Source of the DNA: Candidatus Cloacimonadota bacterium
GTDB lineage: Bacteria > Cloacimonadota > Cloacimonadia > JGIOTU-2
Assembly: GCA_049903315.1 (NCBI GenBank)
Contig: JBNGBT010000005.1
Span: 128,001 to 192,000, forward strand
Reading direction: 5' to 3'
DNA: 64,000 nt
Positions 1-64,000 of this stretch are shown here, piece by piece. A model generated the notes under the pieces. It was not told the DNA's origin, did not search any database, and worked only from the letters and a program-made list of their open reading frames with translations. The translations under genes were made by a program, and so were the position numbers. Each line of letters opens with the position of its first letter. The first letter of the stretch is position 1.

Positions 1-1
1 G

Positions 2-3000
2 CATCATTATCTTGGTTTCAGTGCCGTGAACTTCATACCTTTTGCATTTTCTTATGAGAACTTTACCGATGGCATTCCTCAAACCTTTGGAAGTACAACT
101 TATTCTCCTCCTTTGCAGCAATATAACTTTCAGAAGGATACAGAGTGGGGAATAAAGATACGTATGCCAGATGGATCACGACCGCCGATAGATGATTGTT
201 TTTTGAACTCATATTATTACAGTGCTGCATTTGCATCCTATTATGATAACGATGTACTGGCATGGGATTATATCCATAGTGATCGTCCCTACAATACATG
301 GGCATCCTCCTCAAACATTGATGTCGAGATGATCTGTCTTTACGATGATGCGTACAAGGGCACCACAGAACCAGGTTATACAAGTGTGTTTGTGCCGGAA
401 GCAGGGCAGGCGGTTTTCAGAAATAATTGGGATAATGATGCCACGTATATGTGCCTGGTAGGGGAACACGGTGTTGCACGTACGGGTGGGCGCTCGCATG
501 AACATCCGGATAATTTGAGCTTCGTTATCTATGCGCTTGGAGAATATCTGGCTCTGGATTCCGGATATATAAGCTGGGGGGAGCACGATAAGGTAAAGCA
601 TGCTGATAATCATAACTTAATACTTGTCAACGGGAGTGGTCCTTCATCTGCTGGAACTTATACTGCAAATGGTGAAGATGCTTATATTCAAAATTATTAC
701 GATACCCGCTTTCTCGATTATGCCGAAGTACAAACGAGTTACCAGAATGTGGATTTCACGAGATGTGCAACATTTTTTAATAATGAGATTTTCATCCTTA
801 CAGATTTTATAACTTCATCCAGCACAAAAACCTATGAATGGCTTCTTCATGGTAATGGGGGCGGATCGACAGGAGGACAGTTTACTTTTTTGACAGATGA
901 AGCTGACAATCGAGGTACGATCGGCTCGCAATATACACAAAATAATATATCCCTCGATTGCTATATCAATTCAATAAATCCTGTAACTTTTTCTTCATAT
1001 GATGATTTTCATGATGATGGAACATATAATGATCCTGCAACACATACAGTGACTAAAGCTTCTACCTCAAGCTCAAATACGATTTTTTCGTCAATACTCA
1101 TTCCCCACGAAAGCACTAAAGATATTACCTATGAATCCCTGGATTACGGAACCACAATCGGCGGATTGGTCACAATTGACAGCACCAAGATACTCACACT
1201 CGCAAAAGAGTATACCTACGGGATTTCTACACTCTTTGATTCTATCCCGCTTGTTTTTAATGCCAATAATATCGCGATTTCAAAGGAAAATGGTGCATTC
1301 CAGCCAACGAATGTGGTTATCAAAAATGGAGATTATCTTCATTATGACGGCACAACATATTTCATCAATACAGAAAATCGCTGCGATCTTGCACTCCATA
1401 TTGACGATGATTTTGCTGACGGGTATGTAAGCGAGCAGGGATGGGTAGAATTCTATACAGGGTATGAGCCGAACTCTGTGTCCGGTGCTGCTTCGTATGA
1501 TTTTTCCGATGGAATTCTTACAATGCAATTTGATGAAGCGTCCAACTTTTATATAGAAGTGGACTGGTCTATTCATCCGATCATAATAGATTCATTGAGC
1601 ACTTATGTTTTTTCTGCAGATGATGAAATAACAGTTTATGGCTCGGGATTTGAGCAGACAGGGACTGTGCTTTTGAATACGCTTGCTGCTGATGAGATTC
1701 TCTCCTGGGATGATACTGAGATCTCTTTGGTCGTACCCGAAGGAGTATCTTCAGGAAATCTCAAGGTAGAGAATATGTATGGTTCGAGTAATGCAATCGC
1801 CTATCAAATAGTGAGTTCTACGGGAAATCCGGAGGTTGCTCAACCCATTCCAAACCACGTTATAACTGCAGGTACGACGAAATTTATTGCTGATCTCAAC
1901 ACAGTTTTCTGGGATCCGAATGGAGATTCGCTGCTCTTTTCGCTGGACTATGATTCACCATATCTAACTCATAATGAAGACTCACTCCAAATTGGGAGAA
2001 TCTATTTTACTGCACAAGACAATAAGCAGGACACACTCTTTGTCACAGTGACTGCTCAAGATGCGGACAGTGCAAGTGCATCGGACCAGTTCGTCGTTTT
2101 TATTCAGGATTTCAATGATCCTCCGCAAATAAATCCGATCCCGTTGCAGATTTTCAGCGAGGATGATTCCCTCATTATTGCCTTTTCCTATTTTGATTCC
2201 CTCGTGTTCGATCCAGATGATGCATACGATGAGCTCACATATTCTTTTGATGAATACACTCCTTTTAACATTCAAAAAGAGATGAGCTCTTTTCACATAC
2301 AAGCTCCAGCAAATTGGTTTGGACAGGTCAATGCGATTTTCCAGGTTTCAGATGGACACAATCTTACGGAAGAGAACTGCGAATTTCTCGTACAACCTGT
2401 TAATGATCAACCGGAAATAGACATGCCGGATTCTATCGTTTTTTTTGAAGATGATACATACATCTTCGATGCAAGTATGTGTATCTCCGATATTGATGAT
2501 TCACTTGCAAATCTGACACTCTCATGGATAGAACCGCAGTATCTTGAGGTTCAGCAAACTGGCTGGGATGTTTATTTATCTACAAAACTACCCGATTGGT
2601 ACGGCATCGACTCAGTAGAATTTACCATCACAGATGATGAGCTTGAAAGTACCAGTGATGTAGTATACGTGCAGGTTCTCGCGCAGAATGATCCGCCCTA
2701 TATTCAGGATACGATCCCCGATCTTACAAAGTATGAAGATTTTGCAGATACTCTACATATTGATCTCAATAATTACTTTGCTGATCCTGATAATGATAGT
2801 CTCTCATATTCAGTTGTTTACGATTCAAGTCAAATTAGAGCATCACTGAATCAAGACCTCATTCAAATTTCCTCACTCCCGAACTGGTCAGGTGATGCGG
2901 AAATTATCGTAACCGCTGATGATGGAAATGAATATTTAAGAAAATACGTGATAGGAAATTCCTCAAAAGAGAGCACACAGGACTCGTTTTTTGTTTATGT

Positions 3001-4780
3001 GATACCGGTGAATGACCCGCCGGAAATTGCTTTACCCGATTCAATAATATTTCTCGAGGATGATACCTATACTTTCAATGCAAGTCAATATATTTCAGAC
3101 ATTGATGATTCTCTGAATAAACTGACACTTTCCTGGACCGATCCTCAACATATTGAGGTTTTGCAAATCGGTTGGGATGTGTATCTTACTCCTCTTCAGC
3201 AAAATTGGTTTGGGACTGATTCTATTACATTTACAATCACAGACGATGATTTTGCAAGTGCGAGCGATGTGGTTCAGGTGCGTGTCATCCCGCAGAATGA
3301 CCCGCCATTTGTTCAGAATGCTCTTCCTGATCTCACTCGTGATGAAGATTTTGCAGATACAATTTATATATTTCTGAATAACTACTTTGCTGATCCTGAT
3401 AATGATTTACTGACATATTCCATTGTATTTGATTCCACTCAAATCATCGCATTCCTCGATAATGAACTTCTCCAACTTTCATCTCGTTTAAACTGGTTTG
3501 GGGATGCAGAAATTACTGTTACTGCCGATGATGAGATTGGAGATTTTTCTCGGGAAACAGCACAGGATTCTTTTTATATACATATCCTGCCAGTTAATGA
3601 TGCACCGAACTTCGCATTACCTGATAGTTTTTCCTTTTTTGAGGATGACACACTCACTGTGGCTTTTGATGATTTTGTGAGTGATGTCGATAACGAACTG
3701 CGGGATCTCACTTTGTCATGGCTTCAGCCCGATTTCATTGCAATCACCAAAGATGACTGGAATGTATCATTTACAAATGCTGTAGAAAACTGGAATGGTA
3801 TAGAATCAGTCACTTTTTTCATTACAGATTCCAGTCTAGCTCAAAGCAGCGACGTAAGTCTTGTGCATGTATATCCTCAAAATGACCCGCCTTATGTTCT
3901 TCCGCAGATAGGGGATTTTACTATACAAGAAGACTCACTCACTCCCATAAATATTTTTCTCGATTTCTATTTCCATGATCCTGACGGAGATGTGTTGGGA
4001 TATCATGCCGATTGGGACTCGACACAACTCAGTATTTCACTTCCTTCAAGCTCGGAAATAAACATCCTCCCGAAACCAGATTGGTTTGGAACTTCAACTA
4101 TCACTATCTCAGCAGATGACGGGTATGCGTATTTGCGAAATCGTTCTGCAATAGCTGATACATTTGATGTTATTGTCGAACCAGTCAACGATCCACCTCA
4201 GATAATTTCTTATATTCCTGAAGAGCTTGATATTTTTCTCTCGGGAGATTCCACAGTACATTTTGAGATTGAGGTTTTTGATGTAGATAATTCTTCGCAT
4301 GATTATGTGTGGACTGTGAATGATTCTGTTCAGAGTGCTAATGACAGCATTCTCATATATCACTTCGAGGAGCAGGGGATTTTCTCCGTTGTAGTCGTCC
4401 TATCCGATCAGGAATATGAAGTATCTGTGGGATGGCATGTTGTTGTATCATATTTTCCGGTTCAGGGAAACGAGGGACTCGCTCAGAGAGTGAATGCTAT
4501 CAAACCAAATCCGTATAATCCGGACAAGGATAATATTTGCGAATTTTATTTTGAGTCAACAAAGCAAAAAAATTATTCTGTAAACATTTACAATATTTCC
4601 GGGCAGTTCATAAAAAGTGCTACAGCGGAATTTTTAGAGCAAAAGGGAGAAGCATTCGTGTATCAAGCCACATGGGACGGGCGCAATGAAAAGGGTTTGA
4701 TGTGCACGTCGGGCTTGTATTTATTCAAAGTGAATATCGAAAATACAACGTATATAAAAAAGATGCTCTTATTGCATTAA
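2..4780 (+). CDS. Secreted heparinase II/III-like polysaccharide lyase with IPT/TIG domain, tandem cadherin-like/Ig repeats and C-terminal FlgD/T9SS-type sorting domain (5'-truncated)
   Basis: Frame is open from base 2 (HHYLGFSAVNF...), so the true start lies upstream of the window. Contains the H-x-H-x-D-x-x-SF motif (HEHPDNLSF), LALDSG and HNLILVNG typical of Hepar_II_III. ITVYGSGF...SWDDTEI is IPT-like. Repeated PVNDxP/EDD/DID units. C-terminus PNPYNP...IYNISGQ...WDGRNEKG...SGLY...KKMLLL. Confidence 0.8.
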   Translation, partial: HHYLGFSAVNFIPFAFSYENFTDGIPQTFGSTTYSPPLQQYNFQKDTEWGIKIRMPDGSRPPIDDCFLNSYYYSAAFASYYDNDVLAWDYIHSDRPYNTWASSSNIDVEMICLYDDAYKGTTEPGYTSVFVPEAGQAVFRNNWDNDATYMCLVGEHGVARTGGRSHEHPDNLSFVIYALGEYLALDSGYISWGEHDKVKHADNHNLILVNGSGPSSAGTYTANGEDAYIQNYYDTRFLDYAEVQTSYQNVDFTRCATFFNNEIFILTDFITSSSTKTYEWLLHGNGGGSTGGQFTFLTDEADNRGTIGSQYTQNNISLDCYINSINPVTFSSYDDFHDDGTYNDPATHTVTKASTSSSNTIFSSILIPHESTKDITYESLDYGTTIGGLVTIDSTKILTLAKEYTYGISTLFDSIPLVFNANNIAISKENGAFQPTNVVIKNGDYLHYDGTTYFINTENRCDLALHIDDDFADGYVSEQGWVEFYTGYEPNSVSGAASYDFSDGILTMQFDEASNFYIEVDWSIHPIIIDSLSTYVFSADDEITVYGSGFEQTGTVLLNTLAADEILSWDDTEISLVVPEGVSSGNLKVENMYGSSNAIAYQIVSSTGNPEVAQPIPNHVITAGTTKFIADLNTVFWDPNGDSLLFSLDYDSPYLTHNEDSLQIGRIYFTAQDNKQDTLFVTVTAQDADSASASDQFVVFIQDFNDPPQINPIPLQIFSEDDSLIIAFSYFDSLVFDPDDAYDELTYSFDEYTPFNIQKEMSSFHIQAPANWFGQVNAIFQVSDGHNLTEENCEFLVQPVNDQPEIDMPDSIVFFEDDTYIFDASMCISDIDDSLANLTLSWIEPQYLEVQQTGWDVYLSTKLPDWYGIDSVEFTITDDELESTSDVVYVQVLAQNDPPYIQDTIPDLTKYEDFADTLHIDLNNYFADPDNDSLSYSVVYDSSQIRASLNQDLIQISSLPNWSGDAEIIVTADDGNEYLRKYVIGNSSKESTQDSFFVYVIPVNDPPEIALPDSIIFLEDDTYTFNASQYISDIDDSLNKLTLSWTDPQHIEVLQIGWDVYLTPLQQNWFGTDSITFTITDDDFASASDVVQVRVIPQNDPPFVQNALPDLTRDEDFADTIYIFLNNYFADPDNDLLTYSIVFDSTQIIAFLDNELLQLSSRLNWFGDAEITVTADDEIGDFSRETAQDSFYIHILPVNDAPNFALPDSFSFFEDDTLTVAFDDFVSDVDNELRDLTLSWLQPDFIAITKDDWNVSFTNAVENWNGIESVTFFITDSSLAQSSDVSLVHVYPQNDPPYVLPQIGDFTIQEDSLTPINIFLDFYFHDPDGDVLGYHADWDSTQLSISLPSSSEINILPKPDWFGTSTITISADDGYAYLRNRSAIADTFDVIVEPVNDPPQIISYIPEELDIFLSGDSTVHFEIEVFDVDNSSHDYVWTVNDSVQSANDSILIYHFEEQGIFSVVVVLSDQEYEVSVGWHVVVSYFPVQGNEGLAQRVNAIKPNPYNPDKDNICEFYFESTKQKNYSVNIYNISGQFIKSATAEFLEQKGEAFVYQATWDGRNEKGLMCTSGLYLFKVNIENTTYIKKMLLLH
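2395..4200 (+). repeat. Three ~200-aa intragenic double repeats (cadherin-like/Ig-like)
   Basis: Units start PVNDQPEIDMPDSI (~2395), PVNDPPEIALPDSI (~3005) and PVNDAPNFALPDSF (~3590). Each contains a QNDPP..EDFAD..YFADPD second half. Confidence 0.85.
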
Positions 4781-4793
4781 AATCGGAGGTACG

Positions 4794-5837
4794 ATGAAAA
4801 AAGCAGTACTATGTTGTTTAGTGATTATGCTGAGTGCAGTTGCATTTCTGAGCGCAGACGCAACTTTCTATGGCTCAGCACGTCTGGGATTCTGGTATGA
4901 GAATACGGACAAAGATTGGAATTGTTATCAATACGGCGTGAGTGAAAGCAATCTTGCGCTTAACTATGCCATGCAGAGTAATAGTAGGTTCGGTGCTAAT
5001 TTCACAACTAATGGTATAACTGGTAAGCTCGAACTCGGTGTTTCTCCCTCAAGTGTTGGTTTACGGCTCCTTTATGGAAAATTGACCAAAGGTGATAAAT
5101 CGATAACTATCGGGCAGGATTATTCCGGTTTCAAGCCCTATGGCGACCAGGTGTATGCAGATGATCTGAATTTTATTAATTACGGCTTATTCTATGATGG
5201 CCGACAGCCAATGGTGAAATTCACATTCAAAAACAGATTCAATGCAATGTTCATAGCTCCCAAACAGGTTGATGTCACAAATCTTGGTGGACTTCAGTCT
5301 CTTGTTCCCAAAGTCAATCTCAGTTATGAATATACGGGCTCTAAATTTTACTTCGCAGCTTCTGCCGGTGTGAATATGAATAAATACAATAAGAACTTCA
5401 ACACTGACCAGCTCGACAAGATGATCCTTGCCTATGTAGTCACATTAACTGGAAAATACAATCTTGGCATGCTGGATATTCTTGCGCAGTACAGCTATGG
5501 TGTGAACGTTGGCAACTACGGTATCTGCACGATCACTCCCTCGAATGTTGTGTATACTCCTAGTAACAAATCATTTGAAGATACCAAGACCTTTGGTGGT
5601 TTGGTTGTTTTGGAAAGTGCGCTTCTCAACGTCGGTGCCAGCTATATCGAGACCTGCAACTCACTTTGGAGTGATAAAGACACTGCGATGAGTGCGTTCA
5701 TACAGAAGAAAATAGATATATGCAAAAATGTATTCCTCGTTCCAGAAGTTGGTCTCATGGACAATATGAAAGATAATACTGGCGCTAAGGAAGGGAAGAA
5801 AATTTATGGCGGCATGAAGATCCAGGCAGATATGTAA
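4794..5837 (+). CDS. Porin-like outer-membrane beta-barrel protein
   Basis: GGAGG RBS, signal peptide, ATFYGSARLG start, NSRFG, LRLLYG and IGQD motifs resembling general porins, alternating beta-strand pattern. Confidence 0.65.
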   Translation: MKKAVLCCLVIMLSAVAFLSADATFYGSARLGFWYENTDKDWNCYQYGVSESNLALNYAMQSNSRFGANFTTNGITGKLELGVSPSSVGLRLLYGKLTKGDKSITIGQDYSGFKPYGDQVYADDLNFINYGLFYDGRQPMVKFTFKNRFNAMFIAPKQVDVTNLGGLQSLVPKVNLSYEYTGSKFYFAASAGVNMNKYNKNFNTDQLDKMILAYVVTLTGKYNLGMLDILAQYSYGVNVGNYGICTITPSNVVYTPSNKSFEDTKTFGGLVVLESALLNVGASYIETCNSLWSDKDTAMSAFIQKKIDICKNVFLVPEVGLMDNMKDNTGAKEGKKIYGGMKIQADM

Positions 5838-5860
5838 CAGATTTATATTTCTAATAATTT

Positions 5861-5892
5861 AAAGGACGATTCGGAAGGATCGTCCTTTTTTT
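5861..5892 (+). terminator. Rho-independent terminator
   Basis: AAAGGACGATTC-GGAA-GGATCGTCCTTT stem followed by a T-run, directly after the porin stop. Confidence 0.85.
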
Positions 5893-6094
5893 GTTTATCT
5901 TATTATTATATTGGCTAATAGGATATGAAGTAATATGAATTAAATAAATTTGACAACAAAGGAAGGAATATTTGAAGTTTACAGTACGTAAAGTTGAAGT
6001 TGGTTTTATTTGCTTTCTGGACGGAAAAATTTATGAAAAAGAAATATAAAATTAATTTTGAAAAAACTGTATTTAGATAAAATATGGAGGTTGA

Positions 6095-9000
6095 ATGAAA
6101 AAGTTTATTATCATATTTGGATTAATATTATTTAGCATACAAGCACTATACGCAACAATTACAGTAGATGGTTTTTGCTATTTGGAAAATGCAACCGATC
6201 ATTCTGGAACAAAAGTTCTATTTAATGCTGTTTCTGCTTCTGCTGTTACCGACAGCATATTTACAAACACAAACGGCTCATTTATTCTTGCAATTGAAGA
6301 AGGTATTTATACTGTCCACTACTCTCACGATGGATGGCAGCCTTATACTATTCCCGGTGATATTCCTTTATTTGTAGATACTACCCTTGATGATGTAACT
6401 CTTTCTTCCGGTGTGATGATAGAAGTATCAGGACCGCAAAGCGGTATTTGGTCTTCTAATAATATTTATCAGGTTATTGGAGATATATCTGTAGCTAATG
6501 GAGATTCCCTGATAATCGAGCCTGGAGTTACTGTAAAATTTATGGATTACTATTCGTTTAAAATTTATGGAAAACTTGTAGCGGTTGGATCAGAAGCAGA
6601 TACCATTCGTTTTACTTCTGGACAAATAACAGGAAATCCCAGTGATTGGGATAGAATACATTTTCAAAGCGGATCTGATTCCAATAGTATAATATCATAT
6701 TCAATAATTGATTATGCAAGTAACGGAATCTATTGTAGTAATTCTTCACCAAATTTAAGTAATAACGTTATTAGGAATAATGGTTTTTATTTAGAGGAAG
6801 GAGGAATATATTGCTCATCTTCATCCCCAACCATTAGTAATAATACGATCAATAATAATGTTTGTGGGATTTATTGCCGTTCTTCTTCTTTTCCTACTAT
6901 AAATAATAACACGATCATTAATAACTCTACATCAATTTATTGCATCTATTCTTCTTCTCCTCACATTACTAATAATTTTATTAGTAATAATTCTTCGGGA
7001 ATTTTCTGCAACGATTCTTCTTCTCCGACCATCAGCAATAACACTATAAGTAATATTACTTGGACTGGAATCTCCTTTCAAAATTCTTCTTCGCCTATTA
7101 TCACCAATAACACGATTAGTAATTCTGAATTTGGAATCACTTGCCATACTTCTTCTTCGATTATCCTGAATAATATTCTTTATGATAACTCTTATGGCTT
7201 ATATGCATATTTATCTCCTTCCTCATTGGAATACAATCTATTCTGGTTAAATGTTTATGATGGTTATGGAGATGGTATCCCAATTTACTTTGAGGAAATT
7301 CTAACAGTAAATGCCAATGGAGATTCTTGCGATGCATACATGAATTTGTTTATAGATCCATTATTTGTTGATTCTCTTAATGGAGACTATCATCTAACAG
7401 AAAATTCACCCTGTATAGATGCTGGGAATCCAACCACAATCTATTATGATCCTGATGGTACTATATCAGATATAGGAGCTTTCTATTTTGACCAACTACC
7501 CTTTTTTCCTAATGCTGATTTTTCCGCAAATATTACAAATGGTATTTTTCCTTTAATTGTAGATTTTACAGATTTATCTACTGTGGGGTTAATGGGGTAT
7601 CCAATTAATGAATGGTTTTGGGATTTTAATAATGATGGAACTATAGATTCAAATGAACAGAATCCTCAATGGACTTACCCAGAAGCCGGTTTATATACTG
7701 TAACATTAACAGTTAGTGATGGTTCAAATACTGGTACTGAAACAAAGGTGGATTATATTACAGTTTTGGAACCAATAGATGCTGATTTTGAAGCAGTTCC
7801 TTCTATTGGATTAGCTCCTCTTGATGTTCAATTCACAGATTTATCAACCGGAGGACTACAGACATTATTTAGAGAGTCTAAAAAATCAAACAATTCAAAA
7901 ATAATAGAGAACTATAATTCAAGAGATATTGTGTCCTGGGAATGGGATTTTGATAATGATGGAACCATAGATTCATATTTACAAAATCCAAATTATACTT
8001 ACTCGGAGGTTGGAGTATACTCAGTTTCACTTACAGTAAGTGATGGCACAAATGAAGATACAGAGATTAAAGCGGATTATATTACAGTTGGAGAACCAAT
8101 AGATGCTGATTTTGAAGCAGATCCTCTTTTTGGTTTACCCCCTCTCGTTGTTCAATTTACAGATTTATCAACCGGAGGACTACAGACATTATTTAGAGAA
8201 TCTAAAAAATCAAACATTTCAAAAATAATAGAGAACGATAAATCAAGAGATATTGTTTCATGGGAATGGGATTTTAATAATGATGGATCAATAGATTCAA
8301 ATGAACAGAATCCTCAATGGATTTATACAGAAGCTGGATTATATACTGTAACATTAAAAGTTAGCGATGGTTCAAATACTGGTACTGAAGCAAAGACGGA
8401 ATATATCACAGTTGGAGAACCAATAATTGTTGATTTTGCGGCAGATATTACTTTAGGTTCATTTCCTCTTGATGTTCAATTCACAGATTTATCAAATGGT
8501 GGACTTGATACTTCAGATGGAGAAAGTGAAAGAGTAAACAATAAAGAAATTGTTGAAACAAATAATTTGAGAGATATTGTAATTTGGGAATGGGATTTTG
8601 ATAATGACGGACTTATTGATAGTAATGAGCAGAATCCCTCTTATATTTATAATTCAATCGGATATTATTCAGTTTGTTTGACTGTTTATGATAATATTAA
8701 TAATTCTAAAACATTAACAAAAGAGGATTATATTTTTGTAAATCCCGATATTGCATTTTTATATCAAACAGATGGAGTAATAGAAAGCGGAATTTCTTTA
8801 TTATCAGAAGATGTAATATATTCTGCTGCATCCGGAGATTGTGTTTATAGATTCAATAATAGCGGACAGATTGAATATACCTTGAACGTTAATGGTGATA
8901 TTAAATCTGCTACCACAATTACTCCGGATCATAATGTTTATATTGCATCAACTGATTATAATCTGTATTCATTCAATTCAAATGGTGTTAGTAATACTGG

Positions 9001-10147
9001 ATGGCCATTATCTCTTGGAGCTGAAGCAACAGCTTCAGTTGCATCTGATTCAGCTGGCAATATTTATATTGGTACAAGAAATGGAATTTTCCAAGTTGTT
9101 AATCCTAACGGAGAGAATATTTGGTCATATAACGTAGGTGCACCGATTCATTCCTCTGCGGTAATCTCTTTTGATAATACGCTATATGTAATAAATACAA
9201 ATGGCAGATTATATGCTTTTAATCTTAATTTAATTGATCCTCAAAATGTTGCTTATAAATGGAGGGTTGCAACAAATGGATCAGTTTCTTCAACTCCCGC
9301 TTTGGATGATATTAACAACATATATATCACTAATGAGAATGGTCAATTGATCAAAATAAATGATGATGGAATTAATGGAAGTATAGAATGGACTTTCGAA
9401 TCCGGATCGACTATTATTGAATCATCTCCAATTATAGACAGTAATTATAATGTTTATTTTGGATGTTCTAATGGTAAAGTTTATTCAGTAAACGATAGTG
9501 GTCACTTAAACTGGAGTAGTGATGAATTTGGTCCAATCAAAAGCACTGGAGCTTTATTTGAATCAGATGAAATCCAAAGTAGAATTTATATTGGTTCTGA
9601 TAATGGGAAATTACATACATTATCATCAGATGATGGTTCTGTTCTATGGGAATATAACGCAGGCTCAGCTATTGTATGTCCTATCTTATACGATGCTGGT
9701 AAAATTTACTTTGGTACAATTAATGGTGAGATATTAGTAATAAATGATCCCGACATTTCAGCAGGAACTATATTCAGGGATACTTCGATATGGTCAACAT
9801 TCCAGGGAAATAATCTGCGTACAGGAAATCAAACTGACAATATGGTTGCAGTTGACCCTGAAAATGTTAATAATATTTCTTTGTTAATGCAAAATTATCC
9901 AAACCCAATTAATTCAAACACAAACGAACTTAAAGTGTCTTTTATTATGAAGCAAAGAGGAAATGTTACAATTCAGTTATTTAACATAAAAGGGCAAAAA
10001 GTTTCAACTCTTTTAAATGAAAATAAAAATGTTGGTGAATACCTAATAATGTATCCAATTAATGAATTATCATCAGGAATATATTTCACCAAGATGAGTG
10101 TTGATGGTGTCGAAAAAGAGATAATGAAAGTGGTGTTGCTGAGATAG
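6095..10147 (+). CDS. Secreted modular protein: right-handed beta-helix, 4 PKD domains, PQQ-type beta-propeller, FlgD/T9SS-type C-terminal domain
   Basis: GGAGG RBS and signal peptide. GIYCxxSSPxIxNNxI repeats; SPCIDAG..DPDGT..DIGA; four WxWDFxNDG..QNP PKD units; SSP/GxIY/W propeller repeats; QNYPNP..FNIKGQ..SGIYF..KVVLLR tail. Confidence 0.85.
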   Translation: MKKFIIIFGLILFSIQALYATITVDGFCYLENATDHSGTKVLFNAVSASAVTDSIFTNTNGSFILAIEEGIYTVHYSHDGWQPYTIPGDIPLFVDTTLDDVTLSSGVMIEVSGPQSGIWSSNNIYQVIGDISVANGDSLIIEPGVTVKFMDYYSFKIYGKLVAVGSEADTIRFTSGQITGNPSDWDRIHFQSGSDSNSIISYSIIDYASNGIYCSNSSPNLSNNVIRNNGFYLEEGGIYCSSSSPTISNNTINNNVCGIYCRSSSFPTINNNTIINNSTSIYCIYSSSPHITNNFISNNSSGIFCNDSSSPTISNNTISNITWTGISFQNSSSPIITNNTISNSEFGITCHTSSSIILNNILYDNSYGLYAYLSPSSLEYNLFWLNVYDGYGDGIPIYFEEILTVNANGDSCDAYMNLFIDPLFVDSLNGDYHLTENSPCIDAGNPTTIYYDPDGTISDIGAFYFDQLPFFPNADFSANITNGIFPLIVDFTDLSTVGLMGYPINEWFWDFNNDGTIDSNEQNPQWTYPEAGLYTVTLTVSDGSNTGTETKVDYITVLEPIDADFEAVPSIGLAPLDVQFTDLSTGGLQTLFRESKKSNNSKIIENYNSRDIVSWEWDFDNDGTIDSYLQNPNYTYSEVGVYSVSLTVSDGTNEDTEIKADYITVGEPIDADFEADPLFGLPPLVVQFTDLSTGGLQTLFRESKKSNISKIIENDKSRDIVSWEWDFNNDGSIDSNEQNPQWIYTEAGLYTVTLKVSDGSNTGTEAKTEYITVGEPIIVDFAADITLGSFPLDVQFTDLSNGGLDTSDGESERVNNKEIVETNNLRDIVIWEWDFDNDGLIDSNEQNPSYIYNSIGYYSVCLTVYDNINNSKTLTKEDYIFVNPDIAFLYQTDGVIESGISLLSEDVIYSAASGDCVYRFNNSGQIEYTLNVNGDIKSATTITPDHNVYIASTDYNLYSFNSNGVSNTGWPLSLGAEATASVASDSAGNIYIGTRNGIFQVVNPNGENIWSYNVGAPIHSSAVISFDNTLYVINTNGRLYAFNLNLIDPQNVAYKWRVATNGSVSSTPALDDINNIYITNENGQLIKINDDGINGSIEWTFESGSTIIESSPIIDSNYNVYFGCSNGKVYSVNDSGHLNWSSDEFGPIKSTGALFESDEIQSRIYIGSDNGKLHTLSSDDGSVLWEYNAGSAIVCPILYDAGKIYFGTINGEILVINDPDISAGTIFRDTSIWSTFQGNNLRTGNQTDNMVAVDPENVNNISLLMQNYPNPINSNTNELKVSFIMKQRGNVTIQLFNIKGQKVSTLLNENKNVGEYLIMYPINELSSGIYFTKMSVDGVEKEIMKVVLLR
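7500..8745 (+). repeat. Four tandem PKD repeats with ~324-bp period
   Basis: GAACCAATAGATGCTGATTTTGAAGCAG at 7769 and 8093 (offset 324). TGGGATTTTAATAATGATGGA at 7619 and 8267 (offset 648). Confidence 0.9.
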
Positions 10148-10271
10148 GTAATACATCACGGAATGGTCAATGACGGCTCTATAAATAAGAATGCATTGAA
10201 TAAATTTGACAGCAAATTGAGCAATGTTCCAGTTAAAACAAGAATATTGATGAGCTCAAACAGGGGGAGAC

Positions 10272-11732
10272 ATCAAAAGAATAATTGTAATTTCGGTCTT
10301 TATAGCGATAGCGAATGTATTATTGTTTCATTATTCTGCTGCTGAGACAATACATATTCCAGCAGATTTCAATTCAATACAAACAGGAATTAACACTGCA
10401 AGTACAGGAGATACGGTTCTTGTAGATGCAGGAATATTTATAGAAAAAATAAATTTTAATGGAAAAAACATTACTGTTGGTTCACTATATTTAACAACAC
10501 AGGATACATCATATATTTCTCAGACAATTATCAACGGCAATCAAAATGGGAGTGTTGTAATCTTTGAAAATGGAGAGGATTCAACAGCAGTTTTATGTGG
10601 TTTTACTATTGTACATGGAAATAATGTTTTTGGTGGTGGAATTTATTGTAAATATTCCTCATCTCCGAGTTTAGAGAATATAATCATTTCAGAAAATAGT
10701 GCTTCTCATTCCGGTGGTGGGATGTACTGTAAATATTCTTCATCTCCGGATTTAAAAAATGTAACCATATCAAATAACAGTAGTATAAGTTATGGTGGCG
10801 GGATATATTGTGAAGACAATTCCTGCCCGGTTTTAGAGAAAGTAACGATATCGGGAAATTATTCTCATCATGGTGGTGGGATCTGTTGTTTGTTTGGTTC
10901 AAGCCCGAGTTTAAAGAATGTAATTATTTCGAACAATACAGCAACGTGGTATGGGGGTGGCATCGGCTGTTTCTATGACTCAGATATTCATGTCGAGAAT
11001 GTAACGATAGTCGACAATAGTGCTTCTGATAGAGGTGCAGGGATATACTGCTATAAATCATTCCCTGCTTTAATGAATACAATTGTATCTTATAATATGG
11101 ATAATTACGGACTATATGCATATTCTTGTGAACCATCGGTTTTGTATTCCAATTTTTATGAAAATGAATTTGGGAATTTCTGTGGCTGTGGAGAAGAAAT
11201 TGGAGTCAATGTTACAACAAACATTCATGGAGATAGCTGCGATGCCTATTATAATATACAGGAAAATCCTTTATTCGTTGATCCTTTAAATGGAGATTAT
11301 CATCTCAGCTGGGCGAATTATCCTATTCCCGATTATACCAAATCGTCCTGTATCGATGCCGGAGACCCGAATTCACCTCCCGATCCTGATGGTACGATTG
11401 CAGATATGGGAGCATACTATTTCAACCAAACTGTTTCAGTAGATGAACCAGAACAATCCTCTGAGTTCAATCTTACCAAATATCCAAATCCAATTACATC
11501 AAACATAAATAATCTCACAGTTAGTTTTTCTATTAATAAACCTAGCAATGTAAAAATTCAATTATTCAATGTGAGAGGGCAACTGATTTCAACTCTTATA
11601 AATGAAGATAAAAATGTTGGAGAATACACATTATCATACCCGGTTAATGAATTATCATCAGGAATATATTTCACAAAGATATGTGTTGATGGGGTAGGTA
11701 GAGAGATCAAAAAAGTTGTATTGTTAAGATAA
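10272..11732 (+). CDS. Secreted right-handed beta-helix (GGGIYC repeat) protein with FlgD/T9SS-type C-terminal domain; probable start is ATC at 10272
   Basis: TIHIPADFNSIQTGI N-terminus, GGGIYC..SSP repeats, DPDGTIADMGAYYF, CTD. The ORF track starts at TTG 10323, but the signal peptide (IKRIIVISVFIAIANVLLFHYSAA) begins at ATC 10272 after GGGGGAG. Confidence 0.8.
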   Translation: MKRIIVISVFIAIANVLLFHYSAAETIHIPADFNSIQTGINTASTGDTVLVDAGIFIEKINFNGKNITVGSLYLTTQDTSYISQTIINGNQNGSVVIFENGEDSTAVLCGFTIVHGNNVFGGGIYCKYSSSPSLENIIISENSASHSGGGMYCKYSSSPDLKNVTISNNSSISYGGGIYCEDNSCPVLEKVTISGNYSHHGGGICCLFGSSPSLKNVIISNNTATWYGGGIGCFYDSDIHVENVTIVDNSASDRGAGIYCYKSFPALMNTIVSYNMDNYGLYAYSCEPSVLYSNFYENEFGNFCGCGEEIGVNVTTNIHGDSCDAYYNIQENPLFVDPLNGDYHLSWANYPIPDYTKSSCIDAGDPNSPPDPDGTIADMGAYYFNQTVSVDEPEQSSEFNLTKYPNPITSNINNLTVSFSINKPSNVKIQLFNVRGQLISTLINEDKNVGEYTLSYPVNELSSGIYFTKICVDGVGREIKKVVLLR

Positions 11733-11735
11733 AAA

Positions 11736-11935
11736 CACACCCCGCCCGTCTGCTGGCGGGCACCCCTCTTTTTAGAGGGGATTTTTAATGATCTCTACTC
11801 TCTCTGCTTGCCAGGGCGTAATGAAATGCAGACTGATGGTGAATTCTCTTTCTTTATTTTCTTATATCTTTGCGGCTTTGCGTGAGATCAATTTTTTTAA
11901 TATTTTTTCGTGCTTTTTGTGTTTTTCGTGGTTAA
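11736..11935. repeat. Composite intergenic REP-like repeat region (two GC hairpins plus 9-nt-periodic repeats)
   Basis: CCCGCC..GGCGGG (11741-11760), CCCCTCT-TTTT-AGAGGGG (11763-11780), GCTTTGCGTGAGAT (11875-11888, identical to 54255-54268), TTTTCGTGCTTTTTGTGTTTTTCGTGGTT (~11905-11933). Confidence 0.65.
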
Positions 11936-12002
11936 CTCTTACTACAATTCTGGACATAAAAAACTCGATTTCCACAGTGTATGAAAATTTTTAAGGGGCT
12001 GT

Positions 12003-15000
12003 ATGAAAAAAGTATTTCTTGTTGCCACTATACTTCTCCTTGCCGTGAATCTTCTTCACGCAAAGGACATGTTTACTTATTCCTCAAAAGGAAATAGTGT
12101 TGAAATCCAGTTTAATAATAACAACGATGTAATTTCTGAGATAACAAATGCTTTCACCACAATCGCGCTACCTTCAGAAGATATCGAGATAATCATTCGT
12201 GATGTCACTTTGTCCGAGTATTCAGACAAAGGTGAATTTCTAAGGAATGTCGATCAGTTTGATGATGCAAGGATCATAAAGACCAATTCTTTTACAATGA
12301 GAGAACTGCGTGGTCATACATTGCAGATAAAAACTCAGATATATAATGAAAAAGAACACGCGTATTCTAAAATTGAAAAACTTAACTTCGATATAGTACC
12401 TCAGAAAATTCAATCTGCTCCTCAGTATCTCTCGAAAGCATTTTATAAACTTTATCCGCAACTTGTAGATAATTTTGACGAATCCTCTCTTGCTGACCTT
12501 CCTGTCCAACCATCAAAGATGCTCATCATCTGCCACCAATTGCTCAAGAACTATATTCAAGATTTCATAAATTGGAAGCAGGCAAAAGGGATCGAATGCA
12601 CAGTGGCGACTCTCCTTGAAACAGGCACAACTGCGAATGAGATAAAAGCATACATACAGCAAGTCTATGACACTTCGGATGTACCGCCGGATTATGTGCT
12701 CCTCATAGGGGATGTGGATGATTATTTTGCAGTACCTTCATTCTATTTCAGTGCTGAGAACGATGTATCCGACCATCCCTATACCATGCTTGCTGGTACG
12801 GATTATTTCCCTGACGTGATCATCGGTCGCATGTCCATCGATGAAATAAACCAGCTCTGGACGATCATTAATAAAGTTATTTCTTATGAAAAAACACCAT
12901 ATCTTGCGAACCCTAACTGGTTACAAAAAGCGCTTGTGGTTGCAGGAAATTACAGTACGACTCCGCCCACACCGAGTACGCCAGTCAAAGTTTCCCGATG
13001 GTTAAGAGATAAGATGATGAACTACGGATTTACCCAAGTTGATACAGTGTTTTATCCACCTACTTATCCTGGAACGTCGGAAATTATCAGCAAGATCAAT
13101 GCAGGTATTAGCTTTCTAAACTACCGCGGTTGGGGAGATGCGAATGGTTGGCATTATCCTGAATTCCATGTAGATAATATGGGAAGTTTGAGCAATGGAC
13201 TCAAGACGCCTGTGGTAACATCTTTTGTGTGCAATACTGGTGATTTTGCCAATACTTCCGCAGATCCTTGTTTTGGTGAAGCAATACTCCAGCTCGGAAC
13301 ACCAACCGCACCTCAGGGTGGTGTAGTTTTTATCGGACCTTCTGACCTGCATACAAGCACAAAGTTAAATAATTCGCTCTTCTCAGGTTTCTATTATGGA
13401 TTGCTCGATGAAGGCATTTATGATTTCGGAGCTGCTGTGTTGAGAGGGAAGATAGAACTCTATCACAATTTCCCTTTACAGCAGGCATCCGGTGACCAGG
13501 TGGAGTTTTATTTTCATGTGTATAATATCCTCGGCGATCCAACTTTGACCATGTGGACAACAATACCTGAGGAAATAGACTGTACAATACCCGAAAGTGT
13601 GACTGTTGGTACGAACCATCTCGATATATCCTGCACAAACCTTGAAGAGGGAGTCGTTACAGCAAGGAAAGCTGATGAGTTTTACGAAATAGCAATGCTC
13701 GAAAACGGACATGCGATCATTCCCTTTGCTTCAGAAACAGCAGGAGAGATCGAGCTTGTGATCACATCTCCGAATTTTGTAGCCATTGTTGATACTATTG
13801 ATGTTCTTGAACTGGCAACGGATATGGGATTATATGAATATGAAACTACTGCAGCAGTCCAAGCAGGAAGCACTTTGGAAGTTGATCTCACTCTGAAAAA
13901 TTTTGGGACATCCACTGCATCCGGAGTCACAGCAACGTTGAATTCGAGCAGTTCGTTTGTGAATATCACAGTACCCACTCAAAATTTTGGAGATATTGTG
14001 CCTGATGCAACAAGCCAGCAGAGTTATGAAATTGAAATCGAGGCAGATTGCCCTGACAACGAGGTTCTGGAATTCACACTTGATATTTCTACCGGAGGAA
14101 CTGCAAAGTTTTCTTTAATTGCTTCTTCGCTTCTATTTGATGTAATTGATGTAATAGTAAATACACCAAGCGGATGGCTTGAACCGGGAGAAGTCAGCGA
14201 GATACAGGTGACAATTGAAAATATCGGCTCTCTTGATGGAGCAGGTATTCAAGGTTACCTTTCCGTGCACAGTGATGCAGCCGCGATCACATCTGCTGAT
14301 TATGCATTTGGCTCCGTACCTTTGATGGCAACATCTGCCGGCACTTTTAATGTGGACATAGAAAGCAATTGCTTTATGGGTAGAAATATTCCCTTTGAGC
14401 TTACTCTTACTGACGAAAGCAACAGGATCATACATGCATTTTTTTCTCTTGAGGTTGGTCCAATCGACAACACAGCTCCTACCGGTCCGGATGCATTCGG
14501 CTACTATGCCTACGACAGCTATGATGCTGATTATGCTGAAGTGCCTACCTACTTCTGGGATGAGATCGATCCCCAAGAGGGAGGATCCGGAGATGTTATA
14601 CTTATGGCTGATGACGAATCGAGCACTATTCCTTTGCCTTTCACATTTACATATTATGATGAAGCATTCAATGAGATCACTGTGTGTTCAAATGGATGGA
14701 TTTCTTTCATTACAAATAATTGGACGAATTTCCGAAACTGGGATATTCCTTCCGCACTTGGTCCTTACGGACAGGTCTGTGCGTACTGGGATGATCTTAT
14801 CGGTGAAGCATATACTGTTTCAGACACTACCTATCATCACGATATGAGGATTTGCCATTATTATGATACTGCTGAAAATAAGTTCATCATAGAATGGAAT
14901 AAATGTTTCAATAGATTTGATGACACTTCTGTCGAGAAATTCGAGCTTATTCTCTTCGATCCTGCATATTATCCTACTGCGAGCAGTAACGGGGAAATAC

Positions 15001-15491
15001 AGTGTAATTACCAAACAGTCAACAATCCTGATGCAAACAGCAATTATTCAACAGTTGGTATAGAGAATCTTACACAATCCGATGGAGTTCTTTATACTTA
15101 TGCTGATATGTATCCGGCAAGTGCGACATTCCTGGAAAATGAACTTGCCATTAAATATACGACTGATCCGCCAGATCCATACTATGCAGTTGATGATGAG
15201 CCCGCTGACATTGGCAGCTCACTTATAATATATCCGCAACCCTCTTCCGGTTCGACAGTTATCTCGTATTATGTTCAAGATATTTCAACGACCAATATCT
15301 CAGCAGGGATATACAATATCAAAGGACAGTTAGTAAGAATGATTAGATTCGATACTTCCAACGATAAAAGCAAACAGTATATTTGGGATGGTTTTGACGA
15401 CAATAATAAAAAATCACCAAACGGAATATATTTCGTGAAAATTAATGAAAATGATAACACCAGTATTGGTAAAATAATTTTATTACGATAA
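12003..15491 (+). CDS. Peptidase C25 (gingipain-like) protein with Ig-like domains and C-terminal sorting domain
   Basis: WKQAKG, PDYVLLIGD, SDHPY..D.FPDVIIGR, NYRGWG, FVCNTGDF, YNILGDP, TGPDAFGYYAYD, YNIKGQLVR..WDG..GIYF..KIILLR. Confidence 0.9.
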   Translation: MKKVFLVATILLLAVNLLHAKDMFTYSSKGNSVEIQFNNNNDVISEITNAFTTIALPSEDIEIIIRDVTLSEYSDKGEFLRNVDQFDDARIIKTNSFTMRELRGHTLQIKTQIYNEKEHAYSKIEKLNFDIVPQKIQSAPQYLSKAFYKLYPQLVDNFDESSLADLPVQPSKMLIICHQLLKNYIQDFINWKQAKGIECTVATLLETGTTANEIKAYIQQVYDTSDVPPDYVLLIGDVDDYFAVPSFYFSAENDVSDHPYTMLAGTDYFPDVIIGRMSIDEINQLWTIINKVISYEKTPYLANPNWLQKALVVAGNYSTTPPTPSTPVKVSRWLRDKMMNYGFTQVDTVFYPPTYPGTSEIISKINAGISFLNYRGWGDANGWHYPEFHVDNMGSLSNGLKTPVVTSFVCNTGDFANTSADPCFGEAILQLGTPTAPQGGVVFIGPSDLHTSTKLNNSLFSGFYYGLLDEGIYDFGAAVLRGKIELYHNFPLQQASGDQVEFYFHVYNILGDPTLTMWTTIPEEIDCTIPESVTVGTNHLDISCTNLEEGVVTARKADEFYEIAMLENGHAIIPFASETAGEIELVITSPNFVAIVDTIDVLELATDMGLYEYETTAAVQAGSTLEVDLTLKNFGTSTASGVTATLNSSSSFVNITVPTQNFGDIVPDATSQQSYEIEIEADCPDNEVLEFTLDISTGGTAKFSLIASSLLFDVIDVIVNTPSGWLEPGEVSEIQVTIENIGSLDGAGIQGYLSVHSDAAAITSADYAFGSVPLMATSAGTFNVDIESNCFMGRNIPFELTLTDESNRIIHAFFSLEVGPIDNTAPTGPDAFGYYAYDSYDADYAEVPTYFWDEIDPQEGGSGDVILMADDESSTIPLPFTFTYYDEAFNEITVCSNGWISFITNNWTNFRNWDIPSALGPYGQVCAYWDDLIGEAYTVSDTTYHHDMRICHYYDTAENKFIIEWNKCFNRFDDTSVEKFELILFDPAYYPTASSNGEIQCNYQTVNNPDANSNYSTVGIENLTQSDGVLYTYADMYPASATFLENELAIKYTTDPPDPYYAVDDEPADIGSSLIIYPQPSSGSTVISYYVQDISTTNISAGIYNIKGQLVRMIRFDTSNDKSKQYIWDGFDDNNKKSPNGIYFVKINENDNTSIGKIILLR

Positions 15492-15510
15492 TGAGTGAAA
15501 GGAGTATCCA

Positions 15511-16956
15511 ATGAAAGATCTCACACAATTAGCGCTTGATGCTGCGGTTTTACATGGCGCATCATATGCGGATATACGAATTATTCTTTCAACAAACCAG
15601 AATATTTCCGTGAAAAATGGAGAAGTTGAAACACTCAATAATGCGGAGAGTATCGGCTTCGGAATTCGAGTTATAGCAAACGGATCATGGGGATTTGCTT
15701 CAAGCTCAATCCTCACAAAAGCCGAAATAAAGATCGTTGCAAAGCGTGCAGTAGAAATCGCAAAAGCATCTGCAACACTTCGTAAAGACAGCGTAAGACT
15801 TGCACCAGAACCTGTTCACCAGGACATCTGGACAACACCCTACATGATCGATCCATTTACTGTATCTCTTGAAGAAAAACTGGATCTGCTTTTCAAGATC
15901 GATGGAATTCTCAGAAAAAATGATAAGATCAAAGTGGCTGAATCCTCAATGAATTTCTGGCGCGAGCATCAATGGCTTGCAACCACTGAAGGAACTTTTA
16001 TCGAGCAGATACTGCTTCGAAGCGGAGCTGGATATTCTGCCACTGCAGTTGACGGACCAAATGTGCAGGTGCGTTCCTACCCGGCATCTTTTGGCGGACA
16101 GTACAAACAGATGGGTTACGAATTCATACTTGCTACTCCTTTTGTTAAGAATGCAGAACGAATCCGCGAAGAAGCAGTTGCGCTTCTATCTGCTCCCGAC
16201 TGTCCTGTTGGAGATATGGATCTCATTATTGGCGGAAGCCAACTCGCACTCCAAATTCATGAATCAATCGGGCATCCTTCAGAACTGGATCGAGTGCTTG
16301 GGATGGAAGCAAACTACGCAGGTACAAGCTTCTTAACTACTGATCTTTACAAAGATTATAATTATGGTTCGCCGATTGTTAACGTAGTTGCGGATTCCAC
16401 AGTTCCAACCGGGCTTGCCACTTTTGGTTACGATGATGATGGAGTTCGTGCGCAGCGCTATCATATGATCCAGAACGGATTGTATAAGATGTATCTCACC
16501 AATCGTGAACTTGCCCATGTGATCGGTGATCCCCGCAGCAGGGGTTGCAATCGAGCAGATGGCTACAGCAGCATACCTATGATAAGAATGATCAATATTT
16601 CACTCATGCCTGTGCAGGGAACACTTGATGAACTTATCTCAGATACAAAGAACGGGCTTTTCGTAGAAACTAATAAAACATGGAGCATTGATCAGCGCCG
16701 TCTGAACTTCCAATTCACAACCGAAATCGGTTGGGAGATCAAGAACGGTAAGAAAGTCCGCATGGTGAAAAATCCGACATATCAAGGAATAACACCGCAT
16801 TTCTGGCAGAGCTGCGATGCGATCTGCGGCGAGGAAGAATGGACACTCTGGGGTGTGCCGAATTGTGGAAAAGGACAACCCGGACAGCGCGCAGAAATGT
16901 CACACGGAGCTGCCCCTGCAAGGTTCAAAAAAGTCACCGTCGGTGTACATAAATAG
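15511..16956 (+). CDS. tldD: TldD family metalloprotease
   Basis: YADIR, GFGIRV..GSWGFAS, HESIGHPSELD (HExxxH), YDDDGV, C-terminal CGKGQP. Confidence 0.85.
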   Translation: MKDLTQLALDAAVLHGASYADIRIILSTNQNISVKNGEVETLNNAESIGFGIRVIANGSWGFASSSILTKAEIKIVAKRAVEIAKASATLRKDSVRLAPEPVHQDIWTTPYMIDPFTVSLEEKLDLLFKIDGILRKNDKIKVAESSMNFWREHQWLATTEGTFIEQILLRSGAGYSATAVDGPNVQVRSYPASFGGQYKQMGYEFILATPFVKNAERIREEAVALLSAPDCPVGDMDLIIGGSQLALQIHESIGHPSELDRVLGMEANYAGTSFLTTDLYKDYNYGSPIVNVVADSTVPTGLATFGYDDDGVRAQRYHMIQNGLYKMYLTNRELAHVIGDPRSRGCNRADGYSSIPMIRMINISLMPVQGTLDELISDTKNGLFVETNKTWSIDQRRLNFQFTTEIGWEIKNGKKVRMVKNPTYQGITPHFWQSCDAICGEEEWTLWGVPNCGKGQPGQRAEMSHGAAPARFKKVTVGVHK

Positions 16957-16967
16957 AAAGAATCAAC

Positions 16968-18578
16968 ATGAAGAGATTGCCATATATACTTATTATATTT
17001 GCTTTATTTGTAGCAATTAATGCCTGTTCGATCTTACAGCCCTATTCAATAAAAAAGATCACTCCTTCGATCCCGGAAGAATACCGGGAAAAAGTTATTG
17101 AAAGTCTCGAAGAAGCCGGGAGTAATAAAAGAGAACTCCTTAAAGTTCTTTATCACTACAAAGATGACCCGCAGAAGCTGGAAGCTGCATCCTTTTTGAT
17201 CGCATATATGCCTGACCACTGTTTTGCAGATGTTGCACTTGTGGATTCGCTGGGCAATCCAGTCCCGTTGAATGTTATGGATTTCAATACTGCATTAGAA
17301 GTACAAACACATATCGATTCACTTGAAAAAGAACTGGGAAAGCTGCATTACAAGCTGATCGAGAAGAGAGAAGATGTAAAAATCATGACAGCTCAGCTTC
17401 TTATGACACATATTGATATGGCATTTCTTGCGTATGGAACTTTACCATGGACAAACAAATATAGCTGGGATGACTTCAGAGAGTACATACTTCCCTACAG
17501 GGGATCGTCCGAGCCTTTATCTAATTGGAGATTGTATTTTTGGTATCTTTTTCCTACAGATAGAGATTCCGCTACAGATCCTCTTCAACTTGCCTATGCC
17601 ATCAATGACTCGGTAAAGAAAATTTTCACTTTTAAAGAGGTATTCTATTATCATCCTGCTGATCAGGGATTGGACGAAATGCTTAAGAACGGATACGGTC
17701 GATGTGAAGATATGACGAATTTCACCATTTATGCAATGCGAGCAAACGGGCTTGCAGTTACGAGCGATTTTACTCCATACTGGCCCGACCGTTCGAATAA
17801 CCATGCATGGAACTCTATCATATTACCAGATGGAAAGGTGATTCCTTTTATGGGTGCAGAAGCGAATCCTGGACAATACAATCTGCAGGAGAAGATAGCA
17901 AAAGTTTATCGTAAGCTGTTTTCTCAGGAGAAGAATACCCTCGCAGATGTACTTCCTGATTCGATGAAAGCACCGCCCTGGCTTGGTTATAAAAATTTCA
18001 AAGATGTGACGGATAAATATGTACCTGTTTCGGATGTAACGGTCCAGATCGATGACGATATCCCTTTTGCTTATATATCTGTTTTCAATGATAATGATTG
18101 GCAACCCATTCACTGGGGAAGTGTTGACAGCTTAAGAAATGTAACTTTCTCTGACATGGGGAGACGCATAGCATACCTTCCTGTTTTTTATGAAATTGTA
18201 GATTCGGTAATAGTGGAAAATGAAATGAAGCCTGATTATGAACCTGTACCCGCAGGTGCACCTTTTATAATGCATGAAAATGGTGAAATAATTTCATTCG
18301 ATAATAAGGGAATTGATCTGCGAGAAAAGGCAGAGATAGCATTTATCATGAAGCAGACCGGGCACGGGGGAATCAATAAGGTGAAAATTGACAGCACCTA
18401 TACCTGGTTCGTCTGGGCTGAAGATGACTGGCAGGAGATCATTGACACCACTGCAACTGCAGATTCTCTTGTTTTTGATTATTATTATCCGGAATCATTA
18501 TTTAAAATTGAAGAGGATTGCCTGCATCCCGATCCGAGGATTTTTACTGTTGAGAATGGGGAAGTATTTTTTTGGTAA
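16968..18578 (+). CDS. Transglutaminase-like domain lipoprotein
   Basis: Lipobox-like AINAC; AGSNKRELLKVL, F.EYILPYR, GRCED (catalytic Cys), NHAWN (His), AKVYR. Confidence 0.75.
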   Translation: MKRLPYILIIFALFVAINACSILQPYSIKKITPSIPEEYREKVIESLEEAGSNKRELLKVLYHYKDDPQKLEAASFLIAYMPDHCFADVALVDSLGNPVPLNVMDFNTALEVQTHIDSLEKELGKLHYKLIEKREDVKIMTAQLLMTHIDMAFLAYGTLPWTNKYSWDDFREYILPYRGSSEPLSNWRLYFWYLFPTDRDSATDPLQLAYAINDSVKKIFTFKEVFYYHPADQGLDEMLKNGYGRCEDMTNFTIYAMRANGLAVTSDFTPYWPDRSNNHAWNSIILPDGKVIPFMGAEANPGQYNLQEKIAKVYRKLFSQEKNTLADVLPDSMKAPPWLGYKNFKDVTDKYVPVSDVTVQIDDDIPFAYISVFNDNDWQPIHWGSVDSLRNVTFSDMGRRIAYLPVFYEIVDSVIVENEMKPDYEPVPAGAPFIMHENGEIISFDNKGIDLREKAEIAFIMKQTGHGGINKVKIDSTYTWFVWAEDDWQEIIDTTATADSLVFDYYYPESLFKIEEDCLHPDPRIFTVENGEVFFW

Positions 18579-18588
18579 TATACTCTTT

Positions 18589-18616
18589 GAAGGCGAGAAT
18601 GGCCATTCTCGCCTTC
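18589..18616. terminator. Perfect 28-bp palindrome between convergent genes (probable bidirectional terminator or stabiliser hairpin)
   Basis: GAAGGCGAGAATGG|CCATTCTCGCCTTC. Confidence 0.6.
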
Positions 18617-18625
18617 GGTATATAA

Positions 18626-20038
18626 TCATATAACCAGTAGTTTCAATTCAGTCATTTCCTCGATTGAGTATCGAACACCCTCTCGACCGAAACCGGAATT
18701 TTTAACACCACCGTAAGGCATCTGGTCAACTCGGAATGTTGGTGTATTATTGATGATCACACCACCTACTTCCAATTCCTTGAATGCAAATTTGATATGT
18801 CTTAGATTATTCGTAAACGCCCCTGCCTGCAATCCATAAGATGAATTATTAACCATCTCGACTGCATCGTCAAAAACATTAAATGGAGTGAGTGTGACCA
18901 CTGGTGCAAATACTTCGTCTTTCTCTACTTTCATAGCAGGATTCGTATTAATGAGAATTGTCGCATCCATTTTAGTTCCATCCCGTCTTCCACCACACAA
19001 AATTTTTGCTCCATATTCAACTGCTTCTTTTATCCAGTTCTCTGCGCGAATTGCTTCCTGCTCTGATATCATACAATTAAGGAATACCTGCTCATCAAGT
19101 GGATGTCCCAGTTTAATTTCCTTGGCTTTCTCTACAAATTGATTCTTGAATTCCTCAAACTGTGATTCATGAATAAAAAATCTCTGCGTATGAATACATA
19201 CCTGTCCTGCATAGGCAAATCCGCCGATAATTGATTTTTCAACAGCATCTTGGATATCGGCATCTTCATCAATAATGATTCCCGCATTTCCACCCAGTTC
19301 AAGACAAATTCGCTTTTTCTCGCACTGTTCTTTGAGCTTCCAGCCAACAGCCGGACTTCCTGTGAAGCTGATCATTTTTATGTCATCACTTTTCACAGCA
19401 CTCATAATTGTTGGACCTGAACAGGGAAGGACAGACAACATCCCGTCAGGAACATATTTTGTTACAATTTCTGCAAGATTCAGTGCAGAGAGGGGTGCCA
19501 GCGAGGATGGTTTGATAATAATGGGATTGCCAACTGCAAGTGCAGGAGCAACCTTGTGAGCAACAAGATTGAGTGGAAAATTAAATGGAGTGATGCCAAG
19601 TACTGGTCCTATTGGAAAGCGTTTTACCAGTGCATGAGTATGCGCACCTTTGGGAACGCTGTCCAGCCCGAAAAACTCACCATTGATTCTCTTTGCTTCT
19701 TCGGCAGCGAGAGTAAAGGTTTGAACCGCTCTTTTCACTTCACCGCGAGCAAAAGTAATGTTTTTTCCACACTCAAGTGCAAGTGTTTCAGTCATTAAAT
19801 CTGCTTTTATTTCTATATCCTTTGCTATTGAAGAGAGGATTTCCGAACGCTCGTACGCAGGCATTTTTTTTGAGATCTCAAAACATCTTACAGCTTTTTT
19901 AATTGCATGAACTATATGCGTGTCATTTGCAACATACACAGTTCCAACTGGAGTATTGTCGTGCGGACAGGTGATAACTTTTTTCTCTTTTGTTTTAACT
20001 AACTCATTGCCGATATAAATAGGATATTCTTTATTCAT
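18626..20038 (-). CDS. NAD(P)-dependent aldehyde dehydrogenase
   Basis: ITPFNFP, IIKPS, SFTGS, LELGGNA, GQVCI (catalytic Cys), EVFAPV, YGLQAG, PYGGVKNSGFGREG. Confidence 0.95.
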   Translation of the reverse strand: MNKEYPIYIGNELVKTKEKKVITCPHDNTPVGTVYVANDTHIVHAIKKAVRCFEISKKMPAYERSEILSSIAKDIEIKADLMTETLALECGKNITFARGEVKRAVQTFTLAAEEAKRINGEFFGLDSVPKGAHTHALVKRFPIGPVLGITPFNFPLNLVAHKVAPALAVGNPIIIKPSSLAPLSALNLAEIVTKYVPDGMLSVLPCSGPTIMSAVKSDDIKMISFTGSPAVGWKLKEQCEKKRICLELGGNAGIIIDEDADIQDAVEKSIIGGFAYAGQVCIHTQRFFIHESQFEEFKNQFVEKAKEIKLGHPLDEQVFLNCMISEQEAIRAENWIKEAVEYGAKILCGGRRDGTKMDATILINTNPAMKVEKDEVFAPVVTLTPFNVFDDAVEMVNNSSYGLQAGAFTNNLRHIKFAFKELEVGGVIINNTPTFRVDQMPYGGVKNSGFGREGVRYSIEEMTELKLLVI

Positions 20039-20218
20039 CGCTGCCTTCTTTCGTGTGAAATGAATAGAATGAGCCCTGAGGTGATGTCAATTTTTTTACC
20101 ACATAAAACGCGGAAAAAAATTTCGTAAGGTATAACAAAAAATAATTTTTACTTTTTTACCAAACCCCAAAAATTAGTAAAGCCAAATTCACTTCCAATA
20201 CCCGGAATTCCGCTTTCA

Positions 20219-20869
20219 TCAAACATTCGGATGTTGAAGAGGATATGCTATCTCCTTTAACTCAAATAATCCCGGAACTTCATCCAGGAGAACTTTCCTG
20301 ACCATTTTGATCATCGTATTTCTGTATGTGACCTTATCGTTCTCAGATACAGATTCCGGCTTTTTATCAAGGGCTTTCTCGATCTCCCATAAAACATCCA
20401 TGTATTCGTTTCCCACAAGAAGATGTTTTCTATACAGTATTTGTAATGCTTTCCTAGATTGATGATATGCGATCTGGTAAAAATATTCCCGTCTTTCAGC
20501 TTCTATGCTTTCATCGATAAAATATTGGTTTTTCTTAGGGTCGTTTCTCCTCGCACAACCAAGAATGAATGCGACAACATCGGTGATAGTATTATCTTTA
20601 CTGCCGATGAGTGTGAATTTGTCTTTTTCAGGAGGAGTGTTATCTGATGCGAAATGTTCTAATGCAATCTGGGCTATGCGATAACCGCCAGCACCACAAA
20701 GGCATACATGTCCTAAATAAGTACACACATCTTCGAAGTGCAATGTAAAGGAGGAAATTCCTTGTTTGTATGAACTTGTAAACACTCCGTGCGGGTAGTG
20801 TAAAACAATCGGTGGAATATCAGAAATAAAACTATAATTTAAATGCCATTGACTATTGAGATTTCTCAT
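20219..20869 (-). CDS. FmdE-like (formylmethanofuran dehydrogenase subunit E family) hypothetical protein
   Basis: YLGHVCLCGAGGYRIA resembles the FmdE HGHxC..G.R motif. Start uncertain (ATG 20869 or TTG 20905). Confidence 0.45.
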   Translation of the reverse strand: MRNLNSQWHLNYSFISDIPPIVLHYPHGVFTSSYKQGISSFTLHFEDVCTYLGHVCLCGAGGYRIAQIALEHFASDNTPPEKDKFTLIGSKDNTITDVVAFILGCARRNDPKKNQYFIDESIEAERREYFYQIAYHQSRKALQILYRKHLLVGNEYMDVLWEIEKALDKKPESVSENDKVTYRNTMIKMVRKVLLDEVPGLFELKEIAYPLQHPNV

Positions 20870-21075
20870 GTGACAAAGATTTTGAAGAACAAATTTTTCA
20901 GGCAAGAAATTATAAAAATATCTAAATTCGGATGTCTAATAACAAATGAATATAACTATCAATTTCAGTTTCGGGTGTGAAACTTGACAACATTCAAGAA
21001 ATATACTTTAAACTCAAAATAAATAAAGTAACATAAAGTTGCTTATTAAACGATTAAGTAATTTTAGGAGAAAGA

Positions 21076-22056
21076 ATGAAAACGACAATCCCCAAGTTCG
21101 AGGATATCAATCTTCGAAATATAAAAGTGTCCAAAAAATTAGTGGGCCCAGGACTAATTATTTTGGCTGCAATTATAATCCTACTAACCGGTTTATATAC
21201 TGTCAATCCGGAAGAGGTGGGCGTTATCCAGAGATTTGGAAAATATCTTTCGACCACAGAGCCGGGACTTCATTTCAAGTTTCCTTTTGGTATTGATAAA
21301 CTTACAAAAGTAAAAGTGAAACACGTATTTAAGGAAGAGTTTGGATTTCGGACATTGGAAGCCGGTGTTCGCACCAGATACTCTTCACAAAGTTATAATC
21401 AGGAAGCGATCATGCTTACCGGCGATCTGAATATTGCAGATGTTGGATGGATTGTTCAATATAGAATTAAGGATCCGGTACAATATCTGTTCAATGTCAG
21501 AAATGTGGAAGAGACTATGCGCGATGTATCGGAATCTGTGATCCGGGAAGTCGTGGGAGACCGCAGTGTGGACGAAGTTATCGTACTTAACAGAAAAGAA
21601 ATCGCCGATAAGTCTCAGATAATGCTACAAGATCAGCTTGATCTTTATAAAGCCGGACTGGAGATCGTTACAATAAATCTACAAAACGTGAATCCGCCCA
21701 AAGCGGTTCAGCCTGCATTCAATAATGTGAATTCAGCAAAACAGGAAAAAGAACGGATCATTAATGAAGCATGGGAAAAATATAACGAAGTGATACCAGA
21801 AGCTGAAGGAAAATCGAAGAGAACAATTGAAGAAGCTGAAGGATATGCGGTCGATAGAGTAAACAGGGCAAACGGAGATGCGAACCGCTTTATCCAGATG
21901 TATAATGAATATCGCTATTCAAAAACGGTAACCAGAAAAAGACTCTACCTGGAAATGATGGAAAAGGTGCTTCCTAATGTTGAAAAGAAGTACATTGTCG
22001 ATGACGCTCAGAGCAGCATACTGCCGCTTCTGAATCTTGAACAAGGAGGTAATTAA
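21076..22056 (+). CDS. hflK: FtsH protease modulator HflK
   Basis: SPFH domain, EVGVIQRFGK..PGLHFK, MLTGDLNI, QNVNPP..VQPAF, TRKRLYLE. Confidence 0.95.
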   Translation: MKTTIPKFEDINLRNIKVSKKLVGPGLIILAAIIILLTGLYTVNPEEVGVIQRFGKYLSTTEPGLHFKFPFGIDKLTKVKVKHVFKEEFGFRTLEAGVRTRYSSQSYNQEAIMLTGDLNIADVGWIVQYRIKDPVQYLFNVRNVEETMRDVSESVIREVVGDRSVDEVIVLNRKEIADKSQIMLQDQLDLYKAGLEIVTINLQNVNPPKAVQPAFNNVNSAKQEKERIINEAWEKYNEVIPEAEGKSKRTIEEAEGYAVDRVNRANGDANRFIQMYNEYRYSKTVTRKRLYLEMMEKVLPNVEKKYIVDDAQSSILPLLNLEQGGN

Positions 22057-22057
22057 A

Positions 22058-22996
22058 ATGAAAAAAACACATATCATTCTCATTCTTATCATTCTACTGG
22101 CTATTATCGTAGTTTTCAATGCATTTTATATTATTGATGAAAGACAACAGGTGATTATCACTCAGTTTGGCAAACCGATAGGGGAATCGATCCAAGCTGC
22201 TGGATTGCATGTGAAGATACCCTTTTTCCAGAAAGTCCATTATTTTGATAAAAGAATACTGGAATGGGACGGTGATGCAAAGCAAATACCAACGTCAGAT
22301 AAGCGATACATCTGGCTCGATACTTTCTCCCGCTGGAAGATCGTCGATCCTTTAAAATTCTATGAAACAACTCGTTATGAAGGCAATGCGCATAGCAAAC
22401 TGGATGATATTATCAGTGGAATAACGCGAGATGTAATCAGCTCAAATAGATTGTTAGAAATTGTGAAAAGTTCTAATAGAGAAATGACCTTTACTTCTGA
22501 ATACTCAGATAGTAAATTGGTTGATGAGATCAAAGAAAAGATTGTTAATGGTCGTCAGGCAATTGCAGATTCGATCTTTAAACTCTCAAAAGTAAAAGTT
22601 GCCGAGTATGGTATCAATCTCATCGATGTTCGTATAAAAAGGTTGAATTATAATCAGGAAGTCCAGTCAAAAGTATTTGAAAGAATGATCTCGGAAAGAA
22701 ATAAGATTGCTGCAAAATATCTGTCTGAAGGAAAAGGGAATTCTTCTGAAATACTCGGTAAAATGCAGCGAGAGCTGGATCAAATTCAATCCGAAGCATA
22801 TCAGAAAGCTCAAGAGATAAAAGGAAAGGCTGATGCTTTGGCAATCACGATCTATGCAAACGCATATAATAAAGATCCTGAATTTTATGAATTTCTGAAA
22901 ACACTGGAAACGTATGAAAAGACGATTGATAATAAAAACACTATCATTATGACCACTGACAGTGATTACTATAAATTCCTCAAGAAAATCGAGTAA
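22058..22996 (+). CDS. hflC: FtsH protease modulator HflC
   Basis: ITQFGKP, GLHVKIPF, DVRIKR, RMISER, DPEFYEF. ATG at 22058 follows GGAGG. Confidence 0.95.
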   Translation: MKKTHIILILIILLAIIVVFNAFYIIDERQQVIITQFGKPIGESIQAAGLHVKIPFFQKVHYFDKRILEWDGDAKQIPTSDKRYIWLDTFSRWKIVDPLKFYETTRYEGNAHSKLDDIISGITRDVISSNRLLEIVKSSNREMTFTSEYSDSKLVDEIKEKIVNGRQAIADSIFKLSKVKVAEYGINLIDVRIKRLNYNQEVQSKVFERMISERNKIAAKYLSEGKGNSSEILGKMQRELDQIQSEAYQKAQEIKGKADALAITIYANAYNKDPEFYEFLKTLETYEKTIDNKNTIIMTTDSDYYKFLKKIE

Positions 22997-23304
22997 ACGA
23001 AAGGTAAATATCAAAATTAATATAATAAATAAAATTATGATTTGAGTGCCATGATTCATTGATAAATCTGGTAAGTAAATATCTTCACTATATAAATTAT
23101 CAAGGATAAAAATTCAAACAATTTGTCCAATTCATGCAGGTTTTTTTTGGCTAAAGATTCTGTTATAGAGGTAGTTTATAAGCAGGATTTATTTGCAATT
23201 GTTAAACTTGACAAGGGTTTATGGGCACAAACTTTATGGCACTACTTGATGAAAATGTCATAGATATAGTTATATAAGCGAAGTGAGAATTTTTAGGAGA
23301 CATA

Positions 23305-23736
23305 ATGAAAACGACATTGCCAAAAGTCGATGCAATTGAGCATCATTGGTATGTGATCAACGCAGAAGATGCTGTACTTGGCAGATTATCTACCAAAGTC
23401 GCAGAACTTCTTAGAGGAAAGCATAAACCGACTTTCACTCCATTCTTTGATATGGGTGATTTTGTTATAATATTGAACGCTGGAAAAGTAAAAGTTACAG
23501 GCCAAAAAGAATTTGCAAAAGAATACAAGCGATATTCCGGTTATTCAAGCGGACAGAGAGTGACTTCCTTCCAGCAAATGCGAGAAAACAATCCGGAACA
23601 GATCATATATCATTCTGTAAAAGGCATGCTTCCGAAGAACAAACTTCGTGACAGGATGCTCAAGAGACTCAAAATTTATACCGGCAATACTCACAATCAT
23701 CAGGCACAACTGCCTAAAGAAATTAAAATTTCTTAA
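23305..23736 (+). CDS. rplM: 50S ribosomal protein L13
   Basis: [37 protein letters not shown]. Confidence 0.98.
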
Positions 23737-23753
23737 TTTTAGGAGAAATATAT

Positions 23754-24140
23754 ATGCAATATTTTGATGCAATTGGCAGGCGTAAAAACGCCGTTGCACG
23801 TGTTCGTTTATCCAAAGGAACCGGAAAAAGAATCATTAATAAAAAACTTATGAAAGATTATCTCAGTAGAGAAACTCTTGAAATGATCGTCGAAGAACCT
23901 TTCAAGCTTATTGACCAGTCTGAACGATTTGACATGAAGGTCAATGTTCGTGGCGGGGGACTTTCCGGACAAGCCGGCGCAATCCGTCTTGGCATCAGCA
24001 GAGCTCTTTTGGAGTATGATCCTGAACTACGAGGGATCCTGAAAAAAGAAGGACTTCTTACACGTGATGCTCGCGAGAAAGAACGCAGGAAATACGGACT
24101 TGCAAAAGCACGAAAAGCATATCAGTATTCAAAGAGATAA
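23754..24140 (+). CDS. rpsI: 30S ribosomal protein S9
   Basis: [41 protein letters not shown]. Confidence 0.98.
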
Positions 24141-24155
24141 AATATATTTAATCAA

Positions 24156-24237
24156 TTAACTTCAGAGCCGCAAACGGTGCTCGGATTTTCCGAATATATG
24201 TGGCGTTGATGAAGTTAAAATAATAAACCGTTGGAGG
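24156..24237 (+). promoter_or_regulatory. Putative rpsB leader RNA (S2 autoregulatory element)
   Basis: TTAACTTCA (24156-64) pairs with TGAAGTTAA (24210-18); inner GCCGCA/TGTGGC and TCGGA-TTT-TCCGA helices; AACGGT (24173-78) pairs with ACCGTT (24227-32) next to the GGAGG RBS. Confidence 0.6.
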
Positions 24238-24243
24238 ACACAC

Positions 24244-25263
24244 ATGAGTGTCGTTGAAATGAAAAGTCTTCTCGAGGCTGGTGTTCATTTTGGTCATCAA
24301 ACTCGACGCTGGAATCCTAAGATGAAACGATATATCTTCATCAAAAGAAATGGGATTCACATCATTGATCTGAAACAAACCCTCGAAGCCATCAACCAGG
24401 CATATTATTTTATCAGAGAACTTGCAGCAAAAGGTCAAAGAATCCTTTTTGTTGGAACAAAAAAACAGGTGTCTGAAGGCATACAGAATGCAGCAGAAAA
24501 ATGCGATGAGTTCTTTATCAGCAACAGATGGTATGGTGGTACGTTAACAAACCTGAAAACGATCCGACAGAGCATATCAAAGCTGGATGAATTTGAAAAA
24601 TTGCAGGAAACAGGTGAAATCAATAAGTTCACCAAACTCGAAGTGCTCAAAATGCAGAGGAAGTATGATAAGATACTCAGCGCACTTGGTGGAATTCGTG
24701 ATATGGATGAAACACCAGCAGCATTGTTTATTGCAGATATTGTCTATGAAAGAAATGCAGTGAGTGAAGCCAAAAATCTCGAGATTCCTATTGTGGCTAT
24801 TGTGGATACTAATGGTGATCCTGATGGCGTTGATTATGTAATACCCGGTAATGATGATGCAATGAAATCCGTAAATCTCATTTGTGATATAATGGCAAAT
24901 GCTGTTATAGAAGGAAAGAAGATCGCTGCTGAAGGTGGAGATATTTCCGAATTTGAAGTAGCAAAAAAGGATGAAGAAGAAGTCGTTGAAGTTGAAAAAG
25001 AAGAAATCACAGAAAATGATGAGAAAGTGGTTGAAGAAGTCGTTGAAGAAGATGTAGAAGAAGAGCCGGTAGAAAAAGAAACGAAAAAAACAAAAGAAGA
25101 GAAACCGAAAAAAGAAGAGAAAAAGACCAAAAAGATAAAAAAAGAACCAGAAGAAATTATTGAAGAAAAGAAAGAAATCCGTTTTGAATGCCCCGACTGC
25201 GGTAAAACATTCTCGTCAAAACGTGGCTTAAAGATCCACCTCGGATTGGTTCATCAAAAATAA
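24244..25263 (+). CDS. rpsB: 30S ribosomal protein S2 with acidic/Lys-rich extension and C-terminal C2H2 zinc finger
   Basis: LLEAGVHFGHQTRRWNPKM, LFVGTK, RWYGGTLTN, VDTN.DP, IPGNDDA; tail FECPDCGKTFSSKRGLKIHLGLVH. Confidence 0.97.
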   Translation: MSVVEMKSLLEAGVHFGHQTRRWNPKMKRYIFIKRNGIHIIDLKQTLEAINQAYYFIRELAAKGQRILFVGTKKQVSEGIQNAAEKCDEFFISNRWYGGTLTNLKTIRQSISKLDEFEKLQETGEINKFTKLEVLKMQRKYDKILSALGGIRDMDETPAALFIADIVYERNAVSEAKNLEIPIVAIVDTNGDPDGVDYVIPGNDDAMKSVNLICDIMANAVIEGKKIAAEGGDISEFEVAKKDEEEVVEVEKEEITENDEKVVEEVVEEDVEEEPVEKETKKTKEEKPKKEEKKTKKIKKEPEEIIEEKKEIRFECPDCGKTFSSKRGLKIHLGLVHQK

Positions 25264-25277
25264 TATACGGAGCTATT

Positions 25278-25871
25278 ATGGAAATTACAGCAAAACAAGT
25301 AAAAGAGTTAAGAGATAAAACAAATGTTGGTTTGATGGAATGCAAAAAAGCATTAGCAGAAGCAAATGGAAATGTTGATGAAGCAGTGAAGATCCTGCGC
25401 AAAAAGGGAATTGCAAAAGCCGAAAAGAAAGCCAGCAGAGATTCCAGCGAAGGCATTATTCATGCATATATACATCCGGGTGCAAAACTTGGTGTACTGC
25501 TTGAACTGAGCTGTGAGACAGATTTTGTTGCACGCACTGATGATTTTCAGGAAATGGCAAACCAGATCGCAATGCATATTGCTGCGACTAATCCAATGGC
25601 TATTTCTGAAGAAAATATTGATCCAAAAATTATTGCAGAAGAAAAAGAAATTTATAAAGCTCAAGCGCTCGCTGCCGGCAAACCCGAAAATATCGTTGAC
25701 AAGATCATTGAAGGTCGCCTTAAAAAATATTATACTGAGAATTGTCTACTCGACCAACCCCTTGTCATGGATGAAGACATCACTATTAAAGAGCTCATAT
25801 CTAATGCAGTATTGAAGCTTGGTGAAAACATCAGCATAAAAAGATTTGCACGATTTCAAATAGGAATGTAG
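25278..25871 (+). CDS. tsf: Elongation factor Ts (short form)
   Basis: VKELRDKT..GLMECKKAL, ELSCETDFVA, LGENI.I.RF.RF. Confidence 0.97.
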   Translation: MEITAKQVKELRDKTNVGLMECKKALAEANGNVDEAVKILRKKGIAKAEKKASRDSSEGIIHAYIHPGAKLGVLLELSCETDFVARTDDFQEMANQIAMHIAATNPMAISEENIDPKIIAEEKEIYKAQALAAGKPENIVDKIIEGRLKKYYTENCLLDQPLVMDEDITIKELISNAVLKLGENISIKRFARFQIGM

Positions 25872-25872
25872 C

Positions 25873-26577
25873 GTGAAATACAAGAGAATCCTGTTAAAAA
25901 TCAGTGGAGAAATACTACAGGGAAAGAATTCCTTTGGTATTGAAAATGATGCTGTTACACGGATTGTCAAAGAACTTGTTGATCTTCACACAAAGGGATT
26001 GGAACTCGGCATTGTCATAGGCGGCGGTAACTTTTTCCGTGGAGCTACTTCTGCGATCGAAGGTATGAGACGTCCTGAAGCTGATGCGATCGGCATGCTC
26101 GCAACTGTACAAAATGCAATTGTCCTTCATGAAAAATTGCGGGAATACCACGTGCTTTCGGAAATCTTTACTGCAGAACCCATTGCATCGATAGGCACAT
26201 GCTTTTCATCTGAAAGTGCGCAGGCAGCTCTTCGAGCCGGCAAAGTCGGTCTTTATTCGGGGGGAACCGGGAATCCGTATTTTACTACTGATACCGCAGC
26301 AGTTCTACGTGCACTTGAGATTGAAGCAGATATTCTTTTCAAAGGAACAAAAGTTGATGGTGTGTATGATAGAGATCCTGTAAAATTTCCTGATGCTACG
26401 CTCTTCAATAATATTTCTTACGCTGATTATATTGAATTAAATCTCAAAGTAATGGACCTCACTGCTATTTCACTGGCAAAAAATAATCACTTAAAAATAA
26501 AAGTATTCAATATCAAAGAACTTGGAAATATTTCCAAAGCTGTTTTTGAAGATAATTTCGGAAGTATCATAGAGTAA
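25873..26577 (+). CDS. pyrH: UMP kinase
   Basis: KRILLKISGE, GGGNFFRG, GMLAT.QNA, GTGNPYFTTDTAA, VMDLTA. Confidence 0.97.
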   Translation: MKYKRILLKISGEILQGKNSFGIENDAVTRIVKELVDLHTKGLELGIVIGGGNFFRGATSAIEGMRRPEADAIGMLATVQNAIVLHEKLREYHVLSEIFTAEPIASIGTCFSSESAQAALRAGKVGLYSGGTGNPYFTTDTAAVLRALEIEADILFKGTKVDGVYDRDPVKFPDATLFNNISYADYIELNLKVMDLTAISLAKNNHLKIKVFNIKELGNISKAVFEDNFGSIIE

Positions 26578-26654
26578 CCAATAACGGATATGTTGCACAC
26601 TCAGTTCATTATACATTGTCATGCAACACCGGAGGATAACAAGAGGAGTTAACA

Positions 26655-27218
26655 ATGCAAGAATTAGAGTCGATTTACAATGACACTCGCGACAAGATGG
26701 ATAAGGCCATTGAAGCTCTTCACAAAGAGCTCATGAAGATTCGAACAGGTAAAGCTAATATCTCCCTTCTTGATGATATAACTGTTGATTACTATGGACA
26801 GCCTTCCCCCCTCAATCATATTGGAACGATCTCTGTACCCGAAGCACGGCTTATTCTCATTAATCCATGGGAAAAGAAAATGCTGCAAAACATTGAAAAA
26901 GCGATCCTTGCATCTGATCTCGGCATCACACCTCAGAATGATGGAAATGTGATCAGACTTGCTTTTCCGCCACTTACTGAAGATAGAAGAAAGGATCTCG
27001 GTAAGTTAGTAAAAAAGCATGGAGAAGAGGCAAAGATTTCGGTCAGAAATATTCGCAGAACTGCTAATGATGATATCAAAAAATTAGAAAAGGATAGTGT
27101 TATTTCTGAAGATAATTCCAAAGATGGGTTGGATGAAATTCAGGAAATCACTGATGAATTTACAAAAAAAATCGACGAAACTGTCGAACATAAAGAAAAA
27201 GAAATCATGGAGATTTAA
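26655..27218 (+). CDS. frr: Ribosome recycling factor
   Basis: [43 protein letters not shown]. Confidence 0.97.
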
Positions 27219-27224
27219 CGTATT

Positions 27225-27407
27225 ATGAGCTTTATTATAACCTCAGATTGTATTAAATGCGGATCCTGCATGGAAGTATGCCCGGAAAAAGCTATTATCG
27301 AAGACGATACACAATACATAATCACCGATGATTGCATAGAGTGTGGACTGTGCCTGAAAGAATGTCCTCTCGAGGCAATCAAAGCTAACAATAATCACAA
27401 GAAATAA
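27225..27407 (+). CDS. 2[4Fe-4S] ferredoxin
   Basis: Two CxxCxxCxxxCP motifs (CIKCGSCMEVCP, CIECGLCLKECP). Confidence 0.9.
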   Translation: MSFIITSDCIKCGSCMEVCPEKAIIEDDTQYIITDDCIECGLCLKECPLEAIKANNNHKK

Positions 27408-27411
27408 AAAT

Positions 27412-30033
27412 ATGAATTTTGAAAATAAGTGCACGATCGACAGAAGAACCAATGCTATAATCGGACTTGTCGTTTTTCTGTCTGTTTTTATTATCTATTA
27501 TATCACAAAACCAGTGTCACTTTCGTTTTGGGATTGCGGTGAGTATATTTCCTGCAGTTCAATTCTTGGAGTGCCACATCCTCCCGGAAATCCTTTTTAT
27601 ATCTTACTTGGGAAATTTTTTACTCTTCTCCCGATAGGACTTTCACATGCTCAGGCAGTAAGTCTACTTTCAATATTTTTTAGTTGTTTTGCGGTTCTCT
27701 TTGTCTATCTTTCCATTGTAAAGCTTGTTGCGATCTGGGAAACAAAGCAGATCTATGCATATATTGCAGGAGTTATTGGCGCGCTCTTCATTGCATTTTC
27801 CCAGGAATTTTGGATCAATGCGATAGAGGCGGAAGTATATGGGGGATTATCATTTTTCATTGCACTTATCATCTGGCTGACACTTATCTGGACAGAAAAG
27901 CAAAAGAACTTCGATCATCAGAATATTTTACTCCTTATTGTATATCTTTTCTTTCTCGGCTTCGGTGTACATCAAACAACATTACAGATCGCTCCGGCGG
28001 TGTTAATCATTGTAGTTCTCCCATTCCTCAAATTTGATAAACAATTCTATAAGAAACTTGCGATCTTCGTGGTGATAGGACTTGCTCTTTATTATATTTT
28101 CTATCTTATAGGAACGGGCTTCGGACATGGAAGTCTTGGCAAATATATCTTTGCACTTTTGGTTATTGGTGTAATGATATATTACCTGAAGGATTTTGTC
28201 CAGCCGCAAGTATGGTTTTTTGCACTCTTAATGGTCATCCTTGGATTGAGCACACACCTTATTCTCCCGATCCGTGCGGCAGCAAATCCCTTTATTAATG
28301 AGGGAGACCCATCTACTTTGCCGAGATTCATGGATTATGTGTTCAGAAAACAATATGGTCCAACCAGTTTCTTTGTCCGCCGAGCTCCCATCTTTATGCA
28401 GCTTGATTTCCATTTCCTCAGATATTTCAGCTGGCAGTTTTTCGATGCCGGTGTCATAAGCAATTTCTTGCATGTCTCCAAACAATTCATTCATACGATT
28501 TTCCAATTTATTGTTGTTGCACTCGGACTGACCGGCTTGTACTATCAGTTTAAAAAAAGTAACCGCTCATTCATTTATCTCGCATCATTCTTTTTCATGG
28601 CAAGTATCGCAATGATACTTGTAATGAATCTCTCATCTGCGGAAGTGCGTGACAGACCATACTTTTTCATCACTGCGTACATACTGTGGGCTTTCTGGAT
28701 GGGCATCGGGGCAATGGGAATAGTCCGATTCTTAAGAAAAAAATCGAAGCTACTTGCGATTATTGTTTTGTGCCTTATCGCAACACTTCCAATTATAAAT
28801 ATGGCTTCTCATTATCATAAAACTGATAGAAGTCAGGAGCTTCTTTCGCTCGAGTACGGAACCAATTTCTTAAATGGTCTTGATAAGAATGCCATTATTT
28901 TCACGAATGGTGATAATGATACTTTCCCGCTCTGGTATTCCCAGGCAGTGTATGATCCTAATGCACAAGAGTATTATCTCGAAGATGATACACTTCTTTT
29001 TGCAGAGATAAAAGGATTTTCAATCTCAAAAAAGGGAGAAATGCCGAAAAGAACTCAGATAAAACTGAATGAAGCGTATTTGGCTAAAAAGGATCTTGGT
29101 GGGATTCGCAAAGATGTTTCTGTCGCGAATTTGAGTCTTCTCAACACTCCGTGGTATATAAAACAACTCCGTGATTTTGAAGGCATAGAAATAAATCTCT
29201 CGGATAAACAAATAGATGCACTTCATCCAATCCAGCTTGCGAACGAAGCAAATTTCAAGGTCGGCGATCTCAAGATCACTTTCCCAAAGGATAAACAGCT
29301 TTACGTCAAAGATCAGATGGTTCTCCAGATCATAAAAGATAACTATGGCAAACGCCCGATTTACTTCGCAGTTACAGTTGCAGACCGTGTTGATTTTGAT
29401 GAATACCTTCAAAGCGAAGGCATGGCGGACAGAATAATCTCAACAAAAGCAAAATATCAGATAAATGCTCCACGACTCAATCATAATATCGAAAATGTAT
29501 TTGATTACAAGTCCATCTATAATGATAATCTCTACAAGGATGAGAACATGAAGCGCCTTATCAATAATTACGGTGCGGATTTCATGCGCATGTCCACAAC
29601 GTTCTATCAGAATGAAGATTATGATAATGCAGTAAAATATCTCAAAAAAGCAATGAATTTCATAAAAGAGAAAGATAGATATCTACCGAGTCTTGCGAAT
29701 TTGTATTATGAGATGGGCTTATACGATAGTGCTCTCATTGTGCTTGAACCGTTAGTAGAAAAGAGTCCCGAAGACCCTCAGCTTGTTTATCTGCAAATTG
29801 AATTCTTAGTGAAGAATGAAGATATCCCTGGTGCTCTCAGTGCTCTTGAGAACTTCATTATGAAAAATACAGATCAGCACTATTTCCTCAACCGTTATGT
29901 TAATATTATAAGAGGTAATCCTCAATATATTGAAAGAGCCCTCTCGTACATGGATGAATTGGTGAAGCAGTTTCCTGATAATAAATCATTCCAGCAATTT
30001 AAAGAACAGATTGAAGATATTAACCAAAAGTAA
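27412..30033 (+). CDS. DUF2723/TMEM260-like membrane glycosyltransferase with C-terminal TPR region
   Basis: SFWDCGEYI..LGVPHPPGNP, FW.NA.EAEVY, EVRDR.YFF, FTNGDNDTFPLWY, NLSLLNTPWY; many TM segments. Confidence 0.9.
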   Translation: MNFENKCTIDRRTNAIIGLVVFLSVFIIYYITKPVSLSFWDCGEYISCSSILGVPHPPGNPFYILLGKFFTLLPIGLSHAQAVSLLSIFFSCFAVLFVYLSIVKLVAIWETKQIYAYIAGVIGALFIAFSQEFWINAIEAEVYGGLSFFIALIIWLTLIWTEKQKNFDHQNILLLIVYLFFLGFGVHQTTLQIAPAVLIIVVLPFLKFDKQFYKKLAIFVVIGLALYYIFYLIGTGFGHGSLGKYIFALLVIGVMIYYLKDFVQPQVWFFALLMVILGLSTHLILPIRAAANPFINEGDPSTLPRFMDYVFRKQYGPTSFFVRRAPIFMQLDFHFLRYFSWQFFDAGVISNFLHVSKQFIHTIFQFIVVALGLTGLYYQFKKSNRSFIYLASFFFMASIAMILVMNLSSAEVRDRPYFFITAYILWAFWMGIGAMGIVRFLRKKSKLLAIIVLCLIATLPIINMASHYHKTDRSQELLSLEYGTNFLNGLDKNAIIFTNGDNDTFPLWYSQAVYDPNAQEYYLEDDTLLFAEIKGFSISKKGEMPKRTQIKLNEAYLAKKDLGGIRKDVSVANLSLLNTPWYIKQLRDFEGIEINLSDKQIDALHPIQLANEANFKVGDLKITFPKDKQLYVKDQMVLQIIKDNYGKRPIYFAVTVADRVDFDEYLQSEGMADRIISTKAKYQINAPRLNHNIENVFDYKSIYNDNLYKDENMKRLINNYGADFMRMSTTFYQNEDYDNAVKYLKKAMNFIKEKDRYLPSLANLYYEMGLYDSALIVLEPLVEKSPEDPQLVYLQIEFLVKNEDIPGALSALENFIMKNTDQHYFLNRYVNIIRGNPQYIERALSYMDELVKQFPDNKSFQQFKEQIEDINQK

Positions 30034-30076
30034 TAAGGATTATATAAATATAATTAATTGCTATAAATATTGACGT

Positions 30077-30104
30077 AAAACCCAGTTGAAAATTACTGGG
30101 TTTT
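30077..30104 (+). terminator. Inverted repeat (terminator-like) between the DUF2723 gene and secA
   Basis: AAAACCCAGT-TGAAAATT-ACTGGGTTTT, directly after TTGACG at 30070. Confidence 0.55.
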
Positions 30105-30139
30105 CAATTATTAGCAAATATTAGCAAAATAAAGAGATT

Positions 30140-33100
30140 ATGATAAAAAAAGTTTTAACAAAGATTTTCGGTACTCAGTTCGAACGGGAAGTGAAAAAAA
30201 TCCAGCCCGTTGTTGATGAGATCAATCGCATTTATGCAGAGCTGTCATCTCTTTCTGAGGAGGAGCTTAAGCACAAAACTGTCGAGTTTAAAGAGAGAAT
30301 TCAACAGCGGATTGATGCCAAGCAAAAGCTTCTTGATGAGCTTGAATTAAAGTATGACGAAACCTCTGATGATAATGAGAAAGACCGCATCGGCTTCCAG
30401 ATAGATGATGCGAAGAAGGATCTCGATGAGGAAACTGCAAAAGTACTTGAAGATATTCTCCCCGAAGCATATGCAGTGATAAAGGAAACCTGTCGGCGTT
30501 TTGTCGGAACATCATGGTCTGTTCGCGGACGTGAAACGCAATGGAATATGATACCATACGATGTCCAACTAATCGGTGCGATCGCCCTGCATAAAGGGAT
30601 GGTCACAGAGATGAAAACCGGTGAAGGAAAAACCCTAGTCGCAACCATGCCTTTGTATTTGAACGCTCTTGTAGGCAAGGGTTCTCATCTTATTACGGTG
30701 AATGATTATCTTGCGCAACGTGATGCTGAATGGATGGGACAGATATACAAATATCACGGATTGACCGTAGGTTGTATATTTGGCGAACAAGAACCACCTG
30801 TACGAAGAGAGCAATACGTTGCGGATATCACCTATGGCACAAATAACGAATTTGGTTTTGATTATCTAAGAGATAATATGGCTGTTAGTCCAGACAGACT
30901 TGTACAGCGTGAGCATCATTATTGCATCGTTGACGAGGCAGACAGTGTGCTTATAGATGAGGCGCGAACACCGCTTATTATTTCGGGAACGGTTGAACAT
31001 TCGAAAAATTATTACAGAGAACTCAACCCACAGATACGTAAATTAGTGACCAAGCAGCAGCGATTGGTGAATGAGCTTTTATCTGAGATCAATACTATGA
31101 TAGAGAAGGGCACTGCTCAGGAAAATGAATTTGAATTCGGGAAGAAAATGCTTACTGTAAAGCGCGCTGCACCGAAATCAAAACGTTTCATGAAATTGCT
31201 GAAAGACGGCACGTATCAAAAGATCATGAATGATGTCGAGGGGCAGTATCTGCGAGAGAAGCAGCTTCATAAGATCGATGAACAGCTTTATTATGCGATC
31301 GACGAAGGACAGCGAAGTGCAGATCTCAATGAGATGGGGCAGGATGAACTCTCTAAATTTGACAGTTCACTGTTTGTCATGCCTGACCTTGATGAAGAGA
31401 TCGAAAAAATTAATAATGATGAATCGCTAGATAAAGCTGCAAAGCAGGTAAAAAAACAGAAATTACAGGAAGATTTCCTTGAAAAAAATGAGAAACTTCA
31501 TAACATTAAACAAATGCTTCTCGCATTTTCAATATTTGAAAAAGATGTAGAATATATTGTTTCTGATAATCGGGTAATAATCGTCGATCAGTTCACAGGA
31601 CGTATCATGCCCGGAAGGCGCTTTAGCGAAGGGCTTCATCAGGCCTTGGAAGCAAAGGAAAATGTTCAGATACAGGAAGCCACGCAAACACTTGCTACCA
31701 TTACACTTCAGAACTATTTCCGAATGTATACGAAACTCGCAGGTATGACAGGTACTGCCATTACGGAGCAGGTTGAATTTGAAGAAATTTACAAACTACC
31801 CGTTATCGAGATACCAACAAACGAACCGATACGCCGGATTGATTATGACGATCTTATCTATAGAACGAAAAAAGAAAAATATGAAGCACTCACTGATGAA
31901 ATTGAAGATATGTATAAGCAGCGCAGACCGGTACTTGTAGGTACGATATCTGTTGAAGTATCAGAGATAATCAGCAGGTTGCTGAAAAGGAAAAATGTCC
32001 CTCACGAAGTTTTGAATGCCAAATATCACGAAAAAGAAGCTGAGATCGTTGCGTATGCCGGTATGCCAGGATCGGTGACTATCGCGACAAATATGGCTGG
32101 TAGGGGAACTGATATCAAACTTGGTGAAGAAGTCGTACGGTGTGATACTTGTGTCATAGATTGTGTGGGAGATTGTGAAAATGCTGGCAATAATAAGCCC
32201 ACATCCGAACATAACTGCAAGGAAGAAATGCCATGTGGTTTACATATTATTGGAACTGAACGGCATGAAAGCAGGCGAATAGACAGGCAGCTTCGGGGAC
32301 GAAGCGGTCGGCAGGGTGATCCGGGTTCGTCAAAATTCTTCCTCTCTCTCGAAGATGACCTGATGAGGATATTCGGATCGGATAAAATTGCTGGTCTCAT
32401 GTCTCGAATGGGACTCGAAGAAGGTGATGCGATCAAGCATCCATGGATGACAAGAGCAGTTGAAAATGCGCAGAAAAAAGTGGAGGGTCACAACTTCGAA
32501 ATACGTAAGCAGCTCATAAAATATGACGATGTAATGAACCAGCAGAGAGAGGTGATTTACTCATATAGGAGAAAAGTACTGAGAGGATTGGATCTTCGTG
32601 ACGAAATTCTGGAAATGCTTGATGATACGATAAATAGCAGAGTTTCCTCATTTATTGGTTCAAGTGAATATGAAGAGAATTGGCCCCTTGAAGACATCAT
32701 AAGCTGGTTTGAAAATGAGTTGGGAGTCAAACTTAATATTTCCCTGGAACTCGGCTCGATCAGGAATCAGGAAGACCTTGTGGATATTCTTTATGAACAG
32801 CTTATAAAAGCGTATGCTGATAAAGAAAAACATTTTGAAGATGAGCAGAGAAAGCTTGAGCGTTATGCTCTTTTAAAAGTTGTTGATGAGCAGTGGAAAG
32901 ATCACTTATACGAGATGGATCGTTTGAAAGAAGGTATCGGATTGCGAGCCTATGGACAAAAGGATCCACTGATAGAATACAAAAAAGAAAGTTATCAACT
33001 CTTTCTTAACTTGATAGATTCAATAAAAGAAAAAGTAATAAAAAATGTTTTCACACTCTATCCCGCATTATATTATCAGGTGCAGGACAGGGTGAAGGAT

Positions 33101-33331
33101 ATGCAACTTTCTCATAAAGAGCGAACTGCTTTTGACCACGCTACTTCACGTACCCAAGAGCAGAGAGAACAGATGCAGCACATGCAGCAAGAGCCCAGTC
33201 AAACTCAACGACAGCCTGAGGAGCGAAAGCTTCAACCCATGAGAAGAGATGCAGAAAAAGTGGGAAGAAATGATCCCTGTCCATGCGGAAGTGGTAAAAA
33301 ATATAAGCATTGCTGCGGACAGAAAGGATAG
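30140..33331 (+). CDS. secA: Preprotein translocase ATPase SecA (long form, SEC-C motif)
   Basis: EMKTGEGKT, TVNDYLA, DEADSVLIDEARTPLIISG, TNMAGRGTDI, HESRRID.QLRGRSGRQGDPG, GRNDPCPCGSGKKYKHCC. Confidence 0.98.
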   Translation: MIKKVLTKIFGTQFEREVKKIQPVVDEINRIYAELSSLSEEELKHKTVEFKERIQQRIDAKQKLLDELELKYDETSDDNEKDRIGFQIDDAKKDLDEETAKVLEDILPEAYAVIKETCRRFVGTSWSVRGRETQWNMIPYDVQLIGAIALHKGMVTEMKTGEGKTLVATMPLYLNALVGKGSHLITVNDYLAQRDAEWMGQIYKYHGLTVGCIFGEQEPPVRREQYVADITYGTNNEFGFDYLRDNMAVSPDRLVQREHHYCIVDEADSVLIDEARTPLIISGTVEHSKNYYRELNPQIRKLVTKQQRLVNELLSEINTMIEKGTAQENEFEFGKKMLTVKRAAPKSKRFMKLLKDGTYQKIMNDVEGQYLREKQLHKIDEQLYYAIDEGQRSADLNEMGQDELSKFDSSLFVMPDLDEEIEKINNDESLDKAAKQVKKQKLQEDFLEKNEKLHNIKQMLLAFSIFEKDVEYIVSDNRVIIVDQFTGRIMPGRRFSEGLHQALEAKENVQIQEATQTLATITLQNYFRMYTKLAGMTGTAITEQVEFEEIYKLPVIEIPTNEPIRRIDYDDLIYRTKKEKYEALTDEIEDMYKQRRPVLVGTISVEVSEIISRLLKRKNVPHEVLNAKYHEKEAEIVAYAGMPGSVTIATNMAGRGTDIKLGEEVVRCDTCVIDCVGDCENAGNNKPTSEHNCKEEMPCGLHIIGTERHESRRIDRQLRGRSGRQGDPGSSKFFLSLEDDLMRIFGSDKIAGLMSRMGLEEGDAIKHPWMTRAVENAQKKVEGHNFEIRKQLIKYDDVMNQQREVIYSYRRKVLRGLDLRDEILEMLDDTINSRVSSFIGSSEYEENWPLEDIISWFENELGVKLNISLELGSIRNQEDLVDILYEQLIKAYADKEKHFEDEQRKLERYALLKVVDEQWKDHLYEMDRLKEGIGLRAYGQKDPLIEYKKESYQLFLNLIDSIKEKVIKNVFTLYPALYYQVQDRVKDMQLSHKERTAFDHATSRTQEQREQMQHMQQEPSQTQRQPEERKLQPMRRDAEKVGRNDPCPCGSGKKYKHCCGQKG

Positions 33332-33345
33332 ATCGGAAAATAGTT

Positions 33346-35541
33346 ATGGCAAAAAATTTACTCATTGTTGAATCTCCAACGAAATCAAAAACAATAAGCC
33401 AGTACCTTGGAAAAGATTTTCACATTCTTGCCTCAATGGGGCATATTCGCGATCTCCCTCAAAAGGAATTCGGAATTAATCTCAAAGATGATTTCAAACC
33501 GACCTATGTGTTGGATCCGAAAAAATCCAAGATTGTGAATAATATCAAACAAGCTGCAAAAGAGAGCGACAACATCTATCTTGCATCAGATAATGACAGG
33601 GAAGGTGAAGCAATTGCTTGGCATCTCAAAGAGATATTGAAAAATATCATTCCTGAAGAAGATATATATAGGATTGTGTTCAACGAAATTACACGTGATG
33701 CAATTATTGAAGCAATTGAGAAACCAACTCATGTTGATGACAATAAAGTTAATGCGCAGCAGGCACGCCGAATTCTCGATAGGATAGTCGGTTACAAAGT
33801 GAGTCCCATACTGTGGAAGATCATTACGAAAAATCTTTCTGCAGGCAGGGTTCAGACCGTTGCGTTGCGCCTTATATGCGAGCGGGAACATGAGATTAGA
33901 GATTTTGAACCTCAGGAATATTGGTCCATCGAAGCAGATCTGAAAAAGAATATCGAATTCAAAGCTCAACTGAAAAAATACGCAAATAAAGTTATCAAGC
34001 TGAACACAAAAGAAGAAGCTGAAGTAATATTTGAAAAACTCAAAAATGCAGATTTCATAGTTAAGGATGTGAAGAAAGAAGAGAGATCTGTTACTCCTTT
34101 TCCCCCTTTTATCACAAGTACTCTACAGCAGGAAGCATCAAAGTTGCTTGGATTCTCCATCAAAAAAACTATGCAGATCGCGCAGCAGCTTTACGAAGGT
34201 GTGACAGTACATGGACGAAACACCGGACTTATTTCCTATATGAGAACTGACTCTGTTCGTATATCAAATAAAGCGAATTTCCAGGTGAGAAAATATATTA
34301 AAGATTCATTTCCGGAAGAGTATTTGAATTCCTATATTCGTAAATATAAGAATAAAAGTAAAGCACAGGATGCTCATGAAGCGATACGTCCCACAAATTC
34401 ATTCACAACACCGGAATCAATCAAAGAATACCTGTCAAAAGATCAGTACAAGCTCTACAATCTTATCTGGAAACGATTTGTTGCCACGCAGGTTGCTAAT
34501 ACGCGTCTTGAGAATGTCACAGCACAGATCGAAGCGGAAAAAGGACTATTCGAATCACAAGCAGGTATGATACTATTTGATGGATTTTTAAAGGTCTATC
34601 CACATGTACAAATAAAAAATCTCAAAGAAACCTTTCCTGAGCTTGCACAAAATGATATAGTCGAGTTGCTGAAGCTTAATCAAGAGCAGCATTTCACACA
34701 ACCTCCTGCGCGCTACACAGAAGCTTCACTGGTAAGAAAGCTCGAGCAGGAAGGCATTGGACGTCCAAGTACATATGCGCCCATTATTTCCACAATCATA
34801 CAGAGAAAATACGTCACGCTTCAAAAAAAGAAATTTTTTCCGACAGAACTTGGAGAAACAGTAGAAACTTTTCTCATTGATAAATTTGAAGATTTCTTTA
34901 ACGTGAAATTTACTGCTGATATGGAGAATAAGCTCGATAATATCGAAAATGGAGATCTGGATTGGATTGAAATTCTCGCAAAATATTATGAAAAATTTAT
35001 CAGTCATTTGGATAAGATAGATATCTCCAAAGAAAAGAAGAAACACGAACAAAAAACCGATATCGTTTGTGATAAGTGTGGATCTCCGATGGTCATTAAG
35101 TATGGAAAATACGGCAAATTTCTCGCCTGTTCTGCTTTTCCCAAATGTAAAAATGTGAAATCTCTCGATGAGAACGAGAAGCCCGTTGAAGAGGAAACTG
35201 GTGAAAAGTGTCCTAAATGCGGTGGTAGAATACTTTTAAAGAACGGAAAGTTCGGCAAATTTTATGCGTGCGAGAATTATCCAAAATGTAAGTATACCAA
35301 ACCGTTTACAATAGGGATTAAATGCCCTCTCTGTGGCGGAGAGCTTATCGAGAGGAAAGGTAAGCAGAATAAGACATACTATACTTGTTCCAATTATCCT
35401 ACATGTAAATTTATGACAAATAAAAAACCCGTTGTACTCAAATGTCCTGATTGTGAAGCAGAATCCATGTTTGAGAAACCTTCACGAAAGAAAGTTAAAA
35501 CACTTGTCTGTGAAAAGTGCGGGAAAGAAATAGTATCATGA
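33346..35541 (+). CDS. topA: DNA topoisomerase I
   Basis: LLIVESP.K, ASMGHIRDL, DNDREGEAI, SAGRVQ, ISYMRTDS (catalytic Tyr), QDAHEAIRPT, GIGRPSTY, C4 zinc ribbons. ATG at 33346. Confidence 0.97.
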   Translation: MAKNLLIVESPTKSKTISQYLGKDFHILASMGHIRDLPQKEFGINLKDDFKPTYVLDPKKSKIVNNIKQAAKESDNIYLASDNDREGEAIAWHLKEILKNIIPEEDIYRIVFNEITRDAIIEAIEKPTHVDDNKVNAQQARRILDRIVGYKVSPILWKIITKNLSAGRVQTVALRLICEREHEIRDFEPQEYWSIEADLKKNIEFKAQLKKYANKVIKLNTKEEAEVIFEKLKNADFIVKDVKKEERSVTPFPPFITSTLQQEASKLLGFSIKKTMQIAQQLYEGVTVHGRNTGLISYMRTDSVRISNKANFQVRKYIKDSFPEEYLNSYIRKYKNKSKAQDAHEAIRPTNSFTTPESIKEYLSKDQYKLYNLIWKRFVATQVANTRLENVTAQIEAEKGLFESQAGMILFDGFLKVYPHVQIKNLKETFPELAQNDIVELLKLNQEQHFTQPPARYTEASLVRKLEQEGIGRPSTYAPIISTIIQRKYVTLQKKKFFPTELGETVETFLIDKFEDFFNVKFTADMENKLDNIENGDLDWIEILAKYYEKFISHLDKIDISKEKKKHEQKTDIVCDKCGSPMVIKYGKYGKFLACSAFPKCKNVKSLDENEKPVEEETGEKCPKCGGRILLKNGKFGKFYACENYPKCKYTKPFTIGIKCPLCGGELIERKGKQNKTYYTCSNYPTCKFMTNKKPVVLKCPDCEAESMFEKPSRKKVKTLVCEKCGKEIVS

Positions 35542-36797
35542 AATATTCCGAAGTTTTTGTTTCGGGTATCAAAAGCATTTTATCGCATAAATTGCGTTCA
35601 TTCCTTACATTGGCAGGCATTATGATCGGCGTGGCTGCAGTTACTACAATGTTTTCCTCAGTCGAGGCAATGAAAAATCTTATCGAAGAGACCATCAGTT
35701 CTCTCGGTTATGATAATGTGATCGTGCTCTATTCAAAATATCCTGATACGAGTAATGATCAGTTAAAAAAATATAATTCTGTAAAACGGTTTCAGCAGAT
35801 CAATTATAGCGATTATGAAGCATTAAAGGAAAATCTTCAAAATATCGAATATATTTATCCTACTATAGATGACCAACGTAACACAATCATAAATGGCAAG
35901 AAAAGCCAGATCCGTTTAAAAGGAATACACAACACTTTTTTTACAGAAAAAAACTATTTTATAGAGGAAGGCAGGGATTTTAATACCATTGAATCACAAA
36001 ATGGTGAAAATGTCTGTGTGCTTGGTAAAACGTTGAGCACTAAGCTTTTCCCCAAAGGAAATGCAATCGGGCAGTTTATTTCGATCGGAGATATTCGGAT
36101 AAAGATCATTGGGATCATTGATTATGAATCCAGCGAGAGTAGCTTTGCACAAGGGAATGAATGGGAGAGGAGAATGGCACTTGAATCGTGCTATGTTCCA
36201 ACTAAATTTGCAGCAAAATATCTTCGACCATCAATGAACATAGATGTTATCTGGATAAAAGCAAAAGATGCTGAGGGCGTAGGTGACGTTTATAATCTAG
36301 CAATTCAGACTTTACGCTCGCGCCATAATATGGCAGATGATGTCGGTATGAGAGATATCAGTAGTACGATGCTTGAAGTCAGGCAGCAGGTGAATGAATT
36401 TTTAAAGAACTGGAATATTATTCTTCTGGCGATTTCCAGCATCTCACTTTTTACAGGGGGAATCGGGCTGTTCAGTATTTTGCTCATATCAATCACAGAA
36501 CGCATGAAAGAGATCGGCATCCGTAAAAGTATCGGTGCTAAGAATAGAGATATTTTTTCCTACTTTCTTTTTGAATCGATCATTCTTGCGCTCTTTGGCG
36601 GCATCGTTGGATCAGGTCTGGCACTTTTGCTCATAGGGGCACTCAGCCGAGCACTGAAGGTTGATGTATCATTTCCAATTATGGGTATTACTGTGGGACT
36701 GTCTTTTGCCATCATTGTGGGTTTGGTTTCAGGATTTTATCCCGCATACAAAGCATCGAAAATAGATCCGATCAAAGCAATTTTTTATACGGAGTAA
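35538..36797 (+). CDS. MacB/FtsX-family ABC transporter permease
   Basis: KLRSFLT..GIMIGVAAV, ITERMKEIGIRKSIGA, FLFES, YPAYKASKIDPI; ATGA overlap with the topA stop. Confidence 0.9.
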   Translation: MKYSEVFVSGIKSILSHKLRSFLTLAGIMIGVAAVTTMFSSVEAMKNLIEETISSLGYDNVIVLYSKYPDTSNDQLKKYNSVKRFQQINYSDYEALKENLQNIEYIYPTIDDQRNTIINGKKSQIRLKGIHNTFFTEKNYFIEEGRDFNTIESQNGENVCVLGKTLSTKLFPKGNAIGQFISIGDIRIKIIGIIDYESSESSFAQGNEWERRMALESCYVPTKFAAKYLRPSMNIDVIWIKAKDAEGVGDVYNLAIQTLRSRHNMADDVGMRDISSTMLEVRQQVNEFLKNWNIILLAISSISLFTGGIGLFSILLISITERMKEIGIRKSIGAKNRDIFSYFLFESIILALFGGIVGSGLALLLIGALSRALKVDVSFPIMGITVGLSFAIIVGLVSGFYPAYKASKIDPIKAIFYTE

Positions 36798-36806
36798 TAC
36801 ATTATC

Positions 36807-40850
<4,044 letters not shown>

Positions 40851-40851
40851 C

Positions 40852-41301
40852 ATGTCTCGAGATTCGTATTCTTCGGAACATGTAAGCGCTTCTGAGGAGG
40901 AAACTTCCCGGATTGCAAAGGATTTTGCTGATCAGCTGAAGATCGGGGATGTCGTGGCACTCAAAGGCGAACTGGGAAGCGGTAAAACCTTTTTTGTAAA
41001 AAAAATAGCTGAAGAACTAGGTTTTGACGGATATGTTTCAAGCCCGACTTTTACCATTCTGAATATTTATGAAGCTTCTACCTATCTTTATCATTTTGAT
41101 TTCTATCGTCTGAAAAATATCGAAGAAATTGAAAAGATCGGGTTTTCCGACCTGCTCATGGAAGAAGGTATTTTTTTTATTGAATGGCCTGAAAAAGCAG
41201 AAGAATTACTTCCGGATGAATATTTTGAAGTAAGATTTGACATTGTAAATGCAACGCAAAGAAATTTAAGTATTAAGAAGATTGAAAAAAAGAGGACGTA
41301 A
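40852..41301 (+). CDS. tsaE: t6A biosynthesis ATPase TsaE
   Basis: GELGSGKT, SSPTFTI, HFDFYRL, IEWPE. Confidence 0.95.
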   Translation: MSRDSYSSEHVSASEEETSRIAKDFADQLKIGDVVALKGELGSGKTFFVKKIAEELGFDGYVSSPTFTILNIYEASTYLYHFDFYRLKNIEEIEKIGFSDLLMEEGIFFIEWPEKAEELLPDEYFEVRFDIVNATQRNLSIKKIEKKRT

Positions 41302-41302
41302 A

Positions 41303-42649
41303 ATGTCACAATTGATGAAAAGCGTTTCAGGGATACGCGGAATTGTCGGAGACTCACTTCATGCCGAGCTTGTGTTATCCTTTGCCAAACGTTTTGGAGT
41401 ATTTTCAGGACGCGGAAAAGTGGTTGTCGGAAGAGATTCTCGTACTACTGGAAAAATGCTCCTCAGCGCTGTTTCAGCAGGTTTGATGTCAGTGGGTGCA
41501 GATGTGATCGATCTGGGGATTTGCCCAACGCCAACAGTACTTCTCGCGGTTGAAAACCTAGAAGCTGACGGAGGTATCGCGATCACTGCAAGCCATAATC
41601 CGCCTGAATGGAATGCCCTGAAACTCATAAACAATACCGGTACTTTTCTCACTCCTGAACAATCAATAAAGTTCTGGGATATTTCCAAAGATGAACTGGT
41701 TGATCTTGATTGGGCTCACACAGGTTCATTCTCTCAATATGCTTTCGCAATTGAAGATCATATCAAAGCAATAATGGAACTCAGTATCATCCCAACAGAA
41801 AAAATAATTGAGAAACACTTCAAAGTAGTGATAGATTCCACAAATGGAGCAGGCGGCTTGATGTCCCCGCAATTTCTCAGAGAACTCGGTTGTGAAGTCA
41901 TAGAGCTGTATTCAGAACCGAATGGTATGTTCTCCCGCATTGCGGAACCTACTGCTCAAAATCTTGGAGTTCTGGAATCAGAAGTCTTGAAACACAATGC
42001 TGATATCGGCTTTGCGACAGATCCCGATGTAGATAGATTATCAATAGTATCTAATAAAGGAATTGCGCTTGGTACAGAGTACACACTCCTGCTGGCAGAA
42101 AAATATGTACTGTCACAAACGAAGGGGAATATCGCAACAAACTTATCTTCATCAATGGCTTCGGATGTAATCGCACAAGAGAATAATGTTAAAATTTTTC
42201 GGTCTCCTGTGGGTGAGATAAACGTAGCAGAAGCAATGAAAGAGCATAATTGCGTGATTGGTGGTGAGGGCAATGGGGGAATTATATTTCCCGGGCTTCA
42301 TTTTACTCGTGATGCTCCTCTTGGTATGGCACTCATCCTTTCATATATGACAACTTCAGGTAAATCAATTTCTGATCTTGCAGCAGAAATTTCGAAATAT
42401 TACATCTACAAAACTAGGCTGGATATCTCAGAAGATACTGATTTTGATGAAGTGAAGAGAAACATCATTCAAGACTATTCTTATAAAAAACTTGATACGC
42501 AGGACGGTATTAAAATTATTGATCCTGAGTTTTGGATTCATATAAGGAAATCCGGAACAGAACCCATCGTGCGAATTATTGCAGAAAGCAGCTCGGAAGA
42601 TGAGTCAAAAAAACTGTGTAAGAAAATTTTTCAAAAATATTTTGGGTAA
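41303..42649 (+). CDS. glmM: Phosphoglucosamine mutase / phosphohexomutase
   Basis: SVSGIRG, GRDSR, TASHNP (phospho-Ser), DPDVDR, GGEGNGG, RKSGTEP. Confidence 0.8.
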   Translation: MSQLMKSVSGIRGIVGDSLHAELVLSFAKRFGVFSGRGKVVVGRDSRTTGKMLLSAVSAGLMSVGADVIDLGICPTPTVLLAVENLEADGGIAITASHNPPEWNALKLINNTGTFLTPEQSIKFWDISKDELVDLDWAHTGSFSQYAFAIEDHIKAIMELSIIPTEKIIEKHFKVVIDSTNGAGGLMSPQFLRELGCEVIELYSEPNGMFSRIAEPTAQNLGVLESEVLKHNADIGFATDPDVDRLSIVSNKGIALGTEYTLLLAEKYVLSQTKGNIATNLSSSMASDVIAQENNVKIFRSPVGEINVAEAMKEHNCVIGGEGNGGIIFPGLHFTRDAPLGMALILSYMTTSGKSISDLAAEISKYYIYKTRLDISEDTDFDEVKRNIIQDYSYKKLDTQDGIKIIDPEFWIHIRKSGTEPIVRIIAESSSEDESKKLCKKIFQKYFG

Positions 42650-42655
42650 GCTATA

Positions 42656-43612
42656 ATGGAAAAATTTACCGGATGGTTGCATAATCTCACAAATATCGAA
42701 CAGAATATTTTGGGCAAGATCGTTGTTACAATAGCACTACTTGTTGTTCTGAAAATCATTCATCTGATAATACTCAAAGTAATGTTTAAGAACATCGAGG
42801 AGCCAAGGAAACGCTATCGCTGGAAAAAAACGCTTACGTATATTTTTGTTTTTATCGGATTCCTGGTCGTGGGTCGGGTTTGGTTCCAGGCATTTCAGTC
42901 TTTTGCAACTTTTCTCGGCTTGCTCACTGCAGGTCTTGCTATTGCTCTGAAAGATATTATTACGGATATTGCAGGATGGATATTTATTGTGTGGCGCAGA
43001 CCGTTCGAGGTCGGTGACAGAATTCAAGTTGGTCAACATGCTGGAGATGTGATAGACATTAGGCTTTTCCAGTTCAGTTTGCTGGAAATCCGCAACTGGA
43101 TTGATGCAGATCAGAGTACAGGCAGGATCATCAATGTTCCGAATAGTAAAGTGTTGAATGACGTTTTGGCAAATTTCAGTAAAGGATTTCAATATATCTG
43201 GAATGAAATTCCGGTATTGATCACTTTTGAGAGCAACTGGAAAAAAGCAAAGGTGATTTTGCAGGAAATTGGCGACAAACATGCCCAGCATCTCACACCT
43301 CATGCAGAACGCCGGGTCAAGGAAGCATCCCGCAAATTCATGATCTTTTATAATAACCTAAAACCAATTGTGTATACAAGCGTGAAAGAGAGCGGTGTAA
43401 TGCTGACTATCCGTTTTCTCTGTGAACCCAGGCGCAGACGAGCAAGCGAACATGCTATCTGGGAGGATATCCTGACAGTTTTTAATAGTACAGAAGGAAT
43501 TGATTTTGCCTATCCTACGCGAAGATTTTATAATGAGAGTCTCAAAAATTACTCAGCTTTAAATACCGGAAAATTAGAAGAAATCAATGAAAAAACCATT
43601 AAGGGAGATTAG
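42656..43612 (+). CDS. Small-conductance mechanosensitive channel (MscS family)
   Basis: GLAIALKD, RPFEVGDRIQ, GDVIDI, VPNS, IDFAYPT. Confidence 0.9.
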   Translation: MEKFTGWLHNLTNIEQNILGKIVVTIALLVVLKIIHLIILKVMFKNIEEPRKRYRWKKTLTYIFVFIGFLVVGRVWFQAFQSFATFLGLLTAGLAIALKDIITDIAGWIFIVWRRPFEVGDRIQVGQHAGDVIDIRLFQFSLLEIRNWIDADQSTGRIINVPNSKVLNDVLANFSKGFQYIWNEIPVLITFESNWKKAKVILQEIGDKHAQHLTPHAERRVKEASRKFMIFYNNLKPIVYTSVKESGVMLTIRFLCEPRRRRASEHAIWEDILTVFNSTEGIDFAYPTRRFYNESLKNYSALNTGKLEEINEKTIKGD

Positions 43613-43613
43613 A

Positions 43614-43895
43614 ATGACGACGTATGACAAAGATTCAGAGGAGTACAAAACAGCGAAAGTCCGTGTCGAAGAGATACGAGGATTTTGGTCGCATCTGGCT
43701 GTTTTCATCATAGTAAATATTGGATTATTTGTTATTAATATGTTAACCTCACCTCATCAACTATGGTTCTATTGGCCGCTTATTGGATGGGGGATTGGTT
43801 TGTTCGCTCACGGCTTCCATGTATTCGGTGCGCGGGGTATATTTGGCAAGGATTGGGAGGAACGCCAGATCAACAAATATATGGATAAGAAGTAA
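43614..43895 (+). CDS. 2TM domain-containing protein
   Basis: GFWSHL..F..VN, WFYWPLIGWGIGL..H, WEERQI..YM; ATG 43614 after GGGAG. Confidence 0.85.
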   Translation: MTTYDKDSEEYKTAKVRVEEIRGFWSHLAVFIIVNIGLFVINMLTSPHQLWFYWPLIGWGIGLFAHGFHVFGARGIFGKDWEERQINKYMDKK

Positions 43896-43960
43896 TAAAA
43901 GAGAGTTAACTTAATTTATTTTTATATTGTTAGTTAGAAGCTCGCTTCTTATATTTTAGG

Positions 43961-44686
43961 TTAGATATTTCCGAGTAGTTTTTCTGCTTCAATAAGATCG
44001 TCTTCTGTATCAATTCCAAAGCCCTGATATTTAGTAATAATTACTTTAATTTTTATTCCATTTTCAAGTAAACGAAGCTGCTCCAGCTTCTCTGCTTTTT
44101 CCAAGTTTAATTGCGGGAGTTCTGCAAATTTCATCAAAGCATTTTTTCTGAATGCATACACTCCGATATGTCCCAGATAATTGAAATTTTTATCAGATCT
44201 CAGGTAGGGAATAACTGAGCGGGAAAAATAGAGTGCATTTCCTTGTCTATCACATATAACTTTTACTCGATTTGGATTTGTGATTTCTGCTTCATCGCAT
44301 AAAGGATGAGCCAAAGTCGCAATAGAAGTTGAACTTTCTTGAAAACAATTGAGAAGTTCATAGAGTTCTTCTTTTCCAAGAAAAAGCTCGTCTCCTTGTA
44401 TGTTCACAACAATATCAGCTTCGATAGAGCGAGCTATCTCTGCGACACGATCGGAACCGGACAGATGTGCTTTACTGGAAATCACCACATTTCCACCAAA
44501 AGATTCGACTTCTTTTTTGATCCTCTCGTCATCAGTCGCAACGATGACCTGTGCAAAGAGTTTCATATTTACTACATTCTCATAAATATGCTGTATCAGT
44601 GATTTCCCGGAAATTGATCTTAAGGGTTTGCCCGGAAGCCGTGTTGAAGCAAATCTACAAGGAATGACTGAAATGATTTTTAGCAT
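43961..44686 (-). CDS. kdsB: 3-deoxy-manno-octulosonate cytidylyltransferase
   Basis: IPCRFASTRLPGKPL, VATDD, SGSDR, NIQGDE, ALYFSRS.IP, HIGVYAF, LEQLRLLE, GIDT. Confidence 0.95.
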   Translation of the reverse strand: MLKIISVIPCRFASTRLPGKPLRSISGKSLIQHIYENVVNMKLFAQVIVATDDERIKKEVESFGGNVVISSKAHLSGSDRVAEIARSIEADIVVNIQGDELFLGKEELYELLNCFQESSTSIATLAHPLCDEAEITNPNRVKVICDRQGNALYFSRSVIPYLRSDKNFNYLGHIGVYAFRKNALMKFAELPQLNLEKAEKLEQLRLLENGIKIKVIITKYQGFGIDTEDDLIEAEKLLGNI

Positions 44687-45459
44687 AGTTCCTTCAGATA
44701 TTCAGCAAGCTTTTGAGCAACTTCTTCGGGTTCTCCTTCGAGTATCATTGTCTTCTTTTGCATTGTAGGAGTGAACACTTTTTCTACCCATGTAGGCGAA
44801 CCATTCAATCCCACTTTTGCTTCATCAAGATGAAGGTCGTCAAATGTCCAGACAGGGATTTCCGCTTTTTTTGCTTTCATTTTTGTGCGTAATGATGGGA
44901 GTCGCGGTTCATTTATATCTTTTACCACGGTCAATACGATCGGCAGTTGAGATTCAACGACATCAAAACCATCTTCCATCATTCTGTGTGCAACTATTTT
45001 TCCGTTTTCAAGAGAATCGATATTTTTCACAAAAGCGATCTGCGGGATATCAAGATTACGGGCAACTCCTGGTCCAACTTGAGCAGTATCACCGTCTATT
45101 GCTTGCTTGCCAAAGAGAATAATATCGTAATCACCAATTTTTCGAATGGCTGCTGAAAGCGTGTAACTTGTTGCCAGTGTGTCCGATCCGGCAAATTTTC
45201 TGTCAGAAATAAGAATGGCATCATCTGCGCCAATAGCAAGAGCTTCACGAAGTGCTGATTCTACCTGAGGAGGTCCCATACTTATAACTGTGACGGTTCC
45301 ACCATGAGCTTCTTTCAGGCGCAGTGCTTCTTCCAAGGCATACGTGTCAAATGGATTTATGATACTTTCCACACCTTCACGAATGAGTGTATTATGTTCA
45401 GGATTTATTTTGATATCAGTGGTATCAGGAACCTGTTTAATGCATACAATAATATTCAT
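44680..45459 (-). CDS. etfB: Electron transfer flavoprotein beta subunit
   Basis: VCIKQVPDT, INPFD..ALE, MGPP, AGSDTLAT, GKQAIDGDTAQVGP, NEPRLP. Confidence 0.93.
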   Translation of the reverse strand: MNIIVCIKQVPDTTDIKINPEHNTLIREGVESIINPFDTYALEEALRLKEAHGGTVTVISMGPPQVESALREALAIGADDAILISDRKFAGSDTLATSYTLSAAIRKIGDYDIILFGKQAIDGDTAQVGPGVARNLDIPQIAFVKNIDSLENGKIVAHRMMEDGFDVVESQLPIVLTVVKDINEPRLPSLRTKMKAKKAEIPVWTFDDLHLDEAKVGLNGSPTWVEKVFTPTMQKKTMILEGEPEEVAQKLAEYLKELC

Positions 45460-45471
45460 TTCATCTCCTTA

Positions 45472-46542
45472 CTAAATACCAATAATTTTATCATCAGAGC
45501 CCAGCAGAAGTGTACAGTCACTTTTCAGATCAATAGAGCTTACTTCAATATTTTTTCCAATAATACTATCGGTGATCTTGCCCTTAACATTCCGAATAAT
45601 GGAGTTTTCTAAGATTATCGAATTTTCAATTCTTGCATTTCTTATGATAGAGCCATTACCCAGGCATGTATTAGGAAGAAGTGTTGCATTTTCAATTTCA
45701 CAGTTATCGCCGATGATCACCGGTCCGTTAATCGTGCATTGGCGCATTTTTGAACCTCTTCCAATATACAGTGCTCCATCCAGAATTGATTCTTCATCAA
45801 GATCGCTTTCACCGGCAATATGCCAACCACTCAGTTTGCTGCATAGATACATGTTTGCATCGATAATATCTTTTGGTTTACCTGTATCCAGCCATTTCCC
45901 CTGCAAAATTTCACCTTTGACTATCAATCCTTTATCGATAAGCCCCTGAATTGCGTCAGTGATCTCGTACTCATTTCTCCACGAAGGTTTCAGTGCATCT
46001 ATTGCAGAAAAAACATCTTTATCAAATATATACACTCCTGCAATTGCGAGATTTGATGGGGGATCTTTCGGTTTTTCGATCACATTGATCATCCTATCAC
46101 CATCAAGGACAGCAATACCAAAGCGTTGAGGTTCGTCCACTTCTTTTAAAATAATGATACTCGAGGGCTTTTCTTCATTATATCTTCGTACAAGGTTCGT
46201 GAGATCATCTTCAAAAATATTGTCCCCAAGAAAGACCATAAATGGGTCGTCACCAATAAAATCCTGGCCCATTTTCACTGCATGAGCAAGCCCTTTTGGC
46301 TTATCCTGGACAATATAGGATATTTTAGCACCAAGCTGTGATCCGTCACCAACTGCTGCTCTCACCTGATCCTGCATATAGCCGACAATCAAGCCAATCT
46401 CAGTGATTCCGAGATTTACAAGTTTCTTTATAATGTGGAACACAATCGGTACGTTTGCCAAAGGTAGAATATGTTTTGGCATCGAGTAAGTCAGCGGCTG
46501 CAAGCGAGTTCCTTTTCCTGCACAGAGAACCAATGCTTTCAT
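45472..46542 (-). CDS. Glucose-1-phosphate thymidylyltransferase (long form with left-handed beta-helix)
   Basis: LCAGKGTRL.PLT...PK, Q..PKGLAHA, LGDN, EKP..P.SNLA..GVY, PSWRNEYEITDA, WLDTGK. Confidence 0.9.
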   Translation of the reverse strand: MKALVLCAGKGTRLQPLTYSMPKHILPLANVPIVFHIIKKLVNLGITEIGLIVGYMQDQVRAAVGDGSQLGAKISYIVQDKPKGLAHAVKMGQDFIGDDPFMVFLGDNIFEDDLTNLVRRYNEEKPSSIIILKEVDEPQRFGIAVLDGDRMINVIEKPKDPPSNLAIAGVYIFDKDVFSAIDALKPSWRNEYEITDAIQGLIDKGLIVKGEILQGKWLDTGKPKDIIDANMYLCSKLSGWHIAGESDLDEESILDGALYIGRGSKMRQCTINGPVIIGDNCEIENATLLPNTCLGNGSIIRNARIENSIILENSIIRNVKGKITDSIIGKNIEVSSIDLKSDCTLLLGSDDKIIGI

Positions 46543-46674
46543 AGAAAAACCTCCATAAGAACTTTGTTTGAGACATTTGAATTATCGTGATTTTGAGTGT
46601 CAATGATTAAATAGGTTTTGAAGGTTTGAAATTAAGATGTTAATGATTTGGAAAAAGTATTCAATTTTTTTTCT

Positions 46675-46806
46675 GCCGGCTATGATATCAGGCATGCACT
46701 CATAGTACCGGGCGTTGCCGCTTCTCATGGATATGAAAGGACTCATAAAGAGGGTTTGGAGAATACTCTCAAATTGCTGGTTTTGTATTTGAAAAAAGGT
46801 GTGTGA
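46675..46806 (+). pseudogene. C-terminal remnant of an M42-family peptidase (YhfE-like)
   Basis: Translates AGYDIRHALIVPGVAASHGYERTHKEGLENTLKLLVLYLKKGV*. In-frame stop upstream at 46633; no room for the rest of the gene. Confidence 0.75.
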
Positions 46807-46873
46807 ATACAGAATTCAGAAAATAGAATTCAAGAGTCAGAAGTCATCTCAGCTATTTTTTCGTGAAAGGATT

Positions 46874-47046
46874 ACGCACAGAATTCCAACAAAGCGCTAA
46901 GATCGCAGAGAAAAAGATTTCAAAAAGCTTTCATCCTGAAGTTTGTGTTTAAATAAGTATGGATGAGACAAACCTCATGTACAAATAATTTTTCATAAAT
47001 ATCTCAGCACGCTCTGTGAGAGTATCTCTGTGCACTTCGTGTGATA
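46874..47046. repeat. ~172-bp element with 9-nt-periodic imperfect inverted arms (copy 1)
   Basis: Left arm ...GATCGCAGAGAAAAAGA; right arm AAATATCTCAGC...CTCTGTG...GTGTGATATT; homologous to 54097-54268. Confidence 0.65.
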
Positions 47047-47298
47047 TTTCACGACCTTAGTTTTAAGCAGTTGAGTAGAATAAACCGAACTATTTAAAGA
47101 TTTCACAAATAAAATAAAAATATTTATTATCAGAAACCTTGACGATATTAATATGGGAATTCCTTATGCACCTTAATAAAAGTAACTTAGTAAATAAGTT
47201 ATATAAGTTCAAAGTATATAAGATTGAAAGTAGAATTTTTTATGTCTATTCTTCATGATTAGTATGAGAACAAGAAAAAAAACAGGAGAATAGAAAGC

Positions 47299-47577
47299 AT
47301 GCAAGGTAAAAAACTCTATGTGGGAAATCTTGATTATTCAGTCACAAAAGACGATCTCTCTGAAATGTTTGCAGAGTTCGGCGAAGTGGTTGAAGTGATT
47401 ATCATCGACGGAAAAGGTTTTGGATTTGTTGAAATGTCAGAACCTGCTGAAGCTGAAAAAGCAATTGCTGACTTAGATGGAAAAGACCTTAAGGGTCGCG
47501 CCATGAAAGTCAACGAAGCACGTCCGAAAAGAGACAATTCCAGAGATAATCGACGCGACTTTAGACGTTCTTACTAA
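47299..47577 (+). CDS. RRM RNA-binding protein
   Basis: KLYVGNL (RNP2), KGFGFVEM (RNP1), VNEARPK. Confidence 0.95.
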   Translation: MQGKKLYVGNLDYSVTKDDLSEMFAEFGEVVEVIIIDGKGFGFVEMSEPAEAEKAIADLDGKDLKGRAMKVNEARPKRDNSRDNRRDFRRSY

Positions 47578-47604
47578 AGAATCAAGTATTGTCACTTAAT
47601 ATTT

Positions 47605-47638
47605 GGCATGATCATTAATTTGATCATGCCTTTTTTTT
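47605..47638 (+). terminator. Rho-independent terminator
   Basis: GGCATGATCA-TTAATT-TGATCATGCC followed by T8. Confidence 0.9.
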
Positions 47639-47796
47639 AATATTTTTACACGAATTTTCTTATATATTGAAAGTGGAGCATCTTTTCATAAAAGCTCATT
47701 AGTTTACCATCCATTTCAACATTTTCTTGACAGTTAAATATCTAATCATTCACACAATACTGTTGATAAAAGAATAAGAAAACTTAAAAGTTCTGA

Positions 47797-48708
47797 ATGT
47801 ATGGAAAGAAAACTGATGAAAGCACAAGTAAGATGAACCATTCGAGCAAAGTGAACACAAAATATCACCAAATCGAGCTGGTCAGCTTTGGGGATTGTAT
47901 TCCGAACGGCAACTTTACGATCCATTCAAGATTTCGAAGAACTATAAATTTACATAACAACTCACTGCTGATCTCAGTTGTGAATGAAGATATCGGCAAA
48001 GGACCTCTTAAAATAATTGTGAGAGGATTGGATTTTCAAAATATTCATTCTCTTTCAGTCTATAACAATGTTCTAATGATTAATAACTTTGTCCTTGTTG
48101 TGCACAACAATTTGAAATATTGCTCAAAACTATCTCTCCAAAAAGGAGATAAAGCAGTCTTTTCAAAAAAACTGGAATTATTGCACACCACTTTGCTTGA
48201 ATTGTGTAATGAAAAGAGTCTATGCTTTCTCCTTGATGAGAAGAGGGTAAGTAACTTCATATCAAGTTTTGAAAAGGAATTCGTGAAGAGAATGAAGTTA
48301 GGTTTAAACTTGATCCTAAAAGGAACAATGAACAGTTTGAGTGAAGGAATTATGCAGCTCAAAGGATGCGGATTCGGACTTACTCCGAGCGGAGATGATT
48401 TTATAGCCGGTTTACTGTCCGGTCTCTATCTAAAGCAGGAAATATTTGGTAAGGATTTCTCAGAAACCAGGAAGATAATCTACGAAACTTCATTGGGTGA
48501 AAACCTGATATCAAATTCGTATCTCACACTTGCACAAAAAGGATTGTTTACAGAAAATTTTAAAAATTTCATACATGCTCTTGTTCATGAAGGAAAAGAA
48601 AAACTCAATATATATATCCGAAGAATGTTAAATATAGGTGAAACCTCCGGCGCAGATACACTAGTCGGTTTTTGTTTTGCATTTGAGAAAGCAGGTGAAC
48701 TTTGGTAA
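47797..48708 (+). CDS. DUF2877 family protein (YahE/YlbF-like)
   Basis: IHSRF...INL, G.GFGLTPSGDDFI.G, IGETSGADTLVG; start uncertain (47797 or 47833). Confidence 0.85.
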   Translation: MYGKKTDESTSKMNHSSKVNTKYHQIELVSFGDCIPNGNFTIHSRFRRTINLHNNSLLISVVNEDIGKGPLKIIVRGLDFQNIHSLSVYNNVLMINNFVLVVHNNLKYCSKLSLQKGDKAVFSKKLELLHTTLLELCNEKSLCFLLDEKRVSNFISSFEKEFVKRMKLGLNLILKGTMNSLSEGIMQLKGCGFGLTPSGDDFIAGLLSGLYLKQEIFGKDFSETRKIIYETSLGENLISNSYLTLAQKGLFTENFKNFIHALVHEGKEKLNIYIRRMLNIGETSGADTLVGFCFAFEKAGELW

Positions 48709-50291
48709 TTAAAGGAAAAATCAAAAAGGGAGAATATTTCGATTCTGTCACGCTGATGATCGTTGCGCAAAAGATAAACAAGTTAGAAGGAATTACGGAT
48801 GCAGCAGTGGTCATGAATACTGCAGAGAACAGGTCGATACTGGAATCTTCGGGACTGCTTATTCCTGAATTTGATGATGCGAAGGCTTCCGACCTTTTGA
48901 TATGCGTCAACGCAGAAAGTGGTGGTATTGCAGAAAAGGCCATGCTGCAAGTCGATGAAATACTCAGAAATGTGCGGCATGAGATCAGTGATACTGAGGA
49001 TTTTCTTCCAAAGAGCTTGGAAACTGCCCTCAGAACTTTACCTGAAGCAAATCTTGTACTCATATCTGTTGCAGGTAAATATGCAGCACAGGAAGCAATG
49101 AAAGCGCTTAAACAAGGGCTTCATGTAATGATATTTTCGGACAATGTCTCTATCGAAGATGAAATCAGATTAAAAGAATATGCACAAGAAAATAACCTTC
49201 TTGTTATGGGTCCGGATTGTGGAACTGCGATCATTAACGGTATTCCTCTTGCGTTTGCCAATGTGGTAAATAGAGGTAATATCGGGATCGTTGCAGCTTC
49301 AGGGACCGGCTTGCAGGAGATCAGCTCGATCATCTCAAACACTGGGGCGGGAATTTCTCAAGCTATTGGAACGGGCGGCAGAGATGTGAAGAAAGAGGTC
49401 GGTGGAATCATGTTCCTTACAGCTCTCGATACATTAATTCATGACAAAAATACTGAAGTTATCGTGCTTGTTTCCAAACCTCCAGCAAAAGAAGTCCTCG
49501 CAAAGATATTAAAAAATGTAGAAAATATTCATAAGCCCGTGATTGCGATATTTTTAGGTGCTAATGAGAAATTATTCGAAGGTTCAAAAGCAATTACAGC
49601 GAAAACTCTCGAAGAAGCTGCATTGATCGCTGTGATGTTAGCACAAAAAAAAGAGAAAGATTCATTTCAAGAAATATTTGAGAAAAGAAGAAAAGGGATT
49701 CAGGAAATTGCAAAAAAAGAAGCGAAAACTAAAACTATTACTCAGAAATATCTTCGCGGACTCTTCTGTGGCGGCACTCTTTGTGAGGAAGCGCAGCTCA
49801 TTCTTCATGATTTGATTGGAGATATATACAGCAATAGTACATCAGAAAAAAAATACATTCTGAATGATCCCTGGCAAAGCAAAAAGAATGTGCTCATCGA
49901 TATGGGTGCAGATGAATTTACAGTTGGCAGACCGCATCCTATGATTGATTATTCTCTGCGGAACAGAAGAATTCTAAAAGAAGCAGAAGACCCGGAAGTC
50001 GCAGTCATACTCCTTGATGTCGTGCTTGGTTTCGGATCGAATATGAATCCTGCAGAAGAGTTGGTGCCAGTAATCAAGCAAGCTGAAAAAATAGCCCGGA
50101 AAGCTGGAAGACAACTTACTTTTGTGTGTTCTATTACCGGAACTGAACTCGATCCTCAAAACAAAAAGGAAGTCGAGAGGAAATTGAAAAGTGCCGGAGT
50201 GTTTGTCATGGAATCGAATGCTGCTGCTTCTGAATTCGCTGGTTTGATCATAAAGGATCTTTCGAATAAATTTCAGGATAAGGAGAGTTAA
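48702..50291 (+). CDS. FdrA/YahF family succinyl-CoA-synthetase-like protein
   Basis: YFDSVTLM, ISVAGKYA, FSDNV, MGPDCGTAII, ASGTGLQE, GTGGRD, SKPP, GLFCGGTL, TVGRPHPMID. Confidence 0.92.
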   Translation: MVIKGKIKKGEYFDSVTLMIVAQKINKLEGITDAAVVMNTAENRSILESSGLLIPEFDDAKASDLLICVNAESGGIAEKAMLQVDEILRNVRHEISDTEDFLPKSLETALRTLPEANLVLISVAGKYAAQEAMKALKQGLHVMIFSDNVSIEDEIRLKEYAQENNLLVMGPDCGTAIINGIPLAFANVVNRGNIGIVAASGTGLQEISSIISNTGAGISQAIGTGGRDVKKEVGGIMFLTALDTLIHDKNTEVIVLVSKPPAKEVLAKILKNVENIHKPVIAIFLGANEKLFEGSKAITAKTLEEAALIAVMLAQKKEKDSFQEIFEKRRKGIQEIAKKEAKTKTITQKYLRGLFCGGTLCEEAQLILHDLIGDIYSNSTSEKKYILNDPWQSKKNVLIDMGADEFTVGRPHPMIDYSLRNRRILKEAEDPEVAVILLDVVLGFGSNMNPAEELVPVIKQAEKIARKAGRQLTFVCSITGTELDPQNKKEVERKLKSAGVFVMESNAAASEFAGLIIKDLSNKFQDKES

Positions 50292-50292
50292 G

Positions 50293-51699
50293 ATGGCAAA
50301 AAAAGATCTTTTTAATAAAGACCTGAAAGTAATAAATATAGGACTTTCATCGTTCAAGGATTCTATTAAGGAATCTGATGCAGAGGTAGTTCAAGTTGAT
50401 TGGAAACCACCAGCAGAAATGGATGAAAAGATACTTCAAATACTCTTGAAAAATGAAGCCCATATTCAAATACAGAATAAAAAATGCCTCGAAACGATCC
50501 TGAATGGTGCACCATTTCTAATTAATCTTGATAGAGCGATAGATGTAATACCTGGAATGAAGAAAAATATGATCCTGCATGCAGGACCTCCAATCACCTG
50601 GGATAGGATGTGCGGACCAATGCGTGGTGCGATTATTGGAGCACTTATTTATGAAGGTATGGCAAAAAGTCCGGAAGAAGCAGAGAAATTAGCAGTTTCA
50701 GAAAAAATTGAATATTCTCCATGCCATGAACATAGCACAGTTGGACCGATGGCAGGAATCGTATCAGCATCTATGCCTGTTTTCGTTCTCAAGAATGAAA
50801 CCTATGGCAATCATGCTTATTGCACAATGAATGAAGGGCTTGGAAAAGTCTTACGTTACGGCGCTTTCAGCAATGAAGTCATTGAGAAACTGAAATGGAT
50901 GGAAGAAGTTCTATATCCGGCTTTAAAAAATGGAGTGAGTGAATTAGGCAAGATAGATCTGAAGAATATTATTGCTCAGGCACTTCACATGGGAGATGAA
51001 GTTCATAACAGGAATAGAGCTGCAACTTCATTATTGTATCGAACTATCGCTCCGGCTGTAATAAAAACAAACGACAACGATGTAGCAATCAAAGTGTTGG
51101 AATTTATTAATGGTAATGATCACTTTTTTTTGAACCTCTCTATGCCTGCGTGTAAAGTTACACTGGATGCTGCCAGAAATATAAAAGGAAGCAGTGTGGT
51201 TGTCGCGATGACGCGTAACGGAACGGATTTCGGTTTGCAGCTTTCGGGCACAGGAGATAAATGGTTTGTAGGACAAGCACCAGTACCTGATGCTCTTTTC
51301 TTTCCGGGATATACAAAGGATGATGCGAATCGGGATATTGGAGATAGCTCTATAACCGAAACAAACGGGCTTGGCGGATTTGCAATCGCAGCTTCACCAG
51401 CGATTGTTCAATTCATTGGGGGGGCAGCTCAGGATGCCTTGAATTATACACGGGAAATGTACGAAATCACCGCAGGTGAGAATAATATATATCAAATTCC
51501 ATCATTGAATTTTCGCGGTACTCCAACCGGGATTGATGTGATAAAAGTAAATGAGAAAAGGATCTTACCCTTTATCGACACAGGTGTCGCCCATAAAAAT
51601 GCAGGAGTCGGACAGGTCGGCGCAGGTGTTCTGAGTGCGCCAATGGAACCGTTCATTAAAGCGCTGCAAGGATTTGTCAAATCAATAGAAAAGAAATAA
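50293..51699 (+). CDS. DUF1116 family protein (YahG/YlbE-like)
   Basis: N-terminal VINIGL..F..VQVDWKPP, LHAGPPI, GPMRGA, PCHEH..VGPMAG, NEGLGKVLRYGA, MGDEVHNRN, DIGDSSITET, PFIDTGVAH. Confidence 0.92.
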   Translation: MAKKDLFNKDLKVINIGLSSFKDSIKESDAEVVQVDWKPPAEMDEKILQILLKNEAHIQIQNKKCLETILNGAPFLINLDRAIDVIPGMKKNMILHAGPPITWDRMCGPMRGAIIGALIYEGMAKSPEEAEKLAVSEKIEYSPCHEHSTVGPMAGIVSASMPVFVLKNETYGNHAYCTMNEGLGKVLRYGAFSNEVIEKLKWMEEVLYPALKNGVSELGKIDLKNIIAQALHMGDEVHNRNRAATSLLYRTIAPAVIKTNDNDVAIKVLEFINGNDHFFLNLSMPACKVTLDAARNIKGSSVVVAMTRNGTDFGLQLSGTGDKWFVGQAPVPDALFFPGYTKDDANRDIGDSSITETNGLGGFAIAASPAIVQFIGGAAQDALNYTREMYEITAGENNIYQIPSLNFRGTPTGIDVIKVNEKRILPFIDTGVAHKNAGVGQVGAGVLSAPMEPFIKALQGFVKSIEKK

Positions 51700-51728
51700 A
51701 ACATAGATAAATATTATAAGGAGTTATC

Positions 51729-52547
51729 ATGAACAATAACGAATTTCTGGAATTTATGGATAAGGTACGCGTCTATGACCTGACGCAGCCTTTGAGCATT
51801 CATACTCCACCTTGGCCCAGTTATATGCCATTGCAAATCCAATATTTCAAACGGCTTGCCGGAGCTCATATGGGGCAGGGAGCGAACGGACAGATCATCA
51901 AAACAAGCAACCATGTAGGAACGCATATCGATGGACAGATCCACTTCTTTGGAAGCGGAAAAACAATCGGGCAAGTTCCAATTCGGGATTGGATCGGACA
52001 GGGAGTGGTAGTCGATATCTCAGATGAAGTCGAAGATTATTCTCTCTATTCTCCTGACATGCTGATGAGTAAAGCTGAGATCAAGAAGGGTGATATCCTC
52101 ATAATTAATACAGGCTATCACCGCTATAGTTGGGATCAGCCGGAATCAGATGAAGTGCGCTATTTTGTAAAGCATCCAGGTCCCGATCCTGAATTCCATA
52201 AATGGGCTCTCGAGATGAAGTTCAAATGGATCGGTGTGGATTGTGGAAGCGCGGACCATCCCATGAATACAATCATCAGAGATTGGCATCCAAAAAAATT
52301 CATCGAAGCAGATACAAAGCTGCAAGAAAAATACAATAAAACCTGGGACGAAATGTTCCCACTTGATATATACTACCAAGTTATGCATCTGAATCTTTTC
52401 CCCAAGGGATTGCTCCATGCGGAAAATCTTGGTGGAGAAATTAACAAGGTGAATAATAAGCGTGTCTGGATTGGACTGTTCCCTTTACGTGGAATTGAAA
52501 TGGAATCCTCAATGTGCCGTATTGTCGCGCTTGAACCTCCTAAATAG
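51729..52547 (+). CDS. Cyclase-family (kynurenine-formamidase-like) metal-dependent amidohydrolase
   Basis: YDLTQPL...TPPWP, HVGTHIDG (HxGTHxD), GDILII.TG, IGVD, HAENL. Confidence 0.88.
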   Translation: MNNNEFLEFMDKVRVYDLTQPLSIHTPPWPSYMPLQIQYFKRLAGAHMGQGANGQIIKTSNHVGTHIDGQIHFFGSGKTIGQVPIRDWIGQGVVVDISDEVEDYSLYSPDMLMSKAEIKKGDILIINTGYHRYSWDQPESDEVRYFVKHPGPDPEFHKWALEMKFKWIGVDCGSADHPMNTIIRDWHPKKFIEADTKLQEKYNKTWDEMFPLDIYYQVMHLNLFPKGLLHAENLGGEINKVNNKRVWIGLFPLRGIEMESSMCRIVALEPPK

Positions 52548-52558
52548 GAATGCATCTC

Positions 52559-52619
52559 AACCACGAAAAACGCCCGCTGTCGTTACACTTTGGCGCGGCA
52601 GGCGAAAGGCACAAAAAAT
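52559..52619. repeat. 9-nt-periodic repeat interrupted by a 30-bp GC-rich palindromic insert
   Basis: AACCACGAA-AAACG[CCCGCTGTCGTTACACTTTGGCGCGGCAGG]CGAA-AGGCACAAA; the uninterrupted version is the reverse complement of ~11905-11933. Confidence 0.6.
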
Positions 52620-52770
52620 AGAAAATATATGATGAATTGTTTTTATCCATGGATTGCATCAAATCATCAGAGTATTTACACTGAAATTTGAATTTTGCCA
52701 TTATTTTTGTCATAAGAAATTAGGATTTAGAAATTATTGCGCTTTGAAAAATTTAAAGCGAAAGGATTAT

Positions 52771-53643
52771 ATGTCTATACTTCATGATTTCGAATATTTT
52801 AAACCAGCTGATTTAAAGACAGCAGTCGAGTTCCTTGATCAGTTCGGAAACAGAGCTAAAATCCTTGCAGGTGGTACCGATCTTGTCGTACAGATGAAAG
52901 AGAATATCCATGCTCCTGACGCGGTGATAGATATCAAAGGGCTTGCGGAACTCCATGAAATATTATTTGAAGATAATACGCTCTTCATTGGTGCGTGTGT
53001 GACCTTTTCCGAATTGATCGAATCGGAGATCATAAAACAGTTTTTTCCTTTGATGAAGGAGATGTCCCTGACAGTTGCTTCTGTTACTATTCGCAATAGA
53101 GCCACAATAGTTGGAAACATATGCTCTGCGATTCCTTCTGCAGATTCAGCTCCGATCCTGCTTGTTTATGATGCTGACGTAATTTTAAAAAGTGTATCAG
53201 GAGAAAGGATTATCCCAATCCGAGATTGGTTTACAGGTCCCAAAAAGACAATTTTGCGATCTGATGAACTTGTGACCGGTATTGCAATTCCACTCCCACA
53301 AAAGAAAAATGCAGGATGTTATGAAAAACTCGGAAGATATTCCGGTGAGGATCTTGCACAAGCAGGAGTGAGTATTCTGGTATTTGAAGACCTTCAATAC
53401 AAGGTCGCATTTTGTGCCGTAGGACCAGTTCCGAAAAGGGCGAATCATGTGGAAAAATTTCTTAATGGAAAAAAAATCTCTGATGATATTATCGAAGAAG
53501 CCAAGCAGCTTCTCAAGAAAGAAATATCTTCGATCTCAGATATCAGAGCAACTGAAGAATATCGCACGCATATGATGAGCGTGATGTTTGAAAGAGGATT
53601 GAAAAAAGTAATTGCTCAACTGCAGGGAGGTGGAGATGTCTAA
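52771..53643 (+). CDS. Xanthine dehydrogenase family FAD-binding subunit
   Basis: FEYFKP, LAGGTDL, IRNRATIVGN, SADSAP, ISDIRAT.EYR; ATG 52771 after AAGGA. Confidence 0.93.
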   Translation: MSILHDFEYFKPADLKTAVEFLDQFGNRAKILAGGTDLVVQMKENIHAPDAVIDIKGLAELHEILFEDNTLFIGACVTFSELIESEIIKQFFPLMKEMSLTVASVTIRNRATIVGNICSAIPSADSAPILLVYDADVILKSVSGERIIPIRDWFTGPKKTILRSDELVTGIAIPLPQKKNAGCYEKLGRYSGEDLAQAGVSILVFEDLQYKVAFCAVGPVPKRANHVEKFLNGKKISDDIIEEAKQLLKKEISSISDIRATEEYRTHMMSVMFERGLKKVIAQLQGGGDV

Positions 53644-54091
53644 GATTCAGTTTATTCTCAATCATGAAAAAAGAGTTGTCGATGTCGCACCTCATGAAAC
53701 GCTCCTTGAAGTGCTTCGTGAAAAGCTTGGTGTGAAAAGTCCCAAGTGTGGTTGTGACAAGGGTGATTGCGGTGCATGTAATGTGCTTTTAAACGGGAAA
53801 AGTGTGCGCAGTTGCTTGATCCTCGCTATCGAGGTTGATGGACAGGAAGTGGTCTCAGTCGAAGGTATTTCAAAAGATGGCTTGAGTAAAGTTCAGAAAG
53901 CAATGATAGACAAGAATGCATTCCAGTGCGGATTCTGTGCACCTGGTGTGATCATTTCTGCGACAGAGCTTCTCAATGCAAATGAACATCCAAGCAGGGC
54001 AGAGATACAAGAAGCACTTTCAGGAAATCTATGCCGTTGTACAGGATATTTGCCGATCCTTGAAGCAGTTGAAAATGCAACGAAAGAGTAG
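53636..54091 (+). CDS. Xanthine dehydrogenase family 2x[2Fe-2S] subunit
   Basis: GCDKGDCGAC..SC, QCGFCAPG, GNLCRCTGY. Confidence 0.95.
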   Translation: MSKIQFILNHEKRVVDVAPHETLLEVLREKLGVKSPKCGCDKGDCGACNVLLNGKSVRSCLILAIEVDGQEVVSVEGISKDGLSKVQKAMIDKNAFQCGFCAPGVIISATELLNANEHPSRAEIQEALSGNLCRCTGYLPILEAVENATKE

Positions 54092-54096
54092 AATTG

Positions 54097-54268
54097 CACG
54101 CAGAGAACGCCAAGAACCGCGGAGACCGCAGAGAAAAGAATAAAAATAATTAGATTTATTGAATTTTCAAATTCGATAAATAATGAAGATAGACTTTTTT
54201 ATAAATATGAAATATTACAAAATATCTCAGCGTCCTTTGCGTTTTTCTCTGCGAGCTTTGCGTGAGAT
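54097..54268. repeat. ~172-bp element with 9-nt-periodic imperfect inverted arms (copy 2)
   Basis: Left CACGCAGAGAACGCCAAGAACCGCGGAGACCGCAGAG; right CTCAGCGTCCTTTGCGTTTTTCTCTGCGAGCTTTGCGTG; AT-rich core. Confidence 0.75.
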
Positions 54269-54283
54269 ATTAGGAGTTTTTAT

Positions 54284-56641
54284 ATGGATGATTTAAAATA
54301 TGTTGGAAAACCTATTGTTAGGATAGATGGGAAAGATAAAGTAAGCGGTGCAACTCTTTATACAGATGATCTTGAGTACGGACAGAATATGCTCTACGCT
54401 GCACTTGTGGAAAGCACAGAAGCTCATGCGCTTATCAAGAAAATAGATACTTCCGAAGCTGAAAAATATCCACGAGTGATCGCAGTATTCACCGGCCAAG
54501 ATTTTCCCTATAAATTTGGACTCTACATGAAGGACAGATATATTTTTGCAATGGATCGGGTACGCTTTGTAGGAGAGCAAATCGCAGCAGTGGTTTCCCG
54601 AGATAAAAGAATTGCCGAACGAGCAGCAAAACTGGTAAAAGTAGAATATGAGTCATTACCAGCAATACTTGATCAGATGGAATCATTAAAAAAGGATGCT
54701 ACACTCATCCATCCTGATCTTGGAGAATACGTACATGTTCCGTGGTTTTTTCCTCAAGCAAAAACAAATATTGCTCACTGGCGTAAAACGAGACGTGGTG
54801 ATGTTGAAAAAGGTTTCGCAGAAGCAGATTATATCCTCGAAGATACATATCGTGTTCCAAGATATGCGCATTGTCCGATCGAAACGCATGCGGCGGTCGG
54901 TTTGTGTGATCTCTCAGGCAGGTTGACTGTCTGGGCATCATCGCAGTCCCCGCATACGCAAAGAAATCTCTTTGCTGAAGCACTTGCTCCATTAGGTTTT
55001 ACCCATAAAGACATACGTGTGATTGCTCCTCCAATCGGTGGGGGATTTGGCGGAAAAGCAGGTGTCTCAATGGAGATACTTGCAGCAGCAATGGCAACAA
55101 AACTGCGTGGAAATCCCGTGCAGGTCATCTGGTCGCGTGAAAGGGAATTTTATAATACCTCACAACGACTTGGAGTGATCGCAAAACTCAAAATCGGTGT
55201 AAAAAATGATGGCACATTTACTGCAATAGATCACAGACTGTATTGGGATGCAGGTGCATCAGCAGAATATGGCGCAAATGTCGTGAATGCGATCGGACTT
55301 TCAGCAACCGGACCCTATCGCTTCCCAAATATCTTAATTGATTCAGTGTGCTTGTACACGAACCTTCCTCCATGCGGTGCATATCGTGGATTTGGCTATT
55401 CTGAGTTCATGTTCGGACTGGAATCCCATGTGGACAGAATTGCAGCACATCTCAAACTCGATCCTGTCGCACTCAGGAGAAAAAATGCTATTAAAGAAGG
55501 TGATATTCTTGCATATGGTGTTCCCATGAATCCCAGCGGATTACATCAAGCGATAGATGCAGTTGCTAAAGAGATCGAGTGGGGAAAGAAAGAAGAAACC
55601 AAAGATCCTCATAAAGCGATTGGAAAGGGTTTCTCGCTTATATGGAAAGCACCTGCAATGCCTCCCAATGCTTCATCAGCAGCTTTTGTAAAATTCAGTG
55701 AAGACGGAAGTTTGAATATTCTTGTTTCAGGTATGGATATGGGACAGGGATTTCTTACGGTCATGGCTCAAATTGCTGCAGAAATTCTTACTGTTCCTGT
55801 CTCCAAGATACGAACGGAAAATCCCGATACTGACAGAAATCCGTATGAATGGCAGACCGTTGCTTCACACGTTACATGGTCATGCGGAAACGCAGTGCGG
55901 AATGCAGCGATTAATGCACGAGATCAGATATTTGAGGTGATTGAAAGGGCATGTGTGCTTCCCAAAAATGAATTATATCTTGAAGATGAAAAAGTAAAGT
56001 GCAGAACAAAACCTGATTTTGCGCTCCCGCTCAAAGATTTTGTAATAAACGGCATTCAAGCTGAAGACGGGACTTTCAGAGGAGGTCCTATTCTCGGAAA
56101 AGGTATTTTCATGCCTGAGTTCACTTCTGCGTACAGTGATCCCGAAACAAGTCAGGGCGGTCATCCAAATGTGCATTATACAGTCGGTGCAGCAGCAATA
56201 ATCCTGGAAGTGGATAAAGATACAGGTAAGATGCACATCAAAAAAGCAGTGGAAGCGATCGATGCAGGTAAAGCGATAAATCCCGATCTGGTGAAAGGTC
56301 AAATTACAGGCGGATTGCTTCAGGGACTTTCCACGGTGCTCTATGAAGATATGAGATATGATGACAAAGGAAAATTACTCAATCCGAATTTTACTGATTA
56401 TAAAATTCCAACTGCAAAAGATATTCCTGACGAAATAGTGCCGATCATTATCGAAGTTCCTCAACCGGATGGACCTTTTGGTGCGCGTGGTGTGGGTGAG
56501 CATACGATGATCCCGGCAGCTCCAATGGTGGCAAATGCAGTGCAGGATGCCCTCGGTATCAGGATAAAAACCATGCCGATCACTGCGGAAAAAGTTGCAC
56601 TCGCTGTACTCAAAAATAAAAATAAGAAAAATCAGAAATAA
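54284..56641 (+). CDS. Xanthine dehydrogenase family molybdopterin-binding subunit
   Basis: RIDGKDKVSG, VRFVGE, GGGFGGK, AYRGFG, DMGQG, DAGKAINP, GQITGG, DYKIPT, GPFGARGVGE (catalytic Glu). Confidence 0.95.
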   Translation: MDDLKYVGKPIVRIDGKDKVSGATLYTDDLEYGQNMLYAALVESTEAHALIKKIDTSEAEKYPRVIAVFTGQDFPYKFGLYMKDRYIFAMDRVRFVGEQIAAVVSRDKRIAERAAKLVKVEYESLPAILDQMESLKKDATLIHPDLGEYVHVPWFFPQAKTNIAHWRKTRRGDVEKGFAEADYILEDTYRVPRYAHCPIETHAAVGLCDLSGRLTVWASSQSPHTQRNLFAEALAPLGFTHKDIRVIAPPIGGGFGGKAGVSMEILAAAMATKLRGNPVQVIWSREREFYNTSQRLGVIAKLKIGVKNDGTFTAIDHRLYWDAGASAEYGANVVNAIGLSATGPYRFPNILIDSVCLYTNLPPCGAYRGFGYSEFMFGLESHVDRIAAHLKLDPVALRRKNAIKEGDILAYGVPMNPSGLHQAIDAVAKEIEWGKKEETKDPHKAIGKGFSLIWKAPAMPPNASSAAFVKFSEDGSLNILVSGMDMGQGFLTVMAQIAAEILTVPVSKIRTENPDTDRNPYEWQTVASHVTWSCGNAVRNAAINARDQIFEVIERACVLPKNELYLEDEKVKCRTKPDFALPLKDFVINGIQAEDGTFRGGPILGKGIFMPEFTSAYSDPETSQGGHPNVHYTVGAAAIILEVDKDTGKMHIKKAVEAIDAGKAINPDLVKGQITGGLLQGLSTVLYEDMRYDDKGKLLNPNFTDYKIPTAKDIPDEIVPIIIEVPQPDGPFGARGVGEHTMIPAAPMVANAVQDALGIRIKTMPITAEKVALAVLKNKNKKNQK

Positions 56642-56677
56642 ATATTCATTATAAATAATAAATACGGAGGATACAAG

Positions 56678-57373
56678 ATGGATGTAGAATTGGAAAAAAT
56701 GTTGCGACCTGTGGAGATTGATATGCCGGAATATCCGGCAAAAGTAATTACTTTGGCAACAGGCGGACAGATGGTTGTCCGTCCGGCAACACGAAGGGAT
56801 GTGCCAACGATCTTGAAGGCAGTTAAATCTACAATAAAGATCGAGCGAGATTTCTATGATGTGGTCGGCTCACGTGTGTATGCCGAGCTCCTTGCCTGGT
56901 ATAAATATCGCTACAGAAATTGCTATGTGCTTATCGGACAGATCAATAATATTCTTGTGGGTATGGTGAATGGACGCATGCTCACAGACAAGATCGGCAT
57001 CAGTCTGCATACACTGGCAATTGAGCGTGGGCTACGCATCGGCGCTCATCTTTTTGCGGCAAAAATGGAACATCATATTGAATTTCTTAACCAGGACGAG
57101 GTATGGATCACTGCGGAATCTCCTATCGGTTTTAGGCGTTGGATGATAGAGTATGATCTGATAAAACAGCCGGGTGTACAGCACGAGCTTGGCGGTGCGG
57201 ATTCTTTTATGCTGACAAGAGACCTGTATTTCAAGAGTAAGGATCGGCTTGTCGCAGGAACCCGACCCTGTCCGGAAGATCTTCTTGAAAAAGCAAAGAG
57301 CAAGATCATTATTGCTGATGATGAATCAATTGTCACACAGATCTGTGGTGCGAAAGGAGCGTGGTCAAAATGA
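56678..57373 (+). CDS. Putative GNAT-fold N-acyltransferase
   Basis: VVRPATRRD start, central beta strands, RGLRIGAHL resembling acyl-CoA motif A; GGAGG RBS; coupled to the thiolase by an ATGA overlap. Confidence 0.5.
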   Translation: MDVELEKMLRPVEIDMPEYPAKVITLATGGQMVVRPATRRDVPTILKAVKSTIKIERDFYDVVGSRVYAELLAWYKYRYRNCYVLIGQINNILVGMVNGRMLTDKIGISLHTLAIERGLRIGAHLFAAKMEHHIEFLNQDEVWITAESPIGFRRWMIEYDLIKQPGVQHELGGADSFMLTRDLYFKSKDRLVAGTRPCPEDLLEKAKSKIIIADDESIVTQICGAKGAWSK

Positions 57374-58554
57374 GAAATGTCGCAATATTAGGTGTCGGAA
57401 TGACCGATTTCGGAAGGTTGGAAGATGATACTCTTATGGATATTCTATCATCGGCTTCCATCCATGCAATTGATGACGCAGGTATCGATCCTAAATTGAT
57501 CGATCTGGTATATGTCGCAAATATGGGGGGAGGTATCCTGAATCATAGAACAGCTATTGCTAGTGGTCTGGTTGATAATATTGGATTGATCCCTGCTGCT
57601 GCCGACACGATTGAGAACGGACCTGCTTCCGGTGGTTCTGCTATCAAGGACGGTGTGATGGCTGTTGCTTCCGGCTATTATGATTTTGTTCTCGTAGTTG
57701 GCGGAGAAAAGATGAGAGATGTAACCGGTTGGAGAGCAACGGATTTCGTGGCTACTTTGACCCATCCCGATGCGGAATATATTTATGGGATTACTTTGCC
57801 CGGTATGGCTGGGATGTTCGCAAATCTCTATATGGAAAAATATGGATATACCCGTCGTCATCTCGCTGAAGTTGCAATAAAAAATCATAAAAATGCACTG
57901 ATGAATCCTTATGCACATGTTCAAATGGACATTGCCATGAAGGGTATTATTGATTCTCCTGATGCAGTTGTGAATAACTCTCCACTTGCGGAACCCTTGC
58001 ATTTGTTTGACTCCTGTCCTGTAAGCGACGGAGGTGCCGCAATTATTCTTTGCCCTGAAGATCGGGTGAAGGAATTCAATAAACCTGTGATACGAGTCGC
58101 AGGATTCGGACAAGCAACAGATACACTCACTCTTGCAGAAAGGGATGATCCTACTGACCTGAAAGCTGTTACTCTTGCATGTGAGCAGGCATACAAAAGA
58201 GCAGGTATCACTGCAAAGGATATTGATTTTGCTGAACTGCACGACGCATTCACCATTTTGGAGATCGCTGAAGCAGAACATGCAGGACTGTATAAAAAGG
58301 GGGGATATAAAAAAGCAATCGAGTCGGGGGATAACAAGATCACAGGCAGTCTGCCGATCAATCCTTCAGGCGGATTAAAATCCAGAGGTCATCCTGTGGG
58401 TGCTACGGGTGTGGCACAAGCAGTGGAAGTGACGTGGCAGTTGCGTGGAGAAGCAGGCGGAAGACAGGTGAAGAACGCCAAAACAGCTTTAACAGTGAAT
58501 TTTGGCGGATTCGGAAACAATGTCGTTGCTCTTGTGCTCAGAAGGGAGAAATAA
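57370..58554 (+). CDS. SCP2/archaeal-type thiolase-fold protein lacking the nucleophilic Cys
   Basis: VAILGVGMT.FG, ENGPASG (normally ExACASG), GGEKM, KNH.NA..NPYA, SDGGAA, ELHDAF, NPSGGL.SRGHPVGATG, NFGG. Confidence 0.9.
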   Translation: MRNVAILGVGMTDFGRLEDDTLMDILSSASIHAIDDAGIDPKLIDLVYVANMGGGILNHRTAIASGLVDNIGLIPAAADTIENGPASGGSAIKDGVMAVASGYYDFVLVVGGEKMRDVTGWRATDFVATLTHPDAEYIYGITLPGMAGMFANLYMEKYGYTRRHLAEVAIKNHKNALMNPYAHVQMDIAMKGIIDSPDAVVNNSPLAEPLHLFDSCPVSDGGAAIILCPEDRVKEFNKPVIRVAGFGQATDTLTLAERDDPTDLKAVTLACEQAYKRAGITAKDIDFAELHDAFTILEIAEAEHAGLYKKGGYKKAIESGDNKITGSLPINPSGGLKSRGHPVGATGVAQAVEVTWQLRGEAGGRQVKNAKTALTVNFGGFGNNVVALVLRREK

Positions 58555-58898
58555 TGAAAAGAAAAAATGACAAAGCATATAAATGTAAGAAGTGCGGGAG
58601 AGTCACCTATCCGGAGCGCGTTGTGTGTCTGAATTGCGGAAGTCGAGAATTTGATATTATCCCTTTTACAGATGAATGCACTTTACTCACCTTCTCACAG
58701 ATCTTCCAGTTGCCATGGGGTATCAATGACAGGTATCTTACTCTTGGAGTGTGCAAATTTGATAACGGCATAAAAGCAATGGGACGAATCACAACTCCGA
58801 AAGTAAAAAATGGTATGAGAATGAAAGCAAATTGGAAGTTATTCCGGGAAATTGCTGGCGAAGACGTTTGGGGATGGGAGTTTGAACCGATAAAATAG
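58554..58898 (+). CDS. DUF35 (Zn-ribbon + OB-fold) acyl-CoA-binding partner protein
   Basis: CKKCG...YPER.VC.NCG followed by an OB-fold; TAATG overlap with the thiolase stop. Confidence 0.88.
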   Translation: MKRKNDKAYKCKKCGRVTYPERVVCLNCGSREFDIIPFTDECTLLTFSQIFQLPWGINDRYLTLGVCKFDNGIKAMGRITTPKVKNGMRMKANWKLFREIAGEDVWGWEFEPIK

Positions 58899-59031
58899 AA
58901 GATATTAGACTTGTAGTTTCTACATGCCCTGAAAAGAAATATGATTGAGAAAGGTCTTTGATGAGCTTAATCGAGCATATCACAGTGTAATATATAGAGC
59001 AGTGATTTAAATGTATAAATGAGGAGAAAAA

Positions 59032-59469
59032 GTGAAAATCGGTATATTTATTTGTGACAGATTCAGCACCTGTGCCGGCGGGAAATGCCTGAGAGCAATG
59101 CGGAACCGCGAGGGTGCCTTTAATGTTTATGATAAGAGTGAACCTCTTGAAGTGGTGGGCTACACCTCTTGCGGCGGATGTCCCGGCGGAAACATAGAAT
59201 ATGCACCTGTCGAGATGATTAAAAATGGCGCAGAAGCGATTCATCTGGCTACCGGATTTGTCGTCGGTTATCCTCCATGCCCACATATTATACAATTTAA
59301 AAAATTCATTGAAGAAAAGTACGATATTCCCGTCGTGATCGGGACACATCCGATTCCGCAGAATTATTACATTACACATACAAATCTCGGAACATGGGAA
59401 TCACCCGAGTGGGACGAGATCATCAAGCCGACACTTGCAGATGAGGTTATGCGCAAATCGTATGATTGA
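59032..59469 (+). CDS. CGGC domain-containing protein
   Basis: IGIFIC...CAGGKCL, SCGGCPG, IHLATG, CP, VVIGTH. Confidence 0.9.
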   Translation: MKIGIFICDRFSTCAGGKCLRAMRNREGAFNVYDKSEPLEVVGYTSCGGCPGGNIEYAPVEMIKNGAEAIHLATGFVVGYPPCPHIIQFKKFIEEKYDIPVVIGTHPIPQNYYITHTNLGTWESPEWDEIIKPTLADEVMRKSYD

Positions 59470-59548
59470 GAAATGGTACTTAGGAAGAATACATTTATTG
59501 AGATTTTTCCGAATTTTAATTGTATTGATGTACTCAAATAAATGAATG

Positions 59549-59557
59549 TGGTATGAT
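59549..59557 (+). promoter_or_regulatory. Possible extended -10 promoter for the permease
   Basis: TGGTATGAT (TGn-TATGAT) upstream of the GAGGTG RBS and GTG start. Confidence 0.35.
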
Positions 59558-59574
59558 AAAAATGAGGTGTTAAT

Positions 59575-60828
59575 GTGAAAGACTTAAACGGCAAAAATTT
59601 TGTTATTGGTTTTCAACAGATGTTCGTGATGTTTGGTGCCACTGTTCTTGTGCCGCTGCTCACCGGTTTGGATGTGGGTGTAACACTCTTCTCTGCAGGT
59701 ATTGGCACACTTTTATTTCATGTGATCACCAAGTTTAAGGTGCCTGTTTTTTTAGGTTCATCTTTTGCCTTTATTCCGGGTATCATTGCAGTATCCACCG
59801 CAAAAGGCGGCTCATTGCCGGAAGCCCTGGGCGGCGTTGTGATCGCAGGTTTGGTCTATATTGTCGTTGCCATTATCTTTAAATTTATCAGCGTAAAAAC
59901 ATTACATAAGATACTGCCCCCATTTGTCACAGGACCAATGATAATCCTCATCGGTTTGATACTGGCACCGGTCGCGATCAGCAATGCAAACGGAACGAAT
60001 TCAGCAGCGGTAGTTGAGATGATCGGTGTGAATGGCTGCTGGTTTATTGCTTTGTGTACATTTGCAGTGGCAGTTTTTGTAAAAATCTTCTTCGCAAAAG
60101 TGGGGCAGAAATTCTTATCAATGCTTCCTGTCCTTTTTGCGCTTGTTATCGGCTACCTGCTGTCAATCTTGTTAGGAATAGTTGATTTTACCACAGTTAA
60201 TGAAGCTGCCTGGATCGGTTTGCCGAAGTTTTCGCTTCCGGTTTTTTCAGTGCGTTCAATATCAATAATCGCACCAATTGCAATAGTGACCATTGTAGAA
60301 CACTTCGGTGATATTCTTGCAATCGGAAATGTAGTGGGAAAGGATTTTTTCAAAGATCCGGGCATACATAGAACATTGATGGGTGACGGACTCGCGACGT
60401 CACTTTCTGCGATGATCGGTGGACCTGCAAATACCACGTATAGTGAAAATACAGGCGCCGTAGCTCTAACAGGAAATTATAATCCGATTATTATGAGAAT
60501 TGCTGCAGTGTGCGCAATTGTGCTTTCTTTGGTCCCGAAATTTACCGCAGTTATCTCTACAATTCCAGTGCCGGTCATCGGTGGAATATCGATCTTGCTC
60601 TTTGGAATGATCTCTGCAATTGGTATCAAGAACATGGTTGATAACAAAGTTGATCTTACAGACCCCAAGATCCTCATGACATGCGCTGCAATGCTTGTTT
60701 TGGGATTGGGTGGAGCAAAATTTACTATCGGAAATTTCGAACTCGAAGGTTTGGGGCTTGCTGCAATTGTGGGAGTCCTTCTCAATATCATTTTGAATTT
60801 TAAGGAGATAGCATCAAAGCAAGAATAG
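59575..60828 (+). CDS. NCS2/NAT nucleobase permease, UraA/PyrP-type
   Basis: Q.MF.MFGATVLVP, FLGSSFAFI, EHFGD, DPG.HRTL.GDG, NTTYSENTG, VIGG..ILLFG.I. Confidence 0.93.
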   Translation: MKDLNGKNFVIGFQQMFVMFGATVLVPLLTGLDVGVTLFSAGIGTLLFHVITKFKVPVFLGSSFAFIPGIIAVSTAKGGSLPEALGGVVIAGLVYIVVAIIFKFISVKTLHKILPPFVTGPMIILIGLILAPVAISNANGTNSAAVVEMIGVNGCWFIALCTFAVAVFVKIFFAKVGQKFLSMLPVLFALVIGYLLSILLGIVDFTTVNEAAWIGLPKFSLPVFSVRSISIIAPIAIVTIVEHFGDILAIGNVVGKDFFKDPGIHRTLMGDGLATSLSAMIGGPANTTYSENTGAVALTGNYNPIIMRIAAVCAIVLSLVPKFTAVISTIPVPVIGGISILLFGMISAIGIKNMVDNKVDLTDPKILMTCAAMLVLGLGGAKFTIGNFELEGLGLAAIVGVLLNIILNFKEIASKQE

Positions 60829-60996
60829 CATTATTCATTAGGAAGTGCATACAGTTCATCGATTAAATTCATGAAGTAAGGTTGGGGGTATCTATACTAT
60901 AGAAATTTTAAACTTGACGTGATAAATTTATTTTTTAAAAGAATAAATAGTGTTTTAAGTACTTTGAATTTTCTTTAAAATTTATTAGGACATCAT

Positions 60997-63165
60997 GTGA
61001 AAAAAAGAATAATTTCGATCATTTTTTTTCTAGTACTGCTACTTTCTACTTCTGAATTATATTCACAACAACAAAGGACATTTCGTGTTGGAGTATATAA
61101 CAACTATCCCAAAGTATATATCACTGATCAGGGAGATGTGCTGGGAATATATCCTGAGTTGCTTGATTATATTGCATTACAAGAAAACTGGAATATTGAA
61201 TATATTGAAGGAACATGGAATGAGGGACTGCAACGGCTTGAAAATGCTGAAATCGATATGATGGTGGATGTAGCTTTTTCTGAAGAAAGAGAAAAAAAAT
61301 ATGATTTTAACAATGAGACAATTTTAATAAACTGGGGTTGTATTTATACAAAATCCAAACTAAATATTAACTCCGTTGTTGATTTGAACGGAAAAACTGT
61401 CGCAGTAATGAAGGAGAGCATTCATACTACAGGTGAAGACGGCATATATAAACTTGTTGATCAGTTTAGGGTGAAGTGTTCATTTATCGAAGTGAATGAT
61501 TATTATGAAGTATTTGATCTGATAAAAAAGGGGGAGGTTGATGCAGGAGTGGTCAACCGGATATTTGGTGCAGATTTCGAAGATAAGTATGGTGTAAAGA
61601 AAACCAATTTTATCTTCAATCCAATTCAGCTTAGATTTGCGTTTCCTAAAAATTCTCTCCTCTCAGAATATTTAATAACAGAGATCGATGAAAATCTGAA
61701 AGTACTGCAAAAAAATACAAATTCAATATATTACACTACCTTAGCAAGATACAACCTTTATCCTAAGAAAGGAGTTCCTGAGTGGTTGATCCCTCTTATT
61801 ACTGCTTTGATTATAATTACTATATTTTTTATTTTGATGTATCTCCTCATGAAGTGGAATATAAAGCAGCAAACGCGAGTTCTTAAAATTACAAATCTTG
61901 AACTAAAGAAGGAGATCGCAGAACATCAGCAAACCCTAAAGGAATTGGAGATCAGCAGAGAGAACTATAGAAATTTTGTAGAAAATATTCCAGGTTTGGT
62001 CTATATGTACGACCAGGATGAGTACGGTACAAGAACGCCGGTTCTGAGCACAAATAGGAATGAGGAATTTCTCGGTAAAGATGTGGCAGAGGAGATTGAG
62101 AAAAATTATAGCAGTTTCTTCGATTATATTCTTCCTGAAGATAAAAAAAGAATACAGAGACTATCCAAAGAGGTGGAAAATTCAGGAAAAGCTTTTAATT
62201 ATGAATACAGAGTCCATATCCCTGATAATCAGATAAAATGGTTCAGATCGATTGGGCGTGTGAAAATACTCCCTGATGGAAAGCGAAGATGGCAGGGTGT
62301 AATACTGGATATTAATGAGCGGAAAAAAGCGGAACAGGAACTTGAACTGTATCGTGGACAGCTAGAAAAACTAGTGAAAACCAGAACAGAGGATCTTGAA
62401 CAAAAGACTAAAGAACTGGAAAAAGCAAACATAGAACTGACAGAAGCAGATAAACTCAAATCAATATTCCTCGCTAGTATGAGTCATGAACTCAGAACTC
62501 CACTTAACTCAATTATCGGATTTACCGGCATACTTCTTATGGGCATGGTGGGAGAACTCTCGACTGAACAGAAGACTCAGTTGAAGATCGTTAAAAATAG
62601 TGCAAATCATTTATTAGAACTCATTAATGACATACTCGATATTTCTAAGATTGAAGCAGGGAAAGTGGATCTTCATAAAGAAACATTTATGATGAATGAT
62701 ATAATCACAGAGGTATTGGAGACATTCAAACACAGCGCAGATGAAAAAGGATTAGAACTCATTATACAATTTGATGAGAACATCGAAGTCTATACGGACC
62801 TGAGAAGATTCAAGCAGGTGATCATCAATCTTGTTGGGAATGCGGTCAAATTTACGGATCAAGGCAGTGTGAATGTTATTACTGAACTCAAAGATGGCGG
62901 AGAAGTAGACATTACTGTGAAAGATACAGGTGTCGGGATTAAAAAAGAAGATATGGGGAAACTGTTTGAGCCGTTCCAGCAGGTCGATTCCGAGCTTACA
63001 AAAAAACGTGAAGGTACAGGTTTGGGTCTTCATCTGACACAGAAGATCATGGATCTATTGAATGGGAAAATACATGTAGAAAGTATACCTGGAGAAGGTA
63101 CAATTTTTATAATGACCTTCCTACACATTATAAAGGATAATAATGAAGAAAGTATTAGTAATTGA
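60997..63165 (+). CDS. Sensor histidine kinase (periplasmic solute-binding domain, TM, PAS, HisKA, HATPase)
   Basis: RVGVYNNYP SBP-like region, PAS (YEYR..KWFR...G...DI.ERK), FLASMSHELRTPLN, NLVGNAVKFT, DTGVGI, GTGLGL. Confidence 0.95.
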   Translation: MKKRIISIIFFLVLLLSTSELYSQQQRTFRVGVYNNYPKVYITDQGDVLGIYPELLDYIALQENWNIEYIEGTWNEGLQRLENAEIDMMVDVAFSEEREKKYDFNNETILINWGCIYTKSKLNINSVVDLNGKTVAVMKESIHTTGEDGIYKLVDQFRVKCSFIEVNDYYEVFDLIKKGEVDAGVVNRIFGADFEDKYGVKKTNFIFNPIQLRFAFPKNSLLSEYLITEIDENLKVLQKNTNSIYYTTLARYNLYPKKGVPEWLIPLITALIIITIFFILMYLLMKWNIKQQTRVLKITNLELKKEIAEHQQTLKELEISRENYRNFVENIPGLVYMYDQDEYGTRTPVLSTNRNEEFLGKDVAEEIEKNYSSFFDYILPEDKKRIQRLSKEVENSGKAFNYEYRVHIPDNQIKWFRSIGRVKILPDGKRRWQGVILDINERKKAEQELELYRGQLEKLVKTRTEDLEQKTKELEKANIELTEADKLKSIFLASMSHELRTPLNSIIGFTGILLMGMVGELSTEQKTQLKIVKNSANHLLELINDILDISKIEAGKVDLHKETFMMNDIITEVLETFKHSADEKGLELIIQFDENIEVYTDLRRFKQVIINLVGNAVKFTDQGSVNVITELKDGGEVDITVKDTGVGIKKEDMGKLFEPFQQVDSELTKKREGTGLGLHLTQKIMDLLNGKIHVESIPGEGTIFIMTFLHIIKDNNEESISN

Positions 63166-63502
63166 AGACAACGAAGCAAATCTCTATCTGATAAGCTTTA
63201 TCCTCAAACAGAATGATCTGGAAGTGATCAGTACAAAAAAAGGAATAAAGGGTGTTGAACTTGCACTCACAGAACAACCCAATCTTATCATCATGGATAT
63301 TCAACTGCCCGATATCAATGGACTTGAAGCAACCAAGCGAATCAGGAAAGATGAAAAAGGAAAAGACCTAACAATCGTTGCATTAACGTCTTATGCTATG
63401 GCAGGAGACCGTGAAAAGGCATTACAAGCCGGGTGCACGGGCTATATGGAAAAACCAATAAATCCGGAATTTTTTATAAAGGAGCTAAATAAATATCTTT
63501 AG
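63143..63502 (+). CDS. Single-domain response regulator (DivK/CheY-like)
   Basis: VIEDN, MDIQLP..NG, ALTSYAM.GD, KPI. Confidence 0.93.
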   Translation: MKKVLVIEDNEANLYLISFILKQNDLEVISTKKGIKGVELALTEQPNLIIMDIQLPDINGLEATKRIRKDEKGKDLTIVALTSYAMAGDREKALQAGCTGYMEKPINPEFFIKELNKYL

Positions 63503-63520
63503 CTTCGAAAGGATGTAATA

Positions 63521-64000
63521 ATGAAAATTTTAGTAATTGATGACAAAGACGATGCCAGGTATTTTCTGAAAGTATTATTTGAGGGAAAAGGTCATAAGGT
63601 TTCAAGCGCTACGAATGGGAATGAAGCACTGGACATTCTGAAAGAAAATAAAATTGATCTTATTATCAGTGATATTCTTATGCCGGATATGGATGGGTTT
63701 GAGTTTTGTAAAATCGTGAAAACTGATAATGAAATGAAGCATACACCCTTTGTTTTCTATACTGCCACCTATGTTGATAAAAAAGATGAAGAATTTTCAC
63801 TCGAACTTGGCGCTGACTTGTTCCTTCGAAAGCCAATGGATCCTGATACACTTATGAAGGAACTCAGCGGTCTCATGAAACAAATTGAAGATAAGACCTA
63901 CAAATACCAGGAAATGAAACTCAAGACTGAAAAAGATATTTATAAACTCTATAATCGCAGATTAATCAAAAAATTGGAAGATAAAATTGTACAACTCGAA
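63521..64000 (+). CDS. Response regulator with coiled-coil linker to a downstream output domain (3'-truncated; absent from ORF track)
   Basis: MKILVIDDKDDARYFL...IISDILMPDMDG...FYTATY...RKP...YNRRLIKKLEDKIVQLE, open to the window end. Confidence 0.9.
   Translation, partial: MKILVIDDKDDARYFLKVLFEGKGHKVSSATNGNEALDILKENKIDLIISDILMPDMDGFEFCKIVKTDNEMKHTPFVFYTATYVDKKDEEFSLELGADLFLRKPMDPDTLMKELSGLMKQIEDKTYKYQEMKLKTEKDIYKLYNRRLIKKLEDKIVQLE

Follow-up and report, generated by a model that had tools for sequence, protein, structure and literature searches.

A gene cluster for the probable oxygen-independent breakdown of uracil or thymine in uncultured anaerobic bacteria

Results and discussion

Proposed pathway

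Eleven of twelve co-directional genes from a Candidatus Cloacimonadota bacterium form a cluster whose most likely role is to degrade uracil or thymine in the absence of oxygen, saving energy from the pieces. It was found in a 64,000-nt stretch of DNA (the window) and, to judge from its homologs, is common to many uncultured anaerobic bacteria. The textbook anaerobic route for these bases is reductive; the reading preferred here, to which we give a probability of about two in three, is an oxidative and energy-conserving pathway of four steps that needs no oxygen. Uracil or thymine would be imported by a UraA-type permease (step 1) and hydroxylated at C6 with water by a three-subunit molybdenum enzyme to give barbiturate (or 5-methylbarbiturate; step 2). 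A cyclase-family hydrolase would open the ring to ureidomalonate, in place of barbiturase (step 3), and a YahEFG-type AllFGH would cleave ureidomalonate with phosphate, as the E. coli AllFGH cleaves oxalurate, to malonamate and carbamoyl phosphate, the latter yielding ATP via carbamate kinase (step 4).

The malonamate would then be converted to acetyl-CoA, NH3 and CO2 by a complex of GNAT, thiolase-like and DUF35 proteins (step 5). In our tentative division of labour, the GNAT would run the thioester-amide exchange typical of its kind in reverse (malonamate + CoA giving malonyl-CoA + NH3, step 5a), and the thiolase fold, cysteine-less and with two histidines left, would decarboxylate malonyl-CoA, pulling the uphill step 5a across a shared CoA site (step 5b). 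Still a little more speculative is the scheme taken whole, in which energy is saved twice, as carbamoyl phosphate from the ureide and acetyl-CoA from the amide, and whose final stage is a DUF35 complex of a new type, its GNAT making a CoA thioester from a primary amide without ATP and its thiolase fold decarboxylating at the shared CoA site. The outline of import, Mo hydroxylation, ring opening, acyl-ureide phosphorolysis and CoA handling had been put forward in the sequence-only reading and fits every comparative test run; its substrates and reactions we infer, and the evidence has narrowed its 'nucleobase' to pyrimidines.

Gene content and layout

The features are as follows.

47605..47630, +, terminator-like hairpin ending the upstream RRM gene (10-pair stem and T run; consensus match only)
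47797..48708, +, AllH/YahE-like subunit (DUF2877), 303 aa; PF11392, 85 bits
48702..50291, +, AllF/YahF (FdrA) subunit, 529 aa, CoA-binding and CoA-ligase-like domains; PRK06091, 535 bits
50293..51699, +, AllG/YahG subunit (DUF1116), 468 aa, length as YahG; PF06545, 328 bits
51729..52547, +, cyclase-family metal amidohydrolase, 272 aa; PF04199, 118 bits
52771..53643, +, XDH-family FAD subunit, 290 aa; FAD_binding_5
53636..54091, +, XDH-family 2x[2Fe-2S] subunit, 151 aa; Fer2/Fer2_2
54092..54283, no strand, long hairpin element in the FeS-Mo gap (arms 54097-54137 and 54243-54264)
54284..56641, +, molybdopterin subunit, 785 aa; MoCoBD_1/2
56678..57373, +, GNAT-fold protein, 231 aa, no Pfam match, cluster marker; predicted fold
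57361..58554, +, SCP2/archaeal-type thiolase-fold protein without catalytic cysteines; thiolase N/C, alignments to 7yvy and 6esq
58557..58898, +, DUF35 zinc-ribbon/OB partner, 113 aa; PF12172 (zf-ChsH2)
59032..59469, +, CGGC-domain protein, passenger; PF08821
59575..60828, +, NCS2 permease, UraA (uracil) branch; Xan_ur_permease

The twelve open reading frames all lie on the + strand, at 47797..60828, in the order first reported. The FAD subunit was started at ATG 52771, the ORF finder's TTG 52654 making the protein longer than its relatives. The intergenic distances are, in order, -7, 1, 29, 223, -8, 192, 36, -13, 2, 133 and 105 bp. The tight coupling claimed from the sequence holds for six of the eleven junctions, at which the genes overlap or stand no more than 30 bp apart; four gaps exceed 100 bp.

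Conservation

Eleven of the twelve genes form a conserved unit. CGGC, at first taken for a member, occurs in 1/80 genome loci and 0/80 metagenome loci, and so falls outside it. Among loci with long flanks, 22 of the 29 from genomes and 12 of the 15 from metagenomes contain the full core (AllF, AllG, cyclase, GNAT, thiolase-like, DUF35 and an XDH subunit), in seven and four block orders, respectively, so that the gene combination is kept across genomes; it corresponds gene for gene to no characterised pathway, and no description of the cluster was found in the literature searched. Stretches encoding the marker GNAT were found at no fewer than 445 places (ie at least that number) among GTDB genomes, mainly in Anaerolineae and in sediment and digester lineages. 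The loci come mostly from Anaerolineae or close kin, so the counts overstate independence, and they include apparent duplicates (L012 equals L208; L197 and L206 look like one contig). Of six single-contig genomes in one genus, mmdA-XDH trio-NCS2-allHFG-cyclase-GNAT is present in four, and the other two retain just mmdA-NCS2, ie the XDH trio and the allHFG-cyclase-GNAT block were lost jointly. Two lineages do without the thiolase-like/DUF35 pair yet retain the GNAT.

Mo hydroxylase and proposed ring-opener

FAD, 2x[2Fe-2S] and Mo subunits are all present, and the catalytic Gln221 and Glu739 of the Mo subunit are conserved. Its score is below every NCBIfam equivalog cut-off (499 against 780 bits for XdhA). 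An alanine follows GGGFGGK in 54/55 proteins, at the place of the glutamate that we take to be the purine-binding residue of xanthine dehydrogenase; with the XdhA score, this speaks against xanthine dehydrogenase proper. The cluster's Mo copies formed one clade (26 of 35 rows, SH-aLRT 98) in a quick tree that held no uracil/thymine dehydrogenase sequence. Over the substrate half (residues 201-386) the best solved match was nicotinate dehydrogenase (E 1.7e-26); the arginine presumed to lie near the nicotinate carboxylate in that enzyme is not kept in the window protein. A second cluster subtype (L112) has a CoxL-type Mo enzyme outside the main clade. The Mo enzyme is proposed as a candidate uracil/thymine C6 hydroxylase.

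The cyclase-family protein, which matches PF04199 only, has both the HxGTHxD-type metal motif (HxxTHxDG in 112/112 aligned rows) and the distal residues of its family (His230 and Glu232, kept). Its best solved relatives are kynurenine formamidases (E 1e-8). Barbiturase/cyanuric acid hydrolase (TIGR02714, AtzD family) gave no match in the host, where the controls were also silent; the model scores true members at 551-702 bits. AllFG(H) and carbamate kinase are found on plasmids with an AtzD/barbiturase-family amidohydrolase and here with the cyclase, which is proposed as a candidate barbiturate ring-opener standing in for barbiturase. In haloarchaea, genes for a Mo hydroxylase, cytosine deaminase and CodB accompany a homolog of the cyclase (45%); a cytosine deaminase was seen in only one of five such loci inspected, and these loci also hold a permease of xanthine type and a hydantoinase-like gene.

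Permease, neighbouring genes and AllFGH

The best model for the window permease was uracil permease PRK10720 (351 bits, below the cut-off of 477), and one other cluster permease exceeded that cut-off (645). Glu241 and Glu290 of UraA are kept, the latter motif in 33/33 aligned cluster permeases. UraA His245 is replaced by Asp246; an aspartate at this position is also found in an upp-linked homolog, and upp adjoins both plasmid homologs inspected. The glutamine motif that we take as the mark of purine-type NCS2 permeases occurred in 0/33. Uridine phosphorylase (over cut-off) directly precedes the GNAT/thiolase-like/DUF35 trio in L015 and L018, and cytosine-deaminase-like genes occur in 4/80 genome and 3/80 metagenome loci; neither enzyme was found in the host genome with the queries used. 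The neighbouring genes point to pyrimidines as the probable substrates. Carbamate kinase occurs in 1/80 genome and 10/80 metagenome loci (one checked was over cut-off); that of the host is encoded outside the cluster, none being present at the window locus. The host's purine genes (YgfK, over cut-off; SsnA-like; XanQ-like, 48%; GuaD-like) are on separate loci.

All three AllFGH subunits are encoded by profile match, the FdrA model being exceeded by AllF (535 bits, cut-off 433). AllF is 43.7% identical to YahF and 40.2% to E. coli AllF, AllG 46.4% to YahG over 468 aa and 43.2% to AllG over 410 aa, and AllH, across some 120 aa, 33% to its E. coli namesake and 27% to YahE. YahEFG is still uncharacterised in the E. 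coli K-12 annotation. By analogy, the enzyme here is predicted to cleave an acyl-ureide one CH2 longer than oxalurate, the sole proven AllFGH substrate (PMC11326118). The original statement that allantoin genes are absent is right for the cluster; elsewhere in the genome there is a gene resembling allantoinase, which scored 347 bits against a cut-off of 358. AllC and AllE had no match in the 96%-complete host and AllD reached 190 bits (cut-off 496); none of the three matched in 80 genome loci.

The GNAT/thiolase-like/DUF35 trio

The 231-aa protein has 2559 homologs and no Pfam or NCBIfam match, yet the GNAT fold first assigned to it is borne out by its predicted model (pLDDT 85.5), whose best structural match has a Z of 13.3 and an rmsd of 3.1 Å across 162 residues at 10% identity. 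The CoA-binding motif A, (Q/R)xxGx(G/A), is degenerate here (Arg117, invariant Gly122) and canonical in some distant homologs. The thiolase-like protein gave a fold match of 286 bits to 7yvy. It was first called Cys-less, which is true of the catalytic positions; Cys219, Cys231 and Cys274 are still present. The nucleophile position is Pro88 in 134/134 sequences, the acid/base cysteine is absent (HDAF in 131/134, HDPF in 3/134) and Asn380 stands at the CxG place. His294 is kept in 134/134 and the oxyanion His344 (GHP) in 132/134, the other two being truncated. A canonical or SCP2 thiolase was rejected for want of both cysteines, and a Ltp2/Sal retro-aldolase because the catalytic Tyr motif YDHF/YDCY is replaced by ELHDAF. 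Thiolase-superfamily folds without the catalytic cysteine can decarboxylate malonyl thioesters, and the protein is proposed as a candidate malonyl-CoA decarboxylase. C10, C13, C24 and C27 of DUF35 are invariant in 34/34.

Structure prediction places the GNAT on the thiolase-like protein. The complex with the thiolase-like/DUF35 pair scored 0.86 and the best of three controls 0.00, on a scale whose mark is reached by 116/157 solved complexes and 2/215 mismatched pairs; contacts agreed between runs by at least 98%, with partner pLDDT of at least 83. On the GNAT side the modelled interface takes in residues 118-127, where the CoA-binding motif lies; the contacts are mainly with the thiolase-like protein, DUF35 being touched only at 57-59. 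Interface residue 27 is Lys or Arg in 5/5 thiolase-less GNATs, which represent two lineages only, and in 0/160 others. A three-protein machine of this predicted kind was not found described in the literature searched. In L176, L187 and L190 the trio lies beside a monocarboxylate symporter and a true nitrilase, fitting cyanoacetate-type C3 substrates and a malonyl skeleton. In thiolase-less copies an MmdA-type carboxyltransferase comes first, 30 bp upstream; MmdA also occurs in genomes without the cluster and in those keeping the thiolase, which weakens the argument that it replaces the thiolase.

Alternative explanations

If steps 1-4 hold, the chance that the trio divides its work differently falls only somewhat short of even. 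An amidase, or the cyclase itself, might first hydrolyse malonamate to malonate; the GNAT might act as a malonyl-CoA decarboxylase (MCD/CurA-like) or acetyl-CoA:malonate CoA-transferase, with the thiolase fold doing the other half; or the GNAT might take ureidomalonate directly, freeing urea. MCD and CurA are GNAT-fold decarboxylases (PMC3701320), a true nitrilase ahead of the trio would normally yield the acid, malonate, and the thiolase-less genus has a CoA-transferase-like gene some 7 kb upstream. Two genes that look redundant with step 5, for an amidase-like nitrilase and a CaiB CoA-transferase, adjoin the intact trio in 8/80 and 7/80 genome loci; most loci, however, have no amidase. By sequence position the GNAT has Ser148 at the end of beta-5 and Trp155 where the dyad histidine of MCD/CurA is expected in the following helix, and the GNAT is retained in lineages that have lost the thiolase and carry a carboxyltransferase alongside. 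That the three blocks (AllFGH-cyclase, XDH trio, GNAT trio) are independent modules merely gathering is very improbable. The four long gaps and the trio alone in seven loci (L015, L017, L018, L176, L179, L187, L190) would suit it, but all blocks are kept through many block orders, two non-adjacent ones are lost jointly, AllG was elsewhere in the genome in 5/5 split-locus genomes tested, and the Mo subunits form one clade.

It is quite unlikely that the substrate is a purine-derived ureide, with the Mo enzyme and cyclase producing oxalurate (eg via parabanate), AllFGH acting on its E. coli substrate and the trio disposing of oxamate. Besides the proven activity on oxalurate, the haloarchaeal xanthine-type permeases and hydantoinase-like genes, the PucR-type regulators flanking five metagenome loci, and YgeX and hydantoinase upstream in L168 speak for it. 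Against these stand the alanine of the Mo subunit, the permeases without the purine-type motif and the missing AllC, AllD and AllE; moreover, oxalyl-CoA offers no enolate route to decarboxylation, so neither the thiolase fold nor MmdA fits. Another six-membered N-heterocycle is also unlikely, whether a pyridine, a triazine or a modified pyrimidine in the form of a 5-substituted uracil derived from tRNA or DNA. The nicotinate dehydrogenase match and the CoxL-type subtype would accord with it, as would YahEFG-type trios sitting with cyanuric acid hydrolase and with biuret/triuret hydrolases (PMC12625717 for the latter). A pyridine, though, would give AllFGH no acyl-ureide, and the carboxylate arginine is not kept; cyanuric acid needs no Mo enzyme and offers the trio no carbon chain.

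Comparison with known systems

Soong et al. in 2001 and 2002 reportedly described the oxidative pyrimidine pathway of Rhodococcus and its relatives, comprising uracil/thymine dehydrogenase, barbiturase and ureidomalonase. The proposed Mo oxidation to barbiturate and hydrolytic opening to ureidomalonate are alike. The cluster differs in having a cyclase-family protein, with no AtzD/barbiturase-family gene in the host, in cleaving ureidomalonate with phosphate, if we are right, where Rhodococcus hydrolyses it to urea and malonate, and in being carried mostly by uncultured anaerobic lineages. With E. coli AllFGH (FdrA-YlbE-YlbF; PMC11326118) and YahEFG it shares three subunits, often with carbamate kinase alongside, and the gene order and AllG length are those of yahEFG; unlike in the AllFGH system, the subunits are nearer YahF/YahG than AllF/AllG and allB/C/D/E are absent from the cluster. 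The TrzD/AtzD-AllFG-carbamate kinase plasmid clusters (Aminobacter SR38, Citrobacter) likewise place YahEFG-type genes and carbamate kinase after a ring-opening amidohydrolase, but have a triazine substrate, no Mo enzyme and no GNAT trio, and the role of AllFG there is putative.

The thiolase/DUF35 complexes (6esq, PhlABC, BbsAB and the aldolases Ltp2-ChsH2 and Sal-Shy; PMC12329534) also pair an SCP2-type fold with a Cys4 DUF35 and dock a third enzyme; in 6esq, the archaeal thiolase/HMG-CoA synthase, the intermediate is channelled by a shared CoA site. Here the third partner is predicted to be a GNAT, the nucleophile position is proline, and the YDHF/YDCY motif and the acid/base cysteine are lacking. 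Malonyl thioesters can be decarboxylated both by thiolase-superfamily folds that lack the catalytic cysteine, such as the ketosynthase-like decarboxylases (KSQ), and by GNAT folds (MCD/CurA, PMC3701320); the trio's likeness is at the fold level, a sequence relation being shown to neither, and the enolate stabilisers of KSQ are, in PMC11350588, two threonines rather than histidine. The reductive uric acid pathway (XdhD, YgfK, SsnA, HyuA, YgeW, YgeY, YgeX; bioRxiv 10.1101/2025.05.19.654654) likewise degrades a nucleobase anaerobically, using an XDH-family enzyme and phosphorolysis of a ureido group. Its enzymes are others: YgfK, SsnA, HyuA, YgeW, YgeX and YgeY are all absent from the cluster, and the host has parts of that pathway on other contigs.

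If true, the proposed pathway would be an oxidative, oxygen-independent alternative to the reductive route in lineages recycling dead-cell nucleic acids; the cyclase family would gain a barbiturase and the YahEFG branch would be general acyl-ureide phosphorylases. It offers testable functions for four families (the Mo-hydroxylase clade, the cyclase subfamily, the YahEFG branch and the GNAT family without a Pfam model), the substrates being cheap and each step assayable alone.

Non-coding elements

Promoter and terminator scans were at chance level (35 against 38 expected; 11 against 10.4). Since the hairpin at 47605..47630 closes the upstream RRM gene, the cluster probably starts its own transcript. 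The hairpin in the FeS-Mo gap has a fold z of -5.2. A GxxExxY open reading frame occupies the same position in L010 and L014, and the element appears to be the empty site of a GxxExxY-gene cassette.

Organisation of the cluster

All twelve ORFs that the sequence-only reading had claimed were found on the forward strand, in the order it gave.

47797-60828, forward strand: genes for AllH, AllF, AllG, cyclase, XDH FAD, FeS and Mo subunits, GNAT, thiolase-like protein, DUF35, CGGC and NCS2 permease
47605-47630: terminator-like hairpin, ending the gene upstream of the cluster
54092-54283: FeS-Mo gap (192 bp), forming a hairpin element in which the arms are repeated, fold z = -5.2

The family assignments of that reading match the profile searches; the 231-aa ORF had no library match and is a GNAT by fold. 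The intergenic gaps are, in order, -7, 1, 29, 223, -8, 192, 36, -13, 2, 133 and 105 bp. A promoter and terminator scan gave matches at chance level, and an Rfam search of 46500-61200 gave 0 matches. The RNA data are neutral on a single transcript: one metatranscriptome contained a fraction of 0.06 of the words, which says nothing for or against it, and the 38 short contigs from relatives came with neither strand nor level. The FeS-Mo gap is occupied by a GxxExxY gene in two relatives (L010 and L014), so that, given the hairpin element, the 192 bp are taken as an insertion scar and not as the sign of a break. Genes of the GxxExxY type lie in or near the cluster at 6 of 80 loci, and in another locus, L207, a similar ORF is situated between the Mo subunit and the GNAT. 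At 46880-47040 in the window, upstream of an RRM gene, a repeat-rich, AT-cored intergenic stretch resembles the hairpin element and is possibly a second, empty one. A short open stretch at 46600-46805 resembles a peptidase-like gene at its 3' end, with the start absent.

Conservation

The cluster is real and conserved. With the GNAT as marker, GTDB genomes gave 463 pattern hits, 445 of which encode a relative, and a metagenome scan seeded with a distant GNAT homolog gave at least 530 relatives among the 599 hits listed. The best 80 of each were fetched.

Presence of cluster genes in the best 80 of 445 genome loci and the best 80 of at least 530 metagenome loci. Short contigs are numerous, and the divergence of AllH is too rapid for tblastn.
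Gene: genome set; metagenome set
Thiolase-like: 80/80; 75/80
DUF35: 75/80; 56/80
Cyclase: 69/80; 46/80
AllG: 50/80; 46/80
AllF: 46/80; 45/80
Mo subunit: 44/80; 23/80
AllH: 21/80; 19/80
NCS2: 17/80; 19/80
CGGC: 1/80; 0/80

The combination noted in the sequence-only reading recurs elsewhere: among loci with 9 kb of flank on each side, AllF, AllG, cyclase, GNAT, thiolase-like protein, DUF35 and an XDH subunit occur together in 22 of 29 genome and 12 of 15 metagenome loci, counts that are not independent since about 70 of the first 80 loci are Chloroflexota. These full-core loci show seven block orders in the genome set and four in the metagenome set. Most of the exceptions (seven genome and three metagenome loci) miss one block inside the 10-kb flank; L016, L034 and L179 miss more than one. 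The thiolase-like gene adjoins the GNAT gene in 10/10 loci (L010-L018 and L129), with overlapping starts. The closest GNAT relatives are in Cloacimonadota loci (91-96% identity), and distribution in the host phylum is patchy, at 11 of 232 genomes and 4 of 66 genera. A search of plasmids gave no GNAT match. Within the phylum of the sole archaeal carrier the marker occurs in that genome alone out of 301, a distribution suggestive of transfer from bacteria. In this MAG (L016:5950-12218) allH-allF-allG lies head to head with the GNAT, thiolase-like and DUF35 trio, and AllG is 69% identical to that of the window.

In the genus g9, four of the six single-contig genomes have the order mmdA-FAD-FeS-Mo-NCS2-allH-allF-allG-cyclase-GNAT and the other two have mmdA-NCS2 only. 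This joint absence of two non-adjacent blocks is as one pathway would predict. In a quick tree the Mo subunits of the cluster form one clade (26 of 35 rows, SH-aLRT 98), separate from E. coli XdhA and XdhD and from the two paralogs in the host.

The proposed upper pathway

The conversion of uracil to barbiturate and then to ureidomalonate is known chemistry, and would here be carried out by the Mo enzyme and the cyclase, the latter as ring-opener. AllFGH of E. coli interconverts oxalurate with oxamate and carbamoyl phosphate (PMC11326118, in the accessible part). Ureidomalonate is one CH2 longer than oxalurate, and the subunits in the window are closer to YahF and YahG. Haloarchaeal homologs of the cyclase (44-45% identity) adjoin a Mo hydroxylase in four of five loci inspected and cytosine deaminase with CodB in one of the five; as xanthine-type permeases occur there too, this context is mixed. 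Four loci on haloarchaeal plasmids (L120, L122, L124, L125) contain the cyclase homolog, a CoxSLM-type hydroxylase, XdhC, MocA-like and hydantoinase-like genes and nucleobase permeases, with AllFGH not nearby.

AllG matches were found in 194 plasmid records. At two of the four annotated loci inspected, AllFG genes follow a ring-opener of the family of cyanuric acid hydrolase and barbiturase and precede carbamate kinase; of the other two, one has a cysteine hydrolase and xanthine permeases and one is a lone broken copy. In Aminobacter and Citrobacter plasmids (L117:6433-11526, L119:1733-9375) AllF/AllG(/AllH) and carbamate kinase lie either side of cyanuric acid hydrolase, an arrangement suggestive of an ATP-yielding breakdown of carboxybiuret or biuret by phosphorolysis. 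In nitrifiers, according to the accessible text of PMC12625717, YahEFG-type genes adjoin biuret and triuret hydrolases. Taken with the plasmids, the YahEFG branch thus recurs downstream of enzymes yielding open-chain acyl-ureas.

In a second subtype (L112, L021, L024, L026, L108), genes for an amidase-like nitrilase and for CaiB separate allF and allG or lie next to them; some of these loci also have CoxG and a Mo enzyme of the CoxL type. MmdA is encoded nearby in L024 and L026, and methylmalonyl-CoA mutase in L034. The subtype is possibly thymine-specific.

Substrate class and known pathways

We put the probability that the cluster encodes a pyrimidine route at about two in three, one rival being a purine-derived ureide route. 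In 33/33 aligned permeases, of at least three sequence types, the UraA Glu290 site reads Y[S/G]EN. One cluster permease scores over the uracil-permease cut-off. That of the window is below it and has Asp in place of UraA His245; both plasmid homologs inspected adjoin uracil phosphoribosyltransferase, and one has the same Asp. Uridine phosphorylase is upstream of the trio in two loci, and among 160 loci of both sets cytosine-deaminase-like genes occur in 7 and carbamate kinase in 11. Purine or allantoin genes seldom adjoin the cluster (L035, L053, L065, L168). On other contigs the host encodes YgfK, SsnA-like, XanQ-like, GuaD-like, MocA-like and XdhC-like proteins, two carbamoyltransferases and carbamate kinase; YgeX and YgeY gave no hit in the host, AllC and AllE were not found there, and AllD was far below cut-off. 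A PF01180 search of the host for full-length dihydropyrimidine dehydrogenase, a weak test, found none, the sole full match adjoining a dihydroorotase-like gene. Reductive-urate-type genes are scattered in the host at G000:C11:191952-200440 and G000:C3:12740-22389, comprising YgfK, a tandem pair of carbamoyltransferases, carbamate kinase, genes of XDH-like, SsnA-like and allantoinase-like type and an unassigned protein of 494 aa.

The working principle of the proposed pyrimidine route is that of oxidative pyrimidine degradation, but the cluster has neither barbiturase nor a ureidomalonase-type step, and judged from its encoded enzymes it is not a member of that pathway; no barbiturase-family gene was found in the host genome. 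Residues or missing genes rule out both the classical allantoin route and a xanthine dehydrogenase proper, and the cluster differs from the reductive urate route as set out in the available portion of bioRxiv 10.1101/2025.05.19.654654. The sequence-only reading knew of no pathway with this combination; none was found in a literature search that covered subscription journals thinly and excluded supplements, and as far as the literature is searchable the cluster is undescribed.

The GNAT, thiolase-like and DUF35 trio

The nucleophile site of the thiolase-like protein is Pro in 134/134 rows, the acid/base Cys is absent and two His are conserved. A His-His pair has a role in ketosynthase-like decarboxylases. 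The accessible part of PMC11350588 describes such malonyl decarboxylases as having a thiolase-superfamily fold in which an acyl-enzyme is impossible and the thioester enolate is still stabilised, a design that the cysteine-less thiolase-like protein would share. Identity as a true thiolase or an Ltp2/Sal aldolase was ruled out by residues; the protein lacks the Tyr motifs given for Ltp2 and Sal in the available text of PMC12329534.

Prediction of the three chains as a complex scored 0.86 (best control 0.00). Among solved complexes the mark for comparison was reached by 116 of 157, and among mismatched pairs by 2 of 215, figures that are only rough for three chains with alignments made in this analysis. 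Contacts agreed between runs by at least 98% and partner pLDDT was at least 83. The model supports binding of the GNAT to the thiolase-like/DUF35 pair, possibly as a new kind of enzyme complex; no solved GNAT-thiolase complex is among the structure and fold matches of the two proteins. The predicted interface comprises 183-207 of the thiolase-like protein, including an insertion missing from archaeal thiolases, and two stretches of the GNAT, 24-30 and 118-127, of which the second lies at the CoA motif. A shared CoA site channels the intermediate in the thiolase/HMG-CoA synthase/DUF35 complex of archaea. The GNAT is kept without the thiolase-like protein of the cluster in two lineages, g9 and the genome G481 (92% complete), and interface position 27 is Lys/Arg in 5/5 of these GNATs compared to 0/160 others. 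The first gene of the g9 operon is an MmdA-type carboxyltransferase, which is only suggestive because MmdA persists where the cluster is lost.

The GNAT would act in reverse, converting malonamate and CoA to malonyl-CoA and ammonia, a step estimated to be uphill by roughly 15-20 kJ/mol; coupled decarboxylation would therefore be required, which provides a rationale for a complex. With thymine as substrate the product would be methylmalonyl-CoA, and the host has the mutase and MmdA elsewhere in its genome. GNATs mainly convert thioester to amide (PMC9703596, accessible part). Against the reverse reaction, the intact trio is adjoined by amidase-like genes in 8/80 and by CaiB in 7/80 genome loci. 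The GNAT itself may instead be the decarboxylase, like the GNAT-fold decarboxylases in the accessible part of PMC3701320; MCD and CurA are not among the listed fold matches of the GNAT model, a listing that is compatible with such a GNAT. The exact mechanism of reverse exchange by the GNAT and decarboxylation by the thiolase-like protein is offered tentatively, at somewhat less than even odds.

At L176, L187 and L190 the trio is in a cassette with DUF485, an ActP/MctC-like (monocarboxylate) symporter and a true nitrilase, with AllFGH and XDH not nearby, a context which would fit a C3 substrate of the cyanoacetate type. The bacterium G481 also has an archaeal-type operon of HMG-CoA synthase-like, Cys-thiolase and DUF35 genes (L212:440-3838).

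Follow-up and report, generated by a model that had tools for sequence, protein, structure and literature searches.

The 64,000-nt stretch of a Candidatus Cloacimonadota genome analyzed here (the window) encodes a thiolase-fold protein with a proline at the position of the nucleophilic cysteine. This raises the question of which reaction such a protein can catalyze. All features described below are located on the + strand of the window.

Active-site residues of the thiolase-fold protein

The gene (57370..58554; Pfam Thiolase_N/C_1) starts with ATG at 57370, ends with TAA at 58552-58554 and encodes 394 aa. It overlaps the stop codon of an upstream GNAT gene by 4 nt (ATGA) and the start of a DUF35 gene by 1 nt (TAATG; DUF35 ATG at 58554), which agrees with the intact, DUF35-coupled frame reported in a preliminary description of this DNA. 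NCBIfam NF004720 matches the protein with 425.9 bits (cut-off 420). By fold it is an archaeal-type thiolase: the best match of its AF2 model (pLDDT 87.6) is the archaeal thiolase 6ESQ (Z 58.4, rmsd 1.6, 384 residues).

In the alignments the loop IENGPASGG (57610..57636) pairs with IEAACASGG of PDB 7YVY and VEAACASGS of 6ESQ. Pro85 (codon CCT, 57622-57624) thereby takes the position of the nucleophilic Cys of the CxS motif. The preliminary description had read this Cys-less loop correctly, but its positions 57613-57633 encode ENGPASG only. The motif at residues 291-294 (58240..58251) is HDAF and not HDCF, with Ala293 at the Cys position, so that the acid/base Cys typical of SCP2-type thiolases is missing as well. 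No acid/base Cys of the C-terminal CxG type is found in the loop NFGGFGNN (residues 377-384, 58498..58521). The HDxF and GHP histidines of Cys thiolases are kept as His291 and as His341 of the GHP motif (residues 340-342, 58387..58395); HDAF by itself is also seen in relatives that have the Cys. HDAF, GHP and the NFGG loop are thus as previously described. Thiolysis by a Cys nucleophile is impossible with Pro85, and the earlier view is supported to this extent.

In the 120 top-scoring homologues, which share 66-99% identity and include the window's own cluster, ENGPASG, HDAF and NFGGFG are present in 120/120 and GHP in 119/120. About 146 columns are nearly invariant, including two Asn in the C-terminal loop. 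Against 5 close loci the dN/dS of the gene is 0.021-0.027, and across the fetched loci Pro85 is encoded by all four codons. Judged from these comparisons, the gene is under strong purifying selection, and neither chance nor decay accounts for the missing Cys. Strain-specific decay, with Cys retained in close homologues, had been considered earlier and was rejected on the 120 ENGPASG loops and a dN/dS of about 0.02.

Other residues were considered as substitute nucleophiles. C216 in the sequence DSCP, a candidate named earlier, is invariant in the ENGPASG clade, yet the same column is Cys in 46/108 nucleophile-keeping thiolases, and it was therefore rejected. This column presumably belongs, by thiolase anatomy, to the pantetheine-binding loop. 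C228 (117/120 close homologues, only 8/16 in the wider clade) and C271 (28/120 best homologues) were also discarded. Ser87 is the ordinary serine of CxS, found in 86/108 Cys-bearing rows.

Relatives among thiolases and aldolases

Homologue alignment, loci and a tree show that ENGPASG defines a clade tied to one gene cluster, a check proposed in the preliminary description. In a quick LG+G4 tree with SH-aLRT support and without bootstrap, ENGPASG and BktB-like proteins form one 27-row clade (SH-aLRT 99). By sequence, the sister lineages are haloarchaeal, namely BktB, known as a 'Ser-His-His' thiolase, and a clade with the loop ENTSASG. The nucleophile column is Ser or Asn in ENTSASG proteins, and Pro, Ser or Asn across the whole clade. 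F381 and N383 of the C-terminal loop are markers of the ENGPASG, ENTSASG and BktB-like clade; N383 is found in 26/29 clade rows and 0/108 Cys-bearing rows. Two further markers of this clade lie in the loop from His132 to Tyr137 (57763..57780): H132 occurs in 25/29 clade rows versus 3% of Cys-bearing rows and Y137 in 26/29 versus 5%. His132 is a candidate proton donor.

A Haloferax mediterranei protein placed as BktB-alpha shares 43% identity over 392 residues with the ENGPASG protein; its record was assigned to HFX_6004 by position (fourth gene of pHM500, partner third) and not by locus tag. According to two reviews, BktB/PhaA (HFX_6004/6003) is a condensing beta-ketothiolase for PHBV, and BktB needs an OB-fold/DUF35 subunit (PMC7137286, PMC11205408). 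Both proteins lack the nucleophilic Cys and share the His-His pair, the GG-F-G-N loop, His132/Tyr137 and an OB-fold/DUF35 partner. In contrast, BktB has Ser83 where the ENGPASG protein has Pro85, and it is reported to condense acyl-CoAs, whereas the ENGPASG gene is located in a catabolic context. ST0096 of Sulfolobus tokodaii (PDB 4YZO, 'thiolase-like protein'; Z 52.2) is also Cys-less (VDNTSGSGG, LHDMAT, SMAGYGNS) but has Ser at the nucleophile column; its look-alike P0291 falls within the BktB-like branch. No function of ST0096 was found in the papers searched. The archaeal thiolase complex of the 6ESQ type also pairs a thiolase gene with a DUF35 gene and has a third enzyme gene next to them. 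It differs in keeping the catalytic Cys and in its third gene, which encodes HMG-CoA synthase instead of GNAT.

The preliminary description compared the protein with the steroid aldolase Ltp2. Ltp2-ChsH2 (DUF35) and Sal-Shy (DUF35) have likewise lost the nucleophile, and a DUF35 partner of this type is present here by gene adjacency. The structural scores are lower (Z 46.9 for Ltp2 6OK1, 46.5 for 9MYR), the model being nearer to 6ESQ. His341 of GHP takes what we assume to be the position of Tyr344 in Ltp2. The Tyr base of YDHF/YDCY is replaced by His291 in 120/120 best homologues, and the Sal Cys column is Ala293. According to PMC12329534, Ltp2 uses the Tyr of YDHF together with Tyr344, Sal uses YDCY, and the general acid is Tyr344 in Ltp2 and Cys304 in Sal. 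The ENGPASG protein is, on this sequence comparison, not Ltp2-like because the catalytic Tyr and Cys residues of Ltp2 and Sal are missing, and the analogy is not supported. There is also no steroid or hydratase context around the gene.

Full-text literature searches, which covered few subscription papers, gave no description of the ENGPASG clade or its cluster. In the ESM Atlas the thiolase-fold and GNAT proteins carry generic thiolase and GNAT names only.

The gene cluster and its counterparts in other genomes

The cluster contains AllFGH-type carbamoyltransferase genes (47797..51699): allH (47797-48708; Pfam AllH), allF/fdrA (48702-50291; NCBIfam FdrA above cut-off) and allG (50293-51699; Pfam AllG). 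FdrA has CoA-binding and CoA-ligase domains. A cyclase-family metallo-amidohydrolase (51729..52547; Pfam Cyclase), the proposed ring opener, follows; it is the most constant pathway neighbour (35/38 loci of 10 kb or more). Next comes a three-subunit Mo-hydroxylase of the xanthine dehydrogenase family (52771..56641), with FAD (52771-53643), 2Fe-2S (53636-54091) and Mo (54284-56641) subunits. Its Pfam/NCBIfam matches are below every equivalog cut-off, and its nearest structure is 4-hydroxybenzoyl-CoA reductase 1RM6. In xanthine dehydrogenases, GGGFGGK is followed by a Glu, which we take to be a functional motif residue of these enzymes; the Mo subunit lacks it.

The GNAT-fold protein (56678..57373, 231 aa; AF2 pLDDT 88.3) had been overlooked in the preliminary description. 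Its gene is directly upstream of the thiolase gene in 93/99 loci, and His111, Glu147, Ser148 and His169 are invariant. It has no Pfam/NCBIfam match; fold searches gave generic GNAT matches (Z 11-14; best 1YRE, Z 13.9, rmsd 2.9 over 163 residues), and neither malonyl-CoA decarboxylase nor a PKS GNAT-like domain was among those listed. No homologue was found in the plasmid collection. The DUF35 zinc-ribbon/OB-fold partner (58554..58898, 114 aa; Pfam zf-ChsH2, E 5.7e-9, above cut-off) aligns through its residues 5-113 with the DUF35 chain of 6ESQ. It is directly downstream of the thiolase gene in 91/99 loci; of the others, 7 are at contig edges and 1 has a truncated thiolase. An accessory CGGC-domain gene (59032..59469; Pfam CGGC) occurs in 2/99 loci. 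The NCS2 permease (59575..60828) is of the uracil (UraA) type, matching uracil permease at E 6e-75 and uric acid-xanthine permease at 5e-13. Its EN signature is found in 10/10 full-length cluster permeases from two subfamilies.

Directly upstream, one locus has a uridine phosphorylase (above cut-off) and another has a nitrilase-family amidase together with methylmalonyl-CoA mutase and epimerase; a third locus has a cytosine-deaminase-like fragment (below cut-off). Carbamate kinase is present in 6/6 genomes, outside the cluster. The annotated neighbours include no barbiturase, and the recurrent neighbours include no HMG-CoA synthase, ketoacyl reductase, PHA gene, hydratase or acyl-CoA dehydrogenase. 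Neither an amidase nor a CoA-transferase is encoded in the window cluster. Promoter (35 vs 38.0 in shuffles) and terminator counts (11 vs 10.4) equal chance. Contigs from RNA libraries of relatives, which cannot show transcription, cover parts of the operon; one of them spans 56582-58367 with 138 differences over ~1790 nt.

The oxidative pyrimidine pathway consists of uracil dehydrogenase, barbiturase and ureidomalonase. The cluster resembles it in a Mo-hydroxylase followed by ring hydrolysis, but the cyclase-family protein, AllFGH, GNAT and thiolase/DUF35 replace the barbiturase route. AllF, AllG and AllH are homologues of the oxamic transcarbamylase of E. coli, the only characterized AllFGH, which acts on oxalurate in purine/allantoin breakdown (PMC11326118).

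Three Chloroflexota genomes, close kin and thus representing one event, have no match for GNAT. They keep thiolase and DUF35 beside the cyclase and have a family III CoA-transferase and a nitrilase in the cluster (3/3). The CoA-transferase has no match in the GNAT-bearing window genome or in 4/5 other GNAT-bearing genomes. The two sets are not mutually exclusive, as GNAT and amidase/CoA-transferase occur together in 6/38 long loci. In a further genome (G265), a distant GNAT homologue adjoins FdrA-AllG-cyclase genes, where others have amidase and CoA-transferase; this genome has GNAT homologues, cyclase and AllFGH genes, and the ENGPASG protein was not found in it.

In haloarchaea, the ENTSASG gene is directly behind a family III CoA-transferase in 3/7 loci read. 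It is near Mo-enzyme, cyclase or NCS2 genes in 3/7, once with urease, and 4/7 loci have no nucleobase genes. No AllFGH was found in the annotated stretches of these sister loci, and no thiolase in the stretches read of two haloarchaeal clusters with cyclase and CoA-transferase. Besides a xanthine-type permease, the haloarchaeal clusters contain a dihydropyrimidinase/allantoinase-like enzyme, and the Mo-enzyme encoded there shares only 26-27% identity with that of the window; therefore, the haloarchaeal substrate may differ. A ThDP protein is encoded next to a haloarchaeal CoA-transferase; no oxalyl-CoA decarboxylase family was among its listed family matches (25 of 48). A profile search with PF05292 (MCD) gave 0/5 genomes, but also 0/14 controls, and is therefore uninformative.

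Possible reactions of the thiolase-fold protein

The substrate, earlier left as an unknown acyl-CoA, may be narrowed by the gene context, which suggests a malonyl-type thioester formed by the oxidation of pyrimidines. We propose, with an even chance of being right, that the thiolase-fold protein and DUF35 are a nucleophile-free (methyl)malonyl-CoA decarboxylase that performs the final reaction in the oxidative breakdown of pyrimidines. The permease would import uracil or thymine, the Mo-hydroxylase would form (methyl)barbiturate, and the cyclase would open the ring to (methyl)ureidomalonate. AllFGH would then release carbamoyl phosphate and (methyl)malonamate, and GNAT would load CoA to give (methyl)malonyl-CoA, a step replaced by amidase and family III CoA-transferase in the GNAT-less clusters. 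Finally, the thiolase-fold enzyme would convert (methyl)malonyl-CoA into acetyl-CoA (or propionyl-CoA) and CO2. As in thiolases, stabilization of the thioester enolate would fall to His291 and His341; the Pro85 loop would leave space for the carboxylate, and His132 or water would protonate the enolate. In the archaeal complex, HMG-CoA synthase is coupled to thiolase; in a putative GNAT-thiolase-DUF35 complex, downhill decarboxylation could pull the uphill amide-to-thioester step.

The absent nucleophile, the kept His-His pair and the low dN/dS support this proposal. It is also favoured by the pyrimidine context (uracil-type permease, uridine phosphorylase, mutase/epimerase, carbamate kinase), by the natural experiment of the GNAT-less Chloroflexota and by the haloarchaeal ENTSASG clade behind CoA-transferase. 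In the superfamily, a Cys-to-Gln exchange makes a ketosynthase a malonyl decarboxylase (PMC9006962), a condensation-incompetent KS0 decarboxylates malonate (PMC11522927), and TbSLP decarboxylates malonyl-CoA slowly, with a kcat of only 0.005 per s (cited in PMC12329534). These enzymes share the fold and the lost acylation, and the ENGPASG protein probably works like them, which is a statement on function and not on family. KS0 belongs to the ketosynthases and acts on malonate bound to ACP, whereas the ENGPASG protein, whose best matches are CoA thiolases, is an archaeal thiolase of the CoA type that has Pro and a DUF35 partner; TbSLP has YDCF instead of HDAF. Against the decarboxylase stand the slow TbSLP and Sal, which lacks malonyl-CoA decarboxylase activity (PMC12329534). 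The ENGPASG clade has no characterized member, and its closest characterized relative, BktB, has been reported to act as a condensing thiolase. The coexisting GNAT and amidase/CoA-transferase, the single Chloroflexota event, G265, the two haloarchaeal clusters without thiolase in the stretches read, the mixed haloarchaeal markers, the ENTSASG loci without nucleobase genes and the oxalurate activity of AllFGH also speak against it.

It is unlikely, though worth considering, that malonamate is instead converted to malonamoyl-CoA, with the C-C bond cleaved by retro-Claisen reaction or elimination without a covalent intermediate, to acetyl-CoA and carbamate/isocyanate, or carbamoyl phosphate if phosphate attacks. 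Malonamoyl-CoA mimics acetoacetyl-CoA, the two invariant loop Asn could bind the amide, and the domains of FdrA and the lack of amidase and CoA-transferase in the window cluster would fit. However, the nitrilase-family amidase of the GNAT-less clusters implies free malonate, the urease in one haloarchaeal locus implies malonate plus urea, and the haloarchaeal loci lack AllFGH in their annotated stretches. About as unlikely is a swap of roles, in which decarboxylation is done by GNAT, and the thiolase-fold protein either charges the amide with CoA or is only a CoA-binding scaffold. GNAT-fold malonyl-CoA decarboxylases exist, the GNAT gene is nearly constant with four invariant residues, and G265 has GNAT homologues without the thiolase. 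The GNAT-less clusters and haloarchaeal loci would then hold two CoA-loading systems and no decarboxylase, and the His-His pair and nearly invariant columns of the thiolase-fold protein argue for catalysis.

The clade membership, identity and shared subunit with BktB would fit a thiolase acting on acetoacetyl- or 3-ketoacyl-CoA with Ser87 as the reacting residue, by a non-covalent route or through decarboxylative condensation. We regard this as improbable: BktB Ser83 aligns with Pro85, Ser87 is common in Cys-bearing rows, and genes for HMG-CoA synthase, ketoacyl reductase and PHA synthesis are not among the recurrent neighbours. Equally improbable is a cluster for a purine or another N-heterocycle with a different acyl-CoA, to which the AllFGH precedent, a Mo-enzyme fitting no equivalog and the mixed haloarchaeal markers would point. 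It is opposed by the uracil-type permeases, the uridine phosphorylase and mutase/epimerase neighbours and the missing Glu after GGGFGGK; moreover, an enolate route is not open to the decarboxylation of oxalyl-CoA, which requires ThDP. An Ltp2/Sal-type retro-aldolase on beta-hydroxyacyl-CoA is most improbable. The nucleophile-free fold with DUF35 and the Z scores resemble this type, but the Tyr base and the Tyr344 or Cys304 acid are absent, as are hydratase and acyl-CoA dehydrogenase among recurrent neighbours.

A wider and more speculative extension of the decarboxylase proposal, which we hold only tentatively and think may well fail, is that the GNAT-thiolase-DUF35 complex turns malonamate into acetyl-CoA without ATP, decarboxylation pulling the uphill exchange. 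Many uncultured anaerobes would then have an energy-conserving pyrimidine pathway yielding carbamoyl phosphate and acetyl-CoA. The Cys-less radiation (ENTSASG, BktB/PhaA, ST0096) would be an unrecognized malonyl-CoA-using family, in which BktB/PhaA might condense by decarboxylation and not through acetyl-serine.

Thousands of such proteins are annotated as 'acetyl-CoA acetyltransferase' though they lack the residue which that reaction needs, and the ENTSASG sister clade is carried by cultured haloarchaea. A uracil or thymine breakdown route ending in a Cys-less thiolase is undescribed in the literature found. If the decarboxylase proposal is true, it would extend the thiolase/DUF35 family, which already includes thiolase, aldolase and Friedel-Crafts acylase reactions, by a new chemistry, and would put the mechanism of the haloarchaeal PHBV thiolases in question. 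It would also provide a compact malonyl-CoA decarboxylase, free of biotin and ATP, and would supply the missing carbon-end steps of the oxidative pyrimidine route in anaerobes.

A thiolase-fold gene lacking the nucleophilic cysteine

The thiolase-fold protein (394 aa) is encoded by an intact ORF at 57370-58554 (+), which overlaps at ATGA with an upstream gene encoding 231 aa and at TAATG with a downstream DUF35 gene of 114 aa. Alignment to solved archaeal thiolases places IENGPASGG opposite IEAACASGG, and Pro85 therefore stands at the column of the nucleophilic cysteine. In the same alignment both histidines are present (HDAF and GHP) and no second cysteine was found in HDxF or in the C-terminal loop NFGGFGNN. 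In the top-scoring 120 of 7907 homologues, ENGPASG, HDAF and NFGGFG occur in all 120 and GHP in 119. The preliminary description, which had reported an intact ORF coupled to DUF35, a nucleophile loop without cysteine, intact HDAF and GHP motifs and a cysteine-free C-terminal loop, was thus confirmed in these points. Strain-specific decay, with the cysteine kept in close homologues, is ruled out by the conservation of ENGPASG and by dN/dS values of 0.021-0.027 for the gene (versus five close loci). All four proline codons are used at Pro85 across loci. C216 is invariant within the clade, and the same column holds cysteine in 46 of 108 thiolases with an intact nucleophile.

The AF2 model (pLDDT 87.6, pTM 0.91) had its best match, at Z 58.4, in 6ESQ, an archaeal thiolase; the scores were 53.4 for PhlC, 52.2 for ST0096, 51.9 for BbsB, 46.9 for Ltp2 and 46.5 for Sal. 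Comparison with Ltp2, BbsB and PhlC had been proposed; it supports the thiolase fold but, given the gap between Ltp2 and 6ESQ, not a likeness to Ltp2.

Relatives and gene neighbourhood

Clustering at 50% gave 150 representatives, and the 138 of at least 330 aa were aligned. The nucleophile column holds Cys in 97, Ser in 17, Asp in 8, Pro in 7 and other residues in 9 of them; Pro rows and most Ser rows form one 29-row clade (FastTree, support 0.99). A quick IQ-TREE run (LG+G4, SH-aLRT only) used 62 rows, with the 22 best-scoring Cys rows included and other rows omitted. Here, 13 ENGPASG rows group together (SH-aLRT 99) and one divergent ENGPASG row is placed outside; together with the best 120 homologues and the mapped loci, this shows ENGPASG to mark a clade tied to the cluster, a point that had been proposed for checking. 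ENGPASG, haloarchaeal ENTSASG and BktB-like rows form a 27-row clade (SH-aLRT 99), marked by H132, Y137, F381 and N383, which are nearly missing in Cys-bearing rows; all 22 Cys rows fall on one side (SH-aLRT 98). No description of the ENGPASG clade or its cluster was found in the literature searched.

A Haloferax mediterranei pHM500 protein shows 43% identity to the window protein, and its Ser83 faces Pro85. It is encoded by the fourth gene of pHM500 and its small partner by the third; by gene position the pair fits HFX_6004/6003, BktB-alpha/beta. BktB is described in two reviews as a 'Ser-His-His' ketothiolase requiring an OB-fold subunit (PMC7137286, PMC11205408). In Halogeometricum borinquense pHBOR01 (L135:6260-14389), genes for acyl-CoA carboxylase beta, FabG, MaoC and PHA synthase adjoin a BktB-like Ser thiolase, a gene set compatible with malonyl-CoA-dependent condensation. 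Five Cys-less relatives (P0270, P0304, P0344, P0372, P0383; 498-539 aa, loop ETAS[ST/G]G) carry a C-terminal extension of 120-160 aa, possibly a fused DUF35; it gave no Pfam match at 1e-4 in the four proteins scanned.

Nine plasmid records are at least 59% identical to the H. larsenii ENTSASG protein. In the seven read, a CoA-transferase lies immediately upstream in three and elsewhere nearby in two, and three have Mo-enzyme, cyclase or NCS2 genes close by, N. zhouii with urease as well. The loop, checked in four, reads ENTSASG in three and ENTNASG in one. The haloarchaeal plasmid clusters L153-L157 share a CocE/NonD hydrolase, a candidate acyl-urea (ureidomalonate) hydrolase, along with cyclase, NCS2 permeases and CoA-transferase.

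We mapped 99 motif-bearing loci, which are not independent; genomes contributed 19 out of 31, and a motif-seeded metagenome scan 80 retained out of 515. For the 231-aa protein encoded upstream, Pfam and NCBIfam gave no match, and predicted structure and fold search point to a GNAT fold. Its gene lies directly upstream of the thiolase in 93 loci and beyond the distance cut in two, with four at a contig edge; DUF35 follows the thiolase in 91, with seven at a contig edge and one with a truncated thiolase. Neighbours in the 38 loci of at least 10 kb are cyclase (35), Mo subunit (31), FdrA (24), AllG (24), AllH (13) and NCS2 (12). Named hosts include Cloacimonadota, the source of loci at 96-98% identity, Chloroflexota, Vulcanimicrobiota and Eisenbacteria. 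The gene was found in 4 of 10 genomes of the same genus. At phylum level, matches came from 16 of 18 genomes in a small phylum and from 5 of 251 in the one to which genome G041 belongs.

The thiolase ORF at L007:10001-11178 ends at 355 aa while homology runs on, probably a frameshift. A CGGC-domain gene between DUF35 and permease (59032-59469) is confined to 2 of 99 loci, and an RNA-library contig of one relative connects 58912 to 59576, leaving it out. A 125-aa ORF, which we take to resemble a GxxExxY protein, is inserted in other clusters (L001:6332-6709, L003, L032, L010, L070); in three close relatives it separates the Fe-S gene from the Mo gene, and it is absent from the window. A second operon type (L161, L162, L163, L194, L008; cyclase of 554-575 aa, FdrA of 576-580 aa, shorter AllG) co-occurs with the 290-aa cyclase cluster and may serve a second substrate. 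The flanks (43961-47630 and 60997-64000), named by reading translations, contain minus-strand ORFs similar to CMP-KDO synthetase, ETF beta and sugar-phosphate nucleotidyltransferase, and an ORF of 92 aa that looks RNA-binding, with a hairpin and T run at 47605-47630. On the downstream side, the same reading gave a sensor kinase and a pair of response regulators.

Substrate of the cluster

Judged by gene content, the substrate hints favour pyrimidines. The window permease is UraA-type, and the EN signature, whose contrast with QN bears on substrate type, is found in 10 of 10 cluster permeases. In a survey of 75 of 125 neighbour ORFs, single neighbourhoods contain uridine phosphorylase in L005, a fragment like cytosine deaminase in L085, and methylmalonyl-CoA mutase with epimerase and amidase in L006. 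The window Mo subunit (54284-56641) belongs to a conserved subfamily, marked across 32 cluster loci by the motifs KAPA-x-PP and WQTVAS; its closest match is 4-hydroxybenzoyl-CoA reductase, and it reads Ala-Gly directly after GGGFGGK, where xanthine dehydrogenases have Glu. Mo subunits of GNAT-less and haloarchaeal clusters are CoxL-like and unrelated to it. A carbamate kinase was found in each of 6 genomes; in the window genome it lies outside the cluster. In E. coli, AllFGH turns an acyl-urea into carbamoyl phosphate and an amide (PMC11326118); ureidomalonate would be the homologue of its substrate, one carbon longer. That the cluster acts on another heterocycle appears improbable.

Proposed chemistry and alternatives

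Without a nucleophile an acyl-enzyme cannot form. Thiolase histidines stabilise the thioester enolate, and these are retained here; enolate stabilisation alone would suffice for retro-aldol cleavage or decarboxylation. We consider the chances about even that the protein is a (methyl)malonyl-CoA decarboxylase. Malonyl decarboxylation is described for a Cys-to-Gln ketosynthase (PMC9006962), and decarboxylation for the ketosynthase KS0 (PMC11522927) and, as a weak precedent, TbSLP (PMC12329534). The analogy to an Ltp2-like retro-aldolase did not hold: the Tyr/Tyr of Ltp2 and Tyr/Cys of Sal (PMC12329534) are both absent, and an aldolase is very improbable. A BktB-like thiolase is likewise improbable; BktB has Ser at the nucleophile column, whereas the window protein has Pro. 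A preprint on archaeal thiolase/DUF35 complexes reports no decarboxylating ketothiolase identified in S. acidocaldarius (10.1101/2024.07.05.601840).

Conversion of malonamate to acetyl-CoA would require amide removal, CoA loading and decarboxylation. It is unlikely that the thiolase-fold protein performs malonamoyl-CoA cleavage, and about equally unlikely that it has swapped roles with the GNAT or acts as a scaffold. Three Chloroflexota genomes (G177, G193, G096) encode a thiolase at 56-57% identity (loop NFGGFANN) in the order cyclase-thiolase-DUF35-AllH, with CoA-transferase III-FdrA-nitrilase-AllG in the same cluster and no match to the GNAT, which leaves thiolase/DUF35 as the sole remaining decarboxylation candidate there. 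The GNAT-bearing window genome (96% complete) gave no match to CoA-transferase III and only a 28% match to nitrilase; a CoA-transferase match was also lacking in 4 of 5 further genomes with the GNAT. In genome G265, two GNAT homologues (35-36%) lie beside cyclase/AllH and FdrA/AllG/cyclase and no ENGPASG protein was found; the GNAT thus tracks the pathway rather than the thiolase, which is not obligatory everywhere. Against the decarboxylase reading stand the GNAT occurring together with amidase and/or CoA-transferase in 6 of 38 long loci, two haloarchaeal clusters without thiolase in the stretches read, and the mixed purine and pyrimidine markers and different Mo-enzyme of haloarchaeal clusters.

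The exchange of an amide for a thioester runs uphill, whereas decarboxylation runs downhill, which makes a coupling of the GNAT with a decarboxylating thiolase attractive. Such coupling would resemble the archaeal complex in which thiolase and HMG-CoA synthase are linked by DUF35 around one CoA site, as described in PMC12329534 and PMC12960953. The thiolase-fold protein is a real, conserved and misannotated enzyme, and its proposed function, though unproven, is testable.
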